Below are positions 1 to 64,000 of a DNA stretch of 64,000 nt, one piece after another. The DNA comes from a virus (lineage: Duplodnaviria > Heunggongvirae > Uroviricota > Caudoviricetes). Position 1 is the stretch's first letter. Each line of letters opens with the position of its first letter. Location of the stretch: the IMG/VR virus record IMGVR_UViG_3300028840_006985; one strand, 5' to 3'. A model generated the notes under the pieces. That model saw nothing but the letters and a program-made list of their open reading frames with translations. It was not told the origin of the DNA and did not search any database. The position numbers were made by a program, and so were the translations under genes.

Positions 1-7
1 TATTATC

Positions 8-140
8 AAACAGAAACAGAAACAGAAACAGAAACAGAAACAGAAACAGAAACAGAAACAGAAACAGAAACAGAAACAGAAACAGAAACAGAAACAGAAA
101 CAGAAACAGAAACAGAAACAGAAACAGAAACAGAAACAGA
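8..140. repeat. (GAAACA)n hexanucleotide tandem repeat, about 22 units
   Basis: Perfect gaaaca iteration from the window start to about nt 140. In frame 1 it reads (Glu-Thr)n, and no stop codon separates it from ORF 202..606. Confidence 0.95.
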
Positions 141-201
141 CGATAGTGTTGTTTTTGATGTATATACTAAAGATAAAGAGTTAATTTGTGCAAATTACAA
201 C

Positions 202-606
202 GTGGAGGAAGAAAGAATGGATAAATTAAAATTGGAACATATTTTTGTAGATGTAAAAAATGCTGCTCAGCAAGGTGTAAAAGACGCTGCAATTGCAGAG
301 ACAGTTGATGTGTTAGTTAACATAGTTGATAAATATACAAATGGGAAGCTTGCTTTTTTAGAAAAAATACCATTATTAGGTGATGTACGTGGAATGACAT
401 TATCTGCATTGGTTTATAGTTTAACTGTAATTTTTAATACTAAAATACCTCATGCAGATACGATTGGTCAAATATCTAAAATAGCAATGAGAACTCAGTT
501 CTACGAATTTGCTAAACCACATTTTACTAAAATTTCTGAAATGTTTATAGAAATTTTTACAGTCTTAGCGGAACGTGGTCTTTTGCCGAAAGATGAAGGC
601 AAATAG
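202..606 (+). CDS. hypothetical protein; reading frame is open from nt 1, so the gene may begin upstream of the window
   Basis: ORF track. Frame 1 has no stop between nt 1 and 606. An internal ATG at 217 and the GTG at 202 are both possible starts. Confidence 0.5.
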   Translation: MEEERMDKLKLEHIFVDVKNAAQQGVKDAAIAETVDVLVNIVDKYTNGKLAFLEKIPLLGDVRGMTLSALVYSLTVIFNTKIPHADTIGQISKIAMRTQFYEFAKPHFTKISEMFIEIFTVLAERGLLPKDEGK

Positions 607-630
607 AATTAAATAAAGATTATTAGCAAA

Positions 631-1248
631 ATGGAACAACAAAAAATTGTATTAACTGTAGATCATTTAAAACGCATGAACGTTCCGAAAAGATTTTGGA
701 ATGTTTCATTTGATAAAATTTTACCTGAAGAATCAGATCATCGAAAAGTCATTAAAAAGTATTTAATAACAATAGATGAGCGATTTAACAGAGGATGTGG
801 GTTGCTATTAACTGGTAATAATGGTACAGGTAAAACCAGCTGCGCTGTAGTAGTTGGCAAGGAGGCCAGAAGAAAAGGTTATTTAGTATTATTTATCAGA
901 TCAACAGCATTGCGAGATGGGATTATTAATAATAAAGTTTTTGATGATGGAAATACCTTTCTTGAACGTGCTAGGAATGTTGATTTATTAATTATAGATG
1001 ATTTAGGTAAAGAATACTCGAAAGAGTACGGATCATATAATAGTAGTATATATGAAGATCTCCTCAGGGTCAGGGTGGATGAAGTTAAACCTACTATTAT
1101 TACAAGTAATTTAGATGTGGAACAGATGAATAAAGAATATAAAATATCAATGATGAAGCTTTTAAAGAGTTATTTTTTACCCTTATTAGTAAAAGGTTAT
1201 GATTATTTGTCACAAATAGATATGGCTGATTTTTTAAAATGGAAATAA
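631..1248 (+). CDS. DnaC/IstB-like AAA+ ATPase (putative helicase loader)
   Basis: Walker A LLLTGNNGTGKTS and Walker B DLLIIDDLGKE with the spacing typical of DnaC/IstB. Lies upstream of a DnaB-like helicase. Confidence 0.55.
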   Translation: MEQQKIVLTVDHLKRMNVPKRFWNVSFDKILPEESDHRKVIKKYLITIDERFNRGCGLLLTGNNGTGKTSCAVVVGKEARRKGYLVLFIRSTALRDGIINNKVFDDGNTFLERARNVDLLIIDDLGKEYSKEYGSYNSSIYEDLLRVRVDEVKPTIITSNLDVEQMNKEYKISMMKLLKSYFLPLLVKGYDYLSQIDMADFLKWK

Positions 1249-1251
1249 AAA

Positions 1252-2034
1252 ATGATAAAAGGATATAAGTTTTTCTTAAAGGATTATAAGTCAAAGTACG
1301 GCGATTTTCAGTTTAAGGTGGGAGAGAGATATAAGCATGATGGTTTAGTAATTTTATGTAATTCGGGCTTTCATTTTTCAAGAGATTTAGAAGATGCATT
1401 TCAATATTATAAAGAGGAGGCACATCATTGTTGCAAGGTAGAAGGGGGTGGAGAGATAGGAGAAGGTGATGACAAAGTTGTCTGTTCAGAGATACATATC
1501 AAAGAGGAATTAGACATTGCTGAAGTATTAAAAAAATTAAGTGAAGATAATGTTGAAGTATTAGAAAAATTAGGCGAAGACAATAGTTATAATATTAGAA
1601 GGACGATAGCAAGAAATCCTAATTGTCCGGTGGAAACATTAGAAAAATTAAGTGAAGATAATTATAGTGATGTCAGGTGGGGAGTAGCAAAGAACCCTAA
1701 TTGTCCAGTTAAAATATTAGACAAGTTATGCAAAGATAACAATTGGAATGTCAGGAGGATGGTAGCAGGAAATCCCAACTGTTCAACAGAGACTCTAGAA
1801 AAGTTGAGCAAGGATGGCAGTTGGAGTATTAGATGGGCAGTAGTAAACAATCCTAATTGTTTGATAGAGACATTGAAAGAATTAAGTAAAGATAATTATT
1901 GGAATGTCAGGGCGGCAGTAGCAGAAAGTCCCAACTGTCCAATAGAGATACTAAAAGAACTAAGTAAAGATGATGATTGGGAGGTTAGGGAGGCGGTAGC
2001 AAGCAATCCTAATTATGAAACAAAGAAATATTAA
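1252..2034 (+). CDS. LRV/HEAT-like repeat protein (about 23-aa repeats L..LS.D..W.VR..VA.NPNCP.E.L) with a conserved N-terminal domain; paralog of 15800..16459
   Basis: At least seven tandem repeats with the motif VRxxVAxNPNCPxExLxxLSxD. The N-terminal 85 aa (GYKF..DY.S.YG.FQFKVGERYKHDG...GFHFS...EAHHCCKV) is shared with ORF 15800. Confidence 0.7.
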   Translation: MIKGYKFFLKDYKSKYGDFQFKVGERYKHDGLVILCNSGFHFSRDLEDAFQYYKEEAHHCCKVEGGGEIGEGDDKVVCSEIHIKEELDIAEVLKKLSEDNVEVLEKLGEDNSYNIRRTIARNPNCPVETLEKLSEDNYSDVRWGVAKNPNCPVKILDKLCKDNNWNVRRMVAGNPNCSTETLEKLSKDGSWSIRWAVVNNPNCLIETLKELSKDNYWNVRAAVAESPNCPIEILKELSKDDDWEVREAVASNPNYETKKY

Positions 2035-2064
2035 TTAAACACATTAAAAGAGGAAAATAAAAAA

Positions 2065-2673
2065 ATGAGAGATGCAACTGAAATAATAATGGTTTTAGAC
2101 AAGTCAGGCTCCATGGAATCTATAAAAAGTGATACTATAGGAGGGTTTAATCATTTTTTAAAAGACCAACAAAAAGAGCCTGGCGAGGCCAACCTTACTT
2201 TAGTATTTTTTGATACAACATATACGATTTATCCAGCAAAACCAATTAAAACTATTAAACCATTAAATCATAAAACATTTGTTCCGGGTGGATGTACAGC
2301 ATTGTTAGATGCGATAGGACGTGCTGTTATAGAAACAGGTAAACGATTAGCTGATATGCAAGAAGTAGATCGACCTGACAAAGTAATTATGGTGATTATG
2401 ACAGATGGTTTAGAGAATGCAAGTCTTGAACATAATCATCAACAAGTAAAAGATATGATTAAACACCAAGAGGAAAAATATTCTTGGAAGTTTATCTTTT
2501 TAGGTGCGGGCCCAGATGCTTTTGCAGAGGGGACGAGTCTTGGACTTGACTCTGTATTTTATACTGCTTCTTCTATAGGTACGCGGTCAGCTTATCAAGG
2601 CACTACACAGACGGTTGCTGAGTTTCGAAAAACTGGAGCCATAAAGAGGGATTGGAAAAAAGGTATTAAATAA
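2065..2673 (+). CDS. von Willebrand factor A (vWA) domain protein
   Basis: MIDAS-type motif IIMVLDKSGSMES (DxSxS) at the N-terminus, followed by an alpha/beta-like alternation. Confidence 0.55.
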   Translation: MRDATEIIMVLDKSGSMESIKSDTIGGFNHFLKDQQKEPGEANLTLVFFDTTYTIYPAKPIKTIKPLNHKTFVPGGCTALLDAIGRAVIETGKRLADMQEVDRPDKVIMVIMTDGLENASLEHNHQQVKDMIKHQEEKYSWKFIFLGAGPDAFAEGTSLGLDSVFYTASSIGTRSAYQGTTQTVAEFRKTGAIKRDWKKGIK

Positions 2674-3029
2674 TGAGTAATTATCGTGGAATGAAGTTTG
2701 TATATATCTCAGGTCCGTATCGTGCTAATAAAAAAATAGGTGTTAGTGAGAACATACATAATGCACGGAAAGTAGGATATAAAGTAGCTGATTTAGGAGC
2801 TTTTCCTATTGTACCACATAATATGGCGCTTGGATTTGAGGATGATATACATGATGATTTTTGGCTGGATGGATTGCTTGATTTAGTAATTAAATGTGAT
2901 GCGGTTGTGATGGTGGAAGGTTGGCAACAATCCGATGGCTCCATAAAAGAGATGGAGGTAGCGTTAAGAAATAAGATTCCAGTTTTTGATGATCTTTTTA
3001 AACTTCGTGAATGGTTAGCAAAGAGTTAA
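2673..3029 (+). CDS. nucleoside 2-deoxyribosyltransferase-like (DUF4406-like) protein
   Basis: Small protein with VYISGPYR...E...WLDG..D.V...D.VV....W..S.G...E, resembling the phage DUF4406/NDT-fold family. Confidence 0.4.
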   Translation: MSNYRGMKFVYISGPYRANKKIGVSENIHNARKVGYKVADLGAFPIVPHNMALGFEDDIHDDFWLDGLLDLVIKCDAVVMVEGWQQSDGSIKEMEVALRNKIPVFDDLFKLREWLAKS

Positions 3030-3052
3030 AGTTAATTATTTAAATTATTAAA

Positions 3053-4360
3053 ATGGGAGGGAATATTTTCTTTTCCATTTTTTATAATGGAGGCAAATTG
3101 TCAGATCCTAAAATCGACATAAATTTGGCTAATAAAATTGTCGAAGTAGGACAAGAAGGAATTATTGATTTTTTAAATAGTGGTATATCTCCGGAAATGT
3201 TAAAAGGAGATGGTAAAAAAATTTTATTATTTATTTTAGATTTTTGGAAAAAGTATAACTCATTGCCTTCTTTTGAATTAATTAGCGACAATACGGGACA
3301 TAAGATAGAAATTGTTAATGAACCAGTTAAATATTGGCTTGACGAGATTAAAAAACGCGTTCTGTTTGAAGTATTAAAGGACGGGTTAGAGCCTGTTTTA
3401 AAGCATATGAATGATTATAAACCAGATCAGGCTTTTGAAAGCATTATGACATTAGGGCGAGAAATGTGGAATTGTTTACCAAACATTTCCAATATAGAGT
3501 CGATTTTTTCTATTGGTCCACGATTAAAAGAGTATTATTTCAGGATAAAAGAGGGTAAGCTTGGTGTTCCTTCTCCATGGCCAACATTAACATTGGCAAG
3601 TCTTGGGTGGTGGCCAGGCGATTTAATAGCATGTGTAGGTAGGCCGGCTACAGGCAAGACGTGGTGTATGTTATTATTATCACATGCGGCATGGGTTAAA
3701 GGATATAAGGTATTATTTGTTTGTACAGAAATGTCAAGGCTAAAAGTGGCGCAACGTTTTTTTGCAATACATTTAAAATATCCTGCTGACAATCTTCGAA
3801 AAGCAAAATTAGGATATTTTGAAGAACAAGCTTTTTTTGATAGTATTGATGAGTTGTTAGAAACGAAAGGGTTTTATGTAGTCGGTGATGATTATGAAGT
3901 TAATTTAGAAGTTGTTGAGGGAGCTATTTATAAAGTTAGTCCTGATTTTGTGGTTATAGATGGATTATATTTGGTAAAGATTCCTGGCTATTCTGATAGG
4001 ACTCAAAGAATGGCAATGGCGGTAAATGAGATAAAAAATTTAATAAAACGGTACGGGGTGGCTTGTGCTATTTCTTCACAATTTAATCGACAGGTTAAAG
4101 CTAACGATCCTAAGACGGCAGATCTTGAAAATATAGGTTTAAGTGATAATATAGGATGGGCCGCGGATGTAGCCATTGGGCTTATTAGAACAACAGACAT
4201 GAAACAAGACAAAAAGATGTTAATAAAATTGTTAAAATTACGAGAGGGCGAACCTAAGGATTTAGTGGTTAATTGGAGTTTTGATACAATGGATTTCAGT
4301 GAAATTATTGATCCAGGGGAAAATAATACAATCATTGATGAAGGAGAATCTCCTTTTTAA
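3053..4360 (+). CDS. dnaB: DnaB-like replicative DNA helicase
   Basis: RecA-fold helicase core GDLIACVGRPATGKTWCML (Walker A), as in DnaB GDLIIVAARPSMGKT. Walker B-like VVIDGLYLV and an SSQFNR motif follow. Confidence 0.8.
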   Translation: MGGNIFFSIFYNGGKLSDPKIDINLANKIVEVGQEGIIDFLNSGISPEMLKGDGKKILLFILDFWKKYNSLPSFELISDNTGHKIEIVNEPVKYWLDEIKKRVLFEVLKDGLEPVLKHMNDYKPDQAFESIMTLGREMWNCLPNISNIESIFSIGPRLKEYYFRIKEGKLGVPSPWPTLTLASLGWWPGDLIACVGRPATGKTWCMLLLSHAAWVKGYKVLFVCTEMSRLKVAQRFFAIHLKYPADNLRKAKLGYFEEQAFFDSIDELLETKGFYVVGDDYEVNLEVVEGAIYKVSPDFVVIDGLYLVKIPGYSDRTQRMAMAVNEIKNLIKRYGVACAISSQFNRQVKANDPKTADLENIGLSDNIGWAADVAIGLIRTTDMKQDKKMLIKLLKLREGEPKDLVVNWSFDTMDFSEIIDPGENNTIIDEGESPF

Positions 4361-4371
4361 TTGGAGGAACA

Positions 4372-5007
4372 ATGAACTTGCAAGAAAGAATTGATTTTAT
4401 TAAATTTGTTTTTGAAGAAAAATTAATACCGATTTTGGAACAAAAAGGAAGTGATTATGGTAAGAAGAATAATATTAATTCCAGTTTTATTGAAGTAGCT
4501 AAAGATATTAATCGTAAGGATATAGACAAATACGATGTTTGGCAAGTATTCTTTAATAAGCATCTAATAGCGATTAGAACATGGTTGGAAGATCGAAGTG
4601 TACAGTCTGAGCCGATTGATGCAAGGATTGGAGATGCTATAAATTATTTATTCATTTTATGGTCAATGCTTAAGGATGATAATCTTTTAGAACAGAAACA
4701 GAAGCCAGAGATTGAGCAACACTTTGATGTGCATATAGGCAATGGGGATGGTAGTAATATTTTTTGCTGTAATCTTCCATGGGGAAATATTGTAGAAAGT
4801 ACCTTAATATTTGTAACTAAAAATCAAAATATGGATAATATGATTGTTTTTGATAATGGAAAAGGTGATTTATTAGGAGATATTGACTATAATTATCGCA
4901 ATGCATGTCGTATTGATTATAAAACGGGTGCTTTAAGGGTTTATTTTAAAGATTTTCTTGCTGATGGCAGAGAAATTATTATGAAAGTATGTTCTGTTAG
5001 GAAATGA
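4372..5007 (+). CDS. hypothetical protein (possible MazG-like all-alpha NTP pyrophosphohydrolase)
   Basis: Weak resemblance of ...DARIGDAINYLFILWSML to the MazG EExxE/D helix pattern. Speculative. Confidence 0.2.
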   Translation: MNLQERIDFIKFVFEEKLIPILEQKGSDYGKKNNINSSFIEVAKDINRKDIDKYDVWQVFFNKHLIAIRTWLEDRSVQSEPIDARIGDAINYLFILWSMLKDDNLLEQKQKPEIEQHFDVHIGNGDGSNIFCCNLPWGNIVESTLIFVTKNQNMDNMIVFDNGKGDLLGDIDYNYRNACRIDYKTGALRVYFKDFLADGREIIMKVCSVRK

Positions 5008-6002
5008 TTGAACATAAAATAATTAGTTTATTAACCTTAAAGGGATGTAGAAGAATTCGTGTCAGAGGGGGGCGCGTGACGGCTACTTGTCCTAACGAGC
5101 ATGTTCATACTAAAGGAATAGATAAACATCCTTCATTCAGTGCATTTATAAGCAATGGTCCGAGTTATTGTCAATGTTTTTCATGTGGTTTTGATGGAGT
5201 GTTGGAAAAGTTAGCTCACGAATGGGGATATGAAGGGTTTGATCGAGAAGAATATATATTAGAGCATAAAGAAAAAAAGAAAAAGTTTAAATTAAGAGGC
5301 GATCTGAATGCTAATTTAAAAATTTGGGGTAGAGATGAAAGTGAAGAATATTATAAATTTTTACCTGAAACAGCAATAGAGTCATTTATGGGGTGTTGTC
5401 CTCGATATATTTTAAATCGAGGCATATCATTAAGTACAGCGCAGAGGTGGAGTATAGGTTATGATAAAAAGAATTTAAGAGTAATATTTGTTGTGAGAGA
5501 TTTATCAAATAGATTATGTGGTGTAAGCGGAAGAAGTATTATTAATCAAAATCCTAAAATGTTACATTATTCTTGGGATATTAAAAATAGCAAATTGGAA
5601 CCTTTTATTGATTATAGTAGAGAAGATGACTTTCGAAGATTTAAAAAGAGTGATTTTTTATTTGGCGAACATCTTGTTACTAAGGCTCGTAGGGATCTTG
5701 TAATAGTGGAAGGTCATGTAGATGCAATCAAGATTGAACAGGCAGGATTTAACGTAGTGGCATTAATGGGCACTCAATTTAATGAAAAACAGATAAAAAA
5801 AATTATTGACCTTATTTCTACTGGACAATTTGTTATTTTAATGTTAGATGGAGATAGGGCAGGGAGAGAGGCTACTAAAAAATTAGAAAAGGAATTAGAT
5901 GGAGTATTAACTAAAAAAGTAAAATTACCTGACAATACAGATCCTGGGGATTTCAACGATCTGGATTTGAGTAATTTTATTACCAAGGCAACTATTTTTT
6001 AG
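5004..6002 (+). CDS. dnaG: DnaG-like DNA primase (zinc-binding domain plus TOPRIM)
   Basis: Zn motif CPNEHVH...HPSF....CQCFSCGFDG. TOPRIM motifs VIVEGHVDAIKIEQAG and LMLDGDRAGREA. Confidence 0.85.
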   Translation: MIEHKIISLLTLKGCRRIRVRGGRVTATCPNEHVHTKGIDKHPSFSAFISNGPSYCQCFSCGFDGVLEKLAHEWGYEGFDREEYILEHKEKKKKFKLRGDLNANLKIWGRDESEEYYKFLPETAIESFMGCCPRYILNRGISLSTAQRWSIGYDKKNLRVIFVVRDLSNRLCGVSGRSIINQNPKMLHYSWDIKNSKLEPFIDYSREDDFRRFKKSDFLFGEHLVTKARRDLVIVEGHVDAIKIEQAGFNVVALMGTQFNEKQIKKIIDLISTGQFVILMLDGDRAGREATKKLEKELDGVLTKKVKLPDNTDPGDFNDLDLSNFITKATIF

Positions 6003-6042
6003 AAAAACATTTTAAAAAGCAAAAAAGCAAAGGAAGAAAAAA

Positions 6043-6729
6043 ATGAGTTGGTTTAGTGAAGGTTATAAAGATTATAAAGAAAATAAAAAAATAGAAGAGC
6101 AAGAAAGAATAAAAGCACCTTTTAGATTTTTTTTATCACCTGGCGAGAAGAGAGATATTATTTTTGTAGATGATAGAGGGTTTCAGTTTTGGGAACATGT
6201 TGTATATAGGGAACCGGGAAATTTTAGAGGTCCTCGTGATTACTATACATGTTGTGAGAGAGTTTATCCGAAAGGGTGTCCTTTATGTGCGGCAGCGAAC
6301 AAGCGTTCTTATATGACAATGTATACTATTTTGGATACAATGGAGTGGGAGGATAAGAACGGCATTATCCGTAAGAATTCAAGAAAGTTGCTTCCTTTAA
6401 AAGGCGAGGCGTCAGACATTATGGAAAGTGTATCTGAAAATTTGAAACTTTCTGGGGGGAAAGGTTTGATAGGATATCGATGTACTTTTAAACGTGGCGA
6501 CGAACGAAGTATATCGACGGGTATCCATATTACTGGAAAAAATTATGTAGATTTAAATGATGACGAGTTTTTGTTTGTAACGCAAGATAAAAAGAAACAT
6601 CGGCCGCAACCGTTTAAGTATGAAGAAATTTTTAAACCTTTACCAAGAGAAAAATTAATACAGATTTTGACAACTCGGAGTGAATTAGATTCGGTTGAGT
6701 ATGGAAATAGCGATGATATTCCATTCTAA
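6043..6729 (+). CDS. hypothetical protein with a Cys4 zinc-ribbon-like motif
   Basis: CCERVYPKGCPLCAAANKRS. No recognisable family. Confidence 0.4.
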   Translation: MSWFSEGYKDYKENKKIEEQERIKAPFRFFLSPGEKRDIIFVDDRGFQFWEHVVYREPGNFRGPRDYYTCCERVYPKGCPLCAAANKRSYMTMYTILDTMEWEDKNGIIRKNSRKLLPLKGEASDIMESVSENLKLSGGKGLIGYRCTFKRGDERSISTGIHITGKNYVDLNDDEFLFVTQDKKKHRPQPFKYEEIFKPLPREKLIQILTTRSELDSVEYGNSDDIPF

Positions 6730-6756
6730 TTAGTTTAAAAAAAATAGGAGCGAATA

Positions 6757-7149
6757 ATGATCGGTTATGAGTATAATGTTATTGGTTGGTGTAAAAATAG
6801 AACGGTTTTAGGTTGTGAATGGCGTCTGATAGAATTGCTGTCAAAAATTTGTAATTCCATTGGCATGAGACAGTTATCAAGCGGTTCTGTTACGGTAGAA
6901 TGTGATTTGAATAAGCTAGATCGTGAACAATTTCAAGATGAAGGTGGTGTAACTGCTTATTTGATACTGAGTACGTCCCATATTGCAATACATGGTTGGC
7001 CGTATCGTGACATGAAGCGTGATGACGGGGGATATTTTTGGTTGAATGTATGTTCATGTCGATCATTTAACAACTCTGTTATAGATAGTACGTTAAAATC
7101 TGCATTAAATACAACTAATGTAGATACTCACATGTGGAGATATGGATAG
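6757..7149 (+). CDS. S-adenosylmethionine decarboxylase-like pyruvoyl-dependent enzyme (SpeH/AdoMetDC family)
   Basis: GGVTAYLILSTSHIAIHGWPYRD...FWLNVCSC matches the SpeH core [20 protein letters not shown]...IDLFTCG. Size about 130 aa, as for class 1b proenzymes. Confidence 0.55.
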   Translation: MIGYEYNVIGWCKNRTVLGCEWRLIELLSKICNSIGMRQLSSGSVTVECDLNKLDREQFQDEGGVTAYLILSTSHIAIHGWPYRDMKRDDGGYFWLNVCSCRSFNNSVIDSTLKSALNTTNVDTHMWRYG

Positions 7150-7187
7150 TTAAAATTTGCACTAAATACAATTAATGTAGATATTCC
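7081..7187. repeat. imperfect tandem duplication (about 50 bp x 2) spanning the stop codon of ORF 6757..7149
   Basis: gttaaaatctgcattaaatacaactaatgtagatact (7092-7138) and gttaaaatttgcactaaatacaattaatgtagatatt (7149-7186), each preceded by at(a/g)gatagt. Confidence 0.8.
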
Positions 7188-7236
7188 CTCCATTTTTAAT
7201 ACATCTTTAGATATTTAAAATTTTAATCAAATCAAT

Positions 7237-7265
7237 TTGACACATCTGTCAGATGTGTTACACTA
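7237..7265 (+). promoter_or_regulatory. sigma70-like promoter (TTGACA, -10 TACACT) with a 19-bp perfect palindrome ACACATCTGtCAGATGTGT between the elements
   Basis: TTGACA at 7237-7242. Palindrome 7240-7258. Lies upstream of the SNF2 gene. Same architecture as the promoters at 12758, 32463 and 52162. Confidence 0.55.
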
Positions 7266-7311
7266 ATATATAGATGATGATTTATTAACCCCTAACCAAG
7301 GAGAAGAAGAA

Positions 7312-9222
7312 GTGAAAGTTGTTTATGAGGATGGTAAATTTAAATGTTTCTCATCATATGATGAGAAACATTTACCTAAAAGTGCAGGGTGGTGGTGGGA
7401 CTCCGCCAACAAATATTGGTTTACTAAAGAAAAACATAAGGCACTTTTATTAAAGGATTATTTCACTCCATCAGCCTCGTCTGAGGCCAATCGCTGTTTT
7501 CAACCCCAACCTCAGTGCAATTCAATTGCATACAATGACAAAATACCATGTCCTGAGGGAATAAGATATTTTCCATTTCAGGAAGAGGGAATAAGATATT
7601 CCCTTTCTCGAGAGGGGACCCTTAACGCGTCAGAGATGGGGTGTGGCAAATCAATAATGGCATTAGGTCTTATTAATATTGATGAGACTCTTCGGAATAT
7701 ATTAATTATTTGTCCAGCGTCTTTGAAAATCAATTGGCAACGCGAATCTGAGAAATGGTTGGTTAGACCATTTGAGATTTATGTTATAAATAATAATAAA
7801 ATTTCTCCAAATGTAAATGCAAATTTGATTATTGTCAATTATGATCGCCTAAAAGGCGATATTCTTAAATATATTATGAAACGCAATTGGGATTTATTAA
7901 TTGTAGATGAAGCGCATGCCCTGAAAAACGGGGCGGCACAGAGAACAAAAAAAATTCTGGGAGTGCCGCCTACATGGCGTTATCATAATGGAAGCTGGAA
8001 ACAGATTAAACCACGAACCTTTGGTGTAATCGACCAATGTCGAAAAAAGGTGTTCTTAACTGGAACACCTGTTCTTAACCGACCCGTCGAACTATTTTCG
8101 CTTATCTCAGCCTTGGATTCGAAAAATTGGAGATCACGTTCAAAATTCGAAACAAGGTATTGCAATGCTCATATGGGAAAATGGGGGTGGGATAACAAGG
8201 GTGCTAGCAATATTGACGAGCTTAACTTCAAACTTAGATCGTCGATTATGTTTCGAAAAACAAAGGCGGAGGTTTTGCCTGATTTGCCTCCCAAAACCAG
8301 ACAAATTATAGTTCTGCCTGGTGACAGTAAGGTGAAATCATTGATTAAAGAAGAAAAAAAATTAAAGATCGATTTTTCGGATATCGAGGCGTTAACACCT
8401 GTGTCAACGGAGTTTCAACAGTTGTCAGAATTGCGTAAACGGTTAGCAATTGCGAAATTGCCTATGATAATCGAACATATAGAGAATATATTAGAAGGTA
8501 CTGAGAAGATTGTTATTTTTGCGCATCACCATGAGGTCATCGATGCGCTTCATGGCCATTTTCAGGCATCGGTAAAATTAGACGGTAGGAACAGTTTGGA
8601 GGCTAAGCAAAAAGCAATCGATGCATTTCAAGATGGTCAAGCTAGGATTTTTATTGGAAGCATCCAGGCCGCTGGTGTTGGAATTACACTTACCGCGGCA
8701 TCGCATGCGGTATTTGCAGAATCGGATTGGGTCCCGGCGAATTTGAGCCAAGCTGAAGATCGTCTGAATCGAATTGGTCAAAAAAATGCTGTTTTGATCC
8801 AACATTTAGTAGTGGATGGCACGTTGGATGCTAGAATGGTTCAGATAGTAGTGGAAAAACAAAAAATTATTGATGGTATTGTGAAACCAGTAGAGTTGAT
8901 CGAACCTAAGAAATCCGAACCACCAAAATCTAAACCATCAAAATCTAAACCTGGTAATGGTAAAAAAAATAATAACATTACTAACGAGCGCAGGGAGGCA
9001 CTTTGTTGTGCATTGATTAGTTTAGCTGGAAAATGTGACGGCGCTCGTCAGCAAGACGGGTGCGGGTTCAATAAGCTGGATACTAATTTTGGTACTAGTT
9101 TAGCAAAGCGGGGATCAGAACGTCCCCTGACTGACGAGGAGTTTTTAGCTGCGTTGAAAATGATTAAGAAGTACAAACGTCAGATTGAACCTAATTTGTT
9201 TGATTTGATTTATAAAAATTGA
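7312..9222 (+). CDS. SNF2-family DNA helicase / translocase
   Basis: GTG start with AAGGAG RBS. Motifs: GCGKSIMALGLI (motif I), LLIVDEAHALKN (DEAH box), FLTGTPVLNRPVELFSLISAL, and C-terminal helicase motifs QAEDRLNRIGQ. Confidence 0.85.
   Translation: MKVVYEDGKFKCFSSYDEKHLPKSAGWWWDSANKYWFTKEKHKALLLKDYFTPSASSEANRCFQPQPQCNSIAYNDKIPCPEGIRYFPFQEEGIRYSLSREGTLNASEMGCGKSIMALGLINIDETLRNILIICPASLKINWQRESEKWLVRPFEIYVINNNKISPNVNANLIIVNYDRLKGDILKYIMKRNWDLLIVDEAHALKNGAAQRTKKILGVPPTWRYHNGSWKQIKPRTFGVIDQCRKKVFLTGTPVLNRPVELFSLISALDSKNWRSRSKFETRYCNAHMGKWGWDNKGASNIDELNFKLRSSIMFRKTKAEVLPDLPPKTRQIIVLPGDSKVKSLIKEEKKLKIDFSDIEALTPVSTEFQQLSELRKRLAIAKLPMIIEHIENILEGTEKIVIFAHHHEVIDALHGHFQASVKLDGRNSLEAKQKAIDAFQDGQARIFIGSIQAAGVGITLTAASHAVFAESDWVPANLSQAEDRLNRIGQKNAVLIQHLVVDGTLDARMVQIVVEKQKIIDGIVKPVELIEPKKSEPPKSKPSKSKPGNGKKNNNITNERREALCCALISLAGKCDGARQQDGCGFNKLDTNFGTSLAKRGSERPLTDEEFLAALKMIKKYKRQIEPNLFDLIYKN
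7514..7530. promoter_or_regulatory. internal copy (16/17 match) of the AGTGCAATTCAATTGCA palindrome inside the SNF2 coding sequence
   Basis: agtgcaattcaattgca at 7514-7530, encoding ...QCNSIA... Matches the sites at 25274, 39194 and 40316. Confidence 0.5.
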
Positions 9223-9242
9223 AAAGGAGACAAAAATAGAAA

Positions 9243-9443
9243 ATGGATAATAATCAAAAATTAGTGTTCCATAAAAAAACCTTTAGACCCATAATTGAAA
9301 CCATAAGGGCGAGACAATCCATCATCAGTCTAGATAATAGAAACTCCCAAAGGATGAAGATAATGAAAATTGGTAAAAATTCTTTGGGAGTTTCAGGTGT
9401 TTTATTAAAATCTCTACGCAAATCTGGTTTTACCTTGCCTTAA
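9243..9443 (+). CDS. doubtful small ORF (66 aa) overlapping the intergenic repeat
   Basis: ORF track only. The SD-like AAGGAG lies about 13 nt from the ATG, and the ORF overlaps repeat copy 1. Confidence 0.15.
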   Translation: MDNNQKLVFHKKTFRPIIETIRARQSIISLDNRNSQRMKIMKIGKNSLGVSGVLLKSLRKSGFTLP

Positions 9444-9528
9444 AATCTGATTCATACCTCACAATCATTTCCTTTCAGGTGTTTTATTAAAATCCCTATC
9501 CCTATACAAATCTCCTTGCCTTAAAAAG
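9391..9528. repeat. intergenic region with two ~55-bp direct repeats (tttcaggtgttttattaaaatc ... ccttgccttaaaa)
   Basis: Copy 1 at 9391-9445, copy 2 at 9474-9528, with an 83-bp offset. Lies in the 337-bp gap between the SNF2 gene and ORF 9560. Confidence 0.8.
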
Positions 9529-9559
9529 CATCGTATGGTATTGTTTTTTTCTTAAATTA

Positions 9560-10057
9560 ATGATGGTAGAAAAAAAATCTAAAAGGGCTCAAAAAGCTTA
9601 TTTAAAAAAATATTATCGTGAAAATAGGGAAAGATTAAAAGAATATTATCGATTAAAATATCATAACAATCCAGAATATAAGAGGAAGACGATTGAGAAT
9701 GACGCCAAGCGACGAAAAAGGCGTCAAGAAAAGGAGAGGAGGAGAAGAAAAAAAAGGGGTATTCCTTATTTGTATGGCACATTGCCGGTTATTATTAATG
9801 GAAAAAGGTATTATCCTATGAGATTTTTATCAAATTTTATTGGCAAGTCACGACACACGATTAGAATGTGGGAAAAAAGAGGAATAATACCGTGTTATTG
9901 GTTCAAGGGTCGTAGATTTTATACGTATTCTTTAATAAAGGCGATTAAATATGCTGTTGACAGTTTAGATGGTGAGCAACTTAGAGTAAAAAAGGAAAGA
10001 AAGTTTAAAAGCAAGCTGATAGCCTATTTATCCGTGGAGAAAAGAATTGATTTTTAA
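9560..10057 (+). CDS. basic DNA-binding protein with an excisionase/MerR-like HTH
   Basis: N-terminal Lys/Arg-rich region. YYPMRFLSNFIGKSRHTIRMWEKRGIIP...GRRFY resembles Xis/AlpA-type HTH_17. Confidence 0.45.
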   Translation: MMVEKKSKRAQKAYLKKYYRENRERLKEYYRLKYHNNPEYKRKTIENDAKRRKRRQEKERRRRKKRGIPYLYGTLPVIINGKRYYPMRFLSNFIGKSRHTIRMWEKRGIIPCYWFKGRRFYTYSLIKAIKYAVDSLDGEQLRVKKERKFKSKLIAYLSVEKRIDF

Positions 10058-10068
10058 GGAAATCATAT

Positions 10069-10572
10069 ATGGGGTGGTATATATTAAGAGTAATTTCAGG
10101 AAGAGAAAAAAGGGTTAAAAATTTTTTAAATAGGAGGAAAGATAAAAATGTCATTAAACAAATAATGATACCTTCTGAGCTGGTAGTTGATTTTACTAAA
10201 AAAGCAAAGAGTAAAAATCATAGTCATAATCTTTATCCTGGTTATGTCTTCGTTGAAATAGATTTGAATCAACAAGTTATTGAATTTATTAAAAAGACTC
10301 CTGGCGTATTGAATTTTTTAAAAGATTTAAATGGATATCCAAAAGAGATGTCATCAAAAGACATTAATCAAATATTAAATATAAAACCGTCCTTGAGAGA
10401 AAAGAAGTTTACTAAAGGCGATGTAATTACTATTAAAAAAGGTCCTTTTAATGGGTTTAATGGGATAATAGATGATGCTAATAATCCTAGAAAGGTCATC
10501 ATTTTAGTAATGGTGTTTGGGAGACAAACACCGGTGGAATTGGATATCAATTTTATTGAAGAGGTTAAATAA
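10069..10572 (+). CDS. nusG: NusG-like transcription elongation/antitermination factor (NGN plus KOW)
   Basis: WYILRVISGREKRV, PGYVFVEI, KOW FTKGDVITIKKGPFNGFNGII and VFGRQTPVELDINFIEEV closely parallel E. coli NusG (IFGRATPVELDFSQVEK). Confidence 0.85.
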   Translation: MGWYILRVISGREKRVKNFLNRRKDKNVIKQIMIPSELVVDFTKKAKSKNHSHNLYPGYVFVEIDLNQQVIEFIKKTPGVLNFLKDLNGYPKEMSSKDINQILNIKPSLREKKFTKGDVITIKKGPFNGFNGIIDDANNPRKVIILVMVFGRQTPVELDINFIEEVK

Positions 10573-10877
10573 TGGAAAAAACTTTAGAGTCAAAAATTAG
10601 TGTTTATAGACAATTTACTGAAGATGGAGTAATCATTAAAGAAAGTATTGACGAAAACGTTATTATGGTTCATCGATTTCCTGAGGGAGTTACACCTGCG
10701 ACAGTTCAAAGAGTGTTTTCTTCCACTGTCTCAACGGCTCCATACGAAAATATGAAAATTACTATTTCTATAACAGTTCCGTGTTACACAGAAGAAATTA
10801 GTAGTGCTATAAATTTTGCCAAAAATCAGTCTTTGCCTATTTTAGATGAAGAAGTTAAAAAATTAAAGGGGTTATAA
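10572..10877 (+). CDS. hypothetical protein
   Basis: ORF track. Start overlaps the NusG stop (ATGA-type overlap). Confidence 0.5.
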   Translation: MEKTLESKISVYRQFTEDGVIIKESIDENVIMVHRFPEGVTPATVQRVFSSTVSTAPYENMKITISITVPCYTEEISSAINFAKNQSLPILDEEVKKLKGL

Positions 10878-12037
10878 TGGCTGAGCAGTGGTATGACGAG
10901 AGCAATCCAGAACAGAGTGATAGCGAATCTCAGGAGGCTGAAATTATTGGAGAGGAACAAAAGCCTAAACAAAGCAAAGATGAAAGATCTGTCATAATAG
11001 CAGATCTTCGAAAAAAAATTAATAAAAAATTTGGCAAGGGAACCACAGCGCCAGGAAACAAACTTTTAGTGGAGATGGAGCGGATTCCGACGGGCATATT
11101 TTCGTTAGATGAAGCGTTGGGTGGTGGAATACCGGCTGGTAGGATGATAATGTTGAAGGGTGATGAGTCTGCATCTAAGACGACAATTGCCTTGAGGGCT
11201 ATTGGGAATGCTCAAAATATGTGTTCGAATTGTTGGGGATGGCCAACTTGTACTTGCGGAGAGAATAGAGATGCTTTTTGTTGTTTTCTTGATCAGGAGG
11301 GTGCGTTAGATATTCTATGGTCAGAACGATTTGTCGATCTATCTCGATTAGAGGTACAAAGACCGATTACAGCCGAGGAAACGGTAGAAGTTGGTAGCTG
11401 GTGGCTAAGGAGTGGTCAGGTTGATTTATTAGTTCTTGATTCGTTGGCGGCTATGGCAACGGCGGATGAGATTGAGGGAAAAAGTCATATGGGTCAATTA
11501 CCTCGATTAGGCAATGAGGCAATGCGTCGATGGCAGTCGGCGCAAAATGAATGTCGGAAAAAATATAATCGTATTCCTACAATTATATTAATCAATCAGG
11601 TACGTTCTAAAATTGGGGTTGTTTTTGGAGATCCTAGAACGTATCCGGGCGGTCATGGACAGCGGTTTAGCACAACCGCGGATATTGAGTTACGAAAGGG
11701 TAAATATACAATGGATAAGGACACAGGATCGCCGATATCTGTAAGCTTTGGCTTTAGGGTATCTAAAAATAAATCTGCTCCGGCAAACAGATCAGGAGAA
11801 TTTATCATGATGATGGCAGATACGGAAACGAAACAAATGGGTGACATATATGATGAGAAGGTTGTTGTAGCAGAATCAGAACAATTTGGGATTGTTAAAA
11901 AGGAAGGAAAAACTTATCGTTTAGGAGAACAAACTTTTGCATCAAAGATTGATACTATTAAATATATGTTGGAAAATAGAGATGTTTTTGAGGAACTTAA
12001 ATTAGAATTAATGAAGTTGAAATTAAGACAGGAATAA
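10877..12037 (+). CDS. recA: RecA/UvsX-like recombinase with a Cys-rich insertion
   Basis: KFGKGT...[34 protein letters not shown] parallels RecA QFGKGS...[46 protein letters not shown] matches CAFIDAEHALD, and DSLAAM matches DSVAAL. Confidence 0.85.
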   Translation: [386 protein letters not shown]

Positions 12038-12038
12038 A

Positions 12039-12380
12039 ATGTCTAGTATTTACAAAAAGCATGAAAAAGATATCGCTAAACGGCTGGGAGGAAAAAGGCA
12101 GCCTTTGTCTGGGGCATTGCCAGAGGCAAAAAGCGATGTAATAACTGACAAGTTAAGGATAGATTGTAAGTATGTGCATGTGAAATCATACCGGTTAACC
12201 TTGGATGTTTTAAAAAAAATTACTATGGAGTCAGCCGGTCAAGATATTATTCCAGCGATTCAGATCAGATTTGAAAAGTGCGGAAAAGATATTCAATATG
12301 ATGTTGTAAGTCGTGATTGGATCGTGGTTCCATTGTCTGCTTTTGAGGAATTACTTTCGTTGGCTGGTGACGAATGGTAG
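12039..12380 (+). CDS. hypothetical protein, possible Hjc-like PD-(D/E)XK junction-resolving nuclease
   Basis: KRLGGKRQPLSGALPEAKSDVITDKLRIDCKY resembles the archaeal Hjc G..ER...SG....D.iA...IEcK pattern. Sits inside the recombination block. Confidence 0.3.
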   Translation: MSSIYKKHEKDIAKRLGGKRQPLSGALPEAKSDVITDKLRIDCKYVHVKSYRLTLDVLKKITMESAGQDIIPAIQIRFEKCGKDIQYDVVSRDWIVVPLSAFEELLSLAGDEW

Positions 12381-12748
12381 TTAACAATATTGTGAAAATG
12401 GTTGATACGGCGACATCGTTTTTTAAAGGTAAAGTGATAGTACCATCTAATCCAACTTTTGAACAGTGGTTTAGTTTAAATTCTGAACTAATACTTGATG
12501 TTGATCAGATATTATCTGAGGTAATAACATATCTCATGAGAAGAAAAGAAAAGGAGCCAATGTTAAAGCTATTAAACGTATTAGACAGGCATTTAGCCAA
12601 TAAAGATCGGCCATTAAATCTAGTATTTACATTTTTAAGACTTTTTGACTCATACAATCTTGCTTTGAAATACAAAGGAGCTACTAATCCATGCATGGTA
12701 GAAGGGATGTTTGATGAATTGGTAAGAAGAAAAGTTTTAAAAAGATGA
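12374..12748 (+). CDS. hypothetical protein
   Basis: ORF track. Confidence 0.5.
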   Translation: MVVNNIVKMVDTATSFFKGKVIVPSNPTFEQWFSLNSELILDVDQILSEVITYLMRRKEKEPMLKLLNVLDRHLANKDRPLNLVFTFLRLFDSYNLALKYKGATNPCMVEGMFDELVRRKVLKR

Positions 12749-12757
12749 AAAAGTTGC

Positions 12758-12795
12758 TTGACTCTGTTTAAAATACATCTTATAGAGTAAGATGT
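12758..12795 (+). promoter_or_regulatory. sigma70-like promoter (TTGACT, 17-bp spacer, TATAGA) with a palindrome ACATCTTA-tagag-TAAGATGT
   Basis: TTGACT at 12758-12763. Inverted repeat at 12775-12795 overlaps the -10. Lies upstream of ORF 12829. Confidence 0.5.
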
Positions 12796-12828
12796 GATGT
12801 ATTTAACAAAAAAAAACGGAGCAAGAAA

Positions 12829-13161
12829 ATGAGAACTGAAATAATTCAAAAAGTCATTTGCGATCGATGTGGGCGACAGATGACGGAAGTAAAAGATGTT
12901 GGTTCTAATGGTAATGGTTCAGGAGGGGAAAATCGTCCTTCAGATCTTCAAGTTGTAGTTAACGGAGAGGTGGTGTTGCAGTATGATGATCTTTGTGATA
13001 TTTGTGTAGGAAAAGGAGAAAAGATGATTAACCATATGGTTAATCATATGCAAAAGATCGATCTCGGCAAACGGGGCAAACGGGGCAAACGGGGCAAAAA
13101 GGCAAATGGTCAATCAGTTTCGTCTGAGATAGGACAGCCTCAGCAACAAGCAACAGCATAG
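12829..13161 (+). CDS. zinc-ribbon protein with a (KRG)3 basic repeat
   Basis: CDRCGRQM...CDICVG. DNA repeat ggcaaacgg x3 at 13066-13092 encodes KRGKRGKRGKK. Confidence 0.5.
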   Translation: MRTEIIQKVICDRCGRQMTEVKDVGSNGNGSGGENRPSDLQVVVNGEVVLQYDDLCDICVGKGEKMINHMVNHMQKIDLGKRGKRGKRGKKANGQSVSSEIGQPQQQATA

Positions 13162-13171
13162 TTTAATAAAA

Positions 13172-13546
13172 ATGACTAATTCAAACGAAATGGCTCAATG
13201 CCTGGAACAGGTTGGTGCATTAATAGATCTAGGGGCTAATAGAATAGTATTAGCGGGGGCTGGACTTGGATTTGAGTATCAGTTAAAAGATGATAAGCAG
13301 GGAGAGGGAATTGACTTTAATAAGGTAGTTAATGATGAGCAGGTAAGAAAATCGTTATTGCGCGAATATAGAGAATTTGATAAGGAAAAAAATACTGTTT
13401 GTGATTTACTTTTAACAATGGGGTTTAACGAAGAAGATCTAAAGTCAAAAAATTCACGTCCAGTTAATGAAATAATTCAAAAAGTGTGGAACATGTTTAA
13501 TGCCGAATCCCAAAAAAAAGTATCGCATTCTGAAAAAGATATCTGA
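13172..13546 (+). CDS. hypothetical protein
   Basis: ORF track. Confidence 0.5.
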   Translation: MTNSNEMAQCLEQVGALIDLGANRIVLAGAGLGFEYQLKDDKQGEGIDFNKVVNDEQVRKSLLREYREFDKEKNTVCDLLLTMGFNEEDLKSKNSRPVNEIIQKVWNMFNAESQKKVSHSEKDI

Positions 13547-14540
13547 AGATATCTTAAAAAAATGCGGTATGATGCCAGAACCAACAAGACCAGTAAATAG
13601 AATAAGACCGTGGCAGGAGAGGGGGCCTACAGGAGTTCTATATCATTATACAGGTGGTCCTATTGGTTTGAAATCGATGAAATGGGCTAACAAGCCATCA
13701 TGGGGTAATACTGTTAGTAGTTGGCATGTTACGGTATTGGATAGAGTTGAAGATGATATAATTGGTAATTTATGGCTTGAATTATGTCCTGATTGGTTAT
13801 TAGAATTATTTCCAGTGCCAACAATTATAATGGCGAGCTGGGAAAAAGGAACGCATCATGGTAATTGGTCAAACAAGTTCCTGTTAGGAGTAGAGAATAG
13901 AAATAGTGGATATTATGGTTATAAGAAGTTAAAAAATGGCTTATTAGATCTTGGGAAATCGGGAATTAGGGTTGGTCGAAGAATATACGAACCATATACT
14001 CGAGAGCAGCTCATAGCTAATATTAACATTGGCAAGTTGGCCAAGGAAATGTTTAATCAGTTTAATCCTGATGATATTTTAAGTCATCAATGCATTTGGG
14101 CGACAAAAAAAGACGCGGGGCCGTTATTTCCAATACATAATATTCGGGATGCTATTTTTGGAAATAGTAATATTAGATGGCTTAATCTTTTTCAGTCCTT
14201 TCAACAATTAGTAAAGAATATTGGCGGTGATGATTATGATGTATGGGTTTCTGAGACAGAGTCGCGGGGTGACTTTGAAGATTTTCGGGAAATCAGTGAT
14301 GTATATGCAAGCAAGTTTGACACTGAGTTGCCCAGATCCAGATTGACCAGGCTAGGATATAATACTGTTAGTTTTAATAGAAAGAGTTTTTTAAAAGCGG
14401 TTCGATACTTTCAAAAAAGTACTTACGCTTATAAAAGAGTAAAGAAAAAAGAGGATTTAATTTTAAAAGTTGATGGTATCTACGGAATAAATACACATCG
14501 TGTTTTAGATTTAAGATTAAAAGGCATGGGATTATTGTAA
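13500..14540 (+). CDS. putative peptidoglycan hydrolase (N-terminal amidase-like region plus C-terminal PG_binding_1-like domain)
   Basis: The C-terminus FLKAVRYFQKS...LKVDGIYGINTHRVL matches the PG-binding consensus AVkaFQ...vDGi.G..T...L. The N-terminal catalytic assignment is tentative. The true start may be the downstream MMPEP. Confidence 0.4.
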   Translation: MPNPKKKYRILKKISEDILKKCGMMPEPTRPVNRIRPWQERGPTGVLYHYTGGPIGLKSMKWANKPSWGNTVSSWHVTVLDRVEDDIIGNLWLELCPDWLLELFPVPTIIMASWEKGTHHGNWSNKFLLGVENRNSGYYGYKKLKNGLLDLGKSGIRVGRRIYEPYTREQLIANINIGKLAKEMFNQFNPDDILSHQCIWATKKDAGPLFPIHNIRDAIFGNSNIRWLNLFQSFQQLVKNIGGDDYDVWVSETESRGDFEDFREISDVYASKFDTELPRSRLTRLGYNTVSFNRKSFLKAVRYFQKSTYAYKRVKKKEDLILKVDGIYGINTHRVLDLRLKGMGLL

Positions 14541-14543
14541 AAC

Positions 14544-15002
14544 TTGGATAGTCTTGTATTTTCTACAAAGATAATTGATTTAATAATCAATCAAAAGATT
14601 AATAAGTTCTTAAAAAAAGCATCCATAAAGCAATGTCCTCTTTGCAAAGGATTGGGATTTTTTCGTGGACTTAAGGTTGGATGCAGCAAGTGTAACAAGT
14701 CAGGATATTTAGGTTCAGGAGTCAAATTAAATAATATTTATCAATGTAAAATAAACAGAAAAGATATATGTTATTTTGCCGAAATTAAGATAACTGGTGT
14801 GACTGTCGTTAATTCTAATGATATTATTTTTGGGGAATATGGATTTAATTCACAAGTGTTGCTTGATAACTTTATTAAGGATAAAAATCAATTATGGTCA
14901 ATAGGTTTTCTTTTAATGGAAGTTACAGATTATGAGAAATTAGAGATAATGCAAAGACATGACCATCGAGTGGTTCTTAATTTAAAAAGAAAAAGGAGAT
15001 AA
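14544..15002 (+). CDS. hypothetical zinc-finger protein (CxxC...CxxC)
   Basis: CPLCKGLGFFRGLKVGCSKCNKSGY. Confidence 0.45.
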   Translation: MDSLVFSTKIIDLIINQKINKFLKKASIKQCPLCKGLGFFRGLKVGCSKCNKSGYLGSGVKLNNIYQCKINRKDICYFAEIKITGVTVVNSNDIIFGEYGFNSQVLLDNFIKDKNQLWSIGFLLMEVTDYEKLEIMQRHDHRVVLNLKRKRR

Positions 15003-15006
15003 TTAG

Positions 15007-15372
15007 ATGATGAGGCAGGTAGTTAAATTTTTTATTGAATCATTATATAACAAAATTTGCGAATCTGAACAGCGCGAAAAGATTGACAATCTTAAGTGGT
15101 CTTATCATGAATTGAACAATGCGGTTAACACTATGAAGCGTGTAGTTGAACAAGCTAACAATGATTTACGTAATAGAATTAGTAAAATCGAGGAAGGTTT
15201 ATCATTTAACGAGTTGGATATTGTTACATCTCGCAAGAATAATTGTAAGTGTAAAGAGTTAAAAAAAGAAATTGATAAAATTATGGAAAGATTTAATGAA
15301 GAGATAATTGATTTAAAAGAAAATATAGAAAGTATTCGTTATTTAAATGAGGAAAAAAATGAGAATTTATAG
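15007..15372 (+). CDS. hypothetical coiled-coil protein
   Basis: ORF track. Heptad-like charged sequence. Confidence 0.45.
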   Translation: MMRQVVKFFIESLYNKICESEQREKIDNLKWSYHELNNAVNTMKRVVEQANNDLRNRISKIEEGLSFNELDIVTSRKNNCKCKELKKEIDKIMERFNEEIIDLKENIESIRYLNEEKNENL

Positions 15373-15562
15373 ATCATATATATGCAAATCGTGTCGATGG
15401 TGGGCTTATAAAAAACGCACTTATGGAGAATGCAGGATTAATCCGCCGATATCAATGTACCAGGGAGCTTCGCACATATATCATGGTTGGCCGGTTACTC
15501 TTGAAAATGAATGGTGTAGCAAGTATGAGCAATTTGAGAAAGAAGAAAAAAAAGATGAATAA
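15347..15562 (+). CDS. small Cys-containing hypothetical protein
   Basis: ORF track. CKSCRWW...C...WC pattern. Confidence 0.35.
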   Translation: MRKKMRIYRSYICKSCRWWAYKKRTYGECRINPPISMYQGASHIYHGWPVTLENEWCSKYEQFEKEEKKDE

Positions 15563-15806
15563 AACTACTGTTTTTGAATTACATATGGGTAGCAACAGTT
15601 TTAGTAAGGATGATATAGGAAAAACAGTTTGGCTTACTAGACCACAATGGTATGTAAGATTATTGGATCGAATAGGAAGAGGTTTTCCTTTTTTAGACAA
15701 CATATGTAGACGATTAATTGCAAGATTTTACGGATGTGGATATTTTAAAATTGTTGATGTTATTGATAATATGACATTAAAGATTGAACGAGAAAACAAA
15801 TGGTGA
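15555..15806 (+). CDS. hypothetical protein (start trimmed to the ATG at 15555, overlapping the previous stop)
   Basis: ORF 15423..15806 overlaps 15347..15562 out of frame. The in-frame ATG at 15555 (MNKTTVFEL...) gives a plausible gene. Confidence 0.4.
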   Translation: MNKTTVFELHMGSNSFSKDDIGKTVWLTRPQWYVRLLDRIGRGFPFLDNICRRLIARFYGCGYFKIVDVIDNMTLKIERENKW

Positions 15807-16459
15807 TAGAAGGATATAAGTTTTTGGGGAAAGACTATAGGTCAATGTACGGCAATTTTCAGTTTAAGGTAGGAGAACGGTACAAACATGATGGTCCAGT
15901 TAGATTATGTGAGTCAGGTTTTCATTTTTCTAAAAGACTAAGTGATGCGTTCAGTTATTATGGAAAGGAGGCACATCATTGTTGTAAGGTAAAAGGAAGT
16001 GGAAGGATGGAGGAAGGACAAGACAAGGTTGTTTGTTCAGGTATATATATTGAGAAAGAATTGAATTTTGTTGAGGTATTAGAGGAATTAAGTAAACATG
16101 ATAGCGTAAAAAAAGGAGTAGCGGAGAATCCCAATTGCCCGGCAGAAATATTAAAGAAGTTAAGTAAAGATGAAAATTTGAATGTTAAGATGTCAGTAAT
16201 ATGCAATCTTAGTTGTCCTATAGGGATATTGGAAAAATTAAGCAAAGACAAGCATTGGCATATTAGAACATTAGTGGCAGAACATCCCAGGTGTTCTATA
16301 AAAATTTTAGAAGAGTTAAGTGAAGATAAAGATTGGTATGTTAGATATGCGGTAGCAGGGCATCCTAGTTGTCCTGTGAAAGTGTCAGAAAAATTAAATA
16401 AAGATATAAATTCTAACATGTTAATAGCAGTGGAAGAGAGTAAATATGGAACTATCTGA
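15800..16459 (+). CDS. LRV/HEAT-like repeat protein, paralog of 1252..2034
   Basis: Shares the N-terminal domain (about 65% aa and about 80% nt identity over the first 250 nt) and the NPNCP/HPSCP repeat units. Confidence 0.7.
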   Translation: MVIEGYKFLGKDYRSMYGNFQFKVGERYKHDGPVRLCESGFHFSKRLSDAFSYYGKEAHHCCKVKGSGRMEEGQDKVVCSGIYIEKELNFVEVLEELSKHDSVKKGVAENPNCPAEILKKLSKDENLNVKMSVICNLSCPIGILEKLSKDKHWHIRTLVAEHPRCSIKILEELSEDKDWYVRYAVAGHPSCPVKVSEKLNKDINSNMLIAVEESKYGTI

Positions 16460-17300
16460 TATTGTTTTAAATATTCAAAAGCGGAAAAAAAAAGATTTTG
16501 TTTCTAAAATCTTTGATGGAATCTCTAAAAGAGAAGATATTATCCTTCCGATGAAATCGTCCGATTTTGTTAAGGTTCACAGTTTTGGACGTCTTTGCCA
16601 GCGAGAAGAATGCATTTGTGCAAAAATAAATTATATTCGCAAAAGAACTTTGGATCCGCGGTTACTTTTTACATTTAACATGGGAAGTGCTTTGGGCGAT
16701 ATGATACGAGATGAGTGGTTAGGACCAGGTCAATATTTAATTGGCGAATGGAAATGTTTATCATGCGGGGTACATATGGGGGATGAATCAAGGATTAGAA
16801 TGCCTTCAAAATGTAAAATGTGTGGTAACGACAAATTTACGTATATAGAGGAGGATGTTGTAAGTAAAAAATATGGTATTATCGGACATCCTGATGCATT
16901 TCTTATTGAAAATTGCCAATATTATATTGGCGAGATTAAAACTGTACGAAGTATTGGTTATACTAATCTTCGGAGATCTGGTTATAGTATAAACTCTATA
17001 GATCCTACATATTTGTTACAGTTAAGGATTTATATGTGGTTAACCCAGTATAATGATGGGATGTTTATTTTTATCAATAAGGATGCTTCACCATTAAGAC
17101 AAACAAATGATTATCTTACAGTTATAAAAGTAAAACACAATCAAGAGATAATCAATGAGAGGGTTATCAATTGGATTGAGTCATTGCGAGATCTTTTAGA
17201 AAAAGGGAAAGTACCTCAGAGGGAAATTTGTATGAGATTGACGGATAAAAGAGCGAAAGATTGTGAAGTAGCTCATCGGTGTTTTTATGGACGATTCTAA
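16446..17300 (+). CDS. PD-(D/E)XK family nuclease (RecB/Cas4-like) with an internal zinc ribbon
   Basis: GHPDAFLIE...YYIGEIKT is a classic D..E.K motif. Zinc ribbon CLSCGVH...CKMCGND. Confidence 0.5.
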   Translation: MELSDIVLNIQKRKKKDFVSKIFDGISKREDIILPMKSSDFVKVHSFGRLCQREECICAKINYIRKRTLDPRLLFTFNMGSALGDMIRDEWLGPGQYLIGEWKCLSCGVHMGDESRIRMPSKCKMCGNDKFTYIEEDVVSKKYGIIGHPDAFLIENCQYYIGEIKTVRSIGYTNLRRSGYSINSIDPTYLLQLRIYMWLTQYNDGMFIFINKDASPLRQTNDYLTVIKVKHNQEIINERVINWIESLRDLLEKGKVPQREICMRLTDKRAKDCEVAHRCFYGRF

Positions 17301-17838
17301 GATTATTGCTGGATTAGATTTGTCATTATCTAGAACGGGAATTGCGGTGCTTTTTCCGGGGTTTATGAGTAATGAAAACTTGATGGATGGGATTTGTTTT
17401 GAGCATATTGTGGTAGCTAAGTTGAAAAATAATGATATTCAGAGTAGGATTGAAAGAATAATTTATATTTCAGATGAAATTATTAAGATTTTAAATAGCT
17501 ATTGCGTTACACATGTTGCGGTTGAGAATTACGCATATGGTCGTGCTGGTTATGGGAGGGTTTTTGATTTGGCGGAATTAGGTGGACATGTAAAATGTGA
17601 GATATTTTCTAAAATGAATATTATCCCTGATATACTTCAGATTTCCACAATAAGGAAACATCTAATGGGCAGATGTAGACGAAATAATCCCAAAGGTCAG
17701 GTTTTAAGTTTTTTAAAAAGAGTAGGTATAGTTGTTAATAATAATGATGAAGCGGACGCTTTTGCAGTAGCATTAAAATTGTTTGATGATATTAATAATA
17801 ATAAAATGCCAAGTTTAAGTAAATATTGGCGAGGATGA
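17287..17838 (+). CDS. ruvC: RuvC-like Holliday junction resolvase
   Basis: IIAGLDLSLSRTGIAVL (RuvC motif GIDPGSRVTGYGV) and NDEADAFAVAL (DAADALAIA). Confidence 0.75.
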   Translation: MDDSKIIAGLDLSLSRTGIAVLFPGFMSNENLMDGICFEHIVVAKLKNNDIQSRIERIIYISDEIIKILNSYCVTHVAVENYAYGRAGYGRVFDLAELGGHVKCEIFSKMNIIPDILQISTIRKHLMGRCRRNNPKGQVLSFLKRVGIVVNNNDEADAFAVALKLFDDINNNKMPSLSKYWRG

Positions 17839-17842
17839 TAAC

Positions 17843-18241
17843 ATGAAAGGATTTAATGCGTGGATAGGCAGTGGAAATGTTGGTCAGCCAATTAAGTTTG
17901 CAACGACCAAAAAACAGGTTCCATGTTGTTCATTTATGGTAGCGTGTGAAAGAAAAGGGGTATTGGTTTGGGTTAGAGTAAATGTTTATGGGGAGAATTT
18001 AGTTGAAAATTGTAGATCAAATTTGCGGGTTGGTGGATATATTCAGGTTCAGGGCGAGTTGATGAATCGGGCAATTACTCTTGACGAAAAAGTTACGGAA
18101 GTAAGAGGAACTGATTTGATATTTCTTAACAGACCGATTAAGGATAATTCAGATTTTACACCTGGCAATCCTTATAAAAATTTTGAACCTAAAAATATTA
18201 AGTATATTCGAAACAAAGAGTTAACATCAAAAAGTGAGTAA
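17843..18241 (+). CDS. ssb: single-stranded DNA-binding protein (OB fold)
   Basis: N.W.G.GNVGQ...F.....V...S...A..R......W..V.V.GE.A.N....L..G..I.V.G.L follows the SSB topology. Confidence 0.55.
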   Translation: MKGFNAWIGSGNVGQPIKFATTKKQVPCCSFMVACERKGVLVWVRVNVYGENLVENCRSNLRVGGYIQVQGELMNRAITLDEKVTEVRGTDLIFLNRPIKDNSDFTPGNPYKNFEPKNIKYIRNKELTSKSE

Positions 18242-18243
18242 AT

Positions 18244-19179
18244 ATGGCTGGACTTGTAAGTAAAGGTGACAAATCTATCATTTTACGAGATGGTAGCAAT
18301 GTGATTGTTACATCGAATACTAGAACCATAAAAGATTTAAGCAATAACGAATTGCGTGAGTATTCAGCTTATATAAGCGAGCGATCCTACAAGGACAATC
18401 TTCACTTAGCTGAGTCATTATTTTATATTTATAAAAATATATTGTATACAAAATGGACAAACAAAGAAACTGGAGAAAAATATAAAAGCTTCACAGAATA
18501 CGTTGAGTGTGAGTTAAAAAGAAGTTTAAGGACGGCTCGATATTTTTTATCAATTTGGACATGGTTTGGAGTTACGGTTGGAAGTGAAAAGGTTTTAAAA
18601 AAATTTGAAACTGTTGGTTGGGGAAAGCTTAAAGATTTAGTAGAGGTTGTTGACGAAAGCAATATGGATGAGTGGTATGAGAAAGCAACAACTTTAAGCT
18701 GTGAAGAATTAGCTGTGGAATGCAGGGCAGCGTTGGTCAGGAAGAGAATAAGTGATGGAACAGTTGATCCAGATGATGAGGAAGTAAAAAAAGCAAATGA
18801 TAATTTAAAACAAATTCGAGGTAGGGGTGATCGTGCAACGATTAAAAGAGATATAAATAATAATAAACCGTTAAAAACAATTACATTTAAAGTGGACAAT
18901 GATCAGCATTCAATGATTAAGGATGCAATGACAAGAGCACACGAGATTAGCGATCGAAGTTTTCGGCCGGAATTGTTTTCATTTATTGCTCAAGATTTTG
19001 TCGCTACTAATATGTTTAAGACGGGCCATGCTAAAAAAAGTGATCTTATAACCTATCTAAGAAAGCTTGAATCCTTATTGCCTCATATTAAATTAATAAT
19101 TGTTGATACTAACGAAGATGAAATTATTTATGGTTTAGATACTTTAAATAAGTGCATAGAATTAGCAGTATCTTCATGA
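18244..19179 (+). CDS. hypothetical protein
   Basis: ORF track. Confidence 0.5.
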   Translation: MAGLVSKGDKSIILRDGSNVIVTSNTRTIKDLSNNELREYSAYISERSYKDNLHLAESLFYIYKNILYTKWTNKETGEKYKSFTEYVECELKRSLRTARYFLSIWTWFGVTVGSEKVLKKFETVGWGKLKDLVEVVDESNMDEWYEKATTLSCEELAVECRAALVRKRISDGTVDPDDEEVKKANDNLKQIRGRGDRATIKRDINNNKPLKTITFKVDNDQHSMIKDAMTRAHEISDRSFRPELFSFIAQDFVATNMFKTGHAKKSDLITYLRKLESLLPHIKLIIVDTNEDEIIYGLDTLNKCIELAVSS

Positions 19180-20003
19180 ATGCATATCCCTTTTTAAAAT
19201 GGGTTGGTGGAAAAAGACAAATTATAGATAAGTTGTTGATTCATATTCCAAACCTGTTTAAGAATTATTATGAACCCTTTTTAGGAGGAGGGGCGTTATT
19301 TTTTACCTTATATAATACTGGGCAACTTAATAATAAAAAAATTTTTTTGTCAGATTTTAATCAAGAATTGATTGACTGTTATGTTGCTATTCGAGATGAT
19401 GTTCAATCTGTTATTTATTATTTAAAAGATCATTATTATGATCATGATTATTATTATCATATTCGAGATTTAGAACCTAATTTTCTTTCTCTTACAGAAC
19501 GAGCTGCAAGAACGATCTATCTCAACAGGACGGGATTTAATGGGTTATACAGGGTAAACAAGAAGGGAAAGTTCAATGTATTGTTTGGGAGATATGTTAA
19601 TCCGACAATTTGTGATGAAAAAAATCTTATAGCTGTATCTAGCGCTCTTAAAGATGTTATTATTTTATGTTGTTCTTTTGTAGAAATTGCGTATGATAAT
19701 ATTGAAAAACATGATTTTATTTATTTTGACCCTCCTTATATTCCCATATCTAAAACATCACATTTTGTTAATTATAATAAAATGGGGTTTAGTTGGGACG
19801 ATCAAGATAAACTTTTTAGAATTTTTTCTTTATTGACAAAAAGAAAAGCATATGCGATGCTTTCTAATTCTTATATTGATTGGGTAATAAAAAAATATCA
19901 AGAGTTTAATCAAAATATTATTTTTGCTAAACGTCGAGTGAATTCTCGAGGCAGCAAACGGGGACCCGTAAAAGAATTGCTTATATTAAATTATGGAGAA
20001 TGA
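19152..20003 (+). CDS. dam: Dam-type DNA N6-adenine methyltransferase
   Basis: FLKWVGGKRQIIDKLL...YYEPFLGGGALFF (E. coli Dam FLKWAGGKYPLL...VEPFVGAGSVF) and catalytic DPPY. Confidence 0.9.
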   Translation: MHRISSIFMNAYPFLKWVGGKRQIIDKLLIHIPNLFKNYYEPFLGGGALFFTLYNTGQLNNKKIFLSDFNQELIDCYVAIRDDVQSVIYYLKDHYYDHDYYYHIRDLEPNFLSLTERAARTIYLNRTGFNGLYRVNKKGKFNVLFGRYVNPTICDEKNLIAVSSALKDVIILCCSFVEIAYDNIEKHDFIYFDPPYIPISKTSHFVNYNKMGFSWDDQDKLFRIFSLLTKRKAYAMLSNSYIDWVIKKYQEFNQNIIFAKRRVNSRGSKRGPVKELLILNYGE

Positions 20004-20251
20004 AATTGATTAACGCATCGATGATTCCTTACAGAAAAGGAAATCTGGACAATAAAGAATTTTATAAAAAGGTTGCTAAGTATTTGATTAATTCAAGTGT
20101 AAATCAAAAGGCTGATCTGATAACAACAATTTTAAAAAACAAAAAAGTATCTTATCCTAGAACTCAATTAGAGGAAATGAGAAGAGAACTTGGTCCAATA
20201 TTAGCAATAGGCATGTTGGCCATAAAATTAAAAGAAGTAGACGAAGAATAG
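20000..20251 (+). CDS. hypothetical protein
   Basis: ORF track. Confidence 0.45.
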   Translation: MKLINASMIPYRKGNLDNKEFYKKVAKYLINSSVNQKADLITTILKNKKVSYPRTQLEEMRRELGPILAIGMLAIKLKEVDEE

Positions 20252-20257
20252 GGAGAG

Positions 20258-21433
20258 ATGAAAATGTTAAATTTTTCAATAAATAAAGATGAATTATTGC
20301 ATTGTGCATCTATGGCTGCAAATGTAGCCATAAAGGAAAAGTATTTTGCATTATTGTCAAATATTTTAATTCAAGCTCGAAGTGGGGTGTTAAATTTTGA
20401 AGCAAATACGATGGATATTAGTGTTTCGTGTTCTGTTATAGTAGACAATGTAACAGATCTTAATATCTGTTTAGATGCTAAATTGTTTTATAATATTATT
20501 AAGAAATGTGATAGTGATACTTTTAATATTCAGATTGATCGAGACAAAAATGTTCTTATTATTAGAAATGGTAATTCAAGATATAATCTTATTTATATTA
20601 ATGGGGCGGATTATCCTGCTAGATTTTATCCAAAAAATGATTCAGTTTTTTTTACTCTTGATAGAAAAGATTTTTCTTTAGCTATTCAAAAGGTGTTATT
20701 TTGTACTTTAAATGCTGGAAGGGCATCTGACGGTGTTTTTATTAAGTTTGGCGATGAATTAATTGACTTTGTAGCTACTGACGGAAAGAGGATGTCGGTA
20801 TTTTCAATAAAAAACAGTACTGAATATACAGATCAGATACAGATTAATAAAAAAAGCTGCGAGAAAATATTAAAACTTATTGAGGGAGAAGGTGATATAG
20901 AAGTTTGCGTTGATCTTGAAAGTGTTGAGGAAAATTTAAAAAGGTTGTTTATTAAATTTGATAATACAATGATCAGTTTACCCTTAAGTAGAGATAATTT
21001 ATATATAGATTATAAAAAAGTTCTTGAAGATCAAGTTGATAAGAGTTTTCCAATATTAGTAGATAAAAAGAGTTTAACTTCGGCTGTTCAACGATTATTG
21101 TTACTATGTGAACCATCTTCTTCGGAAGATAAAATACCTTATAGTGGAACAATTACTGTCAAGGAAAATATGCTTGAACTGGAAACAGATAATTTTAATA
21201 CAGGATCAGCAATAGAGAAGGTAGTTGCGAATTGTAAAGAACAAGAAAATATTGATGATAATTCTATCACTATAGATTACGGATATTTAGCGTCTTTTTT
21301 GTCAAAGGTTAAAAATGATTTAGCATTATATATTAGTCGTAAAAAAAATCGTGAGTTACTCTTTCTTGAAGAGCGTAACCTCACGGAAAGAGGCTATTGT
21401 GGTATTATTATGTCTATTAATAAAGTTGCTTAA
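20258..21433 (+). CDS. dnaN: DNA polymerase III beta sliding clamp (DnaN-like)
   Basis: N-terminal layout as DnaN. NSRYNLIYINGADYPARF matches SRFSLSTLPAADFPNL. ATDGKRMSVFSI matches ATDGHRLAVCSM. Length 391 aa. Confidence 0.85.
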   Translation: MKMLNFSINKDELLHCASMAANVAIKEKYFALLSNILIQARSGVLNFEANTMDISVSCSVIVDNVTDLNICLDAKLFYNIIKKCDSDTFNIQIDRDKNVLIIRNGNSRYNLIYINGADYPARFYPKNDSVFFTLDRKDFSLAIQKVLFCTLNAGRASDGVFIKFGDELIDFVATDGKRMSVFSIKNSTEYTDQIQINKKSCEKILKLIEGEGDIEVCVDLESVEENLKRLFIKFDNTMISLPLSRDNLYIDYKKVLEDQVDKSFPILVDKKSLTSAVQRLLLLCEPSSSEDKIPYSGTITVKENMLELETDNFNTGSAIEKVVANCKEQENIDDNSITIDYGYLASFLSKVKNDLALYISRKKNRELLFLEERNLTERGYCGIIMSINKVA

Positions 21434-21538
21434 AGTGGTTGGTATGCTATATTAATATAATGTAAACGAGACGGGTGTTTTTCATAGTGTAAATATAATA
21501 TTTGAGTTGATTGACGAATTTGTAAACAGGTAGTTTCT

Positions 21539-21835
21539 TTGAATCAGGTTGGTATAGATTTTAAGAGAATTTCGGTTGCATTGCATGGATCTGGTCATAG
21601 AATAGTTTTAAATAATAATAAAAATAAAATATTTCTTATTCCTAAAGGTTTGTGCAATGCATTATGCGCAGAATTAGGAGTTAAGTATGATACATTGCCT
21701 ATGAGGTGGATGTATCTCTTTGGAAGAGATAAATGGTTTTATTTGCAAAAAAAATCATTATCTAATCATATATACAAAACAATTGCTCGCATTCCTATAT
21801 CATCAATTCCGAACTTAATCAAAAAAATAACTTAA
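21539..21835 (+). CDS. doubtful hypothetical protein (TTG start)
   Basis: ORF track only. Start codon unclear. Confidence 0.25.
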   Translation: MNQVGIDFKRISVALHGSGHRIVLNNNKNKIFLIPKGLCNALCAELGVKYDTLPMRWMYLFGRDKWFYLQKKSLSNHIYKTIARIPISSIPNLIKKIT

Positions 21836-21852
21836 AAAAGGAAAATAATAAA

Positions 21853-22371
21853 ATGAGCTTACAAACGCGGATAATATATCCATTTGTAGAAACATGGCAA
21901 GATTATCCTGATTCGGTTAGTAATGCGGTATTGGTTTATTTTGTTGGCTGTGACAATTATTGTAAAGGTTGTCATAATCATCAATTAATTAATTATTATA
22001 ATAATGATGCCAGGTCTATTTTTCTTGGTAATTTTATTGAAGACTTAAACAATATGTGCACAAGGTGTAATACTGATAAAGTAGTTTTAAGTGGCGGGGA
22101 TCCGTTGTATTGTAAAAATGTGGAATTTGTTAAAAGTTTTTTAGTTCAGAACAATTTATCAGTTACTATTTACACTGGTTATGATTATAGTTATGTAAAA
22201 CGATGTGAAATATCTGGTTTTGATTTTATAAAAGTTGGAAAATTTATTCCAGAAGAAAGTCAACCTCCAGCCAAGAGTGACACATTTCTTAGATTAGCAT
22301 CAAAAAATCAAAAGATTTATAATAAAGACCTCATTGAAGTTACAGACGGCAATGGGGTCTTTTTCTTTTAG
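21853..22371 (+). CDS. nrdG: anaerobic ribonucleotide reductase activating protein (radical SAM)
   Basis: VYFVGCDNYCKGCHN matches the NrdG CxxxCxGCxN cluster (E. coli SGCVHECPGCYN). Size 172 aa. Sits immediately upstream of nrdD. Confidence 0.85.
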   Translation: MSLQTRIIYPFVETWQDYPDSVSNAVLVYFVGCDNYCKGCHNHQLINYYNNDARSIFLGNFIEDLNNMCTRCNTDKVVLSGGDPLYCKNVEFVKSFLVQNNLSVTIYTGYDYSYVKRCEISGFDFIKVGKFIPEESQPPAKSDTFLRLASKNQKIYNKDLIEVTDGNGVFFF

Positions 22372-22381
22372 GAGTCAACAT

Positions 22382-24811
22382 ATGAACACCTCTTCAACTC
22401 TGTCTGAATTTGTTTCTAATCCAACAACAACTAGAACAACTACAAATATTACAAATTCTTTAGTACAGTCTTTAACAAGAAAATACAAATTAGGATATGA
22501 TCTTTGGGATATAGTACAAAAAATAATGGCTATTCATGGGTTATCAAATGATAAGTTTGATTTTGTTGGTAATTTAAACAAGGTTTTGTGTAACAGATTA
22601 AATGATGTGAGCATTGATGACAATTCAAATAAGGTTGAAAAAACGTTTGAGGGATTAATACAGGAAGTTGTATGTCCTATTAAAAAATCAGTTGGTTATG
22701 ATTTTTTATATCAAACAATGCGAAAAATATATGGAAAGGAGGAAGCTAAAAGATTAAGCGGGGAGTTGTATGACTTTTCTTTATCATTAAATGATTCAAC
22801 TAAGATATTAATTCCTTACTGTTATTCTTTTAATGCATCTAATATTATATTAAATGGTAGAAAATTTGGTCAATTATATTCTAATCCACCTAAAAGGATC
22901 GAGTCGTATATAGCATGTTTAAATGAAACTATTCATCAAATGTCTCATCATGTCGCTGGAGCTTTAGCTGTTTCTACAATTTTTATAGATTTTTGTCATA
23001 TTTTATTAATAAAAGAAAAAATACCTTATTATGATATTATAAATAATATGGCGGTTCGTAAGAGAATAGAAAACGCCTTTCAAATGTTTGTACATTCGGT
23101 AAATCATTTATCTAGAAACAGCATTGAATCACCTTTTTCTAATATTTCAATCTTTGATAGACCCAAATTGAGAGCATTAATTGAGGGTATGAAATGGTAT
23201 TTTAATGATTTAAATACGAATAATGTGATTGAATATATTATAGCAATTCAAGATATATTTTTAGATTTTTTTGACAAAGGTGATCCATCTAAAAATGGAT
23301 TGCTTTATAGATTTCCTATTTGTACAGTCAATATTTCAAAGAAAAAAAAGGACAATGAATGGGTAGTCGAGGATGATAAGTTTCTTGAGTCAATAGTAAA
23401 AAGAGATATTTTTAGGTATAACATTTTTTCTAGTGAAGGAATAAAAATTGCTAGTTGTTGTTTTAGGGGAGATCAGCAAGTTGAAACAATGATTAATAGA
23501 GATGGAGTGATTTATGCAGATTTACCAACCTTTAAAGAGTTAATAGACGATATAGATGATTGTAACGATCGTAGAGTATATTATAATGGGTGGAAACATT
23601 TTGATAAGGTTAAAATAGGATATAATGATGATTGGATTGAGATTGTTTGTATGGATGGAAAAAAAATAACTTGTACTAAAGATCATTACTTTCCTTGTTT
23701 AAGTTATGAGGAAGGATTAATTAGATATTATGAATATAATAAAAGGGCAGAAGATTTAACAAGTAATGATTATTTAAAAACTTGTTGTAGTTTTATAAAA
23801 ATTAAAAAAGTTAATAAGGTTCAAAACAATGAAGGAGTTGCTTATTGTATTAATATTAGAAATGGTGAACCGTACTTTACATTGGCTAATGGAATTATAA
23901 CTCATAATTGTCGTCTTATTAACGACACAGAGATGTATGAACTAGGTGGGACAATTAATTCATTCGGTGGATCAGCAATATCAATGGGATCTCATCGTGT
24001 AGTTACAATAAATATTAATAGAATTGCTCTTGAGGCTAAAACTTTAGATGATTATTATGCGATTTTAAAGGAGAGAGTTAGAGATACGGCAAAAATTTTA
24101 AAAGCCCATAAAGAATTAATAAACATGACTACAAAGGAAGGCATTCAGATGTTTATTAAAATGGGTTGGATAGCGATGAGTAGGATGTTTTCAACGTTTG
24201 GAATATTGGGAATAGTTGAAGCAAAGGAAAATTTGGAAAAAAAATTTGGAAATAATGGTGATTATATTGAAGAAACTCTTAAATTAATGAATAAATTAGT
24301 TTTTGAATATTCAAAAAAATATGGTATATATGGCAATATTGAACAAATACCTGGCGAAAGTATGGCTGTTCGATTTGCTGAGGTAGATCGGTTATTATTT
24401 GGAGACGAAGCAATACCACAAAAAATATATTCAAATCAGTTTGTGCCTTTATGGGAAAATTCAACGATTTGGGAAAGGATGGCTGAAGATGGCAAATACA
24501 ATCAATTGATTACTGGGGGCGGAATTGTACATGTGCAGGTTGGAGAGAAAACAACCTCACAGCAGTCGAAAAAAATTATCAAATATGCTATTAAGGTAGG
24601 CAATGAGCATTTTGCTTTAAATGCGATCTATACGGAGTTTCAAGATGGTTCATTTATGCTTGGCAAGTATAAAATTAATCCTCAATCTGGCAGTCCTGCT
24701 AGGGAATATTATACAAGAGTTGTTGGTTTTTTTACTCCTGTTGGTAGTTGGAATAAGGTGAGACGAGAATGGGAGTTTCCACAACGAAAGTTCAACGGAG
24801 TAGACGTATGA
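22382..24811 (+). CDS. nrdD: anaerobic (class III) ribonucleoside-triphosphate reductase, intein-containing
   Basis: Start moved to the ATG at 22382, which follows AGGAG. A C-terminal glycyl-radical-like YYTRVVGFF motif. Adjacent to nrdG. No C-terminal Zn ribbon is seen. Confidence 0.7.
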   Translation: MNTSSTLSEFVSNPTTTRTTTNITNSLVQSLTRKYKLGYDLWDIVQKIMAIHGLSNDKFDFVGNLNKVLCNRLNDVSIDDNSNKVEKTFEGLIQEVVCPIKKSVGYDFLYQTMRKIYGKEEAKRLSGELYDFSLSLNDSTKILIPYCYSFNASNIILNGRKFGQLYSNPPKRIESYIACLNETIHQMSHHVAGALAVSTIFIDFCHILLIKEKIPYYDIINNMAVRKRIENAFQMFVHSVNHLSRNSIESPFSNISIFDRPKLRALIEGMKWYFNDLNTNNVIEYIIAIQDIFLDFFDKGDPSKNGLLYRFPICTVNISKKKKDNEWVVEDDKFLESIVKRDIFRYNIFSSEGIKIASCCFRGDQQVETMINRDGVIYADLPTFKELIDDIDDCNDRRVYYNGWKHFDKVKIGYNDDWIEIVCMDGKKITCTKDHYFPCLSYEEGLIRYYEYNKRAEDLTSNDYLKTCCSFIKIKKVNKVQNNEGVAYCINIRNGEPYFTLANGIITHNCRLINDTEMYELGGTINSFGGSAISMGSHRVVTININRIALEAKTLDDYYAILKERVRDTAKILKAHKELINMTTKEGIQMFIKMGWIAMSRMFSTFGILGIVEAKENLEKKFGNNGDYIEETLKLMNKLVFEYSKKYGIYGNIEQIPGESMAVRFAEVDRLLFGDEAIPQKIYSNQFVPLWENSTIWERMAEDGKYNQLITGGGIVHVQVGEKTTSQQSKKIIKYAIKVGNEHFALNAIYTEFQDGSFMLGKYKINPQSGSPAREYYTRVVGFFTPVGSWNKVRREWEFPQRKFNGVDV
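23459..23908 (+). mobile_element. mini-intein (150 aa, no homing-endonuclease domain) inserted in NrdD
   Basis: Begins CFRGDQQVETMI (block A, Cys1) and ends ...NGIITHN, followed by +1 Cys (CRLINDTEM). Extein junction reads IKIASC|CRLIND. Confidence 0.7.
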
Positions 24812-25080
24812 CGAATGAGAAAATTTTTACTATTTTGAATAAATATTCAAAATTTTTAAATAAGAAAGGATATAAATCTCGTGCGATTAAACAGAAATTA
24901 TATTATCCTAACGATATTGACGCAATGGGGCATGTTTTAGTAATGATTCCTAGGATAAAGCAATTTATTAAAGAGGAGAGACGAGAAAAAGCTTTTCGTT
25001 GGCTGGGGTTTGTTCAAGGTATTTTATGGTCTTATGGAGAGTATACAATAGAAGAATTACGTGATCATAATAAAATATGA
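24808..25080 (+). CDS. hypothetical protein (start trimmed to MTNEKIF)
   Basis: ORF track 24769..25080 overlaps the nrdD 3' end. The in-frame ATG at 24808 overlaps the nrdD stop. Confidence 0.4.
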   Translation: MTNEKIFTILNKYSKFLNKKGYKSRAIKQKLYYPNDIDAMGHVLVMIPRIKQFIKEERREKAFRWLGFVQGILWSYGEYTIEELRDHNKI

Positions 25081-25274
25081 GAAAGAGGCCGAATAAAAAA
25101 ATATACAATCTTGGAATTACCTGGTGTTTAAAATGTGAAAAGATGACTAATGATAATATATGGAAAAAAATAAAAGAAGGAATTTTCGTTGGTCAGTGCA
25201 ATTGGTGCAAGACAAGAATGGTTGCCTATATGTATGAAAAAGGTAAAATTGTTGCTGACAAAATAAATGATTGA
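25077..25274 (+). CDS. small zinc-ribbon protein
   Basis: CLKCEKM...CNWCKTRM. Confidence 0.4.
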   Translation: MRKRPNKKIYNLGITWCLKCEKMTNDNIWKKIKEGIFVGQCNWCKTRMVAYMYEKGKIVADKIND

Positions 25275-25292
25275 GTGCAATTGAATTGCACT
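25274..25292. promoter_or_regulatory. palindrome AGTGCAATTGAATTGCACT immediately upstream of the RBS of ORF 25305
   Basis: Reverse-orientation copy (central G) of the motif at 39194 and 40316. Followed by AAGGAG and then ATG. Confidence 0.6.
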
Positions 25293-25304
25293 TAAGGAGA
25301 TTTT

Positions 25305-25565
25305 ATGGCTGCGGTCATTAGAAAAGTACCCTCATTATATGGATTAATTGAGGTGGAGCGAGACGAAGATCCGCCTCGAATGCTTAATGTGGGGGTCATT
25401 ATTAATGGCGGATATATGGTAGAGAATTTTGTCAATATGAGTATTTTACCGTTAGAATTGCAACAGATGATTAGAAATGCTCTTTTTGATAGAAGATCTA
25501 TAGATAATAGGATTGACAAAAAGACAAAACAAGAACTTTATGAGGCTTCTAAAAAGAAAGAATAA
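25305..25565 (+). CDS. hypothetical protein
   Basis: ORF track. Strong RBS AAGGAG. Confidence 0.55.
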   Translation: MAAVIRKVPSLYGLIEVERDEDPPRMLNVGVIINGGYMVENFVNMSILPLELQQMIRNALFDRRSIDNRIDKKTKQELYEASKKKE

Positions 25566-25648
25566 TCAGTAATCTTTTTAAAACGCTGTTTGCAAAGAAT
25601 GGAATTGTTATAATATTTATGATATTCTTTTAATAAAAGGATAAAAAC

Positions 25649-26419
25649 ATGAATGCAAATAGCGTAGAAGTTTTAGACAAGGTAAGCGATAAAGAGTTTA
25701 AAAATTTTAGTACGACTAGAATTTCAAGAAAAAATGGATCTATTTTAGATTCTAGAAAATTAAATCGAAGACGTCCTCGAGTTTATAATAGTCGTATGGG
25801 TCGAAGCATTGTTGAACTAAAGGAGCTTCCATTTGTAGATGAAATTGATTTAATGATCAAGAATGGGTTTACTGATGCTTATATAGTAGAGCATATTCAA
25901 CAAGAGAAACATGCTTTACTAAATTATCCACGAGATCAGCTAATAGGTACAATACAAAAATATCGTGACGAATTACCGCCGTCCAAAGTTGCTGCTCTTG
26001 CAATGCCATCTCAGTTTATATCAAAGATGAAACAATTCAATCAAGGTGTTGATGTTTTAGGCGAATTAAATGATTTGTACCATCTTCATCGTGAACGTGT
26101 TAACATTGCCGTGGAGATAGAAAGGCAAGAACAGATGCTATTGCCTGGCACAGTAAAGGAGATTGCTCAGGCGCTAGAGATACTAAAGGTTATTGGTGAA
26201 ATGCAAATGAATTTGGGACTTACAGAAAGACATTTGGGTACGATTGGAATTGATGCTAATATTATGGCTGTGATAGATCAGGAAATTGACAGAGACTCAA
26301 AGGATGCACTTCAGAATCCTGAAAATCGTCGTAAAATTTTAGAGTTAGTTGATAATTTATCTTCCGTGGATGAAAGTATTTTAAAAGAAGTTTCTGAGAA
26401 GATAAAACATCAATACTAA
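25649..26419 (+). CDS. hypothetical protein
   Basis: ORF track. Confidence 0.5.
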   Translation: MNANSVEVLDKVSDKEFKNFSTTRISRKNGSILDSRKLNRRRPRVYNSRMGRSIVELKELPFVDEIDLMIKNGFTDAYIVEHIQQEKHALLNYPRDQLIGTIQKYRDELPPSKVAALAMPSQFISKMKQFNQGVDVLGELNDLYHLHRERVNIAVEIERQEQMLLPGTVKEIAQALEILKVIGEMQMNLGLTERHLGTIGIDANIMAVIDQEIDRDSKDALQNPENRRKILELVDNLSSVDESILKEVSEKIKHQY

Positions 26420-26436
26420 AAAAGGATTATTGCAAA

Positions 26437-26916
26437 ATGACTAAAGATTTTTTTGGAGAAGTTTTAGAAAAAATTGAAAAAGAAGTAAAAGAAGCAAAAA
26501 AAAAGGAAGAGATAGAGAAAATAAAAATGGAAAGAACCTTAGAAGAGGCAATACGACCTTTAAGTCGAGTTACTACCTTGGTGTATATTCTTAAAAAGAA
26601 GGGAATCTTAACTGATGTTGACATTGATGAGTATCAGTCTTTTTCTGATGCGCTAATGAAAAATTTAATTTCTTTTAATATGATAATAGCTGAAATAATG
26701 ATTAAAGACGAAGAAGGAGATTTTATTGATGATTTGGACGAGGATGGAATTAAAGAATATATAAAAAAGACAAGTGACTGTATAAATGCCGGACAATGGA
26801 TTATTGATAATTGTTGTAATGAGTTTTTTAATTTGGAAGAAGTTGAAAGTTTTAAAACAGTAATTAATCAAGTGATAGAAATAAGGACAAAATTGGAAAA
26901 CAATGTCAAGATATGA
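26437..26916 (+). CDS. hypothetical acidic protein
   Basis: ORF track. Confidence 0.5.
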   Translation: MTKDFFGEVLEKIEKEVKEAKKKEEIEKIKMERTLEEAIRPLSRVTTLVYILKKKGILTDVDIDEYQSFSDALMKNLISFNMIIAEIMIKDEEGDFIDDLDEDGIKEYIKKTSDCINAGQWIIDNCCNEFFNLEEVESFKTVINQVIEIRTKLENNVKI

Positions 26917-27115
26917 TGACGGATATATCCAATTTAATGATGTACAGGTGGTAAAAATTACTCCTTATGCTTGCTTGTTGGAAATAAATGATAATGAGTT
27001 TTGGATCCCGTTTTCAAATATTAACCAAGAGGAATCTGATATAATAGTTGAAGGCAATATTGGAACGGTTTTTATTAAAGAATGGTTAGTAAAAAAAGAA
27101 CACATTGGAGAGTAA
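26903..27115 (+). CDS. hypothetical protein
   Basis: ORF track. Confidence 0.4.
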   Translation: MSRYDDGYIQFNDVQVVKITPYACLLEINDNEFWIPFSNINQEESDIIVEGNIGTVFIKEWLVKKEHIGE

Positions 27116-27302
27116 AAGAATGGATTGTGTAACTATTGAATGTGCTAAATGTGGTGGTATAAATATTTCATATAAGAAAGAATTGACCTATAAGGTTCAA
27201 AGAATGAAAAATGCTATTGATGCTACATTTTCATGTACCTGTGGTCATACATGGAGCGGACGAAAATATAACAACTTAAAGTATAACAATTTAGATTTTT
27301 AA
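27105..27302 (+). CDS. small zinc-ribbon protein
   Basis: CAKCGG...CTCGHTW. Confidence 0.4.
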   Translation: MESKRMDCVTIECAKCGGINISYKKELTYKVQRMKNAIDATFSCTCGHTWSGRKYNNLKYNNLDF

Positions 27303-27319
27303 GGGTAAAGGAATGGCGA

Positions 27320-27727
27320 ATGACTAGTAATAAAAAAGAATTATTACAAGAAATGGTTGAGGTTTTTTCCGATGCTACAAAATTTCAAAAGAAGCTTAAA
27401 GAATTTAAAGGAAGAATAGAAAATGTTGACAAACGATTAGCATTGGATATTGATGGTATTTTGAACGGCATAGAACAGTTAGTGGATTCATGTTGTACTC
27501 GGACGGAAGCATGTTTGCATAAAGACGAAGATATGGAAAAAATAATTAAGAGGTTAGACAGGAAAGAGTCAGGAGAAGACACTCTTAGCCCTGACTTTAT
27601 GATTCATTCTGTGAATCATAAAAATGGACGATTGGATGACGAGATTGAAGCTTTAAGGACTGCAGTTAATCTTGCAGAAGATAGTCTTTTTTATTATATT
27701 ATTCCAGAGGTTAAAGGAACTTGTTAA
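27320..27727 (+). CDS. hypothetical protein
   Basis: ORF track. Confidence 0.45.
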   Translation: MTSNKKELLQEMVEVFSDATKFQKKLKEFKGRIENVDKRLALDIDGILNGIEQLVDSCCTRTEACLHKDEDMEKIIKRLDRKESGEDTLSPDFMIHSVNHKNGRLDDEIEALRTAVNLAEDSLFYYIIPEVKGTC

Positions 27728-28046
27728 TATGTCAGATCAAAAATTCAAAAAAAACGATATTGTAAAGTATATTTTTAACGGAAGCAAGGGTAAAATAGTT
27801 GATCATAGAATTATTGGTGGAACTAATGAGTATTTAGTTAAATTTAAAAAATATATTCCTGATTGGGTTGGTGAGCCTTACTTAGAAAAATGTGAATGCG
27901 ACTGTAATAATGATGATGATAATGATGGATGTGGTACTTGCAATGTATATATTGGCAAAGATTCAACGGATTATGAATTTAGAATAAAAGATGGTATAGT
28001 TCGGCATATATTGGCAAAGATTCAACGGATTATGAATTTAGAATAA
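27672..28046 (+). CDS. hypothetical protein whose 3' end is altered by a 59-bp tandem duplication
   Basis: ORF track. The true start may be the MSDQKF ATG near 27729. The C-terminus reads through the duplicated copy in a shifted frame. Confidence 0.4.
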   Translation: MQKIVFFIILFQRLKELVNMSDQKFKKNDIVKYIFNGSKGKIVDHRIIGGTNEYLVKFKKYIPDWVGEPYLEKCECDCNNDDDNDGCGTCNVYIGKDSTDYEFRIKDGIVRHILAKIQRIMNLE

Positions 28047-28066
28047 AAGATGGTATAGTTCGGCAT
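27949..28066. repeat. perfect 59-bp tandem duplication (2 copies)
   Basis: atattggcaaagattcaacggattatgaatttagaataaaagatggtatagttcggcat at 27949-28007 and again at 28008-28066. Confidence 0.9.
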
Positions 28067-28116
28067 TTTTTTTAATATAAATATTTTAAGAAAGGGGAGA
28101 CAATTTTAGGAGAAGA

Positions 28117-28419
28117 ATGATGAACATATTTAATAAAGGCGATCAAGTTCATTGGAGTAGTCAATCTAATGGTACAAATCTGATCAAAAGTGGAATAGTT
28201 ATTGCTATAATAAAAGCAGGTGAATGTCCTCCTGTGCCTCAAAATTATTTAAAGACTCACAGGGTTCAGTATGCTGGAATTCGGCCTCGAAATCATACAT
28301 CTTATTTAATTGAGGTTAAGAGGTATAGTAAAAAAGGAAAAGAGTTAGAAAAACCTTTTATTTATTGGCCAAAGACCGGAGATCTACAGCAAGGTCGTTT
28401 TGTCCCATCTCACCAATAG
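28117..28419 (+). CDS. hypothetical protein
   Basis: ORF track. RBS GGAG upstream, and a TATAAATA box at 28073. Confidence 0.5.
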   Translation: MMNIFNKGDQVHWSSQSNGTNLIKSGIVIAIIKAGECPPVPQNYLKTHRVQYAGIRPRNHTSYLIEVKRYSKKGKELEKPFIYWPKTGDLQQGRFVPSHQ

Positions 28420-28542
28420 ACATATCTTTTAATACTTGTATTAAAAATTACATCAAATTAAGATAGAGTTAAAAAAATTGACTTATTAGACGTCAAATGG
28501 AATACTAAGATAATCATACCTCATATTAAAAAGGAATAAAAA

Positions 28543-28755
28543 ATGAAAATGAGTGAAAGTTTATCAAACCCGTTTAATCAAAATATTGACTATGTTATAG
28601 GTGTTTTTTGGCAATCATTAAAACATCAAGCAAAATGGTCTTTTGGTAGGTACAGTCCACTATCTTTTTCTATCAGATCCGTCATTAAAGCTACTAAGTA
28701 TGCATGGAAAAGCAGAAAAGAAGTAGCCGCAAGACATTTTTTTTCCACCTATTAA
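28543..28755 (+). CDS. hypothetical protein
   Basis: ORF track. Confidence 0.4.
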   Translation: MKMSESLSNPFNQNIDYVIGVFWQSLKHQAKWSFGRYSPLSFSIRSVIKATKYAWKSRKEVAARHFFSTY

Positions 28756-28764
28756 GGAGTTAGT

Positions 28765-29352
28765 ATGAAATCATTAGCGAAAATTGTTAAGTTTCCGTCA
28801 GTCAATCAATCTACTGTTATTAACGAAATAGATTATATATGTAATAATTTGTTTTCTGAGACAGTAGATGAATTGATAGATTTAAAGGGTAAAATAGCAG
28901 AACTAAAAAAGTGTTATGAGGAAAATCAGGAACGATTAAGAAACGAGGCACGACTGACTTGGTCTCAAGATGGTAAGCTGCAAAATATTAGATTTGGTGG
29001 CAAAAAAGGTCATGTAACGGTTTCCTCTAAGGTAAAACCTAAAAAAGTGTCAAAGGTAGATGAGGACAAATTTATCAACCAGTATGGAAAGAAGGCTTTT
29101 CAATGTATTTTCAGAAGAGATGTCAATGTTGCAATAACGGGTTCGACTGAAGATTTTATTCGAAAAGCTTATGATAGCAATTTTCCAATTGAAGACTTCT
29201 TCGATATTACAGAGGTGATTATCCCTCAAGAAGACTGTTTTCAATGGTTAAATGCTTCAGGGCTATCATTGCAAGATATTGACGGAATAGAAGCCGATTT
29301 GTGGGCCCTTCATAGTACTCCTGGAGTGACAGTTACCAAGAAGGATAAATAA
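28765..29352 (+). CDS. hypothetical protein
   Basis: ORF track. Confidence 0.5.
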   Translation: MKSLAKIVKFPSVNQSTVINEIDYICNNLFSETVDELIDLKGKIAELKKCYEENQERLRNEARLTWSQDGKLQNIRFGGKKGHVTVSSKVKPKKVSKVDEDKFINQYGKKAFQCIFRRDVNVAITGSTEDFIRKAYDSNFPIEDFFDITEVIIPQEDCFQWLNASGLSLQDIDGIEADLWALHSTPGVTVTKKDK

Positions 29353-29355
29353 AAA

Positions 29356-29583
29356 ATGGAAGTTGTTATACCTGATAACATGGCCTGGATCTTATATGTA
29401 ATTATTTATTTTATCATTGGGTTGGTTGTAGCAAGGATTGCTTACGGTATTAATAATGGTTTCAAAGAAAGGCCAAATTTTGCGACTTATACTTTTTTAC
29501 CATTGTGTTGGCCTATTTTATTATTTATAGGTATTGCTATTTTTTTAATGAATCTATTTTCTTTGTCTATGGGAGATGAATAA
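29356..29583 (+). CDS. small membrane protein (2 TM)
   Basis: Hydrophobic stretches ILYVIIYFIIGLVVARIAY and LPLCWPILLFIGIAIFLMNLF. Confidence 0.5.
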   Translation: MEVVIPDNMAWILYVIIYFIIGLVVARIAYGINNGFKERPNFATYTFLPLCWPILLFIGIAIFLMNLFSLSMGDE

Positions 29584-29854
29584 AATGGGAAAAGATTTTG
29601 GTAAATTTAACAACGATCAAACAATAGAAATGAAGATGTCTTTCAATAAAGACGTGTGGGTAACAATTTCACAAGTGGTCGACTCTTGTGATATGAAGGG
29701 ATTTTTTGAAGAAACATCCGTAATGGAAATAAAAAATATTGGCTGTTTGGTGAGAGTGACTCACCATCAGGGTATAGCGTTAACATTTGTACCAAATGTT
29801 AAGATTGGTCAAGACAAGCATGGTAATAAAAAACTTATTGCCTTATATATTTAA
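29576..29854 (+). CDS. hypothetical protein
   Basis: ORF track. Confidence 0.45.
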   Translation: MNKMGKDFGKFNNDQTIEMKMSFNKDVWVTISQVVDSCDMKGFFEETSVMEIKNIGCLVRVTHHQGIALTFVPNVKIGQDKHGNKKLIALYI

Positions 29855-29867
29855 GCGGTACGGTATT

Positions 29868-29981
29868 ATGGATTATTATAATAGTTATATGGTTAAAATT
29901 TTAATATTTGTTGCAGTCAGTTTTTTTGGACTTGCCACAGGATATATTGGGTGTTCGACCATTCTGTCAATCATGGGGTGA
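29868..29981 (+). CDS. small membrane peptide (37 aa; trimmed from ORF 29787..29981)
   Basis: MDYYNSYMVKILIFVAVSFFGLATGYIGCSTILSIMG. The upstream part of the ORF overlaps its neighbour out of frame. Confidence 0.3.
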   Translation: MDYYNSYMVKILIFVAVSFFGLATGYIGCSTILSIMG

Positions 29982-29985
29982 AAAA

Positions 29986-30246
29986 ATGAATAAAGAAGCT
30001 TTTATAAATCAACCATTAAGAGATGACGCAAAATTAGTGGTTGACGAATCAAGGATTAATACTCTTACTGAAGGAGAAGAAATATTTTTAGGCCGTGTAT
30101 TTGAGATTTGGCCAACCAAATCAACCGAACAAGTAGTTAAACTGGTGGCATCTTTGAGTAATTATTTACATTCTAAAGGTTGTTGCCTGCTGTCGGGGGT
30201 GGGTTGTTACAATAAATTATATGCGCAACGTGTCAGCAAGGAATAA
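29986..30246 (+). CDS. hypothetical protein (start trimmed to MNKEAF at 29986)
   Basis: In-frame ATG preceded by GGGGTGA. Avoids overlap with the upstream ORFs. Confidence 0.4.
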   Translation: MNKEAFINQPLRDDAKLVVDESRINTLTEGEEIFLGRVFEIWPTKSTEQVVKLVASLSNYLHSKGCCLLSGVGCYNKLYAQRVSKE

Positions 30247-30430
30247 AAAGCGTAAAATTACAATTTTGTTAATAATAATTGCCGGAGTTATAGTAACAAC
30301 AGCCCTGAGTATGACAGATTTTTTTAATTTTATTTTATCATTAATGGACAATGTAATATTTGATTTTTTAAAAGCGTTAACAGGGGTTGTTGTAATAAAA
30401 TATCTAATAACACCTTGTGAGTTAGATTAA
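30221..30430 (+). CDS. small membrane protein
   Basis: ITILLIIIAGVIVTTALSM hydrophobic segment. Confidence 0.4.
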   Translation: MRNVSARNKKRKITILLIIIAGVIVTTALSMTDFFNFILSLMDNVIFDFLKALTGVVVIKYLITPCELD

Positions 30431-30431
30431 A

Positions 30432-31121
30432 ATGAGTAAAGAAATTTGGGTTAAATTAAGCGGCTATAAGTACGAATATGAAGTATCCAATTATGGTTAT
30501 GTTAAATATTTAAAAAAAGGTAATTATGTTTATTTAACCAGAAGAGGAGGACAAAAAAGGGTTTTCTATACTTTTGTTTTGCAAGATGGAAAAACAAAAA
30601 ATGTCTCAGTAGGCAAATTGATATTGACAACTTTTAAAGATCCAGGGTGTCAAGGATTACATGCTGCATATAAAGATGATGATTTTCGCAATTGTCATCT
30701 TGATAACTTATACTGGACGCTTCCATCTGGATTGACCGAACAAAATGTGGTTGATCTTAGAGAGGAGCAACGCAAGGGAGTGTCTTTAAAAGATTTATCA
30801 AAAAAATATGGTTTACATTTTCGTAGTATTAAAGACATAATTGACGGTCGCGTGTGGCCAACAGCGGGGAAGCATTTAAAAAAAGATAAGGAGGTTAAAG
30901 CTAAGCAAGAGGTTAAAGCTAAGCAAGAGGTTAAAGCTAAGCAAGAGGTTAAAGTTAAGCAAGTTAAGCAAAAAACTAACAAAGAATTAAAGAGGACAAA
31001 AAAGGAAATAAAAACTTTTTTAGTTTCTTCTGGTGAAAGAAGTCTTGTTATGGCAAGAATAGCCAAAGTTGAAGAGATGTGTGATGGTATTTTTCGTGAT
31101 GGAAATACTTATTTGTTTTAA
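30432..31121 (+). CDS. HNH homing endonuclease-like protein (NUMOD4 plus HNH_3) with a KAKQEV tandem repeat
   Basis: N-terminal WVKLSGYKYEYEVSNYGYVK (NUMOD4). NCHLDNLYW (HNH_3). An 18-nt repeat gaggttaaagctaagcaa x3 at about 30888-30960. Confidence 0.5.
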   Translation: MSKEIWVKLSGYKYEYEVSNYGYVKYLKKGNYVYLTRRGGQKRVFYTFVLQDGKTKNVSVGKLILTTFKDPGCQGLHAAYKDDDFRNCHLDNLYWTLPSGLTEQNVVDLREEQRKGVSLKDLSKKYGLHFRSIKDIIDGRVWPTAGKHLKKDKEVKAKQEVKAKQEVKAKQEVKVKQVKQKTNKELKRTKKEIKTFLVSSGERSLVMARIAKVEEMCDGIFRDGNTYLF

Positions 31122-31139
31122 AAAAGATAGGAGAGAATA

Positions 31140-32396
31140 ATGGATTTTGATTTATCAAGAAAAAGCACTTGGGGTTTAATAATAGCAGTAGGAATTATTG
31201 GTTTATTATTAATATGTTGGGGTAGGATGTTCGAAACTAATTCGGCAGGGTTTATGCAAGTAAAACAAGCAGCAATAACGGGAAATTTGTCCTGTAAAAG
31301 CAAACCTGGAATGTATCTCCAACTGTTCGGTGATATTTTCACTTATCCTGAAGCCACGACGTTTTACTTTACAGTTGATAAGGAAACCGGAGAAAAAAGA
31401 GATCAATCTTTACCTACTCGATTTAATGATGGAGCTAGGGCAAGCGTATCTGGCTCAGTCCGCGTTATATTGCCAACTGATTGTGAAGATCTAAAGCTTT
31501 TACATCGGAAGTTTAAAAGCGCTAAGGGAGTAATGGCGAAATTAGTTTTACCGGCCGTTCGTAAGGCATTATTTAATACAGGTCCCCATATGAGTGCAGC
31601 GGAAAGTTTTGCTGAGCGACGTGGTGAATTTGCTGCATTAGTTGAAAATCAGCTAGTCAATGGGATTATCCTAGTAGAGAAAATTCAAGAGATAAAACCA
31701 GATCTTATTACTGGAGAGAATAAAAAAATATGGGTATTAGTGAAAAAGCGATGCAGTGTGCTAGTAGATAAAGAGAGTTGCATTGATGGATATTTACGTG
31801 ATCGTGCTGCATTTTTAGATTTCAATGTAAAAGTTATCAATTTGGTTATTGACAATATTACGTATTCTCCTAAAGTGTTGGAACAAATTGAAACTCAACG
31901 AAAAGCACGGATGGATATTATTACTCAGCAAGCACAGGCAAAACAAGCGGAAGCGCGTGCAGCGAAGGCTAACGCGGAAGCTAAGGCGCAAATCGCTGAG
32001 ACACGAGCCAAGGAAGAGGTTCAGAAAACACAGCGTGTCGTACGGGCTGAGGCGGACAAGGAAGAAGCTATTTTAAGAGCACAGAAGAAAAAAGAAGTGG
32101 CTTTTCTTGATTTAGCTGCAGCTGAATTAGAGAAAAAAGCTAATATTTTACGCGGTGAAGGTGAAGCATCCCGTCGACGAGCTATTATGCACGCTGATGG
32201 AGCCTTATCTCAAAAATTAGAAGTTATGGCTCAGATTCATCAATATTATGCAGACGCTTTAGCCCATGCCAAACCTGGCGCTTTAGTTCCTCAGACGGTC
32301 ATTGGTCAAGGAAAATCTTCCTCAGCTAACGATTTAATCCAATTGTTACTTGTGAAAACAGCTAAGGATTTGAATATAAATTCTAAATTAAAATAA
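31140..32396 (+). CDS. SPFH/band-7 (flotillin/HflKC-like) membrane protein
   Basis: N-terminal TM helix LIIAVGIIGLLLICW. Central SPFH-like region. C-terminal Ala/Glu/Lys-rich coiled coil QAQAKQAEARAAKANAEAKAQIAETRAKEE. Confidence 0.6.
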   Translation: MDFDLSRKSTWGLIIAVGIIGLLLICWGRMFETNSAGFMQVKQAAITGNLSCKSKPGMYLQLFGDIFTYPEATTFYFTVDKETGEKRDQSLPTRFNDGARASVSGSVRVILPTDCEDLKLLHRKFKSAKGVMAKLVLPAVRKALFNTGPHMSAAESFAERRGEFAALVENQLVNGIILVEKIQEIKPDLITGENKKIWVLVKKRCSVLVDKESCIDGYLRDRAAFLDFNVKVINLVIDNITYSPKVLEQIETQRKARMDIITQQAQAKQAEARAAKANAEAKAQIAETRAKEEVQKTQRVVRAEADKEEAILRAQKKKEVAFLDLAAAELEKKANILRGEGEASRRRAIMHADGALSQKLEVMAQIHQYYADALAHAKPGALVPQTVIGQGKSSSANDLIQLLLVKTAKDLNINSKLK

Positions 32397-32462
32397 CATT
32401 TATTCCTATCTGTAACTTACCTTACATTCTTTTCAATAATAGTTAATCTAAAAAAGAAAATA

Positions 32463-32493
32463 TTGACTTATATCTGCAGATGTGCAATATTAA
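32463..32493 (+). promoter_or_regulatory. sigma70-like promoter (TTGACT ... TATTAA) with the palindrome ATCTGCAGAT between the elements
   Basis: TTGACT at 32463-32468. Palindrome 32472-32481. -10-like TATTAA at 32488-32493. RBS AAGGAG lies before ORF 32533. Confidence 0.5.
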
Positions 32494-32532
32494 TAAGACA
32501 TAATTTTTCACTAAAAGGAGATATAAGAAAAT

Positions 32533-32853
32533 ATGTTACAATTGATATACTTTTTGTTGATTTGTTTTGGAATGACTAATATTGTTACAGGTAGTAATCT
32601 TAGAGTTTTTAAGTTTCTAAGGAAGAAGTCTAACCTTTTCAAATGTTCAATGTGTTTTGGGTTCTGGATAGGGGTGGTGTTAGGGGTATTTAATTTCATA
32701 ACTCCTGCTAATTTATTATCTATTCAGATTTATTATCCATGTTATCCATTTGTAAAATGGTTTATAAATGGATTTACTTGTGGGGTGATCAGCTCAGGAT
32801 GGTGTTGGATCATAAGGGTGTTATTACATGCGTTAAAAGAAGATCAAATTTAA
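32533..32853 (+). CDS. membrane protein (multiple TM)
   Basis: Hydrophobic segments LIYFLLICFGMTNIVTG and FGFWIGVVLGVFNFI. Confidence 0.5.
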   Translation: MLQLIYFLLICFGMTNIVTGSNLRVFKFLRKKSNLFKCSMCFGFWIGVVLGVFNFITPANLLSIQIYYPCYPFVKWFINGFTCGVISSGWCWIIRVLLHALKEDQI

Positions 32854-32864
32854 AAGGAGAAAAA

Positions 32865-33287
32865 ATGGGATTTGCAGCATTTTTAACTACTGTGGGAGTT
32901 TTAATTCTATCTGTAGCGTTTATGATAGAATGTTTTATTATTGCTAAATTTATAGAAACTGTTTGGAATGGGGTTTTGCTTTGTGCTCAATTCACGTTTG
33001 GAACAATTATTACTATTATAGGAGGTGTAACATATTATAACTGTTGGGCAATCAATCTAAGGTATTCTTATGAGGGAATGCGGCAAGAGGTTAAAAGCCT
33101 AATAACAGAGAGAACAGTTTTAGAGCAGCAATTGAGAAGAGTAGAAAGAGAATCACAAGAAAGGTTAGAAGGATTACAAAAAGAAATTAAAGTAGTACAA
33201 AAGGAATCCAACCTATTAATGGATATTCCAGATCATTTTTTTTTAAACCAAATGAAAACAAGAAATTTAGGTGAAGTCAATGATTAA
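32865..33287 (+). CDS. membrane protein with a C-terminal coiled coil (start trimmed to MGFAAFL; RBS AAGGAG)
   Basis: AAGGAG at 32854-32859, then the ATG at 32865. Two TM segments, then a charged coiled coil. Confidence 0.5.
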   Translation: MGFAAFLTTVGVLILSVAFMIECFIIAKFIETVWNGVLLCAQFTFGTIITIIGGVTYYNCWAINLRYSYEGMRQEVKSLITERTVLEQQLRRVERESQERLEGLQKEIKVVQKESNLLMDIPDHFFLNQMKTRNLGEVND

Positions 33288-33477
33288 AAAGACCAATGCC
33301 TCCATGACGGGGGCTATAAATTCCCTAGTGGAGAAATACAATAAACTGAAAAAAGAAAGCAATTTTCTTAAAAAGCAAATTCAGGAAAAAAATGCTGATG
33401 TCCAGGCAATTAAAAGCTATCTTGAATATGGCTTACATGAAGATGCCTTAAATTATATAAGATTTAAAGCAATATAA
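33271..33477 (+). CDS. small hypothetical coiled-coil protein
   Basis: ORF track. Confidence 0.35.
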   Translation: MKSMIKKTNASMTGAINSLVEKYNKLKKESNFLKKQIQEKNADVQAIKSYLEYGLHEDALNYIRFKAI

Positions 33478-33478
33478 A

Positions 33479-34177
33479 ATGGTAGAATGGAAGCCGTTGC
33501 GGGGCTATGAGTTATATCTAATATCATCAAATGGGGATATTAAAGATTTAATGACTGATCGATATCTGGTTGCGAGTTATCAAGAAAGTGGTCCAAGTGT
33601 ATTGCTTTTTAGTGAGAATGGATATACTCGCTGTAAAGTAGCAGATTTGGTTTTAAAAACTTTTTTGCGTCTCCCCGAAAAAGATGAGATTCTCTTTTTT
33701 TTTGATGGTAATTGTAATAATGTAAATATTTCTAATCTTTCATGGAAAAAAAAGAAAGAGGAAGTTGTTAAAAAAAAGCAGCAAATTGCCGATGATTATG
33801 TCTGTGCAATCAAATGTTCATTTTATTCGGGGAGCCGAAAGATTTCGCAATTAGCAGATTGTTATGATTTGGAAATTGAAGACATAAAAGATATTTTATT
33901 TAATCCTTGTTGGAACTATATTGATATTCCTGGAACGAAGATAATCGATAATAATGGTAAAAAAATTCCAGATAGAAAATTGCCTGAATTGGCGGTCTTT
34001 CTTAGAAAATGTAATAAGTATTATAAAAAACGGAAAATAGACAAAGGAGATATTGAAGAGGGTAAAAACGAAGAAGAAGAATATGATGATTATGAAAAAG
34101 AACTCCCTGAAATGTCATTAAGAGAATTTAGGAACTTTATAAGAAATAAAAATGGAGATGATAATGAAAAAAAATGA
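33479..34177 (+). CDS. second NUMOD4/HNH-like homing-endonuclease-like protein
   Basis: WKPLRGYELYLISSNGDIKD (NUMOD4-like) and GNCNNVNISNLSW (HNH_3-like). Acidic C-terminus. Confidence 0.35.
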   Translation: MVEWKPLRGYELYLISSNGDIKDLMTDRYLVASYQESGPSVLLFSENGYTRCKVADLVLKTFLRLPEKDEILFFFDGNCNNVNISNLSWKKKKEEVVKKKQQIADDYVCAIKCSFYSGSRKISQLADCYDLEIEDIKDILFNPCWNYIDIPGTKIIDNNGKKIPDRKLPELAVFLRKCNKYYKKRKIDKGDIEEGKNEEEEYDDYEKELPEMSLREFRNFIRNKNGDDNEKK

Positions 34178-34679
34178 CAATTTTATGTTAAAGAAGCAAA
34201 TAATTAAATATTTAGAACAAAAGCAGACTGCCAGTATTCATGATATTGTGATTAATACAGGTCAAGTTATACATAACATAAGAAAAGTACTTGAAGAATT
34301 AATTTTTTTAGGTTTTTTAAGAAAGGATAATAAACAAACAGATGCTTATGATCTATGTTTAGGAAGAAACTATAAAAAGAATCAATCTTGTTATAGCTTA
34401 GTAAAATATCCTCAAAGTGATATTGATTTATTTCCAAAAAAGATAAAATACGTAGCCAGTAAAGTACAAGATCTTATCCAAGAACGCGGAGAAATGAGCA
34501 TACCTCAAATTTCTATTGAGTTGAAAATTTCTCAACATTATGCAGGTCAAGTTTTGAAGAAATTAGAACAAAAAGGAAAGCTTGTTAGAGTTGTTAAGCC
34601 ACAACGAACAGAAGAGGAGGTAAGAAGGAGGGTTAGAACAGTGGGAAGAAAAATGAGTTTTTTTTCCGTAAAGTGTTAA
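34152..34679 (+). CDS. putative DNA-binding protein with two winged-helix-like segments
   Basis: IIKYLEQKQTASIHDIV...LEELIFLGFLRK, and a second segment IPQISIELKISQHYAGQVLKKLEQKGKLVRV. Confidence 0.35.
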   Translation: MEMIMKKNDNFMLKKQIIKYLEQKQTASIHDIVINTGQVIHNIRKVLEELIFLGFLRKDNKQTDAYDLCLGRNYKKNQSCYSLVKYPQSDIDLFPKKIKYVASKVQDLIQERGEMSIPQISIELKISQHYAGQVLKKLEQKGKLVRVVKPQRTEEEVRRRVRTVGRKMSFFSVKC

Positions 34680-34710
34680 TACAATTGGATTATGCATGGG
34701 AGGTTAACAA

Positions 34711-35685
34711 ATGAATACAACATTATTTACTAATGAACAAGAAAAGTATACGATAGGTTGGGTCGCTGGAGGCGGGGAGATTAGAGAGGATGGAATTTGG
34801 ATTAATTCTAAAAAAGATGTTTCTAAAATTACTGGTATTTCAACAGATGTTTTACGTTTAATCTATAATTATGTAGATTTAAGAAAGTGTGATTTTGACA
34901 ATTATTTTATATTTGAAAAATGGCTTACTATTAGGGGGTTATTTGACAATTGCGGAGAAATTCTTTACAACAATGAACCGCAGTGTATTATCAGCATTAA
35001 AGCTAACACTTGGCAAAAGCGAAAGTTGTGGTCCGATTTGCTTCAAAGAATATATCAATTTATTCATATTCCAGGAAGTTGGGAAAATGTAAATGATGGT
35101 TTTAAGATTACATGGCTGGGCAATAATGCATTAGATTTATTAGGTAAAGTGTACCATTGTCCAAATCAAAGTTCACGTATTTATTTAAGCGAAAATTATG
35201 ATACATATATATATTTATGTGCATGGTATCCTTCAAAATTAAAATCTACAGGATTTAAATGGACAAAAACGGATCAGGCAGCACTCCCGCCTACCAAGGA
35301 AAAAATCTCAGATGCAGGATATGATATTACTATTATTAAGGAAATTAAAACAATTGGTGATGTAACTTTTTATGATACAGGAATAAAAGTTCAGCCTGAT
35401 TTTGGGTACTATTTTGACTTAGTGCCTCGTTCGTCTATATCAAAAACTGGCTACATGTTAGCGAACAATGTAGGAATAATTGATCGAGCTTATCGGGGGC
35501 CAATTATTGTAGCATTACGAAAAGTAGATCATTATACTGAAGATTTAAAGCTACCTTGTAAGATTGCTCAAATAATTCCTCGTCATATAGTTCATTTGCA
35601 ACCGATTGAAGTCGATCAACTGGATGAGACTGCTCGTGGCGAAGGTGGATTTGGTAGCACTGATTCTAAAAAAAGAGAACAATAA
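34711..35685 (+). CDS. dut: dUTP pyrophosphatase (trimeric dUTPase) carrying an about 190-aa N-terminal extension
   Basis: All five dUTPase motifs are in the C-terminal half: DAGYDITI, VPRSSISKTG, GIIDRAYRGPI, KIAQIIP, ARGEGGFGSTD. Confidence 0.85.
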   Translation: MNTTLFTNEQEKYTIGWVAGGGEIREDGIWINSKKDVSKITGISTDVLRLIYNYVDLRKCDFDNYFIFEKWLTIRGLFDNCGEILYNNEPQCIISIKANTWQKRKLWSDLLQRIYQFIHIPGSWENVNDGFKITWLGNNALDLLGKVYHCPNQSSRIYLSENYDTYIYLCAWYPSKLKSTGFKWTKTDQAALPPTKEKISDAGYDITIIKEIKTIGDVTFYDTGIKVQPDFGYYFDLVPRSSISKTGYMLANNVGIIDRAYRGPIIVALRKVDHYTEDLKLPCKIAQIIPRHIVHLQPIEVDQLDETARGEGGFGSTDSKKREQ

Positions 35686-35963
35686 TGCGATTTATTTACA
35701 TAATAATAGGTATGCTTTTTGTTTTCGCTCTATGTAGAGGTGTTTTCACTGATAGTAATATAGTAGAAAATGCTTTAATAGCAAATGGCTTTCAAAATAT
35801 TAGTATAATAGATAAAAGTTTTTTTCTTGTTGGCCTGAGAGGGTGCAGCGGAAAAGATGCAGCTTTATTTAAAACGAGAGCAATCAATCCAACCGGCAAG
35901 GACGTTGAGATTATTGTTTGTGTTGGGTGGCCTTTTAAGGGCGCTACAATTCGGGTGAAGTAA
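35685..35963 (+). CDS. hypothetical protein with an N-terminal hydrophobic segment
   Basis: ORF track. Confidence 0.45.
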   Translation: MRFIYIIIGMLFVFALCRGVFTDSNIVENALIANGFQNISIIDKSFFLVGLRGCSGKDAALFKTRAINPTGKDVEIIVCVGWPFKGATIRVK

Positions 35964-36262
35964 TGAATATTTTTCAATTTGATGATATTAATTCTCGGGT
36001 AGAGAGAAGTATCGAACTGGCGGGCAACATGTTAGTAGAGGTTGCCCGTGCTATTGATTCTAAGGCTCAAGCTGGAGATGGCGGACCTATTGCGATAGGT
36101 GTTGAACTGGGAATAATGCTTATTCTTCGATCTCTTCATGTTGCAATAATGACTGATGAAGTAGATTTAGATCAAGCACGTAAAATACTTAAATCTATCA
36201 ATGAGGATCTGACAGAAAGATTTGATAACATTACTATTGCTGATAAAAGTAATAAAAACTAA
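35963..36262 (+). CDS. hypothetical protein
   Basis: ORF track. Confidence 0.45.
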   Translation: MNIFQFDDINSRVERSIELAGNMLVEVARAIDSKAQAGDGGPIAIGVELGIMLILRSLHVAIMTDEVDLDQARKILKSINEDLTERFDNITIADKSNKN

Positions 36263-36297
36263 TTAGTTATCAAAAAAATCAAAAAAAGGTTTAAAAA

Positions 36298-36576
36298 ATG
36301 AATTTGTCTGAGAAAGAAATAGCAATTCCTGATTGGTGGGAGCCAATGAAGTCAATCAGACATTCGATGAATAGTTTAGATTTTGATTGTAATCTTATTG
36401 GTTTTTATAAAAAAGTTCGTTTATTGTTAAAAAGTTTACAGCAAATTGAAGAAATGGTTAAAATTGGGAATAAACTTCCATTAGGAGTTGCTAAATGGAT
36501 GACAAGAAGAAGAATTGAAATATTAAAAAGGACAAGAGAAGTGTTGGAAAATCAATTATCCAAAGAGAGGGTGTAG
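36298..36576 (+). CDS. hypothetical protein
   Basis: ORF track. Confidence 0.45.
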   Translation: MNLSEKEIAIPDWWEPMKSIRHSMNSLDFDCNLIGFYKKVRLLLKSLQQIEEMVKIGNKLPLGVAKWMTRRRIEILKRTREVLENQLSKERV

Positions 36577-36893
36577 TGTTTAATCAAGAGATGATAAATA
36601 AGATTAACGAACTTGTGAACGGATTAAATAAATATACTTATTCTTCGCCTCCTAATAATTCGTTGGATCTCTATAAAACAGTACGGTTACTGATAAATAA
36701 TTTAATAAATTTTATAGAGTTAGAAGAGGCTATTGAAATAGAAGAATATTTTCGTATGAGAAAAATAGAAATTGGAGAGAGAGAGGATTTTGAAATTATG
36801 GCATTAAAAATGATAGAGAAATTGGTTCAAAAACAAATTTATCAACTTAATTTAAACTTGAAAAAAGCAGAGATAGAAACCAATGAAGTATAA
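36576..36893 (+). CDS. hypothetical protein
   Basis: ORF track. Confidence 0.45.
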   Translation: MFNQEMINKINELVNGLNKYTYSSPPNNSLDLYKTVRLLINNLINFIELEEAIEIEEYFRMRKIEIGEREDFEIMALKMIEKLVQKQIYQLNLNLKKAEIETNEV

Positions 36894-37344
36894 AAACAAA
36901 GTATTAATGACACGATTGGTAACTACTGGTCCTAACCCCGAAATTCATGGGATAGCTCAAATTGTAATGTGGCCTCATATTCCTCCGGTTTTTCGATTTA
37001 CTGAAAAAGCATTATGTTTTTTTCAAACTATTTTTCCTGAATATCGCCAAATTAATAAAGCATATGTCAAATGTATTGGCTATGGTTGGTTATTGGAATC
37101 ACCTATGAGTGATGACGTGATAAAGCGGGAGGCGGTAGGATCATATGCTGCTTGGCAAAGCGTGGTTGATTATGTGGATTGGTTATACCATGGAGATAGG
37201 AGTAATATTATTATTCAAGGTGTTCCAGATGATGAAAGTGTTTTACCTTTTGTTTGGGGATTGTATCAAGATTATTTAAAAATAATACAAACGGACGAAC
37301 ATCTTAGCCATGAATGGCCTTTTGTTAATTGCAAGGAAGGATAA
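36883..37344 (+). CDS. hypothetical protein
   Basis: ORF track. Confidence 0.45.
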   Translation: MKYKNKVLMTRLVTTGPNPEIHGIAQIVMWPHIPPVFRFTEKALCFFQTIFPEYRQINKAYVKCIGYGWLLESPMSDDVIKREAVGSYAAWQSVVDYVDWLYHGDRSNIIIQGVPDDESVLPFVWGLYQDYLKIIQTDEHLSHEWPFVNCKEG

Positions 37345-37699
37345 AATGGAATTACTGTTTACAATTAGTGGAATAATTAATATTGTTTTAAGCGTTTTAT
37401 TATGGAAAAAAGAGAAGGCCATAAAGAAAGAGAGAGACAATCCAATCAGACTAGGTCATCACGTTATCATTAGAGATCTTGATGAGCAATATGACTATTG
37501 GGTAGGATTGCTAGTTGGATATGACTCTATTGGTATTCCTTTAGTTCTCAATCAAAAAACTAAAATAGTATATGCTACAGAATATGCGATTATTGTTCTA
37601 CACAATAAGGAGTTGGTTGAAAATTTAGATGAAATGCCACCCTTGGAGCAAATAGACTATTTAAGACCATTTAATTTAAATATGTTTAAAACATGCTGA
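37310..37699 (+). CDS. hypothetical protein with an N-terminal TM segment
   Basis: ORF track. LLFTISGIINIVLSVLLW. Confidence 0.45.
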   Translation: MNGLLLIARKDKMELLFTISGIINIVLSVLLWKKEKAIKKERDNPIRLGHHVIIRDLDEQYDYWVGLLVGYDSIGIPLVLNQKTKIVYATEYAIIVLHNKELVENLDEMPPLEQIDYLRPFNLNMFKTC

Positions 37700-38052
37700 A
37701 AGAATTAATAAAACAGGTTGTAGGATGTCAACAATGTGGAAGGTGTTGTAGAGGCTGTGTCGAAAAATTAGGTTATTTTCAAGTGCCTAGTGGATATTTA
37801 TTGTCTGATGTTGTTAATGCTAATACGGTAGTAATCAATAATGCTATGACGCGGTTTCGTGTAATAGCTGAGCAGCATGGTTTTGATAAGGTAGATGGGT
37901 TTTTATCCGACACAGGATGTATTTTGCCTTACGATGTAAGGTCTATTACGTGCTTATCTTACTTTTGTGGTAATATTGTTGATATCGAAAATAGAAAAAA
38001 ATTAGATAAATATTTGAAGTTATTACGCAAGAAGCGAAAATATTTATTTTAG
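37693..38052 (+). CDS. YkgJ-like CxxCxxCC zinc/iron-chelating domain protein
   Basis: CQQCGRCCRGC plus further Cys residues (TGC...ITCLSYFCGN). Confidence 0.45.
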   Translation: MLKELIKQVVGCQQCGRCCRGCVEKLGYFQVPSGYLLSDVVNANTVVINNAMTRFRVIAEQHGFDKVDGFLSDTGCILPYDVRSITCLSYFCGNIVDIENRKKLDKYLKLLRKKRKYLF

Positions 38053-38201
38053 ATAACTTAACCGCACTACTTAAGCTTGCCTTGTTCAAAAAAACATTAT
38101 CATCTCTGAGATATATAAAATTTTTATAAAATTAATTTGACATATTTTAGAGATAGTAGTACTCTTTAGGTGAAGTTATTAAAAAAGGAAAGAAGGAAAA
38201 A

Positions 38202-38477
38202 ATGGAAATAGACAATTGGTGTAGATTGGGTAACGGAGATTGCTCAATTCTATATTTAAAAAATGATGTCAAAAAATGTATTAAAACAATAGAGGAGGCA
38301 TCTATAATAACACCACAGGGATGTGCCTATGCTAATGGAAACTTATTAAGGAATGCTGATATAAATTCCAACGGAACAGTGACACCAAGATGTCTAAAAT
38401 ATTGTCAGTATCAAAAATGTGAAATGAAACCTGAAGAATTCATTCGCTGGAATGGTAACTGTACGTATTATGTGTAA
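38202..38477 (+). CDS. small Cys-rich hypothetical protein
   Basis: ORF track. RBS AAGGAAAGAAGGA. Confidence 0.45.
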   Translation: MEIDNWCRLGNGDCSILYLKNDVKKCIKTIEEASIITPQGCAYANGNLLRNADINSNGTVTPRCLKYCQYQKCEMKPEEFIRWNGNCTYYV

Positions 38478-38790
38478 TACTTCTGATGATTGGGATTATT
38501 GTTGGACGAATTGTCCAAAATGTAACAGGTCTTATCATATGTCCGACGGGGGATGCGATTGTAGCATAATGGAGCAAGAAAGAAAAATAGAAAAGTTTTG
38601 GGATGAATTCAACGGAATAGAAGAGGTTGTTATTGAGTCAGCATTGTTTAAAAAAGAAGATGCATGGGGAGATTTTCTCAATAAAGGAGATATGGAGGTT
38701 GTTATTTACACAAAAGATAATGATTTTACATTAACTTTGTCTAATTGGAAAAGAGTACAAAAAATTTTAAATCAAACTTCGCATAATTAA
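38452..38790 (+). CDS. small Cys-rich hypothetical protein
   Basis: CWTNCPKCN...GGCDCS. Confidence 0.45.
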   Translation: MVTVRIMCNTSDDWDYCWTNCPKCNRSYHMSDGGCDCSIMEQERKIEKFWDEFNGIEEVVIESALFKKEDAWGDFLNKGDMEVVIYTKDNDFTLTLSNWKRVQKILNQTSHN

Positions 38791-38856
38791 TATCTTTAAT
38801 TACTTCAATAAAGCTGGAAGATCAAAATAAAAAATCGATACAACAGGAGAAAGGTA

Positions 38857-39180
38857 ATGAAAAAAATAGAGTCTGGTGAAACATTTGTAACAATAGCAAT
38901 TATTATTGCAAGTATAATAATTGCTATTGTATTAACGTTTCAACATGTGATAGATTCACAAATAAATTTAGATATAGCATTTCAATCGGCTCATCAGTTT
39001 TCAAAGAAAATAGAGGATATTGCAGATATCAATTGTGTAGCGCAAGATAGCGATAGTGATGGCTATTGTTCATGTAGCCTTATTAAAAAAGATGGAAGTG
39101 TAATTTCTCTGGAATGTGGCTGTCGGCAAAAATTTTATGGTTGCAAACTGGCAACATTCAAGGTTGGGGAAATAGATTAG
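38857..39180 (+). CDS. membrane-anchored hypothetical protein
   Basis: N-terminal TM segment TFVTIAIIIASIIIAIVLTF. C-terminal Cys pairs. Confidence 0.5.
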   Translation: MKKIESGETFVTIAIIIASIIIAIVLTFQHVIDSQINLDIAFQSAHQFSKKIEDIADINCVAQDSDSDGYCSCSLIKKDGSVISLECGCRQKFYGCKLATFKVGEID

Positions 39181-39193
39181 GGAAGAAGTCGCC

Positions 39194-39212
39194 AGTGCAA
39201 TTCAATTGCACT
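39194..39212. promoter_or_regulatory. palindrome AGTGCAATTCAATTGCACT about 45 nt upstream of ORF 39258
   Basis: Perfect 8-bp arms around a central C. Identical to the copy at 40316. Confidence 0.6.
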
Positions 39213-39257
39213 GGTATAAGGGGAAAGAGCTATACGATTTAGAGTTAGGAGAGGAAG

Positions 39258-40055
39258 ATGAGCATTAAGAGTTTTAAGGACATTATGAACCTTCATGGGC
39301 TAATAGGCCAAGACGAATCTGATTGGTATCAGCACCAAAACGGCGGCGGGTGGATAAAAAAGACAGCATATGTTAACAAGACAGTATATGTTGGGCCTTA
39401 TGCAATAGTTTATGGTAAGGCCTTAGTATCTGGTAAGGCAAAAATTAATGGGACGGCTCAGATTTATGGAACGGTTCGAATTTGGGATGAAGTAAAAGTT
39501 TATGGCAATGCAATAGTAGGTGGAAATGCGGTACTGTTTGACAATGTAGAAATTTATGACAATGCAAAAATTTATGATAATGTAGTAGTAGTTGATGAGG
39601 CAATGGTAGCCGGCGAAGCTATCATATATGATAATGTTCGAGTATATGATAATGCGCGAATTTATGGCAAAGCAAGGGCATTTGACGATGTACATGTAGG
39701 TAATAATGCAAGAGTATACGAGAATGCAGTATTATTTCATAAGACAAAAATTCGTGGCAACGCATGTGTTTATGGCAACGCATGTGTTAAGGGTTCTAGC
39801 ATTATTCGTGGTTATGTTCAAATTTGTGGTGAGGCAGAAGTTGTGGATAAAATTTATGAGGGAAATATCATAGTTTCAACCGCGACATATAAGGGATTGA
39901 AGACTAAAGACAATCAAAGTAAAAAAATTGAATCCAATTTAACACCTGAAGTACCTAAATATAATTCATCATGTCCTATTTGCGGGTCTCCGGCGCAAGA
40001 TTTAATATTTAAAATTTACTGTTCTAAGACAGGATGTCAAAATTATCATCCGTAG
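39258..40055 (+). CDS. left-handed beta-helix (hexapeptide-repeat) protein with a conserved N-terminal region and C-terminal zinc ribbon; paralog A
   Basis: At least 20 consecutive hexads [IV]-[YF]-[GD]-N-A-x. N-terminus MNLHGLIGQDESDWYQHQNGGGW. C-terminus SSCPICGSPAQDLIFKIYCSKTGCQNYHP. Confidence 0.7.
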   Translation: MSIKSFKDIMNLHGLIGQDESDWYQHQNGGGWIKKTAYVNKTVYVGPYAIVYGKALVSGKAKINGTAQIYGTVRIWDEVKVYGNAIVGGNAVLFDNVEIYDNAKIYDNVVVVDEAMVAGEAIIYDNVRVYDNARIYGKARAFDDVHVGNNARVYENAVLFHKTKIRGNACVYGNACVKGSSIIRGYVQICGEAEVVDKIYEGNIIVSTATYKGLKTKDNQSKKIESNLTPEVPKYNSSCPICGSPAQDLIFKIYCSKTGCQNYHP

Positions 40056-40315
40056 GAGAAAGAAATGGTTATGCGTAAGAAAAAGTTCCCATCCGAGATT
40101 GATAAAATATTTCCTCTTTTTTTCTGGACTAAGTGTGATAAATGTTTTTGTGAATTCCGTTGAGAGAAAATGTGGAGAATTAAGAAATTTGAAGATCACA
40201 GTTGTAAGGTGTTTTTTTATTTTTGTGTCGTTAATTATTATATTTGTACAAAATGTGCACCTACTCTTCTAGAACTTACAAAAATAAGACGTTGTTTATG
40301 CATATAATATTAATT

Positions 40316-40334
40316 AGTGCAATTCAATTGCACT
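40316..40334. promoter_or_regulatory. palindrome AGTGCAATTCAATTGCACT immediately upstream of the RBS of ORF 40359
   Basis: Followed by gacacAAGGAGG and the ATG at 40359. Confidence 0.6.
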
Positions 40335-40358
40335 GACACAAGGAGGAAAGAAGAGAAA

Positions 40359-41141
40359 ATGGATTTTAGTCAGGTTATGAACCTTCATGGGCTAATAGGT
40401 CAAGACGAATCTGATTGGCATCAACACCAAAACGGCGGCGGGTGGGTACAGAATATAGCTAGAGTTGAGCCTGCAGCATATATTGGATCCGAGGCAATAG
40501 TTTATGGTCATGCGCGAATTTATGGCAAAGCGGAGGTGTACAATCAAGCTCGAGTATTCAACAGTGCACAAGTACATGGTCATGCTCAAGTATTTGATAA
40601 TGCATGGGTTTACGGAAATGCGGCAATATTTGATAATGCGAGAGTATTTGGATTTGCATCGGTTGACGATAATGCGAGAGTATATGGTGATGCAATAATA
40701 CGTGACAATACACAAGTATTTGGAAATGCGGAAGTTTATGATCATGTACAGATTGAAGAAAATGCAAGAATTTATGGTAATGCGCGAATTTATGGCCATG
40801 CAATGGTTTGTGATAATGCACAAGTTTGTGATAATGCACAAGTTTATGGCAATGCAAGGGTCGGCGGTTCTAGCAGTATTGAAGAATATGTTGAAGTTTG
40901 TGGTTGTATAAAAATTGCAGACAATAAAAGATACAGGGGAAATATTGTAATTACTACTACTAATGATGATAAAAAGCGTACTCTTCTTATTAAAAAATCT
41001 ACAGATGGACAGCCTAATCCGAAGAAAAAAATTGAATTATCTCAATATAATTCATCATGTCCTATTTGTAAATCACCAGCACAAGATTTAATATTTAAAG
41101 TTTACTGCTCCAAGGTGGGATGTCAAAATTATCATCTGTAA
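40359..41141 (+). CDS. left-handed beta-helix (hexapeptide-repeat) protein, paralog B
   Basis: Start trimmed to MDFSQ (AAGGAGG RBS). Ends are about 90-96% nt-identical to paralog A, while the central repeats have diverged. C-terminus SSCPICKSPAQDLIFKVYCSKVGCQNYHL. Confidence 0.7.
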   Translation: MDFSQVMNLHGLIGQDESDWHQHQNGGGWVQNIARVEPAAYIGSEAIVYGHARIYGKAEVYNQARVFNSAQVHGHAQVFDNAWVYGNAAIFDNARVFGFASVDDNARVYGDAIIRDNTQVFGNAEVYDHVQIEENARIYGNARIYGHAMVCDNAQVCDNAQVYGNARVGGSSSIEEYVEVCGCIKIADNKRYRGNIVITTTNDDKKRTLLIKKSTDGQPNPKKKIELSQYNSSCPICKSPAQDLIFKVYCSKVGCQNYHL

Positions 41142-41401
41142 AAAGTAAAAGAAGGAAGAATATGATCGCGCTTAATATTTTAGCTTCTTTAGGAACGATT
41201 ATTTTCATACTGTGGGTTGTAGCGATTATTGCAGGAAAAGCAAATGGATTTTTTACAAGATTATTTTACCGCCTTGGGTTGACTAATCTTACTCAAAAGG
41301 AGTATATGTTATTAGTAAAGTTTTACGATGGTGAAGAAGTAAGTCCAGATGAGGTTAAAAAAGTGTTAAGTATTTTATACGGAGAAAATGATGATTATTA
41401 A
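41120..41401 (+). CDS. small membrane protein
   Basis: IALNILASLGTIIFILWVVAIIAG. Confidence 0.45.
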   Translation: MSKLSSVKSKRRKNMIALNILASLGTIIFILWVVAIIAGKANGFFTRLFYRLGLTNLTQKEYMLLVKFYDGEEVSPDEVKKVLSILYGENDDY

Positions 41402-41951
41402 TTTAAAAGATGCCAAAGTAAAACTAATTCAAAAAGCTGAAACGTATCAAGTTCAAAAAAGACTATTTAGATGTCCTATTTGTGGTCATCATGATTCAGG
41501 GTTTTCGTATGGTCATTTAATCGCTGATGCTAAAAACGAACCTAAAGATTTTGGGCCATGGTATTGTGAATCATGCGGACAAGGCGTATTTGGCCATGTA
41601 ACAAAGGATGGGCAAGTTTTTCTTAAGATTGATCCTGATGTAAAATTTCATAAGTTTCTTGCACTATTGCGCTATGAAGACTTATTTATTATTGTTGAAG
41701 GTAGCACCTCTATTGAAAAAGAGTATCACACTATAGAAATGCATCGTTTTTATTATGAGGAACACGCTTGTCCAGTTAATTTTTTAAGAGGGGTAAAAGA
41801 AGTTATTTATAATAAGAAATTAGATCCTCACGGTGTATTTAAAGTTGTTGCTGTTGTTGACAGAGGTTGGGAAGAGGATTTGGAGAATGCAACTATTGAA
41901 AAGTTTGAAAAACTATTTAATGTTGAATTTTCAGAAAAAAACAAAATTTAG
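41388..41951 (+). CDS. hypothetical zinc-ribbon protein
   Basis: CPICGHHD...CESCGQG. Confidence 0.45.
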   Translation: MMIINLKDAKVKLIQKAETYQVQKRLFRCPICGHHDSGFSYGHLIADAKNEPKDFGPWYCESCGQGVFGHVTKDGQVFLKIDPDVKFHKFLALLRYEDLFIIVEGSTSIEKEYHTIEMHRFYYEEHACPVNFLRGVKEVIYNKKLDPHGVFKVVAVVDRGWEEDLENATIEKFEKLFNVEFSEKNKI

Positions 41952-42006
41952 TTTTAACATATGAATAACCAAAAGAAAATCTTTTTTTAAAAGAAGGGAG
42001 GAAAAA

Positions 42007-42399
42007 ATGGAATCAATAGCGGAAGCAATGGGATTAACAACAACAGGATTAACAATAGTAATCATTATTGCAATATTTGTATATATGATGTTGGTTGGTG
42101 TTACATATTGTCTAGCTGATAAGTATACTAGCTTGGACATAGAAGATATAGGGCTTATACTTGTAATACTTTGGCCTATATATCTTCCTGGTCTATTACC
42201 GTATGTGTTTTTTAAAAAATCAATGCCATGTATCATTGAATGGTATAATAAAAGAAGTAAAAATAAAATTCCTGATATCTACATAAGGGAGGGAGCAAAA
42301 ATAAAAACTCTTGAGCAATACAGTAAGATTGTTGGATTAGTGGAGGAGTATGAAATAGAAAACGATTTTGAAAATTTATTAAACAAAAGAAGAAACTAA
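42007..42399 (+). CDS. membrane protein
   Basis: Two hydrophobic helices (LTIVIIIAIFVYMMLVGV and LILVILWPIYLPGLL). Confidence 0.5.
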   Translation: MESIAEAMGLTTTGLTIVIIIAIFVYMMLVGVTYCLADKYTSLDIEDIGLILVILWPIYLPGLLPYVFFKKSMPCIIEWYNKRSKNKIPDIYIREGAKIKTLEQYSKIVGLVEEYEIENDFENLLNKRRN

Positions 42400-42404
42400 A
42401 AGAG

Positions 42405-42563
42405 ATGGAACCAACAACGGGAGTGATGGAATTAATAACGGACGTGATAGGCTTTTTTGTCATGGTACTTATGCTTATATATCTAGTACTTCCCGGTATC
42501 ATTGCTCGAATGGATTTCAAACGGATAGAGGCAAGAAGAAAAACAAAAAAGAAAAAATCTTAG
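42405..42563 (+). CDS. small membrane protein (52 aa), absent from the ORF track
   Basis: ATG at 42405. MEPTTGVMELITDVIGFFVMVLMLIYLVLPGIIARMDFKRIEARRKTKKKKS, a single TM with a basic tail. Confidence 0.3.
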   Translation: MEPTTGVMELITDVIGFFVMVLMLIYLVLPGIIARMDFKRIEARRKTKKKKS

Positions 42564-42815
42564 GAGATGTGATGTTAGAAATTGTTAATCAAAAAGTATC
42601 AGAAACCTCGACAGAAATGAAAAAATGTTGTCAAAAAATGTTAAGGGAAGTGGACAAACTTGCTGCGTTGTTAAAAGATCAAATGATGGTGCTGGAACGT
42701 TAGCGTGGTGGGAATTTCTCAGGGACAGAATGGACAATATAAATAATTTATATGAAAATATAACGTTAGCTTTTGTTCAATTTTTAAAAGAAAAAAGAGA
42801 AAAGGAGAACAAAAA

Positions 42816-43373
42816 ATGAAATCGTATCAAATTTTATTAATTCCAATACTTTTATCATTAGTTGGATGTAAGTGTAAAAATACAGTCACTACTGATGCGC
42901 GGGTGGACGCTGGCATAGTTCAATCCAAAGTATCAAAAGATGCCAGGCTGGTAGAAAATCTTGAAGGCATGTGGTATATAGACGACGATGGGGTCTGCTT
43001 ACATTTGAAGAAAAAACAGGAAGGTTATTCATATGAAGGATTACAAAAGACCAAATATGATACCTTTGAAGAGATTAATGTGCTTGTAAAATTTGAAGAG
43101 GGTAGAAAATTAACAATGCTACTTTCATTTTTTCCAGCGGGCAAAGGAGAACATGGGGTTCAAATAGATACGTTTTTGCTAATAGGCAAGGCGGGCCCTG
43201 AGTGGAAAAAAATATTCTTTGATCATGCTACAAATATTTCAATGGTTTCTAATTCTGATCATACTGGATATAAGATAATTGAGACGAATCTGACTTCAAC
43301 ATGGAAAAAGCTTGTTACACGTGAGGGGTTAGAGAAATGCAGGTGTGCCAGGTCGAAATTAGAATCTCTATAA
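42816..43373 (+). CDS. putative lipoprotein
   Basis: Signal peptide with lipobox LLSLVGC at the N-terminus (MKSYQILLIPILLSLVGCK). Confidence 0.5.
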   Translation: MKSYQILLIPILLSLVGCKCKNTVTTDARVDAGIVQSKVSKDARLVENLEGMWYIDDDGVCLHLKKKQEGYSYEGLQKTKYDTFEEINVLVKFEEGRKLTMLLSFFPAGKGEHGVQIDTFLLIGKAGPEWKKIFFDHATNISMVSNSDHTGYKIIETNLTSTWKKLVTREGLEKCRCARSKLESL

Positions 43374-43395
43374 AGGGAGTAAAAGGAGTAAAAGA

Positions 43396-43779
43396 ATGAG
43401 CCAAATAGATTTATTGGAAGAATCCAAAAAAGAAAATGCTAAATTAACTGAACAAAATGCTAAATTAACTATGGATATCACAGAAAGAGATAGCAGAATA
43501 AGCGATTTGCAAGATCGGATTTATCACAGAAGGATAAATAAGATTAGTAATTTTTTTAAAACGTGTGCATTATACGCTTTATTGATTGGCTATATTGTTA
43601 TTGGCGGGGCCACCTGTCAACATGTTCAAAATTCGTCTGATTCGACTAAATATAGTCATACTCAAATCATGATACATGGTGGAACGGCTGGGATAGCTTG
43701 GCCGATTTATTTGGTGTCGAAGGTTGGTGGAGTATTTGTAAGCAAAACGGACAATAAGCAAGTAGAAGCAAAGGAATAA
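43396..43779 (+). CDS. coiled-coil plus transmembrane protein
   Basis: N-terminal heptad region (AKLTEQNAKLTMDITERDSRISDLQDRI), then the TM segment CALYALLIGYIVIGGA. Confidence 0.45.
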   Translation: MSQIDLLEESKKENAKLTEQNAKLTMDITERDSRISDLQDRIYHRRINKISNFFKTCALYALLIGYIVIGGATCQHVQNSSDSTKYSHTQIMIHGGTAGIAWPIYLVSKVGGVFVSKTDNKQVEAKE

Positions 43780-43782
43780 AGA

Positions 43783-44259
43783 ATGAAAATAAAAACAGAA
43801 GATCTTCATAAGGCATTTGAAGAAGTTTATAAGGCGATGGTTGAACAATTTCAGTGTCCAGGATGTGTCAATGGGTCAAGTCCTGTTAGTTGTTCTAAAT
43901 ACGTGTTACAAGAAACTGACTATTTAGGGGTGGAAGGCAAATATTGTGCAGCTCACGCGCCTGGAACAATGATGACATATGGAGCATCATTTAGAAAAAT
44001 AGTTTTAGGGTTGCCGATTGGATTCAATAAATATGTAGGCGATCGGCCTGAATTATATTTATTTCTTAACAATCAATATCCTAACTATAACAAATTCAAT
44101 AGAGCCATTTGGGCCTTAGAAAAGGATGGTTATTTATTTGTAAGGGCATATTGCCCTCGCATCAATCAAGGCTTTATAAATATTATTCGTGATGGAAAGT
44201 TTTGTGATTTACCTTCTGGCGTGGTAGATGTAAGTGAATTCATTGATGAGGTGGATTAA
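43783..44259 (+). CDS. hypothetical Cys-containing protein
   Basis: ORF track. Confidence 0.45.
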   Translation: MKIKTEDLHKAFEEVYKAMVEQFQCPGCVNGSSPVSCSKYVLQETDYLGVEGKYCAAHAPGTMMTYGASFRKIVLGLPIGFNKYVGDRPELYLFLNNQYPNYNKFNRAIWALEKDGYLFVRAYCPRINQGFINIIRDGKFCDLPSGVVDVSEFIDEVD

Positions 44260-44266
44260 TTGTTCT

Positions 44267-44364
44267 AAGAAAACCTAATCAAGAAAACCTAATCAAGAAA
44301 ACCTAATCAAGAAAACCTAATCAAGAAAACCTAATCAAGAAAACTTAATCAAGAAAACCTAATA
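44267..44364. repeat. 14-bp tandem repeat aagaaaacctaatc x7 (intergenic)
   Basis: Seven head-to-tail units with one variant (aagaaaacttaatc). Confidence 0.9.
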
Positions 44365-44379
44365 AAAGGAAAAGATGAA

Positions 44380-44895
44380 ATGTATCTATTAAATGGCGAT
44401 TTAAATCAATTGGTAAATTTGACACGGTTTTTAAAAAATTGTGAACTTTACGTTACCCGCGTTGGTATTTATCCTGCTTTTAATAATGTAGAACAGTATG
44501 TAAAAGCACTTGAGGCAATTTTTAAGAATCGTGTCGAGGGGTGGTGGAGTCAAAAACATGAACTCATTCAACATAATATTTGTACAAAAGAAGAGTTCAA
44601 TTCAATCTTACAACAAGAAATAAGAGAAAAAAGACAGGCATGGGAGGAAAAGGAAGAAATGGCCGGCAAGGAAAAAAAGAAAATCAACTGTTGCAAGAAG
44701 GGGGAGGAGGATATTTTCTTTAAGAAGGCCGACAATTGTGATGGGCCAGAGGAGGACGGATTCGTATTAGCTATTAAGGGGCAATACCCTGATCCCGCAT
44801 ATGAACTTATCAATTACTGTCCTTATTGTGGAAAAAAAATATACCAGGAAGAGAAGAAAGAAGAGGTGGAAGCAACGGTTGGGTGGATGATTTAA
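44380..44895 (+). CDS. hypothetical protein
   Basis: ORF track. C-terminal CPYCGKK. Confidence 0.45.
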   Translation: MYLLNGDLNQLVNLTRFLKNCELYVTRVGIYPAFNNVEQYVKALEAIFKNRVEGWWSQKHELIQHNICTKEEFNSILQQEIREKRQAWEEKEEMAGKEKKKINCCKKGEEDIFFKKADNCDGPEEDGFVLAIKGQYPDPAYELINYCPYCGKKIYQEEKKEEVEATVGWMI

Positions 44896-45220
44896 TAAAT
44901 GCGCATTCTTTAAACAATCGGATGGGGGTGGATAGTTTGACAGATATTTTTACAATAACTAAATTTAATCTTGTCAACGTTGAGGACAATGTACAGGTAA
45001 AATATATTTTAAGCAAAAACGGTGAACCATTATGGCATAAGAAGCTTTGTAATGTTCTAGGATCATAGTTTTATTTTAATTTTAAAGAGTATATTCTTGA
45101 GGAGAAACTTGACGACAGAGATTTTTTATTTATGCATGAAGGCAGGTTGGCGCGCTGGGTGGATATATTAAAAATGCAGAATTATAAGAAGGATTTTACA
45201 TTATTGATGTAGGAAGGAAA

Positions 45221-45430
45221 ATGTATAGTGATAATTGTATAAAAATACATAAAAAAGCACAACAAATTTTAAAAGAAAGAGCCAATCTTTTAAAAAAAAG
45301 GCACGAATCGGGACTGTCTGAAGATGAAGAACTTAAATTGATGGAAATGGGCGATGCATTAAATGAAGTATTAACGCCGTGCTTTAGTTGCGAGAAGGGG
45401 GGAGGCAGGGAGGAGGTAAACAATGAATAA
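45221..45430 (+). CDS. small hypothetical protein
   Basis: ORF track. Confidence 0.35.
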   Translation: MYSDNCIKIHKKAQQILKERANLLKKRHESGLSEDEELKLMEMGDALNEVLTPCFSCEKGGGREEVNNE

Positions 45431-45677
45431 TGAATCAGCAATGTATAGTTGTTCTGAGGTTATAGTAGGATTTTTCGACGATTTTAATCTTGACAATGCT
45501 CAGAATGTATTAAAACAATTACCATATTTTGTAAAGATTTTAAACACATATGAACTTATTCTTGCGGTTCATGTAAAAGTTGTGGAAAATAGGGTAATAG
45601 ATTTTGCAGAGAATGCGAAAAAATTAAAATGCATAAAGTATGTAAATTTGAATTACTTTGTAAAACCTACTTTATAA
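45423..45677 (+). CDS. small hypothetical protein
   Basis: ORF track. Confidence 0.35.
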   Translation: MNNESAMYSCSEVIVGFFDDFNLDNAQNVLKQLPYFVKILNTYELILAVHVKVVENRVIDFAENAKKLKCIKYVNLNYFVKPTL

Positions 45678-45713
45678 AACCTACTTTATAAAACCTACTT
45701 TATAAAACCTACA
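45661..45713. repeat. 14-bp tandem repeat taaaacctacttta x about 3.8, sharing an AAAACCTA core with the 44267 repeat
   Basis: Spans the stop codon of ORF 45423..45677 and continues downstream. Confidence 0.85.
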
Positions 45714-46077
45714 TAGGCATCTAACATTGCTCAATAAAAATATTAGAAAAACTAAGCAAAGATGTTTCAACGGACCTGCGCCCTAACTATTATTGCAGCT
45801 TGAAACATGGTTTTAAAGCATCAAAAAATTCAGTAAGCCACATTTCATTGTTTTTTCTTCAATTAAAAAAGTTAATATCTGTTGAATAAAGGTCAAAGGA
45901 TTTGCCATCGACAATTCTCTAAGAAGATAGATGTACAATTATACCAACGTGTAAGTATGTGAAAATATTGATAAATGAATTTTGGAATTTTTTTGAAACC
46001 TTTTGCTTAAATAATTGAAATAATTGAAGAAATTGACACTGTTGAAAAAAAGATAACAAAAACAAGGAGTAAGAAAA
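45678..46077. other. 400-bp region without a convincing ORF (possible origin, regulatory hub or ncRNA locus)
   Basis: Only short overlapping minus-strand ORFs. AT-rich, with the internal repeats aataattgaaataattgaagaaattgaca. Confidence 0.4.
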
Positions 46078-46314
46078 GTGGAAAAAACTAAAGATGTGGA
46101 CCAAAATGGAACAATTTTCGAGATTATTCTCGAAGGTAACCGAAGGAAAATCAGGTGTTTTAGCGATTCTTTGATAGAGATTGACACCTATGTTAGGCAA
46201 TTATGCCTGGACGGATTCAGGGGGAAAGGTCTCTTGGTATGCTTATATCAGAGAGAAGATAGTCCGAGATGTATTCCTCAATATGAGCTACCTCTTCAAA
46301 TCGGAACGTGTTAA
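46078..46314 (+). CDS. small hypothetical protein (GTG start; RBS AAGGAG)
   Basis: ORF track. Confidence 0.4.
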   Translation: MEKTKDVDQNGTIFEIILEGNRRKIRCFSDSLIEIDTYVRQLCLDGFRGKGLLVCLYQREDSPRCIPQYELPLQIGTC

Positions 46315-46511
46315 AGATGAGTAAAAAGTCAGAAAAGAAGAAAAAAAGACGCGAAAAAAGACGCAAGGCTAGGTTAAGAGAGAAAAAGAGAATTCAAAGT
46401 GAAAAAATGAAAAGCGCCAGGGAGGCTATGAGGCAAGAAAATGATTTTTCACTCACGGATTCCCAGTTGCTTGCGTTGGCCAGTGTGCTTCTTAAAAAGA
46501 GAGGAGAATAA
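46308..46511 (+). CDS. small highly basic protein
   Basis: KKKKRREKRRKARLREKKRIQSEKMK. Confidence 0.4.
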   Translation: MLKMSKKSEKKKKRREKRRKARLREKKRIQSEKMKSAREAMRQENDFSLTDSQLLALASVLLKKRGE

Positions 46512-46513
46512 TA

Positions 46514-46822
46514 ATGACAGAAGAAGAGAAAATATTTAATGAGTTTAATCAATCAGATGAATTTAACGATCTTAGGATTAATATTGTTGATACGATTTTT
46601 AACATGGTACAAGCAAAAACAAATAATGCTTTTTTAACACAAGTCGTCATGATGAGGATTAGTATAGATATGGTAATCTCGTTTCTTATAATAGGTCTTG
46701 ATAGAATTGGTAAGTTTGATCAAAAATTTGTTGATGATTTTTTTGAGGACTTAAAAGGTGATTTTTTAAGACGATACAATGATTTTGTAGAAGAGAAGAA
46801 AAAGCGGGCCGAACAAAACTAA
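46514..46822 (+). CDS. small hypothetical protein, member 1 of a tandem paralog triplet
   Basis: About 100 aa. Shares the pattern ...I.DxI.xMVxNELL...G..VG..LI.SSL.T...EKI.DDFC..L..DF with 46870 and 47169. Confidence 0.45.
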   Translation: MTEEEKIFNEFNQSDEFNDLRINIVDTIFNMVQAKTNNAFLTQVVMMRISIDMVISFLIIGLDRIGKFDQKFVDDFFEDLKGDFLRRYNDFVEEKKKRAEQN

Positions 46823-46869
46823 ATAAATCTGTCATAATTTAAAAATTAATAATAAAAGAGAAGGCTAAG

Positions 46870-47169
46870 ATGAAGGAAGAAAAAATAGATCAAATTCTTA
46901 AAATGGTAAAAAATGAGTTATTGTTTGACGACAATCTTTCACCTGAGGATATGGTGGAAGTAGGGAGTAAGGTAGGAATGAGTCTGATTTTTAGCTCCCT
47001 TATGACGTGGATACATTGTAGGACTGAGCAAGAGGCGGAAAAACTCATTGATGAGTTTTGTCAAGCACTTAGTGAGGATTTTAAAAGAACTCGAAAGGAA
47101 ATCAGGAAAAATATCAATGAAGAAACTCTTAAATGGTTTCAAAAAGGGTTTCAAAAAGGAGAAGCATAA
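46870..47169 (+). CDS. small hypothetical protein, paralog 2
   Basis: As above. Confidence 0.45.
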   Translation: MKEEKIDQILKMVKNELLFDDNLSPEDMVEVGSKVGMSLIFSSLMTWIHCRTEQEAEKLIDEFCQALSEDFKRTRKEIRKNINEETLKWFQKGFQKGEA

Positions 47170-47462
47170 TGGATGAAAGCAAACTGAGAATAAAACTTTT
47201 AAAAAAAGAAGAAAAGCAAGCTATAATTGATAAAATTTTGGATATAGTAGGAAATGAGCTTTTAACACTTGACAGCGGTGCTGATATGTTGGAAATAGGT
47301 TATCATATAGGAGCACACTTAATAGTCACATCATCATTAACAACGGCATATTTTACTAATGATGTTAATAAAGAAAAAATTTTTGATGACCTTTGTGATT
47401 CATTTAGAAAAGATTTGGAAGCTGCTTGGGATGATTTTAGGAAAAAAGCAGAAGTACTTTAA
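47169..47462 (+). CDS. small hypothetical protein, paralog 3 (start trimmed to MDESK; RBS AAAGGAG)
   Basis: As above. Confidence 0.45.
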   Translation: MDESKLRIKLLKKEEKQAIIDKILDIVGNELLTLDSGADMLEIGYHIGAHLIVTSSLTTAYFTNDVNKEKIFDDLCDSFRKDLEAAWDDFRKKAEVL

Positions 47463-47489
47463 AATAAAGAGAAATAAAAAGGGAAGGAA

Positions 47490-47861
47490 ATGTTTATTGT
47501 ATTAACGACGGAAAGTGGTAAAAAACACTTATTTAATCTCGATGATATTATTTGCACGGAGGATTCAGGGTTTGAAGGGGCTATGTTAGTCATTCACAAT
47601 GGCGAGAAACCTTGCCGTATTATGGTACAAGAGACGCCTGAGCAAATAGCTACGGCGATTGAACGCGCCGAAACAGAGGTTGCCAGGGTGGAAGATTGTC
47701 CTTTTTGTTCTTCTGCTATTACCAAAAATAGCACGTTAAATATAATTCCTCTATCTAATGATTTTCAAAAAGTAAAAATACCTCAAGTGGATATAAAAAA
47801 GGAGCTTGCCAGCAGACTGACCAAATCATTATGCAATGAAAAAAAAGAGGAGGAAGAGTAA
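47490..47861 (+). CDS. hypothetical protein
   Basis: ORF track. Confidence 0.45.
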   Translation: MFIVLTTESGKKHLFNLDDIICTEDSGFEGAMLVIHNGEKPCRIMVQETPEQIATAIERAETEVARVEDCPFCSSAITKNSTLNIIPLSNDFQKVKIPQVDIKKELASRLTKSLCNEKKEEEE

Positions 47862-48033
47862 AATGAGTCGTCTTTTTTTATTAGTTGCAATATTTGGAAT
47901 ATTTTGGTCTTTAGATTTTATTGATCAATCAGATTTTATTGATAGACAGTCAATATTGATAGAGGAATAAAATGAGTATAGCATTTACAATAGTGTTATT
48001 TTTTATGATTGGTATGGCGCTTCGATGTATGAT

Positions 48034-48194
48034 GGATTCTTAAAAAATGCTCCTGGACAAAATCTACCGTCCATGAGTTTTAAATTCCGAGCCTTCTAAA
48101 ATCCCGATCTAATAAAATCAAGCACTTACAAGAATGGGCTCTTAAAAAATGCTCCTGGACAAAATCTACCGTCCATGAGTTTTAAATTCCGAGC
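48034..48194. repeat. two about 59-bp near-identical direct repeats separated by a 43-bp spacer (intergenic)
   Basis: ...tcttaaaaaatgctcctggacaaaatctaccgtccatgagttttaaattccgagc at 48034-48092 and again at 48136-48194. Confidence 0.85.
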
Positions 48195-48228
48195 TAAAAA
48201 TGATAGAATATTGGCAGGAGGATAGAAT

Positions 48229-48906
48229 ATGAAATTAGTTGAAGAGTTAAAAATAATAGCGGCGGCAAATGGTGAACCTGGTATTTTGTATGAATCGAGC
48301 CTTTCTCGGATTAAAGAGCATATTGAGAATCATGATACTGGATTTATCACTGCCCATCGTCGGGAGATTAGGCATCTGGATGGAAGAGTTGAAAAACCGA
48401 CTTACAAGCAAAACAAGTCGCGCAATCTAAGATTGCGGGCAGAATTGGGACAAAAATACGTGGTCACTAAAATTCGAGGGATCTATATTGAAAATTATAA
48501 AAGCACAGATCCAGAGAAGCCTGAGTATGAGGTTAGGGAGGGGTCGTTTTTTGTTGTTGATATAAATGACCTTGGAGATCTTGAATTAGAGTTGCGCCGA
48601 CTAGGTAAAAAATGGAATCAAGATTCTATCATGTTCGTTCCGAAGGGCGGCAAGAACGGATACCTTTGGGGGACGGGTAATGCCTGGCCGCTATTAGACC
48701 AGGTTGAAAAATTTAAAAACCCGGTATTTGGTGAGAGGGGAGAATTTATGAGTAAGGTTCGTGGGCGTCCATTTATTTTTCCAGAGATTAAAGAAGAGGA
48801 TATTAATCCTATAGTGATTGGCGAATATTTACCCGATTATCAAAGAAGTGTTATGGGTGAAATGGGAAGACGGGCCTTTATTAATTCAGATTGGCGTAAG
48901 GGTTGA
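48229..48906 (+). CDS. hypothetical protein
   Basis: ORF track. RBS GGAGGA. Confidence 0.5.
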   Translation: MKLVEELKIIAAANGEPGILYESSLSRIKEHIENHDTGFITAHRREIRHLDGRVEKPTYKQNKSRNLRLRAELGQKYVVTKIRGIYIENYKSTDPEKPEYEVREGSFFVVDINDLGDLELELRRLGKKWNQDSIMFVPKGGKNGYLWGTGNAWPLLDQVEKFKNPVFGERGEFMSKVRGRPFIFPEIKEEDINPIVIGEYLPDYQRSVMGEMGRRAFINSDWRKG

Positions 48907-48949
48907 TTAAGATAAAATATTTTTATTAGGAACATTTTAAGAGGTATGA

Positions 48950-49225
48950 ATGGCATATCATAAAAAACTTGGTGTGTTTGATCATCTCGATTGGGATGAT
49001 TTAACCGAAAAAGAAAAAGAAATAGCAGCCAAATTTAGCTGTCCCACTGCTAAGTATAAAAAAGACACGGTTTTTCATATTGGGAGATATTCTCAACCGG
49101 GTTTAGCTAGAACATTAATATGTGCAATTTGTGGACATGATAAATTCTATGTAGGTTCGGATTCGTGGTGGACCGGTGTAAAATGTGTGAATTGTGAGTC
49201 AGAATATTGTGTTCATGAAGGTTAA
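48950..49225 (+). CDS. small Cys-rich protein
   Basis: CPTAKY...CAICGHDKF...CVNCESEYC. Confidence 0.45.
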   Translation: MAYHKKLGVFDHLDWDDLTEKEKEIAAKFSCPTAKYKKDTVFHIGRYSQPGLARTLICAICGHDKFYVGSDSWWTGVKCVNCESEYCVHEG

Positions 49226-49250
49226 AAAATATATCAAAAAGGATTAAATC

Positions 49251-49517
49251 ATGGAATGCGATAATTGTAGATGGTTTTATAGGTATAACAGCTCTACGAT
49301 GGGAAATTGTCAAAGGCGTTCACCTCCACAAGGGGGGTGGCCTATTGTGAATTACCAAGATTCTTGTGAAGAGGGAGAAATTAAAATAGAATGCGATACA
49401 TGCAAATGGCATATTTCAGGATATTGCAAACATCCCTCTGTAGCAAAAGATGCTTTATCTTCTGGAGACGCGGTGTACAATTGGGATTGTTGCGGTGATC
49501 ATAGTCCGAATGATTAA
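49251..49517 (+). CDS. small Cys-rich protein
   Basis: CDNCRWF...GNCQRR...CDTCKWH...CCGDH. Confidence 0.45.
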   Translation: MECDNCRWFYRYNSSTMGNCQRRSPPQGGWPIVNYQDSCEEGEIKIECDTCKWHISGYCKHPSVAKDALSSGDAVYNWDCCGDHSPND

Positions 49518-49549
49518 AGAGTTAAAAACAATAAAAAGGAAAATTTTAA

Positions 49550-50089
49550 ATGGCAATGATTTATGTTGATACTAGATTCGTAAAAGGAATTCCAACTTTT
49601 CAGAACATTATTGAATGGGATTGTAAAAAGTTGGAAGCCAAGCTTTCATGTGGACACATCCATCGTTTTAGGTGGAGTGATTGTGTTACAAATTGTGTTA
49701 TGAATGCAGAAATGGATTATTATGGTTTTTTAAGAAGTATTCAGGCTGGTGACAAAATTCAATGTTGCGGTGATAAGTGTTTAACGTATCCAGATCAATA
49801 TCGAGACAGGTTTCTTTTGCTAGGAACCAATAAGTTAGAACAGATTATGATTTTGATGAGCGTTACTCCGGACCAATGCTGGAATGAAATTCTTATGACA
49901 GTATGTGAGGAAGTACAAATTAAGACTTTAATGGATATTAAAGAAGGATTAAAAGATGTAGAATATGTAAAGTTAGTTGTTAAATATTTAAAAGAAGAAG
50001 GTTTAATATTCACACATAAGGATGGTAAGATTCTTATTACCAATGATGGTTATAAGTATTTAAATTATTTGACAAAAAAGAAAGATTAG
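49550..50089 (+). CDS. hypothetical protein
   Basis: ORF track. Confidence 0.45.
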   Translation: MAMIYVDTRFVKGIPTFQNIIEWDCKKLEAKLSCGHIHRFRWSDCVTNCVMNAEMDYYGFLRSIQAGDKIQCCGDKCLTYPDQYRDRFLLLGTNKLEQIMILMSVTPDQCWNEILMTVCEEVQIKTLMDIKEGLKDVEYVKLVVKYLKEEGLIFTHKDGKILITNDGYKYLNYLTKKKD

Positions 50090-50102
50090 GGATGAAATCA
50101 AA

Positions 50103-50369
50103 ATGATATGTCTTAGGTGTGGTTGGTGTTGTCAGTATTTAACAGTGGTTCTTCCAGATGGTACTTACAAAATAAATGGGCCTTGCAAGTTTTTAAAATG
50201 GAAAGGAGATATGGCAGTTTGTACTATTCATGGAAAACGATGGAAAATAGTAGACGATCATGGTAATGTCCATGAGGGTAATTGGGATGAAACGCCCTGT
50301 GGTCAACATGGACAGGTAGAATCTAAAAATAGTTCATGTCGTATGGGGCAATATATAAAAAGGAGATAA
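50103..50369 (+). CDS. YkgJ-like CxxCxxCC domain protein
   Basis: CLRCGWCCQ plus downstream Cys/His residues. Confidence 0.45.
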   Translation: MICLRCGWCCQYLTVVLPDGTYKINGPCKFLKWKGDMAVCTIHGKRWKIVDDHGNVHEGNWDETPCGQHGQVESKNSSCRMGQYIKRR

Positions 50370-50372
50370 CTT

Positions 50373-50675
50373 ATGATAAAAAAAGAGATAACTGTTAATA
50401 ATGCTATCAATTGTTTAAATGAAATTTTTAAACATGATCCTGAAGCAGTCGCATTGTTAGTTAAAAATAGGATTCCTTGCAATAAAGCTTTAGCCGCTCA
50501 CGAATCAGTACAAGTAAGAGAAAATTGTGATGGAAAGTTTTCTGTTGGAATTTTAGGAATACTCAATGGTCTTTTCGGTGCTGATGAAAAAGGATATGGG
50601 CCTATTGCTGCTGTTTGCGAGAAGGATGGAACTATAACTTCTTTTCAAAGATATGGAGATAGAAATGGAAACTAA
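50373..50675 (+). CDS. hypothetical protein
   Basis: ORF track. Confidence 0.45.
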   Translation: MIKKEITVNNAINCLNEIFKHDPEAVALLVKNRIPCNKALAAHESVQVRENCDGKFSVGILGILNGLFGADEKGYGPIAAVCEKDGTITSFQRYGDRNGN

Positions 50676-51051
50676 AGTTGTACTATATAATTTGTCTCCT
50701 TCTATTATAATAGATAGGCCGGCAAATTTACCAACACTAAATGGTAGGATTTATCCTCAAGAACTAATTGAAAATGCAATTAAAGAATTTCAAGATAAAA
50801 TTCATATATATAAAAATAATATCCTTCTTGAAAGAAGTAATATCCTTCTTGAGGTAAATCATGAAGATGTTCAACCTGTAGATATACAAGTATATAATCC
50901 TTTTTTAACCAAGATTCAAGATCGAAGAGTTAATAAAGCGCCAAGTATGTTTATTCCCAAAATAACAGTTTGCAAGCACGAATTTATTCCATTACTTACT
51001 AGTATATGTTGTAAACATTGCGGAGTTGATATTAAAGAGTTGAAAGAATAA
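50653..51051 (+). CDS. hypothetical protein
   Basis: ORF track. Confidence 0.45.
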   Translation: MEIEMETKVVLYNLSPSIIIDRPANLPTLNGRIYPQELIENAIKEFQDKIHIYKNNILLERSNILLEVNHEDVQPVDIQVYNPFLTKIQDRRVNKAPSMFIPKITVCKHEFIPLLTSICCKHCGVDIKELKE

Positions 51052-51155
51052 ATTTGTAATTTTGACAGATTATTCATCGTAAGAACTAGTAGAGGAATTT
51101 GAAAAAAATCTTGATTATTTTCTTTTAAAAGATTAAAGAAGGAGGCAAAAAATAA

Positions 51156-51377
51156 ATGTCAGCTAGTTATAACGGATTGTTGGTTACTTTTAAAAAAGAT
51201 TTATGCGAAGAACATGTTGAAACAATAATGCAAGCGATAAAATTAATAAAAGATGTCATAGATGTTAGACCTGTCGACGATGAAGGTTACAATGTTAGCG
51301 TATCCAGGATACAGGCTACAAGAGAATGTAGTAACGATCTTCATAATCTATTAGAAAAGTGGAGAAAAAGGTGGTGA
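51156..51377 (+). CDS. small hypothetical protein
   Basis: ORF track. RBS AAGGAGG. Confidence 0.45.
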   Translation: MSASYNGLLVTFKKDLCEEHVETIMQAIKLIKDVIDVRPVDDEGYNVSVSRIQATRECSNDLHNLLEKWRKRW

Positions 51378-52130
51378 AATCGTTCCTATCTTTTTAATAC
51401 ATTCCTTAATTTGACCACTAATACATTCTTTTTCAGTTTCAGATAGGGCATCTTCATATAAACTACGCAAAGTTATAATAGCGTTTTTATAATATTCGAT
51501 ATCGACTTTATTATTTAAAAATGTAGATGGTTCTTTTTGTATTTGATTGTTGTTATTGTTTGGTTTTTTAGAAGGAACGTTAACACCTTTAATAAAGGTT
51601 TTCATCTTTTTTATAATATCTTTATCATTAATAATATCTGATGGGTCAATAATTGATTTATCTTTTGAAGATAAGTTATAAAATGCTCCAATTATAGAAT
51701 CATTATTATTTATAGAGGGTAAATAATCCTTAATGACAGGTCCAATAGTTTGATGATCTTTAAGAGCTTGAACTAATTGAGGAAAATAATTCCATAAACT
51801 AGTTTTGGAACTATTTCTTATGTCGAACTGAATAACACTTTCAATCCATTGAAATAGATTTTTAACATTAATTGAAAATTTGGGACTAGTGCTTTGACGT
51901 CGATGACCGTCGCTCCCGTGAGGTCGATATTTAATGTATTCGTAAGTTTTCCAATTTTGATTTTTAAATGGTTTTAATTGTCGTATTTCTTGATAATGAC
52001 ATTTGGCTATTCCTAGTGTGTTACATATTTCCATTGCCATGAGCCAAAATTCATTATCATATTTAATGACATCTAATTTTTTAGATTTATTCAAGGTTAG
52101 AACAGCTATTCTTTTAACTTCTTCATCCAT
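51351..52130 (-). CDS. KilA-N/Bro-N-like DNA-binding (anti-repressor-like) protein; the only convincing minus-strand gene
   Basis: N-terminus FWLMAMEICNTLGIAKCHYQEIRQL resembles the Bro-N/KilA-N pattern. Asn-rich low-complexity linker. Convergently overlaps ORF 51156..51377 by 27 nt. Confidence 0.35.
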   Translation of the reverse strand: MDEEVKRIAVLTLNKSKKLDVIKYDNEFWLMAMEICNTLGIAKCHYQEIRQLKPFKNQNWKTYEYIKYRPHGSDGHRRQSTSPKFSINVKNLFQWIESVIQFDIRNSSKTSLWNYFPQLVQALKDHQTIGPVIKDYLPSINNNDSIIGAFYNLSSKDKSIIDPSDIINDKDIIKKMKTFIKGVNVPSKKPNNNNNQIQKEPSTFLNNKVDIEYYKNAIITLRSLYEDALSETEKECISGQIKECIKKIGTISPPFSPLF

Positions 52131-52161
52131 TTTTATTTTATCCTTTCAAACTTGATTAGCT

Positions 52162-52192
52162 TTGACATTTTTTTTCTGTCATCATAAGATGA
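52162..52192 (+). promoter_or_regulatory. sigma70-like promoter (TTGACA, 17-bp spacer, TAAGAT) with the palindrome TCATCataaGATGA overlapping the -10
   Basis: TTGACA at 52162-52167. Palindrome at 52179-52192. Lies upstream of the terminase gene, in the divergent region shared with the minus-strand gene. Confidence 0.5.
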
Positions 52193-52311
52193 TTTATCAC
52201 AATACAATATTATTTATAATTGTCAAACAAAAAATAGAAGTACCAATGTTAATAATTATTGAATATTACAGGGTTAATCTTATACTAGATTAATAAAGAT
52301 AAGAGGATTAT

Positions 52312-54309
52312 ATGTCAGTAATTATTGACGGCGGTAAATTTACTTCTCAAAGGACTAGAGAAGAGGTTGTTAGAGATTTTACAGAAAGAATAAGTAATCT
52401 TTCAGAAGTCGAATTTAACATTTTAAAAGAGTTTTTAAAAGAAATAACAGGCTCTAACGATAAGAGTTGGGTGGATGAAGAAGGTAATAAAAGAAAATAT
52501 CGTTTAATAGATCTATATCGTTTAATAGAGTATGAGCATGAGGTTGTAGATCCTGAAACATGGATAACGGATCCTTATTATTTTGGAAATACTGGTAACG
52601 AATTATGGCCTAAGTTAAAGGAAGATTTTATAGAACTGTTTTCTGGAAATTATCACGAAGTGATAATGACCGGAGCGATTGGAACAGGGAAAACCTTTTT
52701 TTCAAACGTCTGTCTTTGTAGAACAATTTATGAAATATCTTGCCTAAGAAGTCCACAAAAAAGCCATGGTCAAGCCGACGGGCAGATGATAGCGATTGTA
52801 GTATTTCATGTTACTAAAGAGTTAGCCAAGAAGGTTGTTTTTGATAGCATAGTAAACATGATTAGAAATAGTCCATATTTTATGGAACATTTTCAACCGA
52901 AGATTACTAAGAATGAAATTATTTTTCCCAAAAATATTTGGTTAGCTCCTTTATCGAGCAATACAAAAAGTGCTATTGGACTGAATATTTATTCAGCTCT
53001 TTTTGACGAGTCTAATTTTAAAAAAAGAGAAGGCGGATCGGCTACGGATATTAACGAGGCAAAAGCGTTATATGATTCTGTTTCGCGTCGTATGACGTCA
53101 CGGTTTGGTCGTTCTGGAAAGGTTCCTGGCCTTATTATATTGCCATCTTCTAAGCAAACAGAAGACGATTTTACTCAAACCAGATTGTTGGAATCAAGAA
53201 ATGATAGTACTGTTTTTGCTCGTGACTATTCTCAATGGAGTGTTTTACCTCCAGATCGATTTACAAAAAAGAGATTTAAAGTTTTTGTAGGATCTTCTTA
53301 TATGGGTTCTAGGATTTTAGAATCAGAAGAAAAAATTTTTATTACAGATGAAATGAAAGAGGATGGATGTAAAATTATTGAAGTACCTGAGAATTTTAGA
53401 ATTGATTTCGAAAGAGACATAGATCGATCATTGAGAGAATTTGCAGGAATAGCTACAGTTACAATAAAACCATTTATTACTAATCGAGATAAAATTTACA
53501 ATGCTATAGATAATAGACAACATCCGTTTGAGTTTATAGAGTGGGATAGCATATCGGCTCTTACGATTAAGGATAAATTGTTTCATACAGATGAGGAAAA
53601 TGATATTTCTAGACCTATTTTAAATCCAACTGCTCCACGTTATATTCATTTGGATCCTTCATTAACAGGTGATGCTACCGGGTTTGCCATGGGTCATATT
53701 TCAGAATATATAAATATAGTTAGACGGAATAGAAAAACTGGCGGGCTCGTTTATGAAAATGCTCCAGTTATTATTATTGATATAATGCTTAGAATAGTGC
53801 CTCCCAAAAATGGCGAGGTGGACCAAGGTGCTATTAGAGAATTGATTTATACATTAAGTGAAATTGGATTTCCTATTCGTTTTGTTTCTATGGATTCATA
53901 CCAATCTGCTGGAATTAAACAGAAATTAAAGCAAAAAGGCTATATATCTGATATAATTAGTGTAGATCGTAAAATGGATCCCTATGACATGTTAAAACAA
54001 ACCTTATACGAGGATCGCATAAGGTATTATAATTACAAACCTTTTATTAATGAAATAAAAGATTTGATTGAAGATCATAAAAAAAGAAAGGTGGATCATT
54101 TGCCCAAGCGAAGCAAAGACGTTGCAGACGCTGTTTGTGGAGTTGTTTATGGATTGACAACTAGGATGTCTGGTGAGCCGATGCCTTTACTAAATAGTAT
54201 ATCGGCGAATGGTGAGTATAAAGAAGATCTATCTTGGGTTGTTGGTGAAAGAAATAAAAATAAAAAAGTTGTTAATAATAGTCAACCACTACCATTTTTT
54301 ATAGGTTAG
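52312..54309 (+). CDS. terL: terminase large subunit (ATPase plus nuclease)
   Basis: Walker A VIMTGAIGTGKTF. Size 665 aa. Position at the head of the morphogenesis module. Downstream Asp-rich nuclease-like region. Confidence 0.7.
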   Translation: MSVIIDGGKFTSQRTREEVVRDFTERISNLSEVEFNILKEFLKEITGSNDKSWVDEEGNKRKYRLIDLYRLIEYEHEVVDPETWITDPYYFGNTGNELWPKLKEDFIELFSGNYHEVIMTGAIGTGKTFFSNVCLCRTIYEISCLRSPQKSHGQADGQMIAIVVFHVTKELAKKVVFDSIVNMIRNSPYFMEHFQPKITKNEIIFPKNIWLAPLSSNTKSAIGLNIYSALFDESNFKKREGGSATDINEAKALYDSVSRRMTSRFGRSGKVPGLIILPSSKQTEDDFTQTRLLESRNDSTVFARDYSQWSVLPPDRFTKKRFKVFVGSSYMGSRILESEEKIFITDEMKEDGCKIIEVPENFRIDFERDIDRSLREFAGIATVTIKPFITNRDKIYNAIDNRQHPFEFIEWDSISALTIKDKLFHTDEENDISRPILNPTAPRYIHLDPSLTGDATGFAMGHISEYINIVRRNRKTGGLVYENAPVIIIDIMLRIVPPKNGEVDQGAIRELIYTLSEIGFPIRFVSMDSYQSAGIKQKLKQKGYISDIISVDRKMDPYDMLKQTLYEDRIRYYNYKPFINEIKDLIEDHKKRKVDHLPKRSKDVADAVCGVVYGLTTRMSGEPMPLLNSISANGEYKEDLSWVVGERNKNKKVVNNSQPLPFFIG

Positions 54310-54320
54310 GAGTAATAGCT

Positions 54321-55289
54321 ATGAACTATCTTAATGAGGTTAGAGTATTGTTATTTGAATTAAATAGTATTTTAACCGAATCGGTCAATAAACGTCTTCG
54401 GCTTAATATTAAAAGAGATTATGGAAGAATAAAAGATATAGTAAAAAAATTTAACAAAATGGATCGTAAATTATTCAATAAGAATATATCTGATATAAGG
54501 AAGTTTGTTAAAAGTGATACAAGACTATTGGATAAGTTTGAATCATTAATAGATGATTTTAACGATTTACAAAATGAATTAAAGAATGATGTGAAAATAT
54601 TTATTAAAAGGATAAATCAACTATCTAATAAGTATAAAACTATAGAAACTATCGCATGGACGGTAGACAAGATTAGTGATATCGCAGCGGGGTTACTTTC
54701 AAGTGTGCTTTTTACGTTTTTAATTATAGCATCTAATGAACACGATGATGATGAGCAAATAGTAGAAGGTATTTTTAGCAAAAAAGAAAAAAAATTTAAC
54801 AAGGATTGGGTGCTTAATATAGAATCTTTTAAAAATATTTACATAGCTTCTTTTGGAAAATTTTTTGAATATGTTGATAGCTTAATTCACAATACTATTA
54901 AACTTATTGATACCAGCGAAGATATAGATGATGAAGAAGCAGAAAATATAAAAAAAGAATTATTAACTAGAATTAAAAATATTAAAAAAGATTATAAAAA
55001 ATTATCTCAAGCTTTGAATTCTATTGTTAAATTTGTAAAAGATATAAAATCTATAAAAAAAGAATCAGTTGACGAAGCTTTTAATAGTTCTCAACGTTCT
55101 TCAATTGGAAAAATAGTTAAAAAAGGTCAAAAGTATCATTTATATACAATGGAATTTGGATATGATCGATTACATGGTAGTTATAAAACATTAAATGCTG
55201 CTAAAAAGGCAGCAAAAAATAAAAATATTGATGTTGAAAACAACATGTATGAACTTGTAGATGGTAAAATGATCGTTCTAAAAAAATAA
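54321..55289 (+). CDS. hypothetical coiled-coil protein
   Basis: ORF track. Lys/Glu-rich. Confidence 0.45.
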   Translation: MNYLNEVRVLLFELNSILTESVNKRLRLNIKRDYGRIKDIVKKFNKMDRKLFNKNISDIRKFVKSDTRLLDKFESLIDDFNDLQNELKNDVKIFIKRINQLSNKYKTIETIAWTVDKISDIAAGLLSSVLFTFLIIASNEHDDDEQIVEGIFSKKEKKFNKDWVLNIESFKNIYIASFGKFFEYVDSLIHNTIKLIDTSEDIDDEEAENIKKELLTRIKNIKKDYKKLSQALNSIVKFVKDIKSIKKESVDEAFNSSQRSSIGKIVKKGQKYHLYTMEFGYDRLHGSYKTLNAAKKAAKNKNIDVENNMYELVDGKMIVLKK

Positions 55290-55298
55290 GGTTAATAA

Positions 55299-57035
55299 AT
55301 GAGCATTACTGACAAAGTTGCATCATATATAAGAAATGTATTCAAAAAAGAACATGAACAAAAACGAGAAGAAACTGTTTCAATTGGTGCAGAAGATTAT
55401 AATATCTTTCTTCAATATGGTTTTAATTCGCTTAGTGATTATTTAAAACTAGATCAAGATCTTTTAAGCAGGTACGGCGATTATGAAGAAATGGATGAAT
55501 ATGCTGATTTGTCAAGTGGTCTAGACATATTTGCAGATGACACAACAACTCCTGACACAGAACGCAACCAATCAATCTGGATTGAAGGTGAAGATGAAAA
55601 CATTGTTAACAATCTAAATGAAATGATGCATAAAAAGGTTAGAATTGAAGATATCTTATGGGAAGTAACTAGAACTGCTTGTAAATATGGTAACGATTTT
55701 GAAGAAATTTTAGTTAATGATGAGGGAGTACAGGGGTTAGCATTTCTTCCTCCGGCCACAGCTCGGAGAATATCAGATAATCGTGGTGAGCTATTAGGCT
55801 TTACACAGTCGTTATCTGGCCGAGTTGATATTGATTTAAACATTCTTAAAGATGGGCTACCTGGTGGTTCTTATCGTGATGAGAGTAGTAATTCTGTTTT
55901 ATTTGAACCATGGAAGGTTGTACATTTTCGATTAAGATCAAAAAATCGAGGTGGAAATCACGGAATTTCTATTATGGAACCAGCTAGGTGGGTATGGAAA
56001 CGATTGGTGCTTATGGAAGACTCCATGTTGATTTACAAGCTAACACGTGCTCCATCGAGATACGCTTTTTATGTTGATATTGGAGATATGCCGCCAAAGG
56101 AAGGATTAGCATATGTAAATAAGATTAGAGCACAATATAAAAAGAGAAAGTTTGTTAATCAGAATGGCAAACTAGATATGAGACATAATCCCTTATCTAG
56201 TGATGATGATTTTTTTGTTCCTACTAGATCGGGAAAAGAAAGCACAAGAATAGACGTTCTTAGCGGTCCATCTTATCAAAGCATAGAGGATGTTGACTAT
56301 ATGAGAATGAAACTGTATGCGGCAATGAAGATACCACGTGCGTATTTAGGATATGAAGATACTATCTCGAGATCTACGCTTGCTCAAGAGGATGTTAGAT
56401 TCTGTCGGTCAGTTTTACGCATACAACGAGTAGTAAAAGCTGGTTTTAAACAAGTTTGTAGAGTGGATCTTGCAATTAAAGGCTTAGATCCGTCTTCAAT
56501 AGATTTTGAAGTATTTATGAATGTACCCTCATCCGTATTTGAATCAGCTCAGATGGAAATAAAAGTTGCACGAGCTGAATTGGCAGAAAGGATGGGAGAA
56601 TGGGCTAGTAATAGATGGATAATGGAAAATATTTTTGGTTGGTCTAATTTAGAGATAGAAAGGATGCTAAAACAACGAACTCAGGATGAATTGCGTAAGG
56701 CAGTAATTGATGGAAGAGTTGAAAAGATTAGAATGGGACAAATACCGCCAGAATTGGCTGGATTAATAGGACAGCCAGAAACAGGAATGGAACAACAACC
56801 TGAAGAAGAACAAGAAGAAAATAAAAAAAGAGCAGTCAATGCTATACAAGACGGCAATCATGATAAATTATATAAAGTTATAGAAGAACAGTTTTTAAAA
56901 AATGATAAAACTATGAAAAAAGTATCTAAAGATGAGGTTAATGAAATTATTAAATCAAATCGGATACTTAACAGTAAAATTACCGAATTAAAACATTTAA
57001 TGAATGAAATAAAGGATGCCACAAGAACAAGATAA
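55299..57035 (+). CDS. portal protein (gp20-like), putative
   Basis: 578 aa. Sits between the terminase and the prohead protease, the T4-like order. Confidence 0.5.
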   Translation: MSITDKVASYIRNVFKKEHEQKREETVSIGAEDYNIFLQYGFNSLSDYLKLDQDLLSRYGDYEEMDEYADLSSGLDIFADDTTTPDTERNQSIWIEGEDENIVNNLNEMMHKKVRIEDILWEVTRTACKYGNDFEEILVNDEGVQGLAFLPPATARRISDNRGELLGFTQSLSGRVDIDLNILKDGLPGGSYRDESSNSVLFEPWKVVHFRLRSKNRGGNHGISIMEPARWVWKRLVLMEDSMLIYKLTRAPSRYAFYVDIGDMPPKEGLAYVNKIRAQYKKRKFVNQNGKLDMRHNPLSSDDDFFVPTRSGKESTRIDVLSGPSYQSIEDVDYMRMKLYAAMKIPRAYLGYEDTISRSTLAQEDVRFCRSVLRIQRVVKAGFKQVCRVDLAIKGLDPSSIDFEVFMNVPSSVFESAQMEIKVARAELAERMGEWASNRWIMENIFGWSNLEIERMLKQRTQDELRKAVIDGRVEKIRMGQIPPELAGLIGQPETGMEQQPEEEQEENKKRAVNAIQDGNHDKLYKVIEEQFLKNDKTMKKVSKDEVNEIIKSNRILNSKITELKHLMNEIKDATRTR

Positions 57036-57156
57036 GTGTAAAAATTATAAAATATAGAAGTAAGTACTTATTTTTCTTGGTACATTTGTTTGTCATATCA
57101 TATAATATATTAAATAGTTACAAGGTTGATGATATTTAGTACTGGATTTTTAAAAT

Positions 57157-58002
57157 ATGAGCAAATTTGTTACTGAAGATTTTTTATTGAATTTGTCTAG
57201 CGGTTCCTACGAAACATTGATTGAGAAAGTGGAAACTTTCTGTAAAGAGTTATTTCCGGAGGATAATGTAAAAGTTTTAGCAACATTTCCAAGACACGTA
57301 ATAATAATTAAAAATGATAATAATATATATAGAATTGGATTTAAAAATACAAATAATAAGATAGAGGTTCTTGAAACAGAAGAAATTGATATATCAAAAT
57401 ATGTCATTAATGAAAATACCATAAAAGAGTTATCAGGATCTATTATTGATGACATTTTAAATGATAATAATGCTATTGATAAGATATCAAATTTGGCCTT
57501 TGTTTTATCATTAAGTGAAGATAGGGCCAATAATGATTTTATGATGGCGGTAAAAGATATATTTAATCAGGATAGATTTTGGAAAAAATTTATTGATAAT
57601 GCTGTTCAATCCTATAAAGAAAATCATCGAGATATAAAATTAGATACTTTTTCAGATAGGAAATATGAAAAACTATATATAGGAAAAGTATCTGAAAAAG
57701 ATTTTCATCTTTATACCGAATCTATCATTGATGACCTAACTAAAATAATAGAAGAATTTAATAATATTAAACAAAATATAATGTTATTATCAGATGGTGG
57801 TTTTGCAAAAGAAGTTAATAACTTTTTTAATGATGTTGTAGAAGATATGAATCTTATTCAAGATAAAATAAGTATACTTATCGAGGAAAATAATCATTGT
57901 CCGTTATGTATGGGCTTTTTGTGCGATGAATTTACAGAAAATATTAGTCGATATAGAACGGCTAATGCTTTTTTAAACAAAATAGTTAATTTGGGAGGAT
58001 AG
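57157..58002 (+). CDS. hypothetical head-module protein
   Basis: ORF track. Ends with CPLCMGFLCDEF. Confidence 0.45.
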   Translation: MSKFVTEDFLLNLSSGSYETLIEKVETFCKELFPEDNVKVLATFPRHVIIIKNDNNIYRIGFKNTNNKIEVLETEEIDISKYVINENTIKELSGSIIDDILNDNNAIDKISNLAFVLSLSEDRANNDFMMAVKDIFNQDRFWKKFIDNAVQSYKENHRDIKLDTFSDRKYEKLYIGKVSEKDFHLYTESIIDDLTKIIEEFNNIKQNIMLLSDGGFAKEVNNFFNDVVEDMNLIQDKISILIEENNHCPLCMGFLCDEFTENISRYRTANAFLNKIVNLGG

Positions 58003-58006
58003 AAAA

Positions 58007-58816
58007 ATGAATTATAGAAATTATAAAATTTCTTCACTGGAAGAAGATTTAAAATATTTAGGGCTTCAAAAATTTGCGGAAGAAATGGGATTAGATGAAG
58101 AGGGTAACCTGAACGAGGATAAGAGTAATCAGCTAGATGAAGATGAAATTGATGAAACAGACGATGATGAAGATATTGACGATTTAAGAGAACGCAGGCT
58201 TACCAGGGTTGGTAAAATGCGTAAAAAGGGTCCTCATAAAAAAGGATTTAGACGGATTAAAAAAGCCGGTGGTGGTTATTATTTTAAAAAAGTTACTGGC
58301 AAAATGCTAAGAGCGGAAAAAAGACGTCGAAAGAAAACATCATATAAAAAAGCCGTCGCCAAATCACATAAAAAGCTTCGCGCTCGTGGATATGGTGAAA
58401 ATGTTGACACAAAGATTAACGAGCTTCAATATATTGCGGGAGGTGATGACGGTAAATTTGAACAGTATGTAGAGTGTCTTGACAATGCTAGAAAGCTTGC
58501 TGCTAAACTGATAGACGAATTTGAAGCTATGGGAGAAAACAGTTTTAGCAAAGAAATTGATGACATGATCTTGGCCGGCAGTTTAGCTGAGTCGGCAATG
58601 AGTAATATTTATAGCATGGATACTCTTTCTGAAGATATTGAATATCAGCTTGAGGAAGGCATTGACAGGATTGTCAATTTACTTCATGAAGCGATGGAAA
58701 AATGGGAAGAGATTAGTTTAAAAAATGAAGATGAAACAAATGAAGTAGATGAAGACGTTGATAATGATGAAACATTGGATAATAACGATGACGATGTTCC
58801 AGAAATTTTTCAATAA
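58007..58816 (+). CDS. highly charged protein (prohead core / internal protein-like)
   Basis: Alternating acidic (DEDEIDETDDDEDIDD) and basic (KRRRKKTSYKK) tracts. Sits where T4 gp67/gp68 would. Confidence 0.4.
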   Translation: MNYRNYKISSLEEDLKYLGLQKFAEEMGLDEEGNLNEDKSNQLDEDEIDETDDDEDIDDLRERRLTRVGKMRKKGPHKKGFRRIKKAGGGYYFKKVTGKMLRAEKRRRKKTSYKKAVAKSHKKLRARGYGENVDTKINELQYIAGGDDGKFEQYVECLDNARKLAAKLIDEFEAMGENSFSKEIDDMILAGSLAESAMSNIYSMDTLSEDIEYQLEEGIDRIVNLLHEAMEKWEEISLKNEDETNEVDEDVDNDETLDNNDDDVPEIFQ

Positions 58817-58832
58817 GAAACAATTATAGGTA

Positions 58833-60371
58833 ATGGGGTTATTAATGGACGATAAAAAATTACTAATAGACGAATGGAACTCTGTTAGCTGTAATTTAAT
58901 AGAAGAAGGTAGTGGTGGTAATACAAAAATTGTAGCAAAAGGACAATTTGCGTATAGCAACACGCCTACTGCTAATAATAGAGTTTATTCTCGTCAATTA
59001 TGGGAACGTGAAATTACTAAAAAAAAGAACATGATTGGCGAACGAAAAGTTTATGGCGAACTAGATCACCCTGGCGATGGAAAAACCAGGCTTGAAAGAG
59101 CTAGTCATATAGTAACAGCACTTCATATAAAGCCTAATGGTGAAGTGTATGGCGAAGCTGATGTGATGGACACATCAAAAGGAAAGGATTTAAAAGCTAT
59201 TTTAAAAGCTGGCGGAAAGGTTGGCGTATCTAGTCGTGGTTTTGGAACTACAAGAACTGATGGTAGAGGAAATGAAATTGTACAAGAAGATTATCAGCTT
59301 GTTACTTTCGATTTTGTAGCCGATCCCGCGGTTGCTTCATCGTATCCTGATTTTAAAGAAGAAGACATTGACATAAAAGGAGATTTACTAATGAATCTTG
59401 GTGAATTAAGACAAAAATATCCTGAATTGGTAAAACAATTACAGGAAGAAATTCAGGCTAAAAGTCTGGAACAACAAAAAAGTGAAAATGCTATTAAAGA
59501 GAGTCTTAAGAAAGACATAAAAGAAGAATTTGAAAAAAAACTTATTCAAAATGTTCAAAAAGCAAAAGACAGTATTCGGGAAGAAGTTGAAAGTGAAATG
59601 AAGAGTGATCCAGCTATTGCTGGCGCGAAAGTAGTTCTTGAAGATATCGTTTCTAAACTTTCGCCGTTTCTTTTGCCAGAAGATATAAAAGACATGTTAC
59701 AAAAGAAAGATGACGAAATTAATCGTTTAAAAGAAGAAATAGAAAAAGTTATAGCCGATGAAAAAGAAAAATATGAAAAATTAGAGGGTGATCATAAAGA
59801 GTTGACTGATGTTTCTAAAAAGATTGGCTATGAATACTATGTTGAACAGCGGCTTAAAAGTGAAGATAATCCCGATTTGATTAGAAATATTTTAGGCGAT
59901 TTAACTCGTTTTAATAGTTTAGAAAAATTAGGAAAAGCAATTGACGAAGCTATAGAAACGTCAAAGGAGGTAATGGATCATAAAGAAGAAGAAAATGAAA
60001 AAATTGAAAAATTAAAAGAAGAGAACGAAAGATTAAAAAGTGATAATGAAAAACTTTTTAACGAGGCGAAGAATTTAGCATTGCGAATTTATCTAGAGCG
60101 CAAGCTGGACGGTGAACCGCAAAGAATAAAAATTAAGAAGATAGTAGAAGAAAATATTAATAGTGGAAATATAAAAGATAAAAGTCAAATTGATGAGATG
60201 ATTGATACATATAAAGCAGATAATCCCGTAAGTGAGGAGTTTACCAAAATTAATTCCACACTCCGTTCAAGTCGGGAAAGTAAGAACAATGATGACAGTA
60301 AAAAAACTCTTAGTGAGGGAAACGTTTTAGGCGTAGAAATGCAGAGATTATGTGAATTATCAGGAGTTTAA
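58833..60371 (+). CDS. prohead protease (gp21-like) fused to a coiled-coil scaffold-like domain
   Basis: N-terminal about 190 aa with the His/Ser candidates YGELDHPGDGK and GVSSRGFG. C-terminal about 300 aa of E/K-rich coiled coil. Immediately upstream of the major capsid protein. Confidence 0.5.
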   Translation: MGLLMDDKKLLIDEWNSVSCNLIEEGSGGNTKIVAKGQFAYSNTPTANNRVYSRQLWEREITKKKNMIGERKVYGELDHPGDGKTRLERASHIVTALHIKPNGEVYGEADVMDTSKGKDLKAILKAGGKVGVSSRGFGTTRTDGRGNEIVQEDYQLVTFDFVADPAVASSYPDFKEEDIDIKGDLLMNLGELRQKYPELVKQLQEEIQAKSLEQQKSENAIKESLKKDIKEEFEKKLIQNVQKAKDSIREEVESEMKSDPAIAGAKVVLEDIVSKLSPFLLPEDIKDMLQKKDDEINRLKEEIEKVIADEKEKYEKLEGDHKELTDVSKKIGYEYYVEQRLKSEDNPDLIRNILGDLTRFNSLEKLGKAIDEAIETSKEVMDHKEEENEKIEKLKEENERLKSDNEKLFNEAKNLALRIYLERKLDGEPQRIKIKKIVEENINSGNIKDKSQIDEMIDTYKADNPVSEEFTKINSTLRSSRESKNNDDSKKTLSEGNVLGVEMQRLCELSGV

Positions 60372-60394
60372 ATTTTTAACAAACTTTCTCGAAA

Positions 60395-61900
60395 ATGGAG
60401 GAAATTGTGGAAGCAAGACAATTATTAGAACAAGAGAGCAAACGATCTATTCAGGATCGAAGTTTCGTTCGAGCAGTTAGTAAAAAATGGGAAAAAATGC
60501 TTGAAGGAATTAGCGATCCTTACACTCGCGGCGTAACTGCTATTCTTTTAGAAAATGAAGTTAATCACCTTTATCAACTAAAAGAATCTACTACAACCGG
60601 ATCTTTTGCAGATTTTATTAAATTTGTATTTCCTATGATCCGACGCGTATGGCCTAATCTTATTGGAAATCGGTTAGCATCTATTCAGCCTATGACCGGA
60701 CCTATTGGCGGCATTTTTACCTGGGAGTACAAATACGGTACAACCAAGGGGACAATTACAGCCGGTGATAATATGATTGAAAACTTCGATCGGTTTTACA
60801 GTTCTGAATATATCTATAACGAGCTAATCGGTACTGGAGACGGTCTAACTGCTAATTATACAGGTACACTTACTTGGTTGCCTGTTAAACCATATCAAGC
60901 ATGTCCAAATGCTCAGGTAGTGTTAGAGTTCATCTCTACAGATATTAGTGATAACGATATGCGTATTTATGATGCCGCTGGTGCATCTGGTGCATCGCCT
61001 TTAACCGGAGATGTTGGTGCAGCATCTACAATTACGTTTGCTACTGGTGATTATGATATTACTTTTAATGCAAATGTAAAAAATCAAGAACCAGTTTACG
61101 CTAATTACTATTATGATATGGAGGCTGCTACTAATACAGTACCTCAAATTAATCTTGATATTTCTCTTGAGAGTATTAAGGCTAATAGTAGAAAGTTGCG
61201 CATGCTATGGTCTGCTGAAGCAACTGACGATCTTCGAGCTATCCATGGAATGGACGCCGAAGGTGAGCTGGTGGCTGGAGTAGCATCAGAAGTAGCATTG
61301 GAAATTGACCGCGAACTTATTATGGATATGTACGCTGGTGCAGTGGCATCTGGAAACTCTGCTGTGTTCGACGCTGATCCAGGAACAGTTAATCCAGTAG
61401 ATCATTATCGAAATATTTTAACACCTTGTACAAAAGTAAGTCAGGAAATTGGTAAACGGACTCTTCGTGGTCCTGGCAACTGGATGGTAACCTCTCCACA
61501 AGCATCGGTATTGTTTGCGGCGTTAGAAGCGCATGGAGATTTCAAATCATTATTCAGCCCAGGTCCAGGTCCAGCTGGTCAAGGAACACTTGGTCAAGCG
61601 GCTCCAACACCTCCACAAGGCCCAGAAGGCTTTGGAGTATTTACAATGGGAGTTCTTCAAAATCGTTGGACCGTATATATCGATCCGTTGTTTCCAAACG
61701 ACAAAATTTTAGTTGGATTAAAGGGTCGCACATTTCTTGATGCAGGAATGGTATATGCACCATATGTTCCTCTTCAAGTAACTTCTACCGTGCTAGATCC
61801 AGACGACATGCAGTTCCGAAAAGGGATGCGGACACGTTACGCCAAAAAGTTAACAAACAATAACTTCTATGGTATAATTAATTTACAGAATCTACCGTAA
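60395..61900 (+). CDS. major capsid protein (T4 gp23-like)
   Basis: 501 aa. Position after the protease/scaffold gene. N-terminal region with IGNRLASIQPMTGPIGGIF, which resembles the gp23 family. Locally higher GC and codon regularity. Confidence 0.6.
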   Translation: MEEIVEARQLLEQESKRSIQDRSFVRAVSKKWEKMLEGISDPYTRGVTAILLENEVNHLYQLKESTTTGSFADFIKFVFPMIRRVWPNLIGNRLASIQPMTGPIGGIFTWEYKYGTTKGTITAGDNMIENFDRFYSSEYIYNELIGTGDGLTANYTGTLTWLPVKPYQACPNAQVVLEFISTDISDNDMRIYDAAGASGASPLTGDVGAASTITFATGDYDITFNANVKNQEPVYANYYYDMEAATNTVPQINLDISLESIKANSRKLRMLWSAEATDDLRAIHGMDAEGELVAGVASEVALEIDRELIMDMYAGAVASGNSAVFDADPGTVNPVDHYRNILTPCTKVSQEIGKRTLRGPGNWMVTSPQASVLFAALEAHGDFKSLFSPGPGPAGQGTLGQAAPTPPQGPEGFGVFTMGVLQNRWTVYIDPLFPNDKILVGLKGRTFLDAGMVYAPYVPLQVTSTVLDPDDMQFRKGMRTRYAKKLTNNNFYGIINLQNLP

Positions 61901-61916
61901 CCCATAGCTTAAAGGT

Positions 61917-61947
61917 GGGGTTCGGCTCTGCCCGGACCTCATCTTTT
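61917..61947 (+). terminator. putative rho-independent terminator after the capsid gene
   Basis: GGTTCGG-ctctgc-CCGGACC hairpin followed by TCATCTTTT. Confidence 0.4.
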
Positions 61948-62001
61948 ATCCCCTTTCCAATGGATAATTTTCTAAGTTGAAAAAATAAGGATAGACAACA
62001 A

Positions 62002-62505
62002 ATGATATTTAAATTAAATCCTTCTTGGCCAAGCGATCGCATATCGCTTGAAGGTGTTATTATCAAAAGAGATACTATATTAAAAGATCCAAAATACCAA
62101 AAATGGACTAAATCTATTTTTGAAGGAAAACCACCTCTATTAATAGAGATAAAAGAAAGTCAACAATTGGACATGTGGGACAATGAAAAAGTTGATACAT
62201 CTACTTTGCCTCCTGTTGAAGAAGTAAAAAAAGAGGAAGAAGAGGACAAAAATCAATTAAGTTTTTCTATTTTAGAGCCCAGAATAGATAACACTAGAGA
62301 ACATGTCAAAAATAATTTTGACGATTTAACCATGTTAGATTATGTTGGACCGGTTATAGCCAGACGATTAAGATCATCCGGCTATAAAACTTATGAATCG
62401 ATAGCAAACGTTGAGTCAGCCACCGTATTAGCGATACAAATTAGAAAAAATGAAGAAATAGTTGAGAAGATAATTGAAAGTGCTAAACAGTTAATTGGAA
62501 AATGA
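62002..62505 (+). CDS. hypothetical head-associated protein
   Basis: ORF track. Confidence 0.45.
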   Translation: MIFKLNPSWPSDRISLEGVIIKRDTILKDPKYQKWTKSIFEGKPPLLIEIKESQQLDMWDNEKVDTSTLPPVEEVKKEEEEDKNQLSFSILEPRIDNTREHVKNNFDDLTMLDYVGPVIARRLRSSGYKTYESIANVESATVLAIQIRKNEEIVEKIIESAKQLIGK

Positions 62506-62622
62506 TGTGGAAATTTTTTAAAGAAATATGGAACAATTATTTTATTGATAAAGTAATAATCGTTGTTGATATAATATTTATTTTTACTATTTTCATAATA
62601 GTAACATATATGGTTTTTAATT

Positions 62623-63369
62623 ATGGCTGTCGTTAGAAAGACAAAACTTAAAGATTACATTGTTAGAAAACTTGGCGGCGGAAAGATGTGCATTGAATTA
62701 AGCGCATTACATATTGATGATGCAATTGATGAAGGTTTTAGATGGTTTTCTGCTAGACGTGGCATTTACATAAGAAAAAGTTTTTCTGTTACAGAAGGTG
62801 TTCAGGAATATGATTTAACTACGTTATTAACAACTACTGAATTTGATCAATTAATAGATGTTGTTAATTTATGGTTACCTGAACTTAGTACAGGATATAA
62901 TGTATTTGCTGATTGGAATTTTTTAGATTTACCTTCAACATATCCTCTTGAATTAAACGTAGTAGATAACGAATTTATTTATAGTGGACTGGTTTTAACA
63001 CTTCAACAAAGAGAGATGGCTAAAAGGATTTTAAGTGCTGAAATTGATTTTGAATATGATATTTTGAATGGTTTGTTAAATATAATTCCAGAACCTGACA
63101 AAAGCGGAACAGCTATTTTTGAATATAAAAAAATAGTTGCTGACGGGGACAAATTAAGTCCTAAAGATGAAGAAATACTATACAAGGCTATTGTAGCATA
63201 CGCCAAAGAGATATTGGGAAGAATAAGAAGTAAATATCAGGCAATTCCAGTGCCAGGTGGTTCAGTAACTTTAGATGGGGAGCAATTACTATCAGAAGCT
63301 AGAGCTGATTTTGAATTGCTTGAACAAAGAATTCAAAATATTGAACCTATGGGATTTTTTAGTGGATGA
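62623..63369 (+). CDS. hypothetical structural protein
   Basis: ORF track. Confidence 0.45.
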   Translation: MAVVRKTKLKDYIVRKLGGGKMCIELSALHIDDAIDEGFRWFSARRGIYIRKSFSVTEGVQEYDLTTLLTTTEFDQLIDVVNLWLPELSTGYNVFADWNFLDLPSTYPLELNVVDNEFIYSGLVLTLQQREMAKRILSAEIDFEYDILNGLLNIIPEPDKSGTAIFEYKKIVADGDKLSPKDEEILYKAIVAYAKEILGRIRSKYQAIPVPGGSVTLDGEQLLSEARADFELLEQRIQNIEPMGFFSG

Positions 63370-63373
63370 CAAA

Positions 63374-64000
63374 ATGAATCAAAAAATAAATAATCTTAAA
63401 AGAATTGCAAAGATAGTAGAGCATAAAACTCAAAAAAGAAGATTGCAAATTCTTTTTGATAGAATGATTAATTTTATAAAAAGTTCTGATTTTGTAGGAT
63501 TGCATTGTCAATCAAGACCTCGTAGTAGTCGTGGAAGAGAAGACACTATAGGATCTGGATCTTCTTATGCTCAAGGTGGAAAAAATTATGAGGATGTATT
63601 TCCATTTGTTCTTGACGGATTAACTTATAATTTAAGAGATAAAGCATCAGAGTTAGGCTTATTGGATATTCCCGACAAATATACTGACGAACATGATATT
63701 TGGTATGATAATGTTATAGATTTTTTAGATGAGTATAAAATTAGATGGATTTGGACAGATAGAAGAGAATTTTTAACTTCATATGGAGAATATTGTTATT
63801 TGGTACAAATTCCAGAAAAGGCAATTATTTATTATGACAATGATCCTAATATGGCAGGACCTGAGTCCGAGTTTTACGTATATGATTCTAACATTGCTGC
63901 ACCAAGGGTTTTTTTAGTTGAAGATTATTTTATAAATTATGTAGAAGAATATTTAAAAGGGCATAGAAAACCAGAATTAAAATTTAGTAGCGAAACTGGA
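63374..64000 (+). CDS. hypothetical protein, 3' partial (continues past the window end)
   Basis: ATG at 63374. The reading frame stays open for 627 nt to the window edge. Absent from the ORF track because no stop falls inside the window. Confidence 0.45.
   Translation, partial: MNQKINNLKRIAKIVEHKTQKRRLQILFDRMINFIKSSDFVGLHCQSRPRSSRGREDTIGSGSSYAQGGKNYEDVFPFVLDGLTYNLRDKASELGLLDIPDKYTDEHDIWYDNVIDFLDEYKIRWIWTDRREFLTSYGEYCYLVQIPEKAIIYYDNDPNMAGPESEFYVYDSNIAAPRVFLVEDYFINYVEEYLKGHRKPELKFSSETG

Follow-up and report, generated by a model that had tools for sequence, protein, structure and literature searches.

In phage lambda, nutL and nutR are near-identical hairpins that differ in one base of the loop, nutR lies between two cistrons, and the boxB hairpin consists of a 5-bp stem with a GNRA-like pentaloop. 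KorB OB (TTTAGCSGCTAAA) and ParB parS are dispersed, invariant palindromic sites. Substrates of RNase III usually need about two helical turns (~20 bp or more of double-stranded RNA), and sequence-related RNase III sites between cistrons were reportedly described by Panganiban and Whiteley in 1983 for the early mRNAs of SP82 and T7. LoaP binds a small conserved leader hairpin of the UNCG type, which is found in just two operons (PMC12691694), and PeSL elements consist of an early promoter of the sigma70 type (-35/-10) together with a stem-loop and are present in many copies in hyperplastic regions (PMC4122927).

We analysed a repeated palindrome in a DNA stretch of 64,000 nucleotides (the window), which forms part of a ~175.5-kb metagenomic contig (ENA ERZ27256783 k141_746074) from a phage with a T4-type capsid. 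The window has a G+C content of 32.8%, and all of its genes but one are encoded on the + strand. Its module for replication and nucleotide metabolism includes a DnaB-type helicase (435-aa ORF, 3053-4360), a primase, an SNF2 helicase, UvsX/RecA, SSB, a clamp, a Dam-like methylase, NrdG and an NrdD that contains an intein. A T4-type head module is made up of terminase, Portal_T4, prohead protease, Gp23 capsid and gp13. The region from 25 to 52 kb harbors mostly small ORFan genes, and the perfect copies of the palindrome are located inside it or at its edge. The capsid protein shows at most 32% identity to any record, and megablast searches with both loci against annotated phage records gave no matches. 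In the nearest relative found (L023), NrdD is 71% identical and the replication genes are syntenic.

Copies and placement of the palindrome

When the window was searched with the 19-mer AGTGCAATTSAATTGCACT, allowing ≤3 mismatches, we recovered the four copies listed in the original prediction, and the contexts that had been described for them proved correct on re-reading of the sequence. Three copies, at 25274, 39194 and 40316, match the 19-nt palindrome AGTGCAATT-(C/G)-AATTGCACT exactly, and the copy at 7514-7532 (AGTGCAATTCAATTGCATA) matches at 17/19 positions, with two mismatches. A fifth copy (AGTGCAATTCAATTTCATT), again 17/19, was found 2.9 kb 5' of window position 1 (L066:6464); it lies in a different reading frame within a 329-aa gene and brings the total to five copies in 74 kb (three perfect and two decayed). 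The four matches in the window compare with a mean of 0.08 in dinucleotide-preserving shuffles, and none of 100 shuffles reached four at ≤3 mismatches, which bears out the earlier claim that the repeat is not due to chance. With a covariance model of the five copies, no further diverged members were detected in the window, in the 9.4 kb upstream of it or in the closest relative. Two additional AGTGCAATT 9-mers obtained in a half-site search, at 25195 and L066:3662, were discarded as they look codon-driven and the match goes no further.

The dyad symmetry of the 19-mer is perfect (9-1-9) around a single central base. The copy at 25274 (AGTGCAATTGAATTGCACT, central G) is the exact reverse complement of AGTGCAATTCAATTGCACT at 39194 and 40316 (central C), and a C:G pair occupies the centre of 5/5 copies, with both orientations represented. 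At 39194 the palindrome extends to a perfect 23 bp (CCAGTG...CACTGG). Alignment of the regions within ±100 nt showed that conservation between the first site and the others is confined to the 19-mer, the only exception being the duplicated 5' region of a YdcK-type gene which the sites at 39194 and 40316 also have in common. As only the 19-mer is common to the first site and the rest, it is an element in its own right (a dyad or hairpin) and not part of the longer mobile repeat that had been considered as a possible refutation. In the decayed copy at 7514 the right arm reads GCATA in place of GCACT. Both decayed copies carry the exchange C18-to-T, which keeps a G·U pair in the RNA, and both retain one perfect half-site. 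All four of their substitutions (4/4) fall within the last five positions, for which we estimate a chance probability of (5/19)^4, ~0.005, indicating that the decay was not random.

Scans for the exact motif gave 0 matches in IMG/VR, 12 single matches in unrelated taxa among the GTDB species-representative genomes, where we estimate that ~9 would occur by chance, and 39 single matches in metagenomes, all of them unrelated to the window by blastn. Other assemblies of this phage that were fetched are 100% identical, also over the sites. In the relative L023 there is no motif within three mismatches, no covariance-model match and no repeated palindrome of its own, and the 256-aa gene that neighbours the first site is an ORFan. 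With no homologous copies found in other genomes in the viral, genome and metagenome scans, the palindrome appears to be specific to this phage. The exact scans rule out a widespread exact repeat, but not a degenerate motif of a host transcription factor.

All three perfect copies (3/3) lie on the + strand in intergenic DNA, which accounts for 7.9% of the window, and each ends 1-50 nt before a start codon, so that the predicted non-random placement relative to genes holds. In 3/3 cases a stop codon is found 0-14 nt upstream and an AAGGRG motif resembling a Shine-Dalgarno sequence (SD) 1-5 nt downstream. The first perfect copy (25274..25292) overlaps the last base of the TGA codon (25272-25274) that ends a 65-aa Zn-ribbon ORF (25077-25274), and 1 nt after the palindrome follows the SD AAGGAG (25294..25299, read from the sequence) of an 86-aa ORFan that starts with ATG 25305 (25305..25565). 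The intergenic gap of 30 nt is thus filled by the palindrome and the SD and by nothing else. The 86-aa ORFan has no family match, and a single-sequence structure model of it was unusable (pLDDT 52.7).

The second perfect copy (39194..39212) starts 14 nt past the stop codon (39178-39180) of ORF 38857-39180, and the downstream cistron is a first YdcK-type beta-solenoid paralog (ATG 39258; 39258..40055). An orphan SD-like sequence, AAGGGG (39218..39223), is located 5 nt past the palindrome and aligns with the SD of the paralog starting at 40359, whereas the SD actually used at this site (39247-39254) is 34 nt away from the hairpin described below. Upstream of the third perfect copy (40316..40334) there is a Zn-ribbon-like ORF that is interrupted by one in-frame TGA and ends at 40305-40307; 5 nt past the palindrome follows the SD AAGGAGG (40340..40346, read from the sequence) of the second YdcK-type beta-solenoid paralog (ATG 40359; 40359..41141). 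Paralogy between the small Zn-ribbon ORFs upstream of the first and third sites was not significant. The degenerate copy at 7514..7532 (+ strand) lies in the SNF2 helicase ORF (7312-9222), in a linker at about codon 67.

The two YdcK-type paralogs share 45% of their amino acids, the first ~80 nt of their coding sequences are ~95% identical and their upstream regions align, which indicates that the sites at 39194 and 40316 descend from one tandem duplication. The stretch between palindrome and start codon differs between the paralogs by substitutions and an indel of ~20 nt, and yet the palindrome is conserved at 19/19 positions, which suggests purifying selection on the palindrome. The small regulon with the beta-helix paralogs put forward in the original prediction is weakened by this. 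It is thin, since two of the three sites stem from a single gene duplication, and judged from these alignments the placements amount to two independent events, that is one ORFan and one duplicated YdcK-like pair. YdcK homologs from elsewhere are at most 53% identical, and in one phage they are associated with repeated promoters, not with hairpins.

The exact identity of copies in unrelated contexts, one of them inverted, points to physical copying and not to convergent evolution. The palindrome might therefore be a REP-like or PeSL-like short repeat that was spread by recombination or by a mobile process, in which case it would mark the junctions of shuffled cassettes in the small-ORF region and exert at most a generic hairpin effect, without a dedicated regulator. 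Such an origin would fit with the perfect copies in or at the edge of the ORFan-rich region at 25-52 kb, with the copies at 39194 and 40316 as direct repeats on either side of one YdcK cassette, with a TnpB-type fragment 0.2 kb upstream of the L066 copy and with decayed copies that resemble insertion relics inside two genes, in different reading frames. That regulatory stem-loops can be repeated and can mediate shuffling has a precedent in the PeSL elements of T4-type phages (PMC2839356, PMC4122927). Nevertheless, we consider this origin improbable. Copy number is low (just five in 74 kb), neither a conserved promoter part nor a flanking tetranucleotide accompanies the palindrome, and no Y1/RAYT transposase was seen among the ORFs scanned in these 74 kb. 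Also, the 100% identity of all assemblies documents no rearrangement at the sites, and both the clustered substitutions in the decayed copies and the purifying selection suggested by the diverged paralog leaders speak against a passive repeat.

Sense-strand stem-loop and DNA operator as possible readings

Minimum free energy folding of the sense strand predicts that the palindrome forms 8 core pairs to which 2-3 flanking pairs are added, resulting in a stem of 10-11 bp with a 3-nt loop (UCA/UGA), and this fold replaces the 6-bp stem with a 5-nt loop that had been proposed before. At the first site, the predicted stem-loop (25271..25295, + strand) has 11 bp (UUGAGUGCAAU/AUUGCACUUAA), a 3-nt loop, an MFE z-score of -3.1 and a free energy of -10.7 kcal/mol, and its 3' arm takes in the first two A residues of the SD. 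The predicted stem-loop at the second site (39191..39215, + strand; 11 bp, 3-nt loop, -15.4 kcal/mol) begins 11 nt past the stop codon 39178-39180, and the one at the third site (40314..40336, + strand; 3-nt loop, -9.8 kcal/mol) has 10 bp including a U·G pair. Only six stable simple hairpins occur in the intergenic DNA of the window. Three of them are formed by this motif, and the others include the terminator that follows the capsid gene and a promoter palindrome. As simple stable hairpins are rare and half of them belong to the motif, it is not a generic feature of this genome.

The flanks that lengthen the helix are unrelated to each other and contribute 3, 3 and 2 pairs (UUG/UAA, GCC/GGU and UU/GA at the first, second and third sites, respectively). 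When such runs of flank pairs were judged against all positions in the window, pairing on the + strand with G·U pairs allowed gave P(sum≥8) = 0.015 and P(all≥2) = 0.005; these statistics are post hoc and refer to three sites, two of which are related by duplication. If only Watson-Crick pairs were counted, the runs were [0,2,0], and the same values were obtained for the minus-strand equivalent (A·C), neither being significant. Across the five copies 89% of the cells pair, both sides of three outer pairs vary, and a covariation score of 0.227 was obtained as compared to 0.119 in shuffles (reached in 6/500). Within the 19-nt core of the three perfect sites the stem is invariant and shows no covariation. 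The pairing and covariation evidence comes from five copies in one phage.

We take the palindrome for a cis-regulatory element that is specific to this phage and most likely active at the RNA level, and as its mode of action we tentatively favour an mRNA stem-loop that acts on translation or stability of the downstream cistron. In polycistronic sense transcripts the palindrome would fold into the stem of 10-11 bp with its 3-nt loop and would lie in the short stretch from the stop codon of one cistron to the AAGGRG motif of the next. It may thereby set translation, stability, or both, of the message for the 86-aa ORFan and for the two YdcK-like paralogs. The identical core in unrelated contexts suggests that one common trans-acting factor recognizes the hairpin, which might serve as a translational operator or as a site of the nut/boxB type. 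Alternatively, the stem-loop could have a purely structural role, in which it would either act as a 5'-terminal barrier on a processed or late transcript or couple translation to termination of the upstream ORF. Masking of the SD by the hairpin is not consistent across the three sites, as the hairpin abuts the SD at the first, is 5 nt away from it at the third and 34 nt away at the second, and this argues against the RNA reading. Furthermore, an invariant stem is what sequence-specific recognition of double-stranded DNA predicts, whereas an RNA helix does not require it. The dyad also covers positions that are unable to pair in the hairpin, and the orientation of the central base changes the RNA loop (UCA versus UGA) but is neutral for a DNA site bound by a dimer.

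Such symmetry would suit a DNA operator, and it is possible, if less probable, that a dimeric DNA-binding protein of the phage or its host recognizes the 9-1-9 dyad. Symmetry is perfect down to the single central bp and all 19 positions are invariant at three sites (19/19), the central C:G pair occurs in either orientation as expected for a symmetric dimer, and the weaker intragenic copies with one perfect half-site (7514 and L066:6464) are compatible with auxiliary sites. At 40316 the palindrome starts 5 nt past TATAATAT, a candidate -10-like element (40303..40310, + strand), which is a position like that of lacO1. Transcription from this candidate element would begin near the first base of the palindrome, and a bound protein would block RNA polymerase between about +1 and +19 of such a TATAATAT-type promoter. 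Bound to the other two perfect sites (25274 and 39194), it would form a roadblock to read-through transcription or act on unrecognised promoters. Profile scans with Pfam, PHROG and NCBIfam, which covered nearly all ORFs in the window, provided two candidate binders, a winged-helix protein (FeoC/MarR/Rrf2-like; 34152-34679) and a weak MerR-like HTH protein (9560-10057).

The setting of the sites agrees less well with an operator. No promoter-like element was seen at two of the three perfect sites (25274 and 39194), which leave no room for a recognisable one, the 30-nt gap at the first site being full. On the + strand, five intergenic copies of TATAATAT are located 40-56 nt before start codons, including those of the structural genes at 57157 and 62623, but the element is not significantly enriched overall. 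The palindrome itself was also rejected as a -35 or -10 element, as no hexamer at suitable spacing was seen when the sequence was read. The sigma70-like promoters of this phage carry a separate palindrome family, which suggests that DNA operators in this genome look different and sit elsewhere, and no HTH gene adjoins any of the sites.

The original prediction had offered a DNA dyad site and an RNA hairpin in the 5' UTR side by side. Both are viable, and the flank pairs that extend the helix make the tests lean to RNA, because they include G·U and arise on the sense strand only, which a double-stranded DNA site leaves unexplained. In our judgement, placement and strand-specific flank pairing slightly outweigh the arguments from symmetry, so that we place the mRNA stem-loop ahead of the DNA operator.

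Terminators, RNase III and a phage NusG paralog

The original prediction had also proposed that the hairpin might bring about transcription attenuation or RNase processing. A stable hairpin in intercistronic positions would be suitable for an intrinsic terminator or attenuator, or for an RNase III processing site between cistrons, and the intercistronic RNase III sites reported for SP82 and T7 early mRNAs would be a precedent for the latter. A clear terminator of this phage, located after the capsid gene (61911-61946), has a GC-rich stem followed by a U-run. On the + strand, however, no U-tract follows any copy of the palindrome, and the sole terminator-like call at the palindrome (40334-40316) is on the minus strand, which carries no genes there. 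An intrinsic terminator, for which a G+C-rich hairpin and a U-tract are needed, was therefore rejected, and with it attenuation. Cleavage by RNase III is doubtful, as the uninterrupted helix of 10-11 bp is at or below the usual minimum of ~20 bp of double-stranded RNA, which may be interrupted. Taken together, we regard termination or processing as the least probable of the functions considered.

No RNA-binding protein was identified by the profile scans in the 74 kb examined. The phage does encode a full-length NusG paralog with NGN and KOW domains (10069-10572; Pfam NusG, 7e-20), which scores below the cutoff of the NCBIfam housekeeping model nusG (125.9 bits; cutoff 135.7) and of the LoaP model (89.5 bits; cutoff 125), and which also matches the RfaH and UpxY models. 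Conceivably, the palindrome could be a nascent-RNA hairpin that loads this paralog onto RNA polymerase, in LoaP-like or nut-like antitermination, so that transcription would continue through the genes downstream of the hairpin. The arrangement is similar to lambda nutL/nutR, with near-identical hairpins of which one is intercistronic, and the fact that LoaP acts through a small leader hairpin, conserved before so few operons, keeps a recruitment hairpin among the possible readings. However, the predicted 3-nt loop (UCA/UGA) on a stem of 8-11 bp is neither the GNRA-like pentaloop of a lambda-type boxB nor the UNCG tetraloop of a LoaP-type leader hairpin. There are almost no downstream intrinsic terminators to override, the NusG gene is 15-30 kb away from the sites, and nothing links the paralog to the motif. 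We thus judge recruitment of the NusG paralog very unlikely, and there is similarly little chance that the palindrome belongs to a self-contained LoaP/nut-like antitermination system, with a triloop specificity of its own, in a large phage with a T4-type capsid that infects a low-GC anaerobe.

Comparison with described elements

When the whole window was searched against Rfam at gathering thresholds, 0 matches were obtained, and permissive E-value scans of the three sites gave only sub-threshold chance matches, for example to miRNA and snoRNA models. REP sequences resemble the palindrome in being short palindromes just past stop codons in operons, in both orientations and with possible effects on mRNA stability or translation. 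In contrast to the palindrome, they are imperfect, measure 20-40 nt, number tens to hundreds of copies and are associated with a RAYT transposase.

With KorB OB and ParB parS the palindrome shares an odd-length perfect dyad with a central S base pair and identical copies dispersed over tens of kb, some of them intragenic. Also, as in the operators of dimeric repressors, one copy lies at about +1 of a candidate promoter. The palindrome departs from such operators in that a recognisable promoter is missing at two of the three perfect sites, in that none of the sites has a ParB or HTH gene beside it, and in that the flank pairing is strand-specific and needs G·U. Similar to the T4 gene 43 operator, the MS2 coat-protein hairpin and boxB of lambda nutL/nutR, the palindrome is predicted to form a short hairpin in a 5' UTR or between cistrons. 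In all of these cases the element is close to an SD or after a small upstream ORF, is read on the sense strand and is present in few copies per genome with identical or near-identical sequence. In contrast to these phage RNA operators, the palindrome has a 3-nt UCA/UGA loop and not a defined protein-recognition loop, its stem is perfect to the centre, and neither an Rfam match nor, in the 74 kb examined, a cognate RNA-binding protein was found for it.

Like the PeSL elements (PMC2839356, PMC4122927), the palindrome is a repeated stem-loop motif at the boundaries of small ORFans in the variable part of a phage genome that encodes a T4-type capsid, and it could supply homology for the shuffling of cassettes. 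Unlike in PeSL elements, conservation is limited here to the 19-nt palindrome, which is followed by an SD instead of a promoter, and there are three perfect and two decayed copies; lacking an accompanying conserved promoter, the palindrome does not qualify as a strict PeSL. The LoaP system (PMC12691694) is comparable with regard to the NusG paralog in the same genome and the small conserved hairpin before few gene sets, but differs in its UNCG tetraloop, in a LoaP score that the phage protein does not reach (89.5 versus 125 bits) and in downstream terminators, which are not evident here.

If functional, the palindrome would define a small circuit that controls one ORFan and two YdcK-like beta-solenoid genes, at the transcriptional or post-transcriptional level, in a lineage of large phages that is otherwise uncharacterised, and the 19-nt sequence might be used as a bait to fish out the cognate regulator. 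Being short, of familiar type and present in few copies, it does not by itself change the view of phage gene regulation, and its main value is that of an annotation feature and of a clean test case for distinguishing palindromes that act at the DNA level from those that act at the RNA level. In summary, the palindrome is real and specific to this phage, and it probably functions in cis. It belongs to a familiar general kind, without a match in the described families, and most likely serves either as a regulatory hairpin adjacent to an SD or as a dyad operator.

Neighbourhoods of the degenerate palindrome copies, the NrdD insert, and genes with NUMOD4 or Bro-N matches

Immediately after the degenerate copy (17 of 19 positions) of the 19-nt palindrome at 7514, the SNF2 helicase gene (7312-9222) contains an imperfect tandem duplication of 30 nt (7555-7616), which codes for a repeated EGIRY motif and harbors a 7-bp hairpin of its own (GGGAATAagaTATTCCC). 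The other degenerate copy lies at position 6464 of L066, DNA of the same phage reaching 9.4 kb upstream of the window. It is 0.2 kb past the end of a 123-residue ORF (L066:5876-6247) located roughly 3.1-3.5 kb before the window starts. This ORF carries a zinc-ribbon domain of the TnpB/Cas12f type (TNB) and is apparently a truncated remnant of the IS200/IS605 family.

The anaerobic ribonucleotide reductase NrdD (22334-24811) contains an intein-like insert with a weak match to Intein_splicing, and the NrdD of the closest relative (71% identical) is devoid of this insert. Two NUMOD4-domain proteins resembling homing endonucleases are encoded in the small-ORF region (30432-31121 and 33479-34177). 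A gene with a weak Bro-N match (51351-52130), the sole minus-strand gene in the window, directly precedes the terminase gene.

The YdcK-like gene pair

Although the beta-solenoid paralogs similar to YdcK show a protein identity of only 45%, their first ~80 coding nucleotides are about 95% identical (39258-39340 versus 40359-40440), even at synonymous sites, and the C-terminal CPIC...C..C motif is likewise conserved between them. The similarity at the 5' ends suggests that gene conversion or a nucleotide-level constraint has acted there. Just upstream of the perfect palindrome copy at 40316, a Zn-ribbon-like ORF (40065-40307; CxxC...CxxC) is interrupted by one in-frame TGA and is either a pseudogene or a case of read-through or recoding.

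Tandem repeats and non-coding arrays

The window starts with a perfect hexamer array, (AAACAG)x22, at 8-140. In the ENA assembly of this phage the array is apparently two units shorter, which reflects either a polymorphism in array length or a discrepancy between assemblies. The largest non-coding stretches contain iteron-like intergenic tandem arrays with 14-bp units, AAGAAAACCTAATC (x6.9; 44267-44363) and TACTTTATAAAACC (x4.2; 45654-45712), so an origin of replication or a regulatory region could be located there. Gene 48229 is preceded by a 367-nt non-coding gap with two copies of a 61-nt sequence (48032-48092 and 48134-48194; 97% identical and 102 nt apart), which may represent a duplicated small RNA or regulatory module. 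A tandem duplication of 59 bp (27947-28066; 2.0 copies, 100% identical), covering the end of ORF 27672-28046 on its 3' side and the spacer after it, seems to have arisen very recently.

Candidate regulators and promoter elements

The phage encodes a full-length NusG paralog (NGN + KOW; 10069-10572), which scores under the NCBIfam cutoffs of housekeeping NusG, LoaP, RfaH, and UpxY. Directly upstream of it lies a weakly MerR-like HTH gene (9560-10057).

A second palindrome family, distinct from the 19-nt palindrome, was found at 7240-7258 (ACACATCTG-T-CAGATGTGT), 12775-12795 (ACATCTtatagagtAAGATGT), and ~32470-32484 (ATCTGCAGATGTG). Its members occupy the spacer of sigma70-like promoters (aTTGACw-17-TAnnCT) that precede the SNF2 gene, gene 12829, and gene 32533, respectively. 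They look like real operators of an early-gene repressor, overlapping the promoters.

On the plus strand, the motif TATAATAT occurs at 21494, 25609, 40303, 57101, and 62570, each time with a start codon 40-56 nt downstream. Two of these five start codons belong to structural genes. The TAA stop (40305-40307) of the Zn-ribbon-like ORF falls inside one of these copies (40303-40310). Overall enrichment of TATAATAT was not significant (19 found versus 12.5 expected). By analogy with TATAAATA of T4, TATAATAT is a candidate -10 element of late or middle promoters.

What the first reader, a model, noticed from the sequence alone, without database searches (positions are those of the whole stretch)
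39194..41141. Palindrome-preceded pair of beta-helix paralogs with near-identical ends and divergent middles
ORFs 39258..40055 and 40359..41141 both consist of at least 20 hexapeptide units (left-handed beta-helix type). Their first about 70 nt after the shared MNLHGL codons are about 96% identical at nucleotide level. Their last about 100 nt, encoding the zinc ribbon SSCPICxSPAQDLIFKxYCSKxGCQNYH, are about 88% identical. The central repeat arrays have diverged strongly. Each gene is preceded by the same 19-bp palindrome AGTGCAATTCAATTGCACT. This conserved-ends, variable-core layout in direct tandem resembles cassette-type variation of receptor-binding or tail-fibre proteins, or recent gene conversion. 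The family itself (N-terminal GQDESDW.QHQNGGGW, beta-helix, C-terminal Zn ribbon) is not one I recognise.
Basis: seen in the sequence. Interest (0 to 1): 0.7.

Follow-up and report, generated by a model that had tools for sequence, protein, structure and literature searches.

The report
Tandem phage beta-solenoid paralogs, shared hairpin
Two neighbouring genes of an uncultured T4-like phage encode duplicated rod-shaped repeat proteins of the widespread but functionally unknown YdcK family, each fused to a small phage-only zinc-binding tail and preceded by a shared hairpin; this looks like an ordinary gene duplication with fast-evolving repeats, not a programmed variation system for host recognition.

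Summary
Genes 39258..40055 and 40359..41141 are tandem paralogs. Each has 28 or 26 uninterrupted hexapeptide units. The N-terminal block is 66/69 nt identical, the C-terminal four-Cys tail is about 84% identical (not 88%), and the middle is about 59% identical. The exact 19-bp palindrome precedes both genes.

The palindrome is not private to the pair. A third intergenic copy lies at 25274 before an unrelated gene, and a degenerate copy lies at 7514.

The family is recognisable: the YdcK-type beta-solenoid (Pfam PF18836, PHROG 5070/7964, PDB 2F9C). It has more than 2,200 relatives and no known function. The N-terminal H..GGGW motif is family-wide.

The zinc ribbon is a separate, unannotated mini-domain. 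It was found only on small proteins of phage-like contigs. It is fused to a solenoid only here.

The genes lie in a block of small accessory genes between the replication and packaging modules. Relatives in 15 annotated phages sit in early regions, six of them within two genes of a recombinase, and none in a tail-fibre module. No recombinase or reverse transcriptase was found from 28.8 to 52.1 kb.

Tandem arrays with conserved ends and variable cores recur in two unrelated viral contigs.

Best reading: a tandem duplication of a "hairpin–RBS–gene" unit, followed by repeat-array turnover and probable gene conversion at the 5' end. Function remains inferred.

The parts
39192..39214 (+). Palindrome/hairpin copy 1. 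The 19-bp core is 39194-39212, extended to 11-bp arms by CC/GG. It ends 43 nt before the ATG of gene A.
   Evidence: RNA centroid hairpin -16.2 kcal/mol
39258..40055 (+). Gene A, 265 aa: N-cap, 28 hexapeptide units, Lys-rich linker, four-Cys zinc ribbon.
   Evidence: PF18836 41.8 bits vs cut-off 30; Hexapep 29.2 vs 27; PHROG 5070, 1.9e-39
39285..39353 (+). Near-identical 5' block of A (MNLHGLIGQDESDWYQHQNGGGW), 66/69 nt identical to B 40377-40445.
   Evidence: H and GGGW are invariant or nearly so across 17 family members
39354..39857 (+). Uninterrupted array of 28 hexapeptide (18-nt) units of A.
39960..40055 (+). C-terminal zinc-ribbon mini-domain of A (YNSSCPICGSPAQDLIFKIYCSKTGCQNYHP).
40065..40307 (+). 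Spacer between the paralogs: an 80-codon Cys-rich reading frame with a good RBS, interrupted by an in-frame TGA at 40161-40163. It is a probable pseudogene or two mini-ORFs, and it ends 9 nt before palindrome copy 2.
40316..40334 (+). Palindrome/hairpin copy 2. It lies 6 nt before AAGGAGG and 24 nt before the ATG of gene B.
40359..41141 (+). Gene B, 260 aa, with the same architecture and 26 hexapeptide units.
   Evidence: PF18836 72.7 bits; Hexapep 42.4; PHROG 5070, 2.9e-48; PDB 2F9C YdcK, 6.9e-12
40377..40445 (+). Near-identical 5' block of B.
40446..40913 (+). Uninterrupted array of 26 hexapeptide units of B.
41046..41141 (+). C-terminal zinc-ribbon mini-domain of B.
25274..25292 (+). Palindrome/hairpin copy 3 (centre G). 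It starts right after the stop of small CxxC ORF 25077..25274 and ends 1 nt before AAGGAG, 12 nt before the ATG of unrelated ORF 25305..25565.
   Evidence: fold z-score -3.1
7514..7532 (+). Degenerate copy of the palindrome (2 mismatches) inside the SNF2-type helicase ORF.

Best explanation
SHOWN. The window is part of an uncultured T4-like phage. A and B are tandem paralogs in its long block of small non-structural genes. Each protein has four parts:
- a ~30-aa N-terminal cap carrying the family-wide H-x2-G-G-G-W motif;
- an unbroken beta-solenoid of 28 (A) or 26 (B) hexapeptide units of the YdcK type;
- a Lys-rich linker;
- a ~30-aa four-Cys zinc ribbon. This ribbon is an independent mini-domain, otherwise seen alone or on unrelated small proteins of phage-like contigs.

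INFERRED (origin). The pair arose by tandem duplication of a unit 'hairpin – ribosome-binding site – gene'. The two end modules stay alike because they are the constrained functional parts. The 5' block has also been homogenised at the DNA level, by gene conversion or a more recent exchange. The repeat array diverges fast. Only the inward-facing positions of each hexapeptide are constrained, and 18-nt repeats recombine out of register, so the unit number differs and exact matches lie off the diagonal.

INFERRED (function). The proteins are non-enzymatic binding rods. The pair offers two different solenoid surfaces on the same anchoring tail. They act early or in the middle of infection, in host take-over or DNA metabolism. 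This matches where relatives sit in other phages, often beside recombinases.

INFERRED (palindrome). It is a separate cis-element shared by three transcription or translation units. Most likely it acts as a stable hairpin just 5' of the ribosome-binding region, as an mRNA stabiliser or a translational operator. Alternatively it is a DNA operator for a dimeric regulator.

Nothing in the locus indicates programmed cassette switching.
For: Family and fold:
- PF18836 is above its gathering score for both proteins, and Hexapep is above its cut-off.
- PHROG 5070 and 7964 match.
- The best solved relative is YdcK, PDB 2F9C, E 6.9e-12.
- 2,208 homologues were found.
- H23, G26, G28 and W29 are invariant in 17 N-cap relatives.
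- The AF2 core has pLDDT above 90.

Not an enzyme:
- No NCBIfam acyltransferase, carbonic-anhydrase or YdcK equivalog model comes near its cut-off.
- There are no loops in the array.
- No His is shared by A and B inside the array.

Zinc ribbon as a mobile module:
- 9 of 11 hits for the 60-aa tail are unrelated 127-169-aa proteins ending in CP[IL]C..PG.DL.FKFYCSN..C.NYH.
- The motif is N-terminal in a 116-aa ORF of a 70-kb viral contig.
- It stands alone in 58-88-aa proteins on contigs with phage-like gene content.
- It is absent from 185,579 species genomes.
- It has no Pfam or PDB match.

Mosaic divergence:
-.

Recurrence elsewhere:
- L003 has six tandem paralogs whose first 150 nt are 79-93% identical, with arrays of different length.
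- L002 has two paralogs, each behind the same inverted repeat.

Genomic context:
- The locus lies between the replication genes and the terminase.
- An S-adenosylmethionine-lyase family gene lies 7 kb away.
- No recombinase or reverse transcriptase was found.
- In 15 annotated phages the family lies in early regions, and in 6 of them within two genes of RecA, Erf, RecT, Sak4, Gam-like or exonuclease genes.

Hairpin:
- Three intergenic copies against 0 expected.
- Stable stem of -10 to -16 kcal/mol that leaves the SD free.
- The flanks add 2-3 extra pairs with different bases in each copy.
Against: - No experiment or characterised homologue gives a function for any YdcK-type protein. Literature searches were empty.
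- The synonymous-site excess at the 5' end rests on only 19 codons (p=0.027). At the 3' end it is not significant (p=0.16).
- Selection on mRNA, or strong codon bias, could mimic gene conversion.
- In this window the pair is 28 kb from the UvsX recombinase, so the recombination link seen in other phages does not hold locally.
- The tail was modelled with pLDDT below 50.
- Hairpin and DNA operator cannot be told apart from three copies.
Confidence: 0.6

Rival explanations
1. Programmed cassette-type variation of a receptor-binding or tail-fibre protein. The conserved ends serve as recombination arms, the palindromes as recombination sites, and the middles as alternative specificity cassettes.
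For: - The layout has conserved ends and a variable core.
- Identical palindromes sit in direct order 1,122 bp apart, bracketing gene A.
Against: - The locus lies among small accessory genes, 11 kb upstream of the terminase and far from any tail genes.
- No invertase, integrase or reverse transcriptase was found in the ORFs examined from 28.8 to 52.1 kb.
- The palindrome also precedes an unrelated gene at 25305.
- None of the homologues looked at in 15 annotated phages lies in an annotated tail-fibre module.
- The proteins are short and have no virion-attachment domain.
- Core identity of about 59% with all substitution types is not DGR-like.
- The only other contig read is 100% identical.
Confidence: 0.04
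2. A and B are active left-handed-beta-helix acyl- or acetyltransferases (LpxA/LpxD/GlmU/NeuD-like), or gamma-carbonic anhydrases, that modify a host or phage molecule.
For: - The Hexapep Pfam repeat is above its cut-off.
- Weak matches to LpxD and LpxA chains, E 2e-4 to 1e-2.
- Sources name some relatives 'acyltransferase'.
Against: - All enzyme family models score 15-59 bits against cut-offs of 150-718.
- The arrays are unbroken, with no substrate loops and no C-terminal helical domain.
- No His or other candidate catalytic residue is shared by A and B within the array.
- The surface positions are the fastest-diverging part of the protein.
- The closest solved relative, YdcK, has no known activity.
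Confidence: 0.07
3. A and B are bactofilin-like, polymer-forming (right-handed) beta-helical cytoskeletal proteins that build a filament or scaffold in the infected cell.
For: - Bactofilin PF04519 hits at E 2e-5 (A) and 7e-4 (B).
- Many relatives carry precomputed PF04519 hits or the RefSeq name 'polymer-forming cytoskeletal protein'.
- The AF2 model superposes on right-handed, not left-handed, helices.
Against: - Both scores are below the Pfam gathering score (25.2 and 20.3 vs 27.9), while PF18836 and Hexapep are above theirs.
- The sequence relative with a crystal structure is YdcK. From memory, SCOP classes it as a left-handed helix.
- The model's hand may be an artefact of a 17-sequence alignment.
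Confidence: 0.1
4. The conserved ends need no gene conversion. The duplication is old, and the end similarity, including codons, reflects only purifying selection on two functional modules plus codon bias. The palindrome is simply a DNA operator of a phage repressor or activator.
For: - The N-cap residues are conserved family-wide, and the Cys pattern is invariant.
- The C-block synonymous excess is not significant (p=0.16).
- The palindrome is perfectly symmetric with 9-bp half-sites, as expected for a dimeric DNA-binding protein.
Against: - N block: 17 of 19 synonymous-capable identical residues use the same codon, against 9.6 expected from codon usage and 61% in the middle.
- The identity begins abruptly inside the ORF, while the first 6-9 codons differ.
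- The hairpin flanks keep pairing with different bases in each copy, which a pure sequence-specific operator would not require.
Confidence: 0.2

Closest known systems
YdcK family / YdcK beta-solenoid repeat (Pfam PF18836; NCBIfam NF040481; PDB 2F9C and 2PIG from Salmonella; PHROG 5070 and 7964)
   Same: - The same hexapeptide-type repeat, above the Pfam gathering score.
- The best solved-structure match.
- A GG[WF][IV] motif just before the first coil.
- No known function.
   Different: - Far below the NCBIfam YdcK equivalog cut-off (54.5 and 65.8 vs 350 bits).
- The N-terminal cap is of the 'HxHxNGGGW' type rather than the 'KKYELTDET…GDLGGFIE' type of most relatives.
- The C-terminus is a zinc ribbon that none of the relatives inspected (120 listed) or found by end-directed searches carries.
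Hexapeptide-repeat acyltransferases (LpxA, LpxD, GlmU C-domain) and gamma-carbonic anhydrases
   Same: - A hexapeptide periodicity of about 18 residues per coil.
- Hexapep Pfam hits.
   Different: - No family model reaches its threshold.
- No loops, no catalytic His and no helical C-domain.
- Superposition rmsd of 11-16 A.
Tandem arrays of YdcK-type genes in other viral contigs (IMG/VR UViG_3300036715_000153 = L003; UViG_3300027608_001910 = L002)
   Same: - Direct tandem paralogs with near-identical 5' ends and repeat arrays of variable length.
- Each unit carries its own repeated upstream element: a TTGACA-17-TATAAT promoter in L003, and a 12-bp-arm inverted repeat in L002.
   Different: - Only about 40% protein identity to A and B.
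- Different C-terminal modules (DUF7666-like 'GKIRCRKLFV' or none).
- Different upstream elements and no zinc ribbon.
Bactofilins (PF04519)
   Same: A beta-helical rod of similar coil size, with sub-threshold HMM hits.
   Different: - Below the gathering score.
- A different repeat signature.
- Bactofilins are right-handed (from memory), whereas the YdcK relative is left-handed.
Hairpin operators placed just 5' of ribosome-binding sites in T4-like phages (for example the gene 43 operator; from memory, not tested here)
   Same: A stable stem-loop 1-6 nt upstream of a Shine-Dalgarno-like sequence, in a phage with a T4-type capsid and replication genes.
   Different: - The same hairpin is shared by three unrelated positions.
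- No binding protein is known.
- No Rfam family matches.

Membership tests
YdcK beta-solenoid repeat family (PF18836) | Pfam model score at or above the gathering score (30 bits) | tested here: met
   A 41.8 bits, B 72.7 bits
YdcK beta-solenoid repeat family (PF18836) | Sequence relationship to the solved YdcK protein (2F9C/2PIG) | tested here: met
   phmmer E 6.9e-12, residues 49-198 of B to 160-311 of 2F9C
YdcK beta-solenoid repeat family (PF18836) | Conserved GG[WF] N-cap immediately before the first coil | tested here: met
   H23, G26, G28 and W29 are invariant in 17 sequences. A GG[WF][IV] motif is seen in both N-terminal types.
YdcK proper (NCBIfam NF040481 equivalog) | Full-length model score at or above 350 bits | tested here: not met
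   54.5 and 65.8 bits
Left-handed beta-helix fold | Left-handed triangular coil of three hexapeptides | tested here: inconclusive
   Periodicity and homology fit. However, the AF2 model gives rmsd 11-16 A to left-handed helices and mostly 3-6 A (up to 8.3 A) to right-handed ones.
Hexapeptide acyltransferases (LpxA/LpxD/GlmU/CysE/NeuD) | Family model above its curated cut-off | tested here: not met
   Best 58.7 bits vs 207 (LpxD subfamily). All others are lower.
Hexapeptide acyltransferases (LpxA/LpxD/GlmU/CysE/NeuD) | Catalytic His and substrate loops interrupting the helix | tested here: not met
   28 and 26 uninterrupted units. No His is aligned between A and B within the array.
Hexapeptide acyltransferases (LpxA/LpxD/GlmU/CysE/NeuD) | Trimer with active sites between subunits; acyl-CoA or ACP binding | not testable with these tools
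   Only single-chain prediction was available.
Bactofilin (PF04519) | Pfam score at or above 27.9 bits | tested here: not met
   25.2 bits (A) and 20.3 bits (B)
Phage receptor-binding / tail-fibre protein | Gene located in the tail or baseplate module; homologues annotated or shown as virion proteins | tested here: not met
   The locus lies between the replication block and the terminase. In 15 annotated phages the family sits in early regions. The PHROG categories are 'unknown function'.
Diversity-generating or site-specific cassette systems (DGR, shufflon, invertible segments, integron) | Nearby reverse transcriptase, invertase or integrase | tested here: not met
   Precomputed Pfam for all genes from 30.9 to 44.3 kb shows only Band_7, FeoC (faint) and dUTPase. 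Ten further ORFs between 28.8 and 52.1 kb show only SAM lyase and NUMOD4.
Diversity-generating or site-specific cassette systems (DGR, shufflon, invertible segments, integron) | Variation of the variable part between isolates or reads | tested here: inconclusive
   Protein B occurs unchanged on 5 contigs. The one contig read is 100% identical to the window. No close relatives were found in IMG/VR or JGI metagenomes.
Zinc ribbon / rubredoxin-like knuckle pair | Two CxxC-type knuckles with invariant Cys | tested here: met
   CPxC-x12-C-x4-C with C9, P10, C12, C25 and C30 invariant in 12 sequences. Only generic CPxCG knuckle hits were found in PDB.
Zinc ribbon / rubredoxin-like knuckle pair | Metal binding and fold | not testable with these tools
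   The tail was modelled with pLDDT below 50.

The most novel reading that the evidence does not exclude
A and B could be a diversifying pair of phage effectors built on a shared, previously undescribed phage-only zinc-ribbon 'adaptor'. The Lys-rich linker plus zinc ribbon would bind nucleic acid, possibly the very hairpin or palindrome that precedes both genes and a third gene. That would give autoregulation of a small regulon. The two different solenoid surfaces would then block different host DNA-end nucleases or defence proteins. This would match the family's recurrent position next to phage recombinases, in the place where Gam- or Abc-type nuclease inhibitors sit. It would give the large YdcK-type family its first function.
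Probability: 0.08. Interest if true: 0.7.

Novelty: new variant of a known kind. Interest (0 to 1): 0.35.

Why it matters
The YdcK-type solenoid family is large. It has more than 2,200 relatives in this search, occurs in 67 GenBank phages, has a solved structure, and still has no function.

This locus adds three usable facts:
- The family repeatedly forms tandem arrays in which the end modules are held constant and the repeat array turns over.
- In phages it is an early-region gene, often placed beside recombinases, not a virion protein.
- Here it is fused to a compact four-Cys mini-domain that appears restricted to phage-like contigs and also occurs alone or on other small proteins. That pattern suggests a common docking module.

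None of this is surprising enough to change a field. It does give concrete handles (two natural surface variants on one anchor, and a shared hairpin) for a first functional study of the family.

Tried and rejected
- Exact palindrome in IMG/VR: no match. In all fetched loci it occurs only in L001, which is the same sequence as the window.
- Close relatives of the conserved ends: none in IMG/VR or JGI metagenomes.
- Neighbour gene 41388..41951 as a bait for related phages: nothing found.
- A chimeric N-cap plus tail query in the word-indexed protein search: no hits. The window's own proteins appear to be masked there.
- Foldseek against PDB and BFVD: no match with E at or below 1e-3. This is usual for solenoids.
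- DNA-mimic idea: rejected as a simple charge argument. pI is 8.5 for A and 6.3 for B.
- PADLOC: no hits.
- Rfam: no family anywhere in the window.
- T4 late-promoter motif TATAAATA: not enriched.
- Sigma-70 scan: no convincing + strand promoter next to the palindromes.
- Alternative genetic code as an explanation for the in-frame TGA at 40161: rejected, because TGA ends 17 of 75 long ORFs.
- Similarity between the two small Cys ORFs upstream of palindrome copies 2 and 3: not significant (E 0.33).
- Exact-sequence look-up of protein A: failed, although the contig holding it is on record. No conclusion on variation is possible.
- Literature searches for YdcK, PF18836, Sfi19 orf229 and LpxA-like phage proteins: nothing on function.
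Full report
**1. The observation**

When the proteins are written in rows of six residues after the shared GGGW motif, A shows 28 and B shows 26 consecutive hexapeptide units. Neither has an inserted loop.

A codon-aware alignment shows strongly non-uniform divergence:
- A 69-nt block that includes the MNLHGL codons (39285-39353 vs 40377-40445) is 66/69 identical.
- The last 100 nt are 84% identical.
- The 184 aligned codons in between are 59% identical at the nucleotide level. Some 12-codon windows fall to 33-50%.

The palindrome AGTGCAATTCAATTGCACT is exact at 39194 and at 40316. Allowing three mismatches, the window holds four sites, against none in any of 100 shuffles.
- An exact copy read from the other strand (centre G) at 25274-25292, 12 nt before an unrelated 86-aa ORF.
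- A two-mismatch copy at 7514 inside the helicase gene.

The palindrome, however, is not private to the pair.

**2. What the genome is**

PHROG matches give the following gene order, all on the + strand:
- DnaB-like helicase (3053)
- SNF2-type helicase (7312)
- UvsX-like recombinase (10877)
- sliding clamp (20258)
- NrdD (22334)
- about 25 kb of small, mostly unmatched ORFs
- terminase (52312), portal (55299), prohead protease (58833) and major head protein (60395)

The head protein is about 30% identical to those of T4-like phages, cyanophages, Bacillus phage SP-15 and a 595-kb uncultured phage. There are no tRNAs. No DNA-level relative exists among GenBank phages.

A Logan contig from SRR6963591 is 100% identical to window 30925-44296. 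Its precomputed Pfam table shows only Band_7, a faint FeoC hit and dUTPase among 27 genes around the pair.

Ten further ORFs between 28.8 and 52.1 kb gave only a SAM-lyase family hit (48229..48906) and a NUMOD4 motif. No recombinase or reverse transcriptase was found among the ORFs examined around the locus.

**3. What the proteins are**

Family assignment:
- Both proteins pass the gathering score of Pfam PF18836 (YdcK beta-solenoid repeat; 41.8 and 72.7 bits against 30). Both also pass that of Hexapep. Bactofilin stays below its threshold.
- Both match PHROG 5070 and 7964, category 'unknown function'.
- The best solved relative is YdcK of Salmonella (2F9C/2PIG, E 6.9e-12). LpxD and LpxA follow at E 2e-4 to 1e-2.
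- NCBIfam gives only far-sub-threshold hits: YdcK_fam 54.5 and 65.8 bits against 350, and enzyme models 15-59 bits against 150-718.

The large protein search found 2,208 relatives. Their N-termini fall into two types:
- 'KKYELTDET…LYRIKAL…GDLGGFIE'
- '…HQHxNGGGWV', which is the type of A and B

In an alignment of 17 proteins of the second type, H23, G26, G28 and W29 are invariant. The 'unrecognised' GQDESDW.QHQNGGGW is therefore the family's own N-cap. The C-termini of relatives vary widely. Two of the top 25 carry RING-type zinc fingers.

Structure prediction:
- An AlphaFold2 model built on that alignment has pLDDT above 90 for residues 50-160 and below 50 for the tail.
- Foldseek found nothing significant in PDB or BFVD.

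Evidence against an enzyme:
- No His is shared by A and B inside the array.
- There are no loops and no helical C-domain.

The pI values are 8.5 for A and 6.3 for B, which argues against a simple acidic DNA mimic.

**4. The zinc-ribbon tail is a separate module**

- The last 60 residues of B were searched against 1.84 billion representatives and gave 11 hits. Nine of them are unrelated 127-169-aa proteins whose extreme C-terminus reads CP[IL]C..PG.DL[IV]FKFYCSN..C.NYH.
- A degenerate DNA pattern for the motif found one IMG/VR contig (70 kb). There the motif is at the N-terminus of a 116-aa ORF.
- The same pattern found nothing in 185,579 species-representative genomes.
- A profile of the tails found 17 more proteins, 58-88 aa long. 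The 11 whose sequences I read are mostly just the ribbon followed by an acidic tail with aromatic residues.
- Two of these lie on 20-39-kb contigs with Ham1-like, EF-Ts, IMPDH, HNH and NUDIX genes. That gene content suggests large phages.
- Cys9, Pro10, Cys12, Cys25 and Cys30 are invariant.
- There is no Pfam match. PDB gives only generic CPxCG knuckle hits.
- Within the window only A and B carry the motif.
- No other protein found in any search combines it with a solenoid.

**5. How the pattern arose**

Among residues identical in A and B that have synonymous codons, the same codon is used as follows:

| Region | Same codon | Expected from codon usage |
|---|---|---|
| N block | 17 of 19 | 9.6 |
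| Middle | 46 of 75 | 36.5 |
| C block | 21 of 27 | 14.7 |

Fisher's test gives p=0.027 for N against middle and p=0.16 for C against middle.

- The 5' block is thus younger, or homogenised, at the DNA level. The evidence for the 3' block is weaker.
- The identity starts abruptly inside the ORF, and the first 6-9 codons differ.
- Upstream, only the palindrome and a short AAGG(A/G)G…AAAGA stretch are shared. Downstream of the stop codons nothing is shared. The duplicated unit therefore runs from the palindrome to the stop codon.
- Exact words of 18-22 nt shared by A and B also lie off the main diagonal, at offsets of -243, +27 and +243. The unit numbers differ as well. This is as expected for out-of-register recombination within 18-nt repeats.

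The same layout recurs elsewhere:
- A 140-kb viral contig (L003) carries six tandem YdcK-type genes. Their first 150 nt are 79-93% identical, their arrays differ in length, and three share a C-terminal domain. Three are preceded by the same TTGACA-17-TATAAT promoter.
- L002 carries two tandem genes with near-identical 5' ends, each behind the same 12-bp-arm inverted repeat.

Conserved ends with a variable core in tandem therefore look like a recurrent habit of this family, seen here in three unrelated contigs, rather than a special device of this phage.

**6. Where the family sits in known phages**

tblastn found the family in 67 GenBank phage records. I looked at 15 of them. None of the genes lies in an annotated tail-fibre module.

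In six of the 15 the gene is within two genes of a recombination gene:
- LfeInf_101 is followed by RecA.
- Javan318_0008 is followed by Erf.
- phiST1_0045 is followed by ERF.
- Sfi19 orf229 is followed by Mu Gam-like, then Sak4.
- Mannheimia 587AP2 has RecT, then an exonuclease, then gp43.
- Javan174_0012 is followed by a small ORF, then RecT.

Two more lie next to replication genes: Javan246, and Boilgate gp64. The rest lie among unnamed small early genes.

This is the only functional hint available, and it does not hold locally, because UvsX is 28 kb from the pair. PADLOC gave nothing, and the literature gave nothing on YdcK function.

**7. The palindrome**

- As RNA it forms a stem of 10-11 pairs with a 3-nt loop, worth -10 to -16 kcal/mol in the centroid, and it leaves the Shine-Dalgarno sequence unpaired.
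- It ends 1 nt before AAGGAG at copy 3. It ends 6 nt before AAGGAGG at B, and 6 nt before the homologous AAGGGG at A. In A, a 26-nt insertion then provides a new RBS and ATG.
- In each copy the flanks add two or three further pairs with different bases: CC/GG plus G·U; U·G plus U-A; G·U plus two U-A. This hints that pairing itself is maintained. With three copies this is only suggestive.
- No T-run follows on the + strand, and no Rfam family matches.
- A DNA operator for a dimeric regulator remains an equally simple reading of a perfect 9+1+9 palindrome.

**8. Verdict**

The finding is a real and tidy example of a tandem duplication in a known but uncharacterised phage protein family. It has a new domain combination (YdcK-type solenoid plus a phage-restricted zinc-ribbon mini-domain) and a shared upstream hairpin that belongs to a slightly wider set of three sites.

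The receptor-binding or cassette interpretation is not supported. Gene conversion or mosaic exchange at the 5' end is moderately supported. Function is inferred only from architecture and family context.

Interest is moderate to low: the locus is useful as an entry point to the family, but not surprising.

Noticed in passing
window 40065-40307: An 80-codon Cys-rich frame (CxxC … CxxC) with a good RBS lies between the two paralogs. It is interrupted by an in-frame TGA at 40161-40163. TGA is a normal stop in this genome (17 of 75 long ORFs). It is therefore a probable pseudogene or two mini-ORFs.
   Followed up: partly
window 25077-25292: A 65-aa CxxC…CxxC ORF ends exactly where palindrome copy 3 begins. 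This resembles the arrangement upstream of copy 2. The similarity between the two small ORFs is not significant (E 0.33).
   Followed up: partly
window 7236-7374: A 19-bp palindrome, ACACATCTGTCAGATGTGT, lies inside a TTGACA…TACACT promoter-like site upstream of the SNF2-type helicase. A perfect 34-bp palindrome (7341-7374) lies just inside the start of that ORF.
   Followed up: no
window 44253-44380 and 45659-45716: About eight tandem copies of the 14-nt unit AAGAAAACCTAATC lie in an intergenic gap. A related TAAAACCTACTT-type array lies 1.3 kb further on. These look like iterons, and so could mark an origin or a regulator-binding array.
   Followed up: no
window 1252-2034 and 15800-16459: A second paralog pair, 14.5 kb apart. 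The genes share 74% identity over the first 300 nt, and both contain 78-nt (26-aa) internal tandem repeats with a C-P-x-x-I-L-E-K-L-S-K-D type motif.
   Followed up: no
window 8-145; 27947-28064; 48032-48194: Three repeat features: an (AAACAG)n microsatellite at the window start, a perfect 59-nt tandem duplication inside an ORF, and a 61-nt repeat (97% identical) with copies 102 nt apart.
   Followed up: no
window 48229-48906 and 30432-31121: An S-adenosylmethionine lyase family protein (PF23780, 33.5 bits against a cut-off of 28). From memory, this is the family of the phage T3 anti-restriction enzyme. There is also a NUMOD4-motif protein, of a kind associated with homing endonucleases, in the same accessory block.
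   Followed up: partly
window 4479-4512 and 38786-38819: A 34-nt inverted repeat, 91% complementary, whose arms are 34 kb apart. The second arm lies just upstream of ORF 38857..39180, next to the finding.
   Followed up: no
L003 3577-8836; L002 2653-3903: L003 has six tandem YdcK-type paralogs and L002 has two. All have near-identical 5' ends and repeated upstream elements: a perfect TTGACA-17-TATAAT promoter in L003, and TAATATTATTGC…GCAATAATATTA in L002.
   Followed up: yes
[not shown]
   Followed up: partly
L024 10001-10177; L025 5337-5528: Stand-alone versions of the zinc-ribbon mini-domain (58-65 aa) have acidic tails containing W and Y (…NWPIYDDDN, …SWPPYEE). They lie on contigs next to Ham1-like, EF-Ts, IMPDH and HNH genes, a gene content that suggests large phages.
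   Followed up: partly
GenBank phages Sfi19, phiST1, Javan318, Javan174, LfeInf, Mannheimia 587AP2: YdcK-type solenoid genes lie within two genes of Erf, RecT, Sak4, RecA, Gam-like or exonuclease genes in 6 of 15 phages inspected. This suggests a link to recombination modules.
   Followed up: partly
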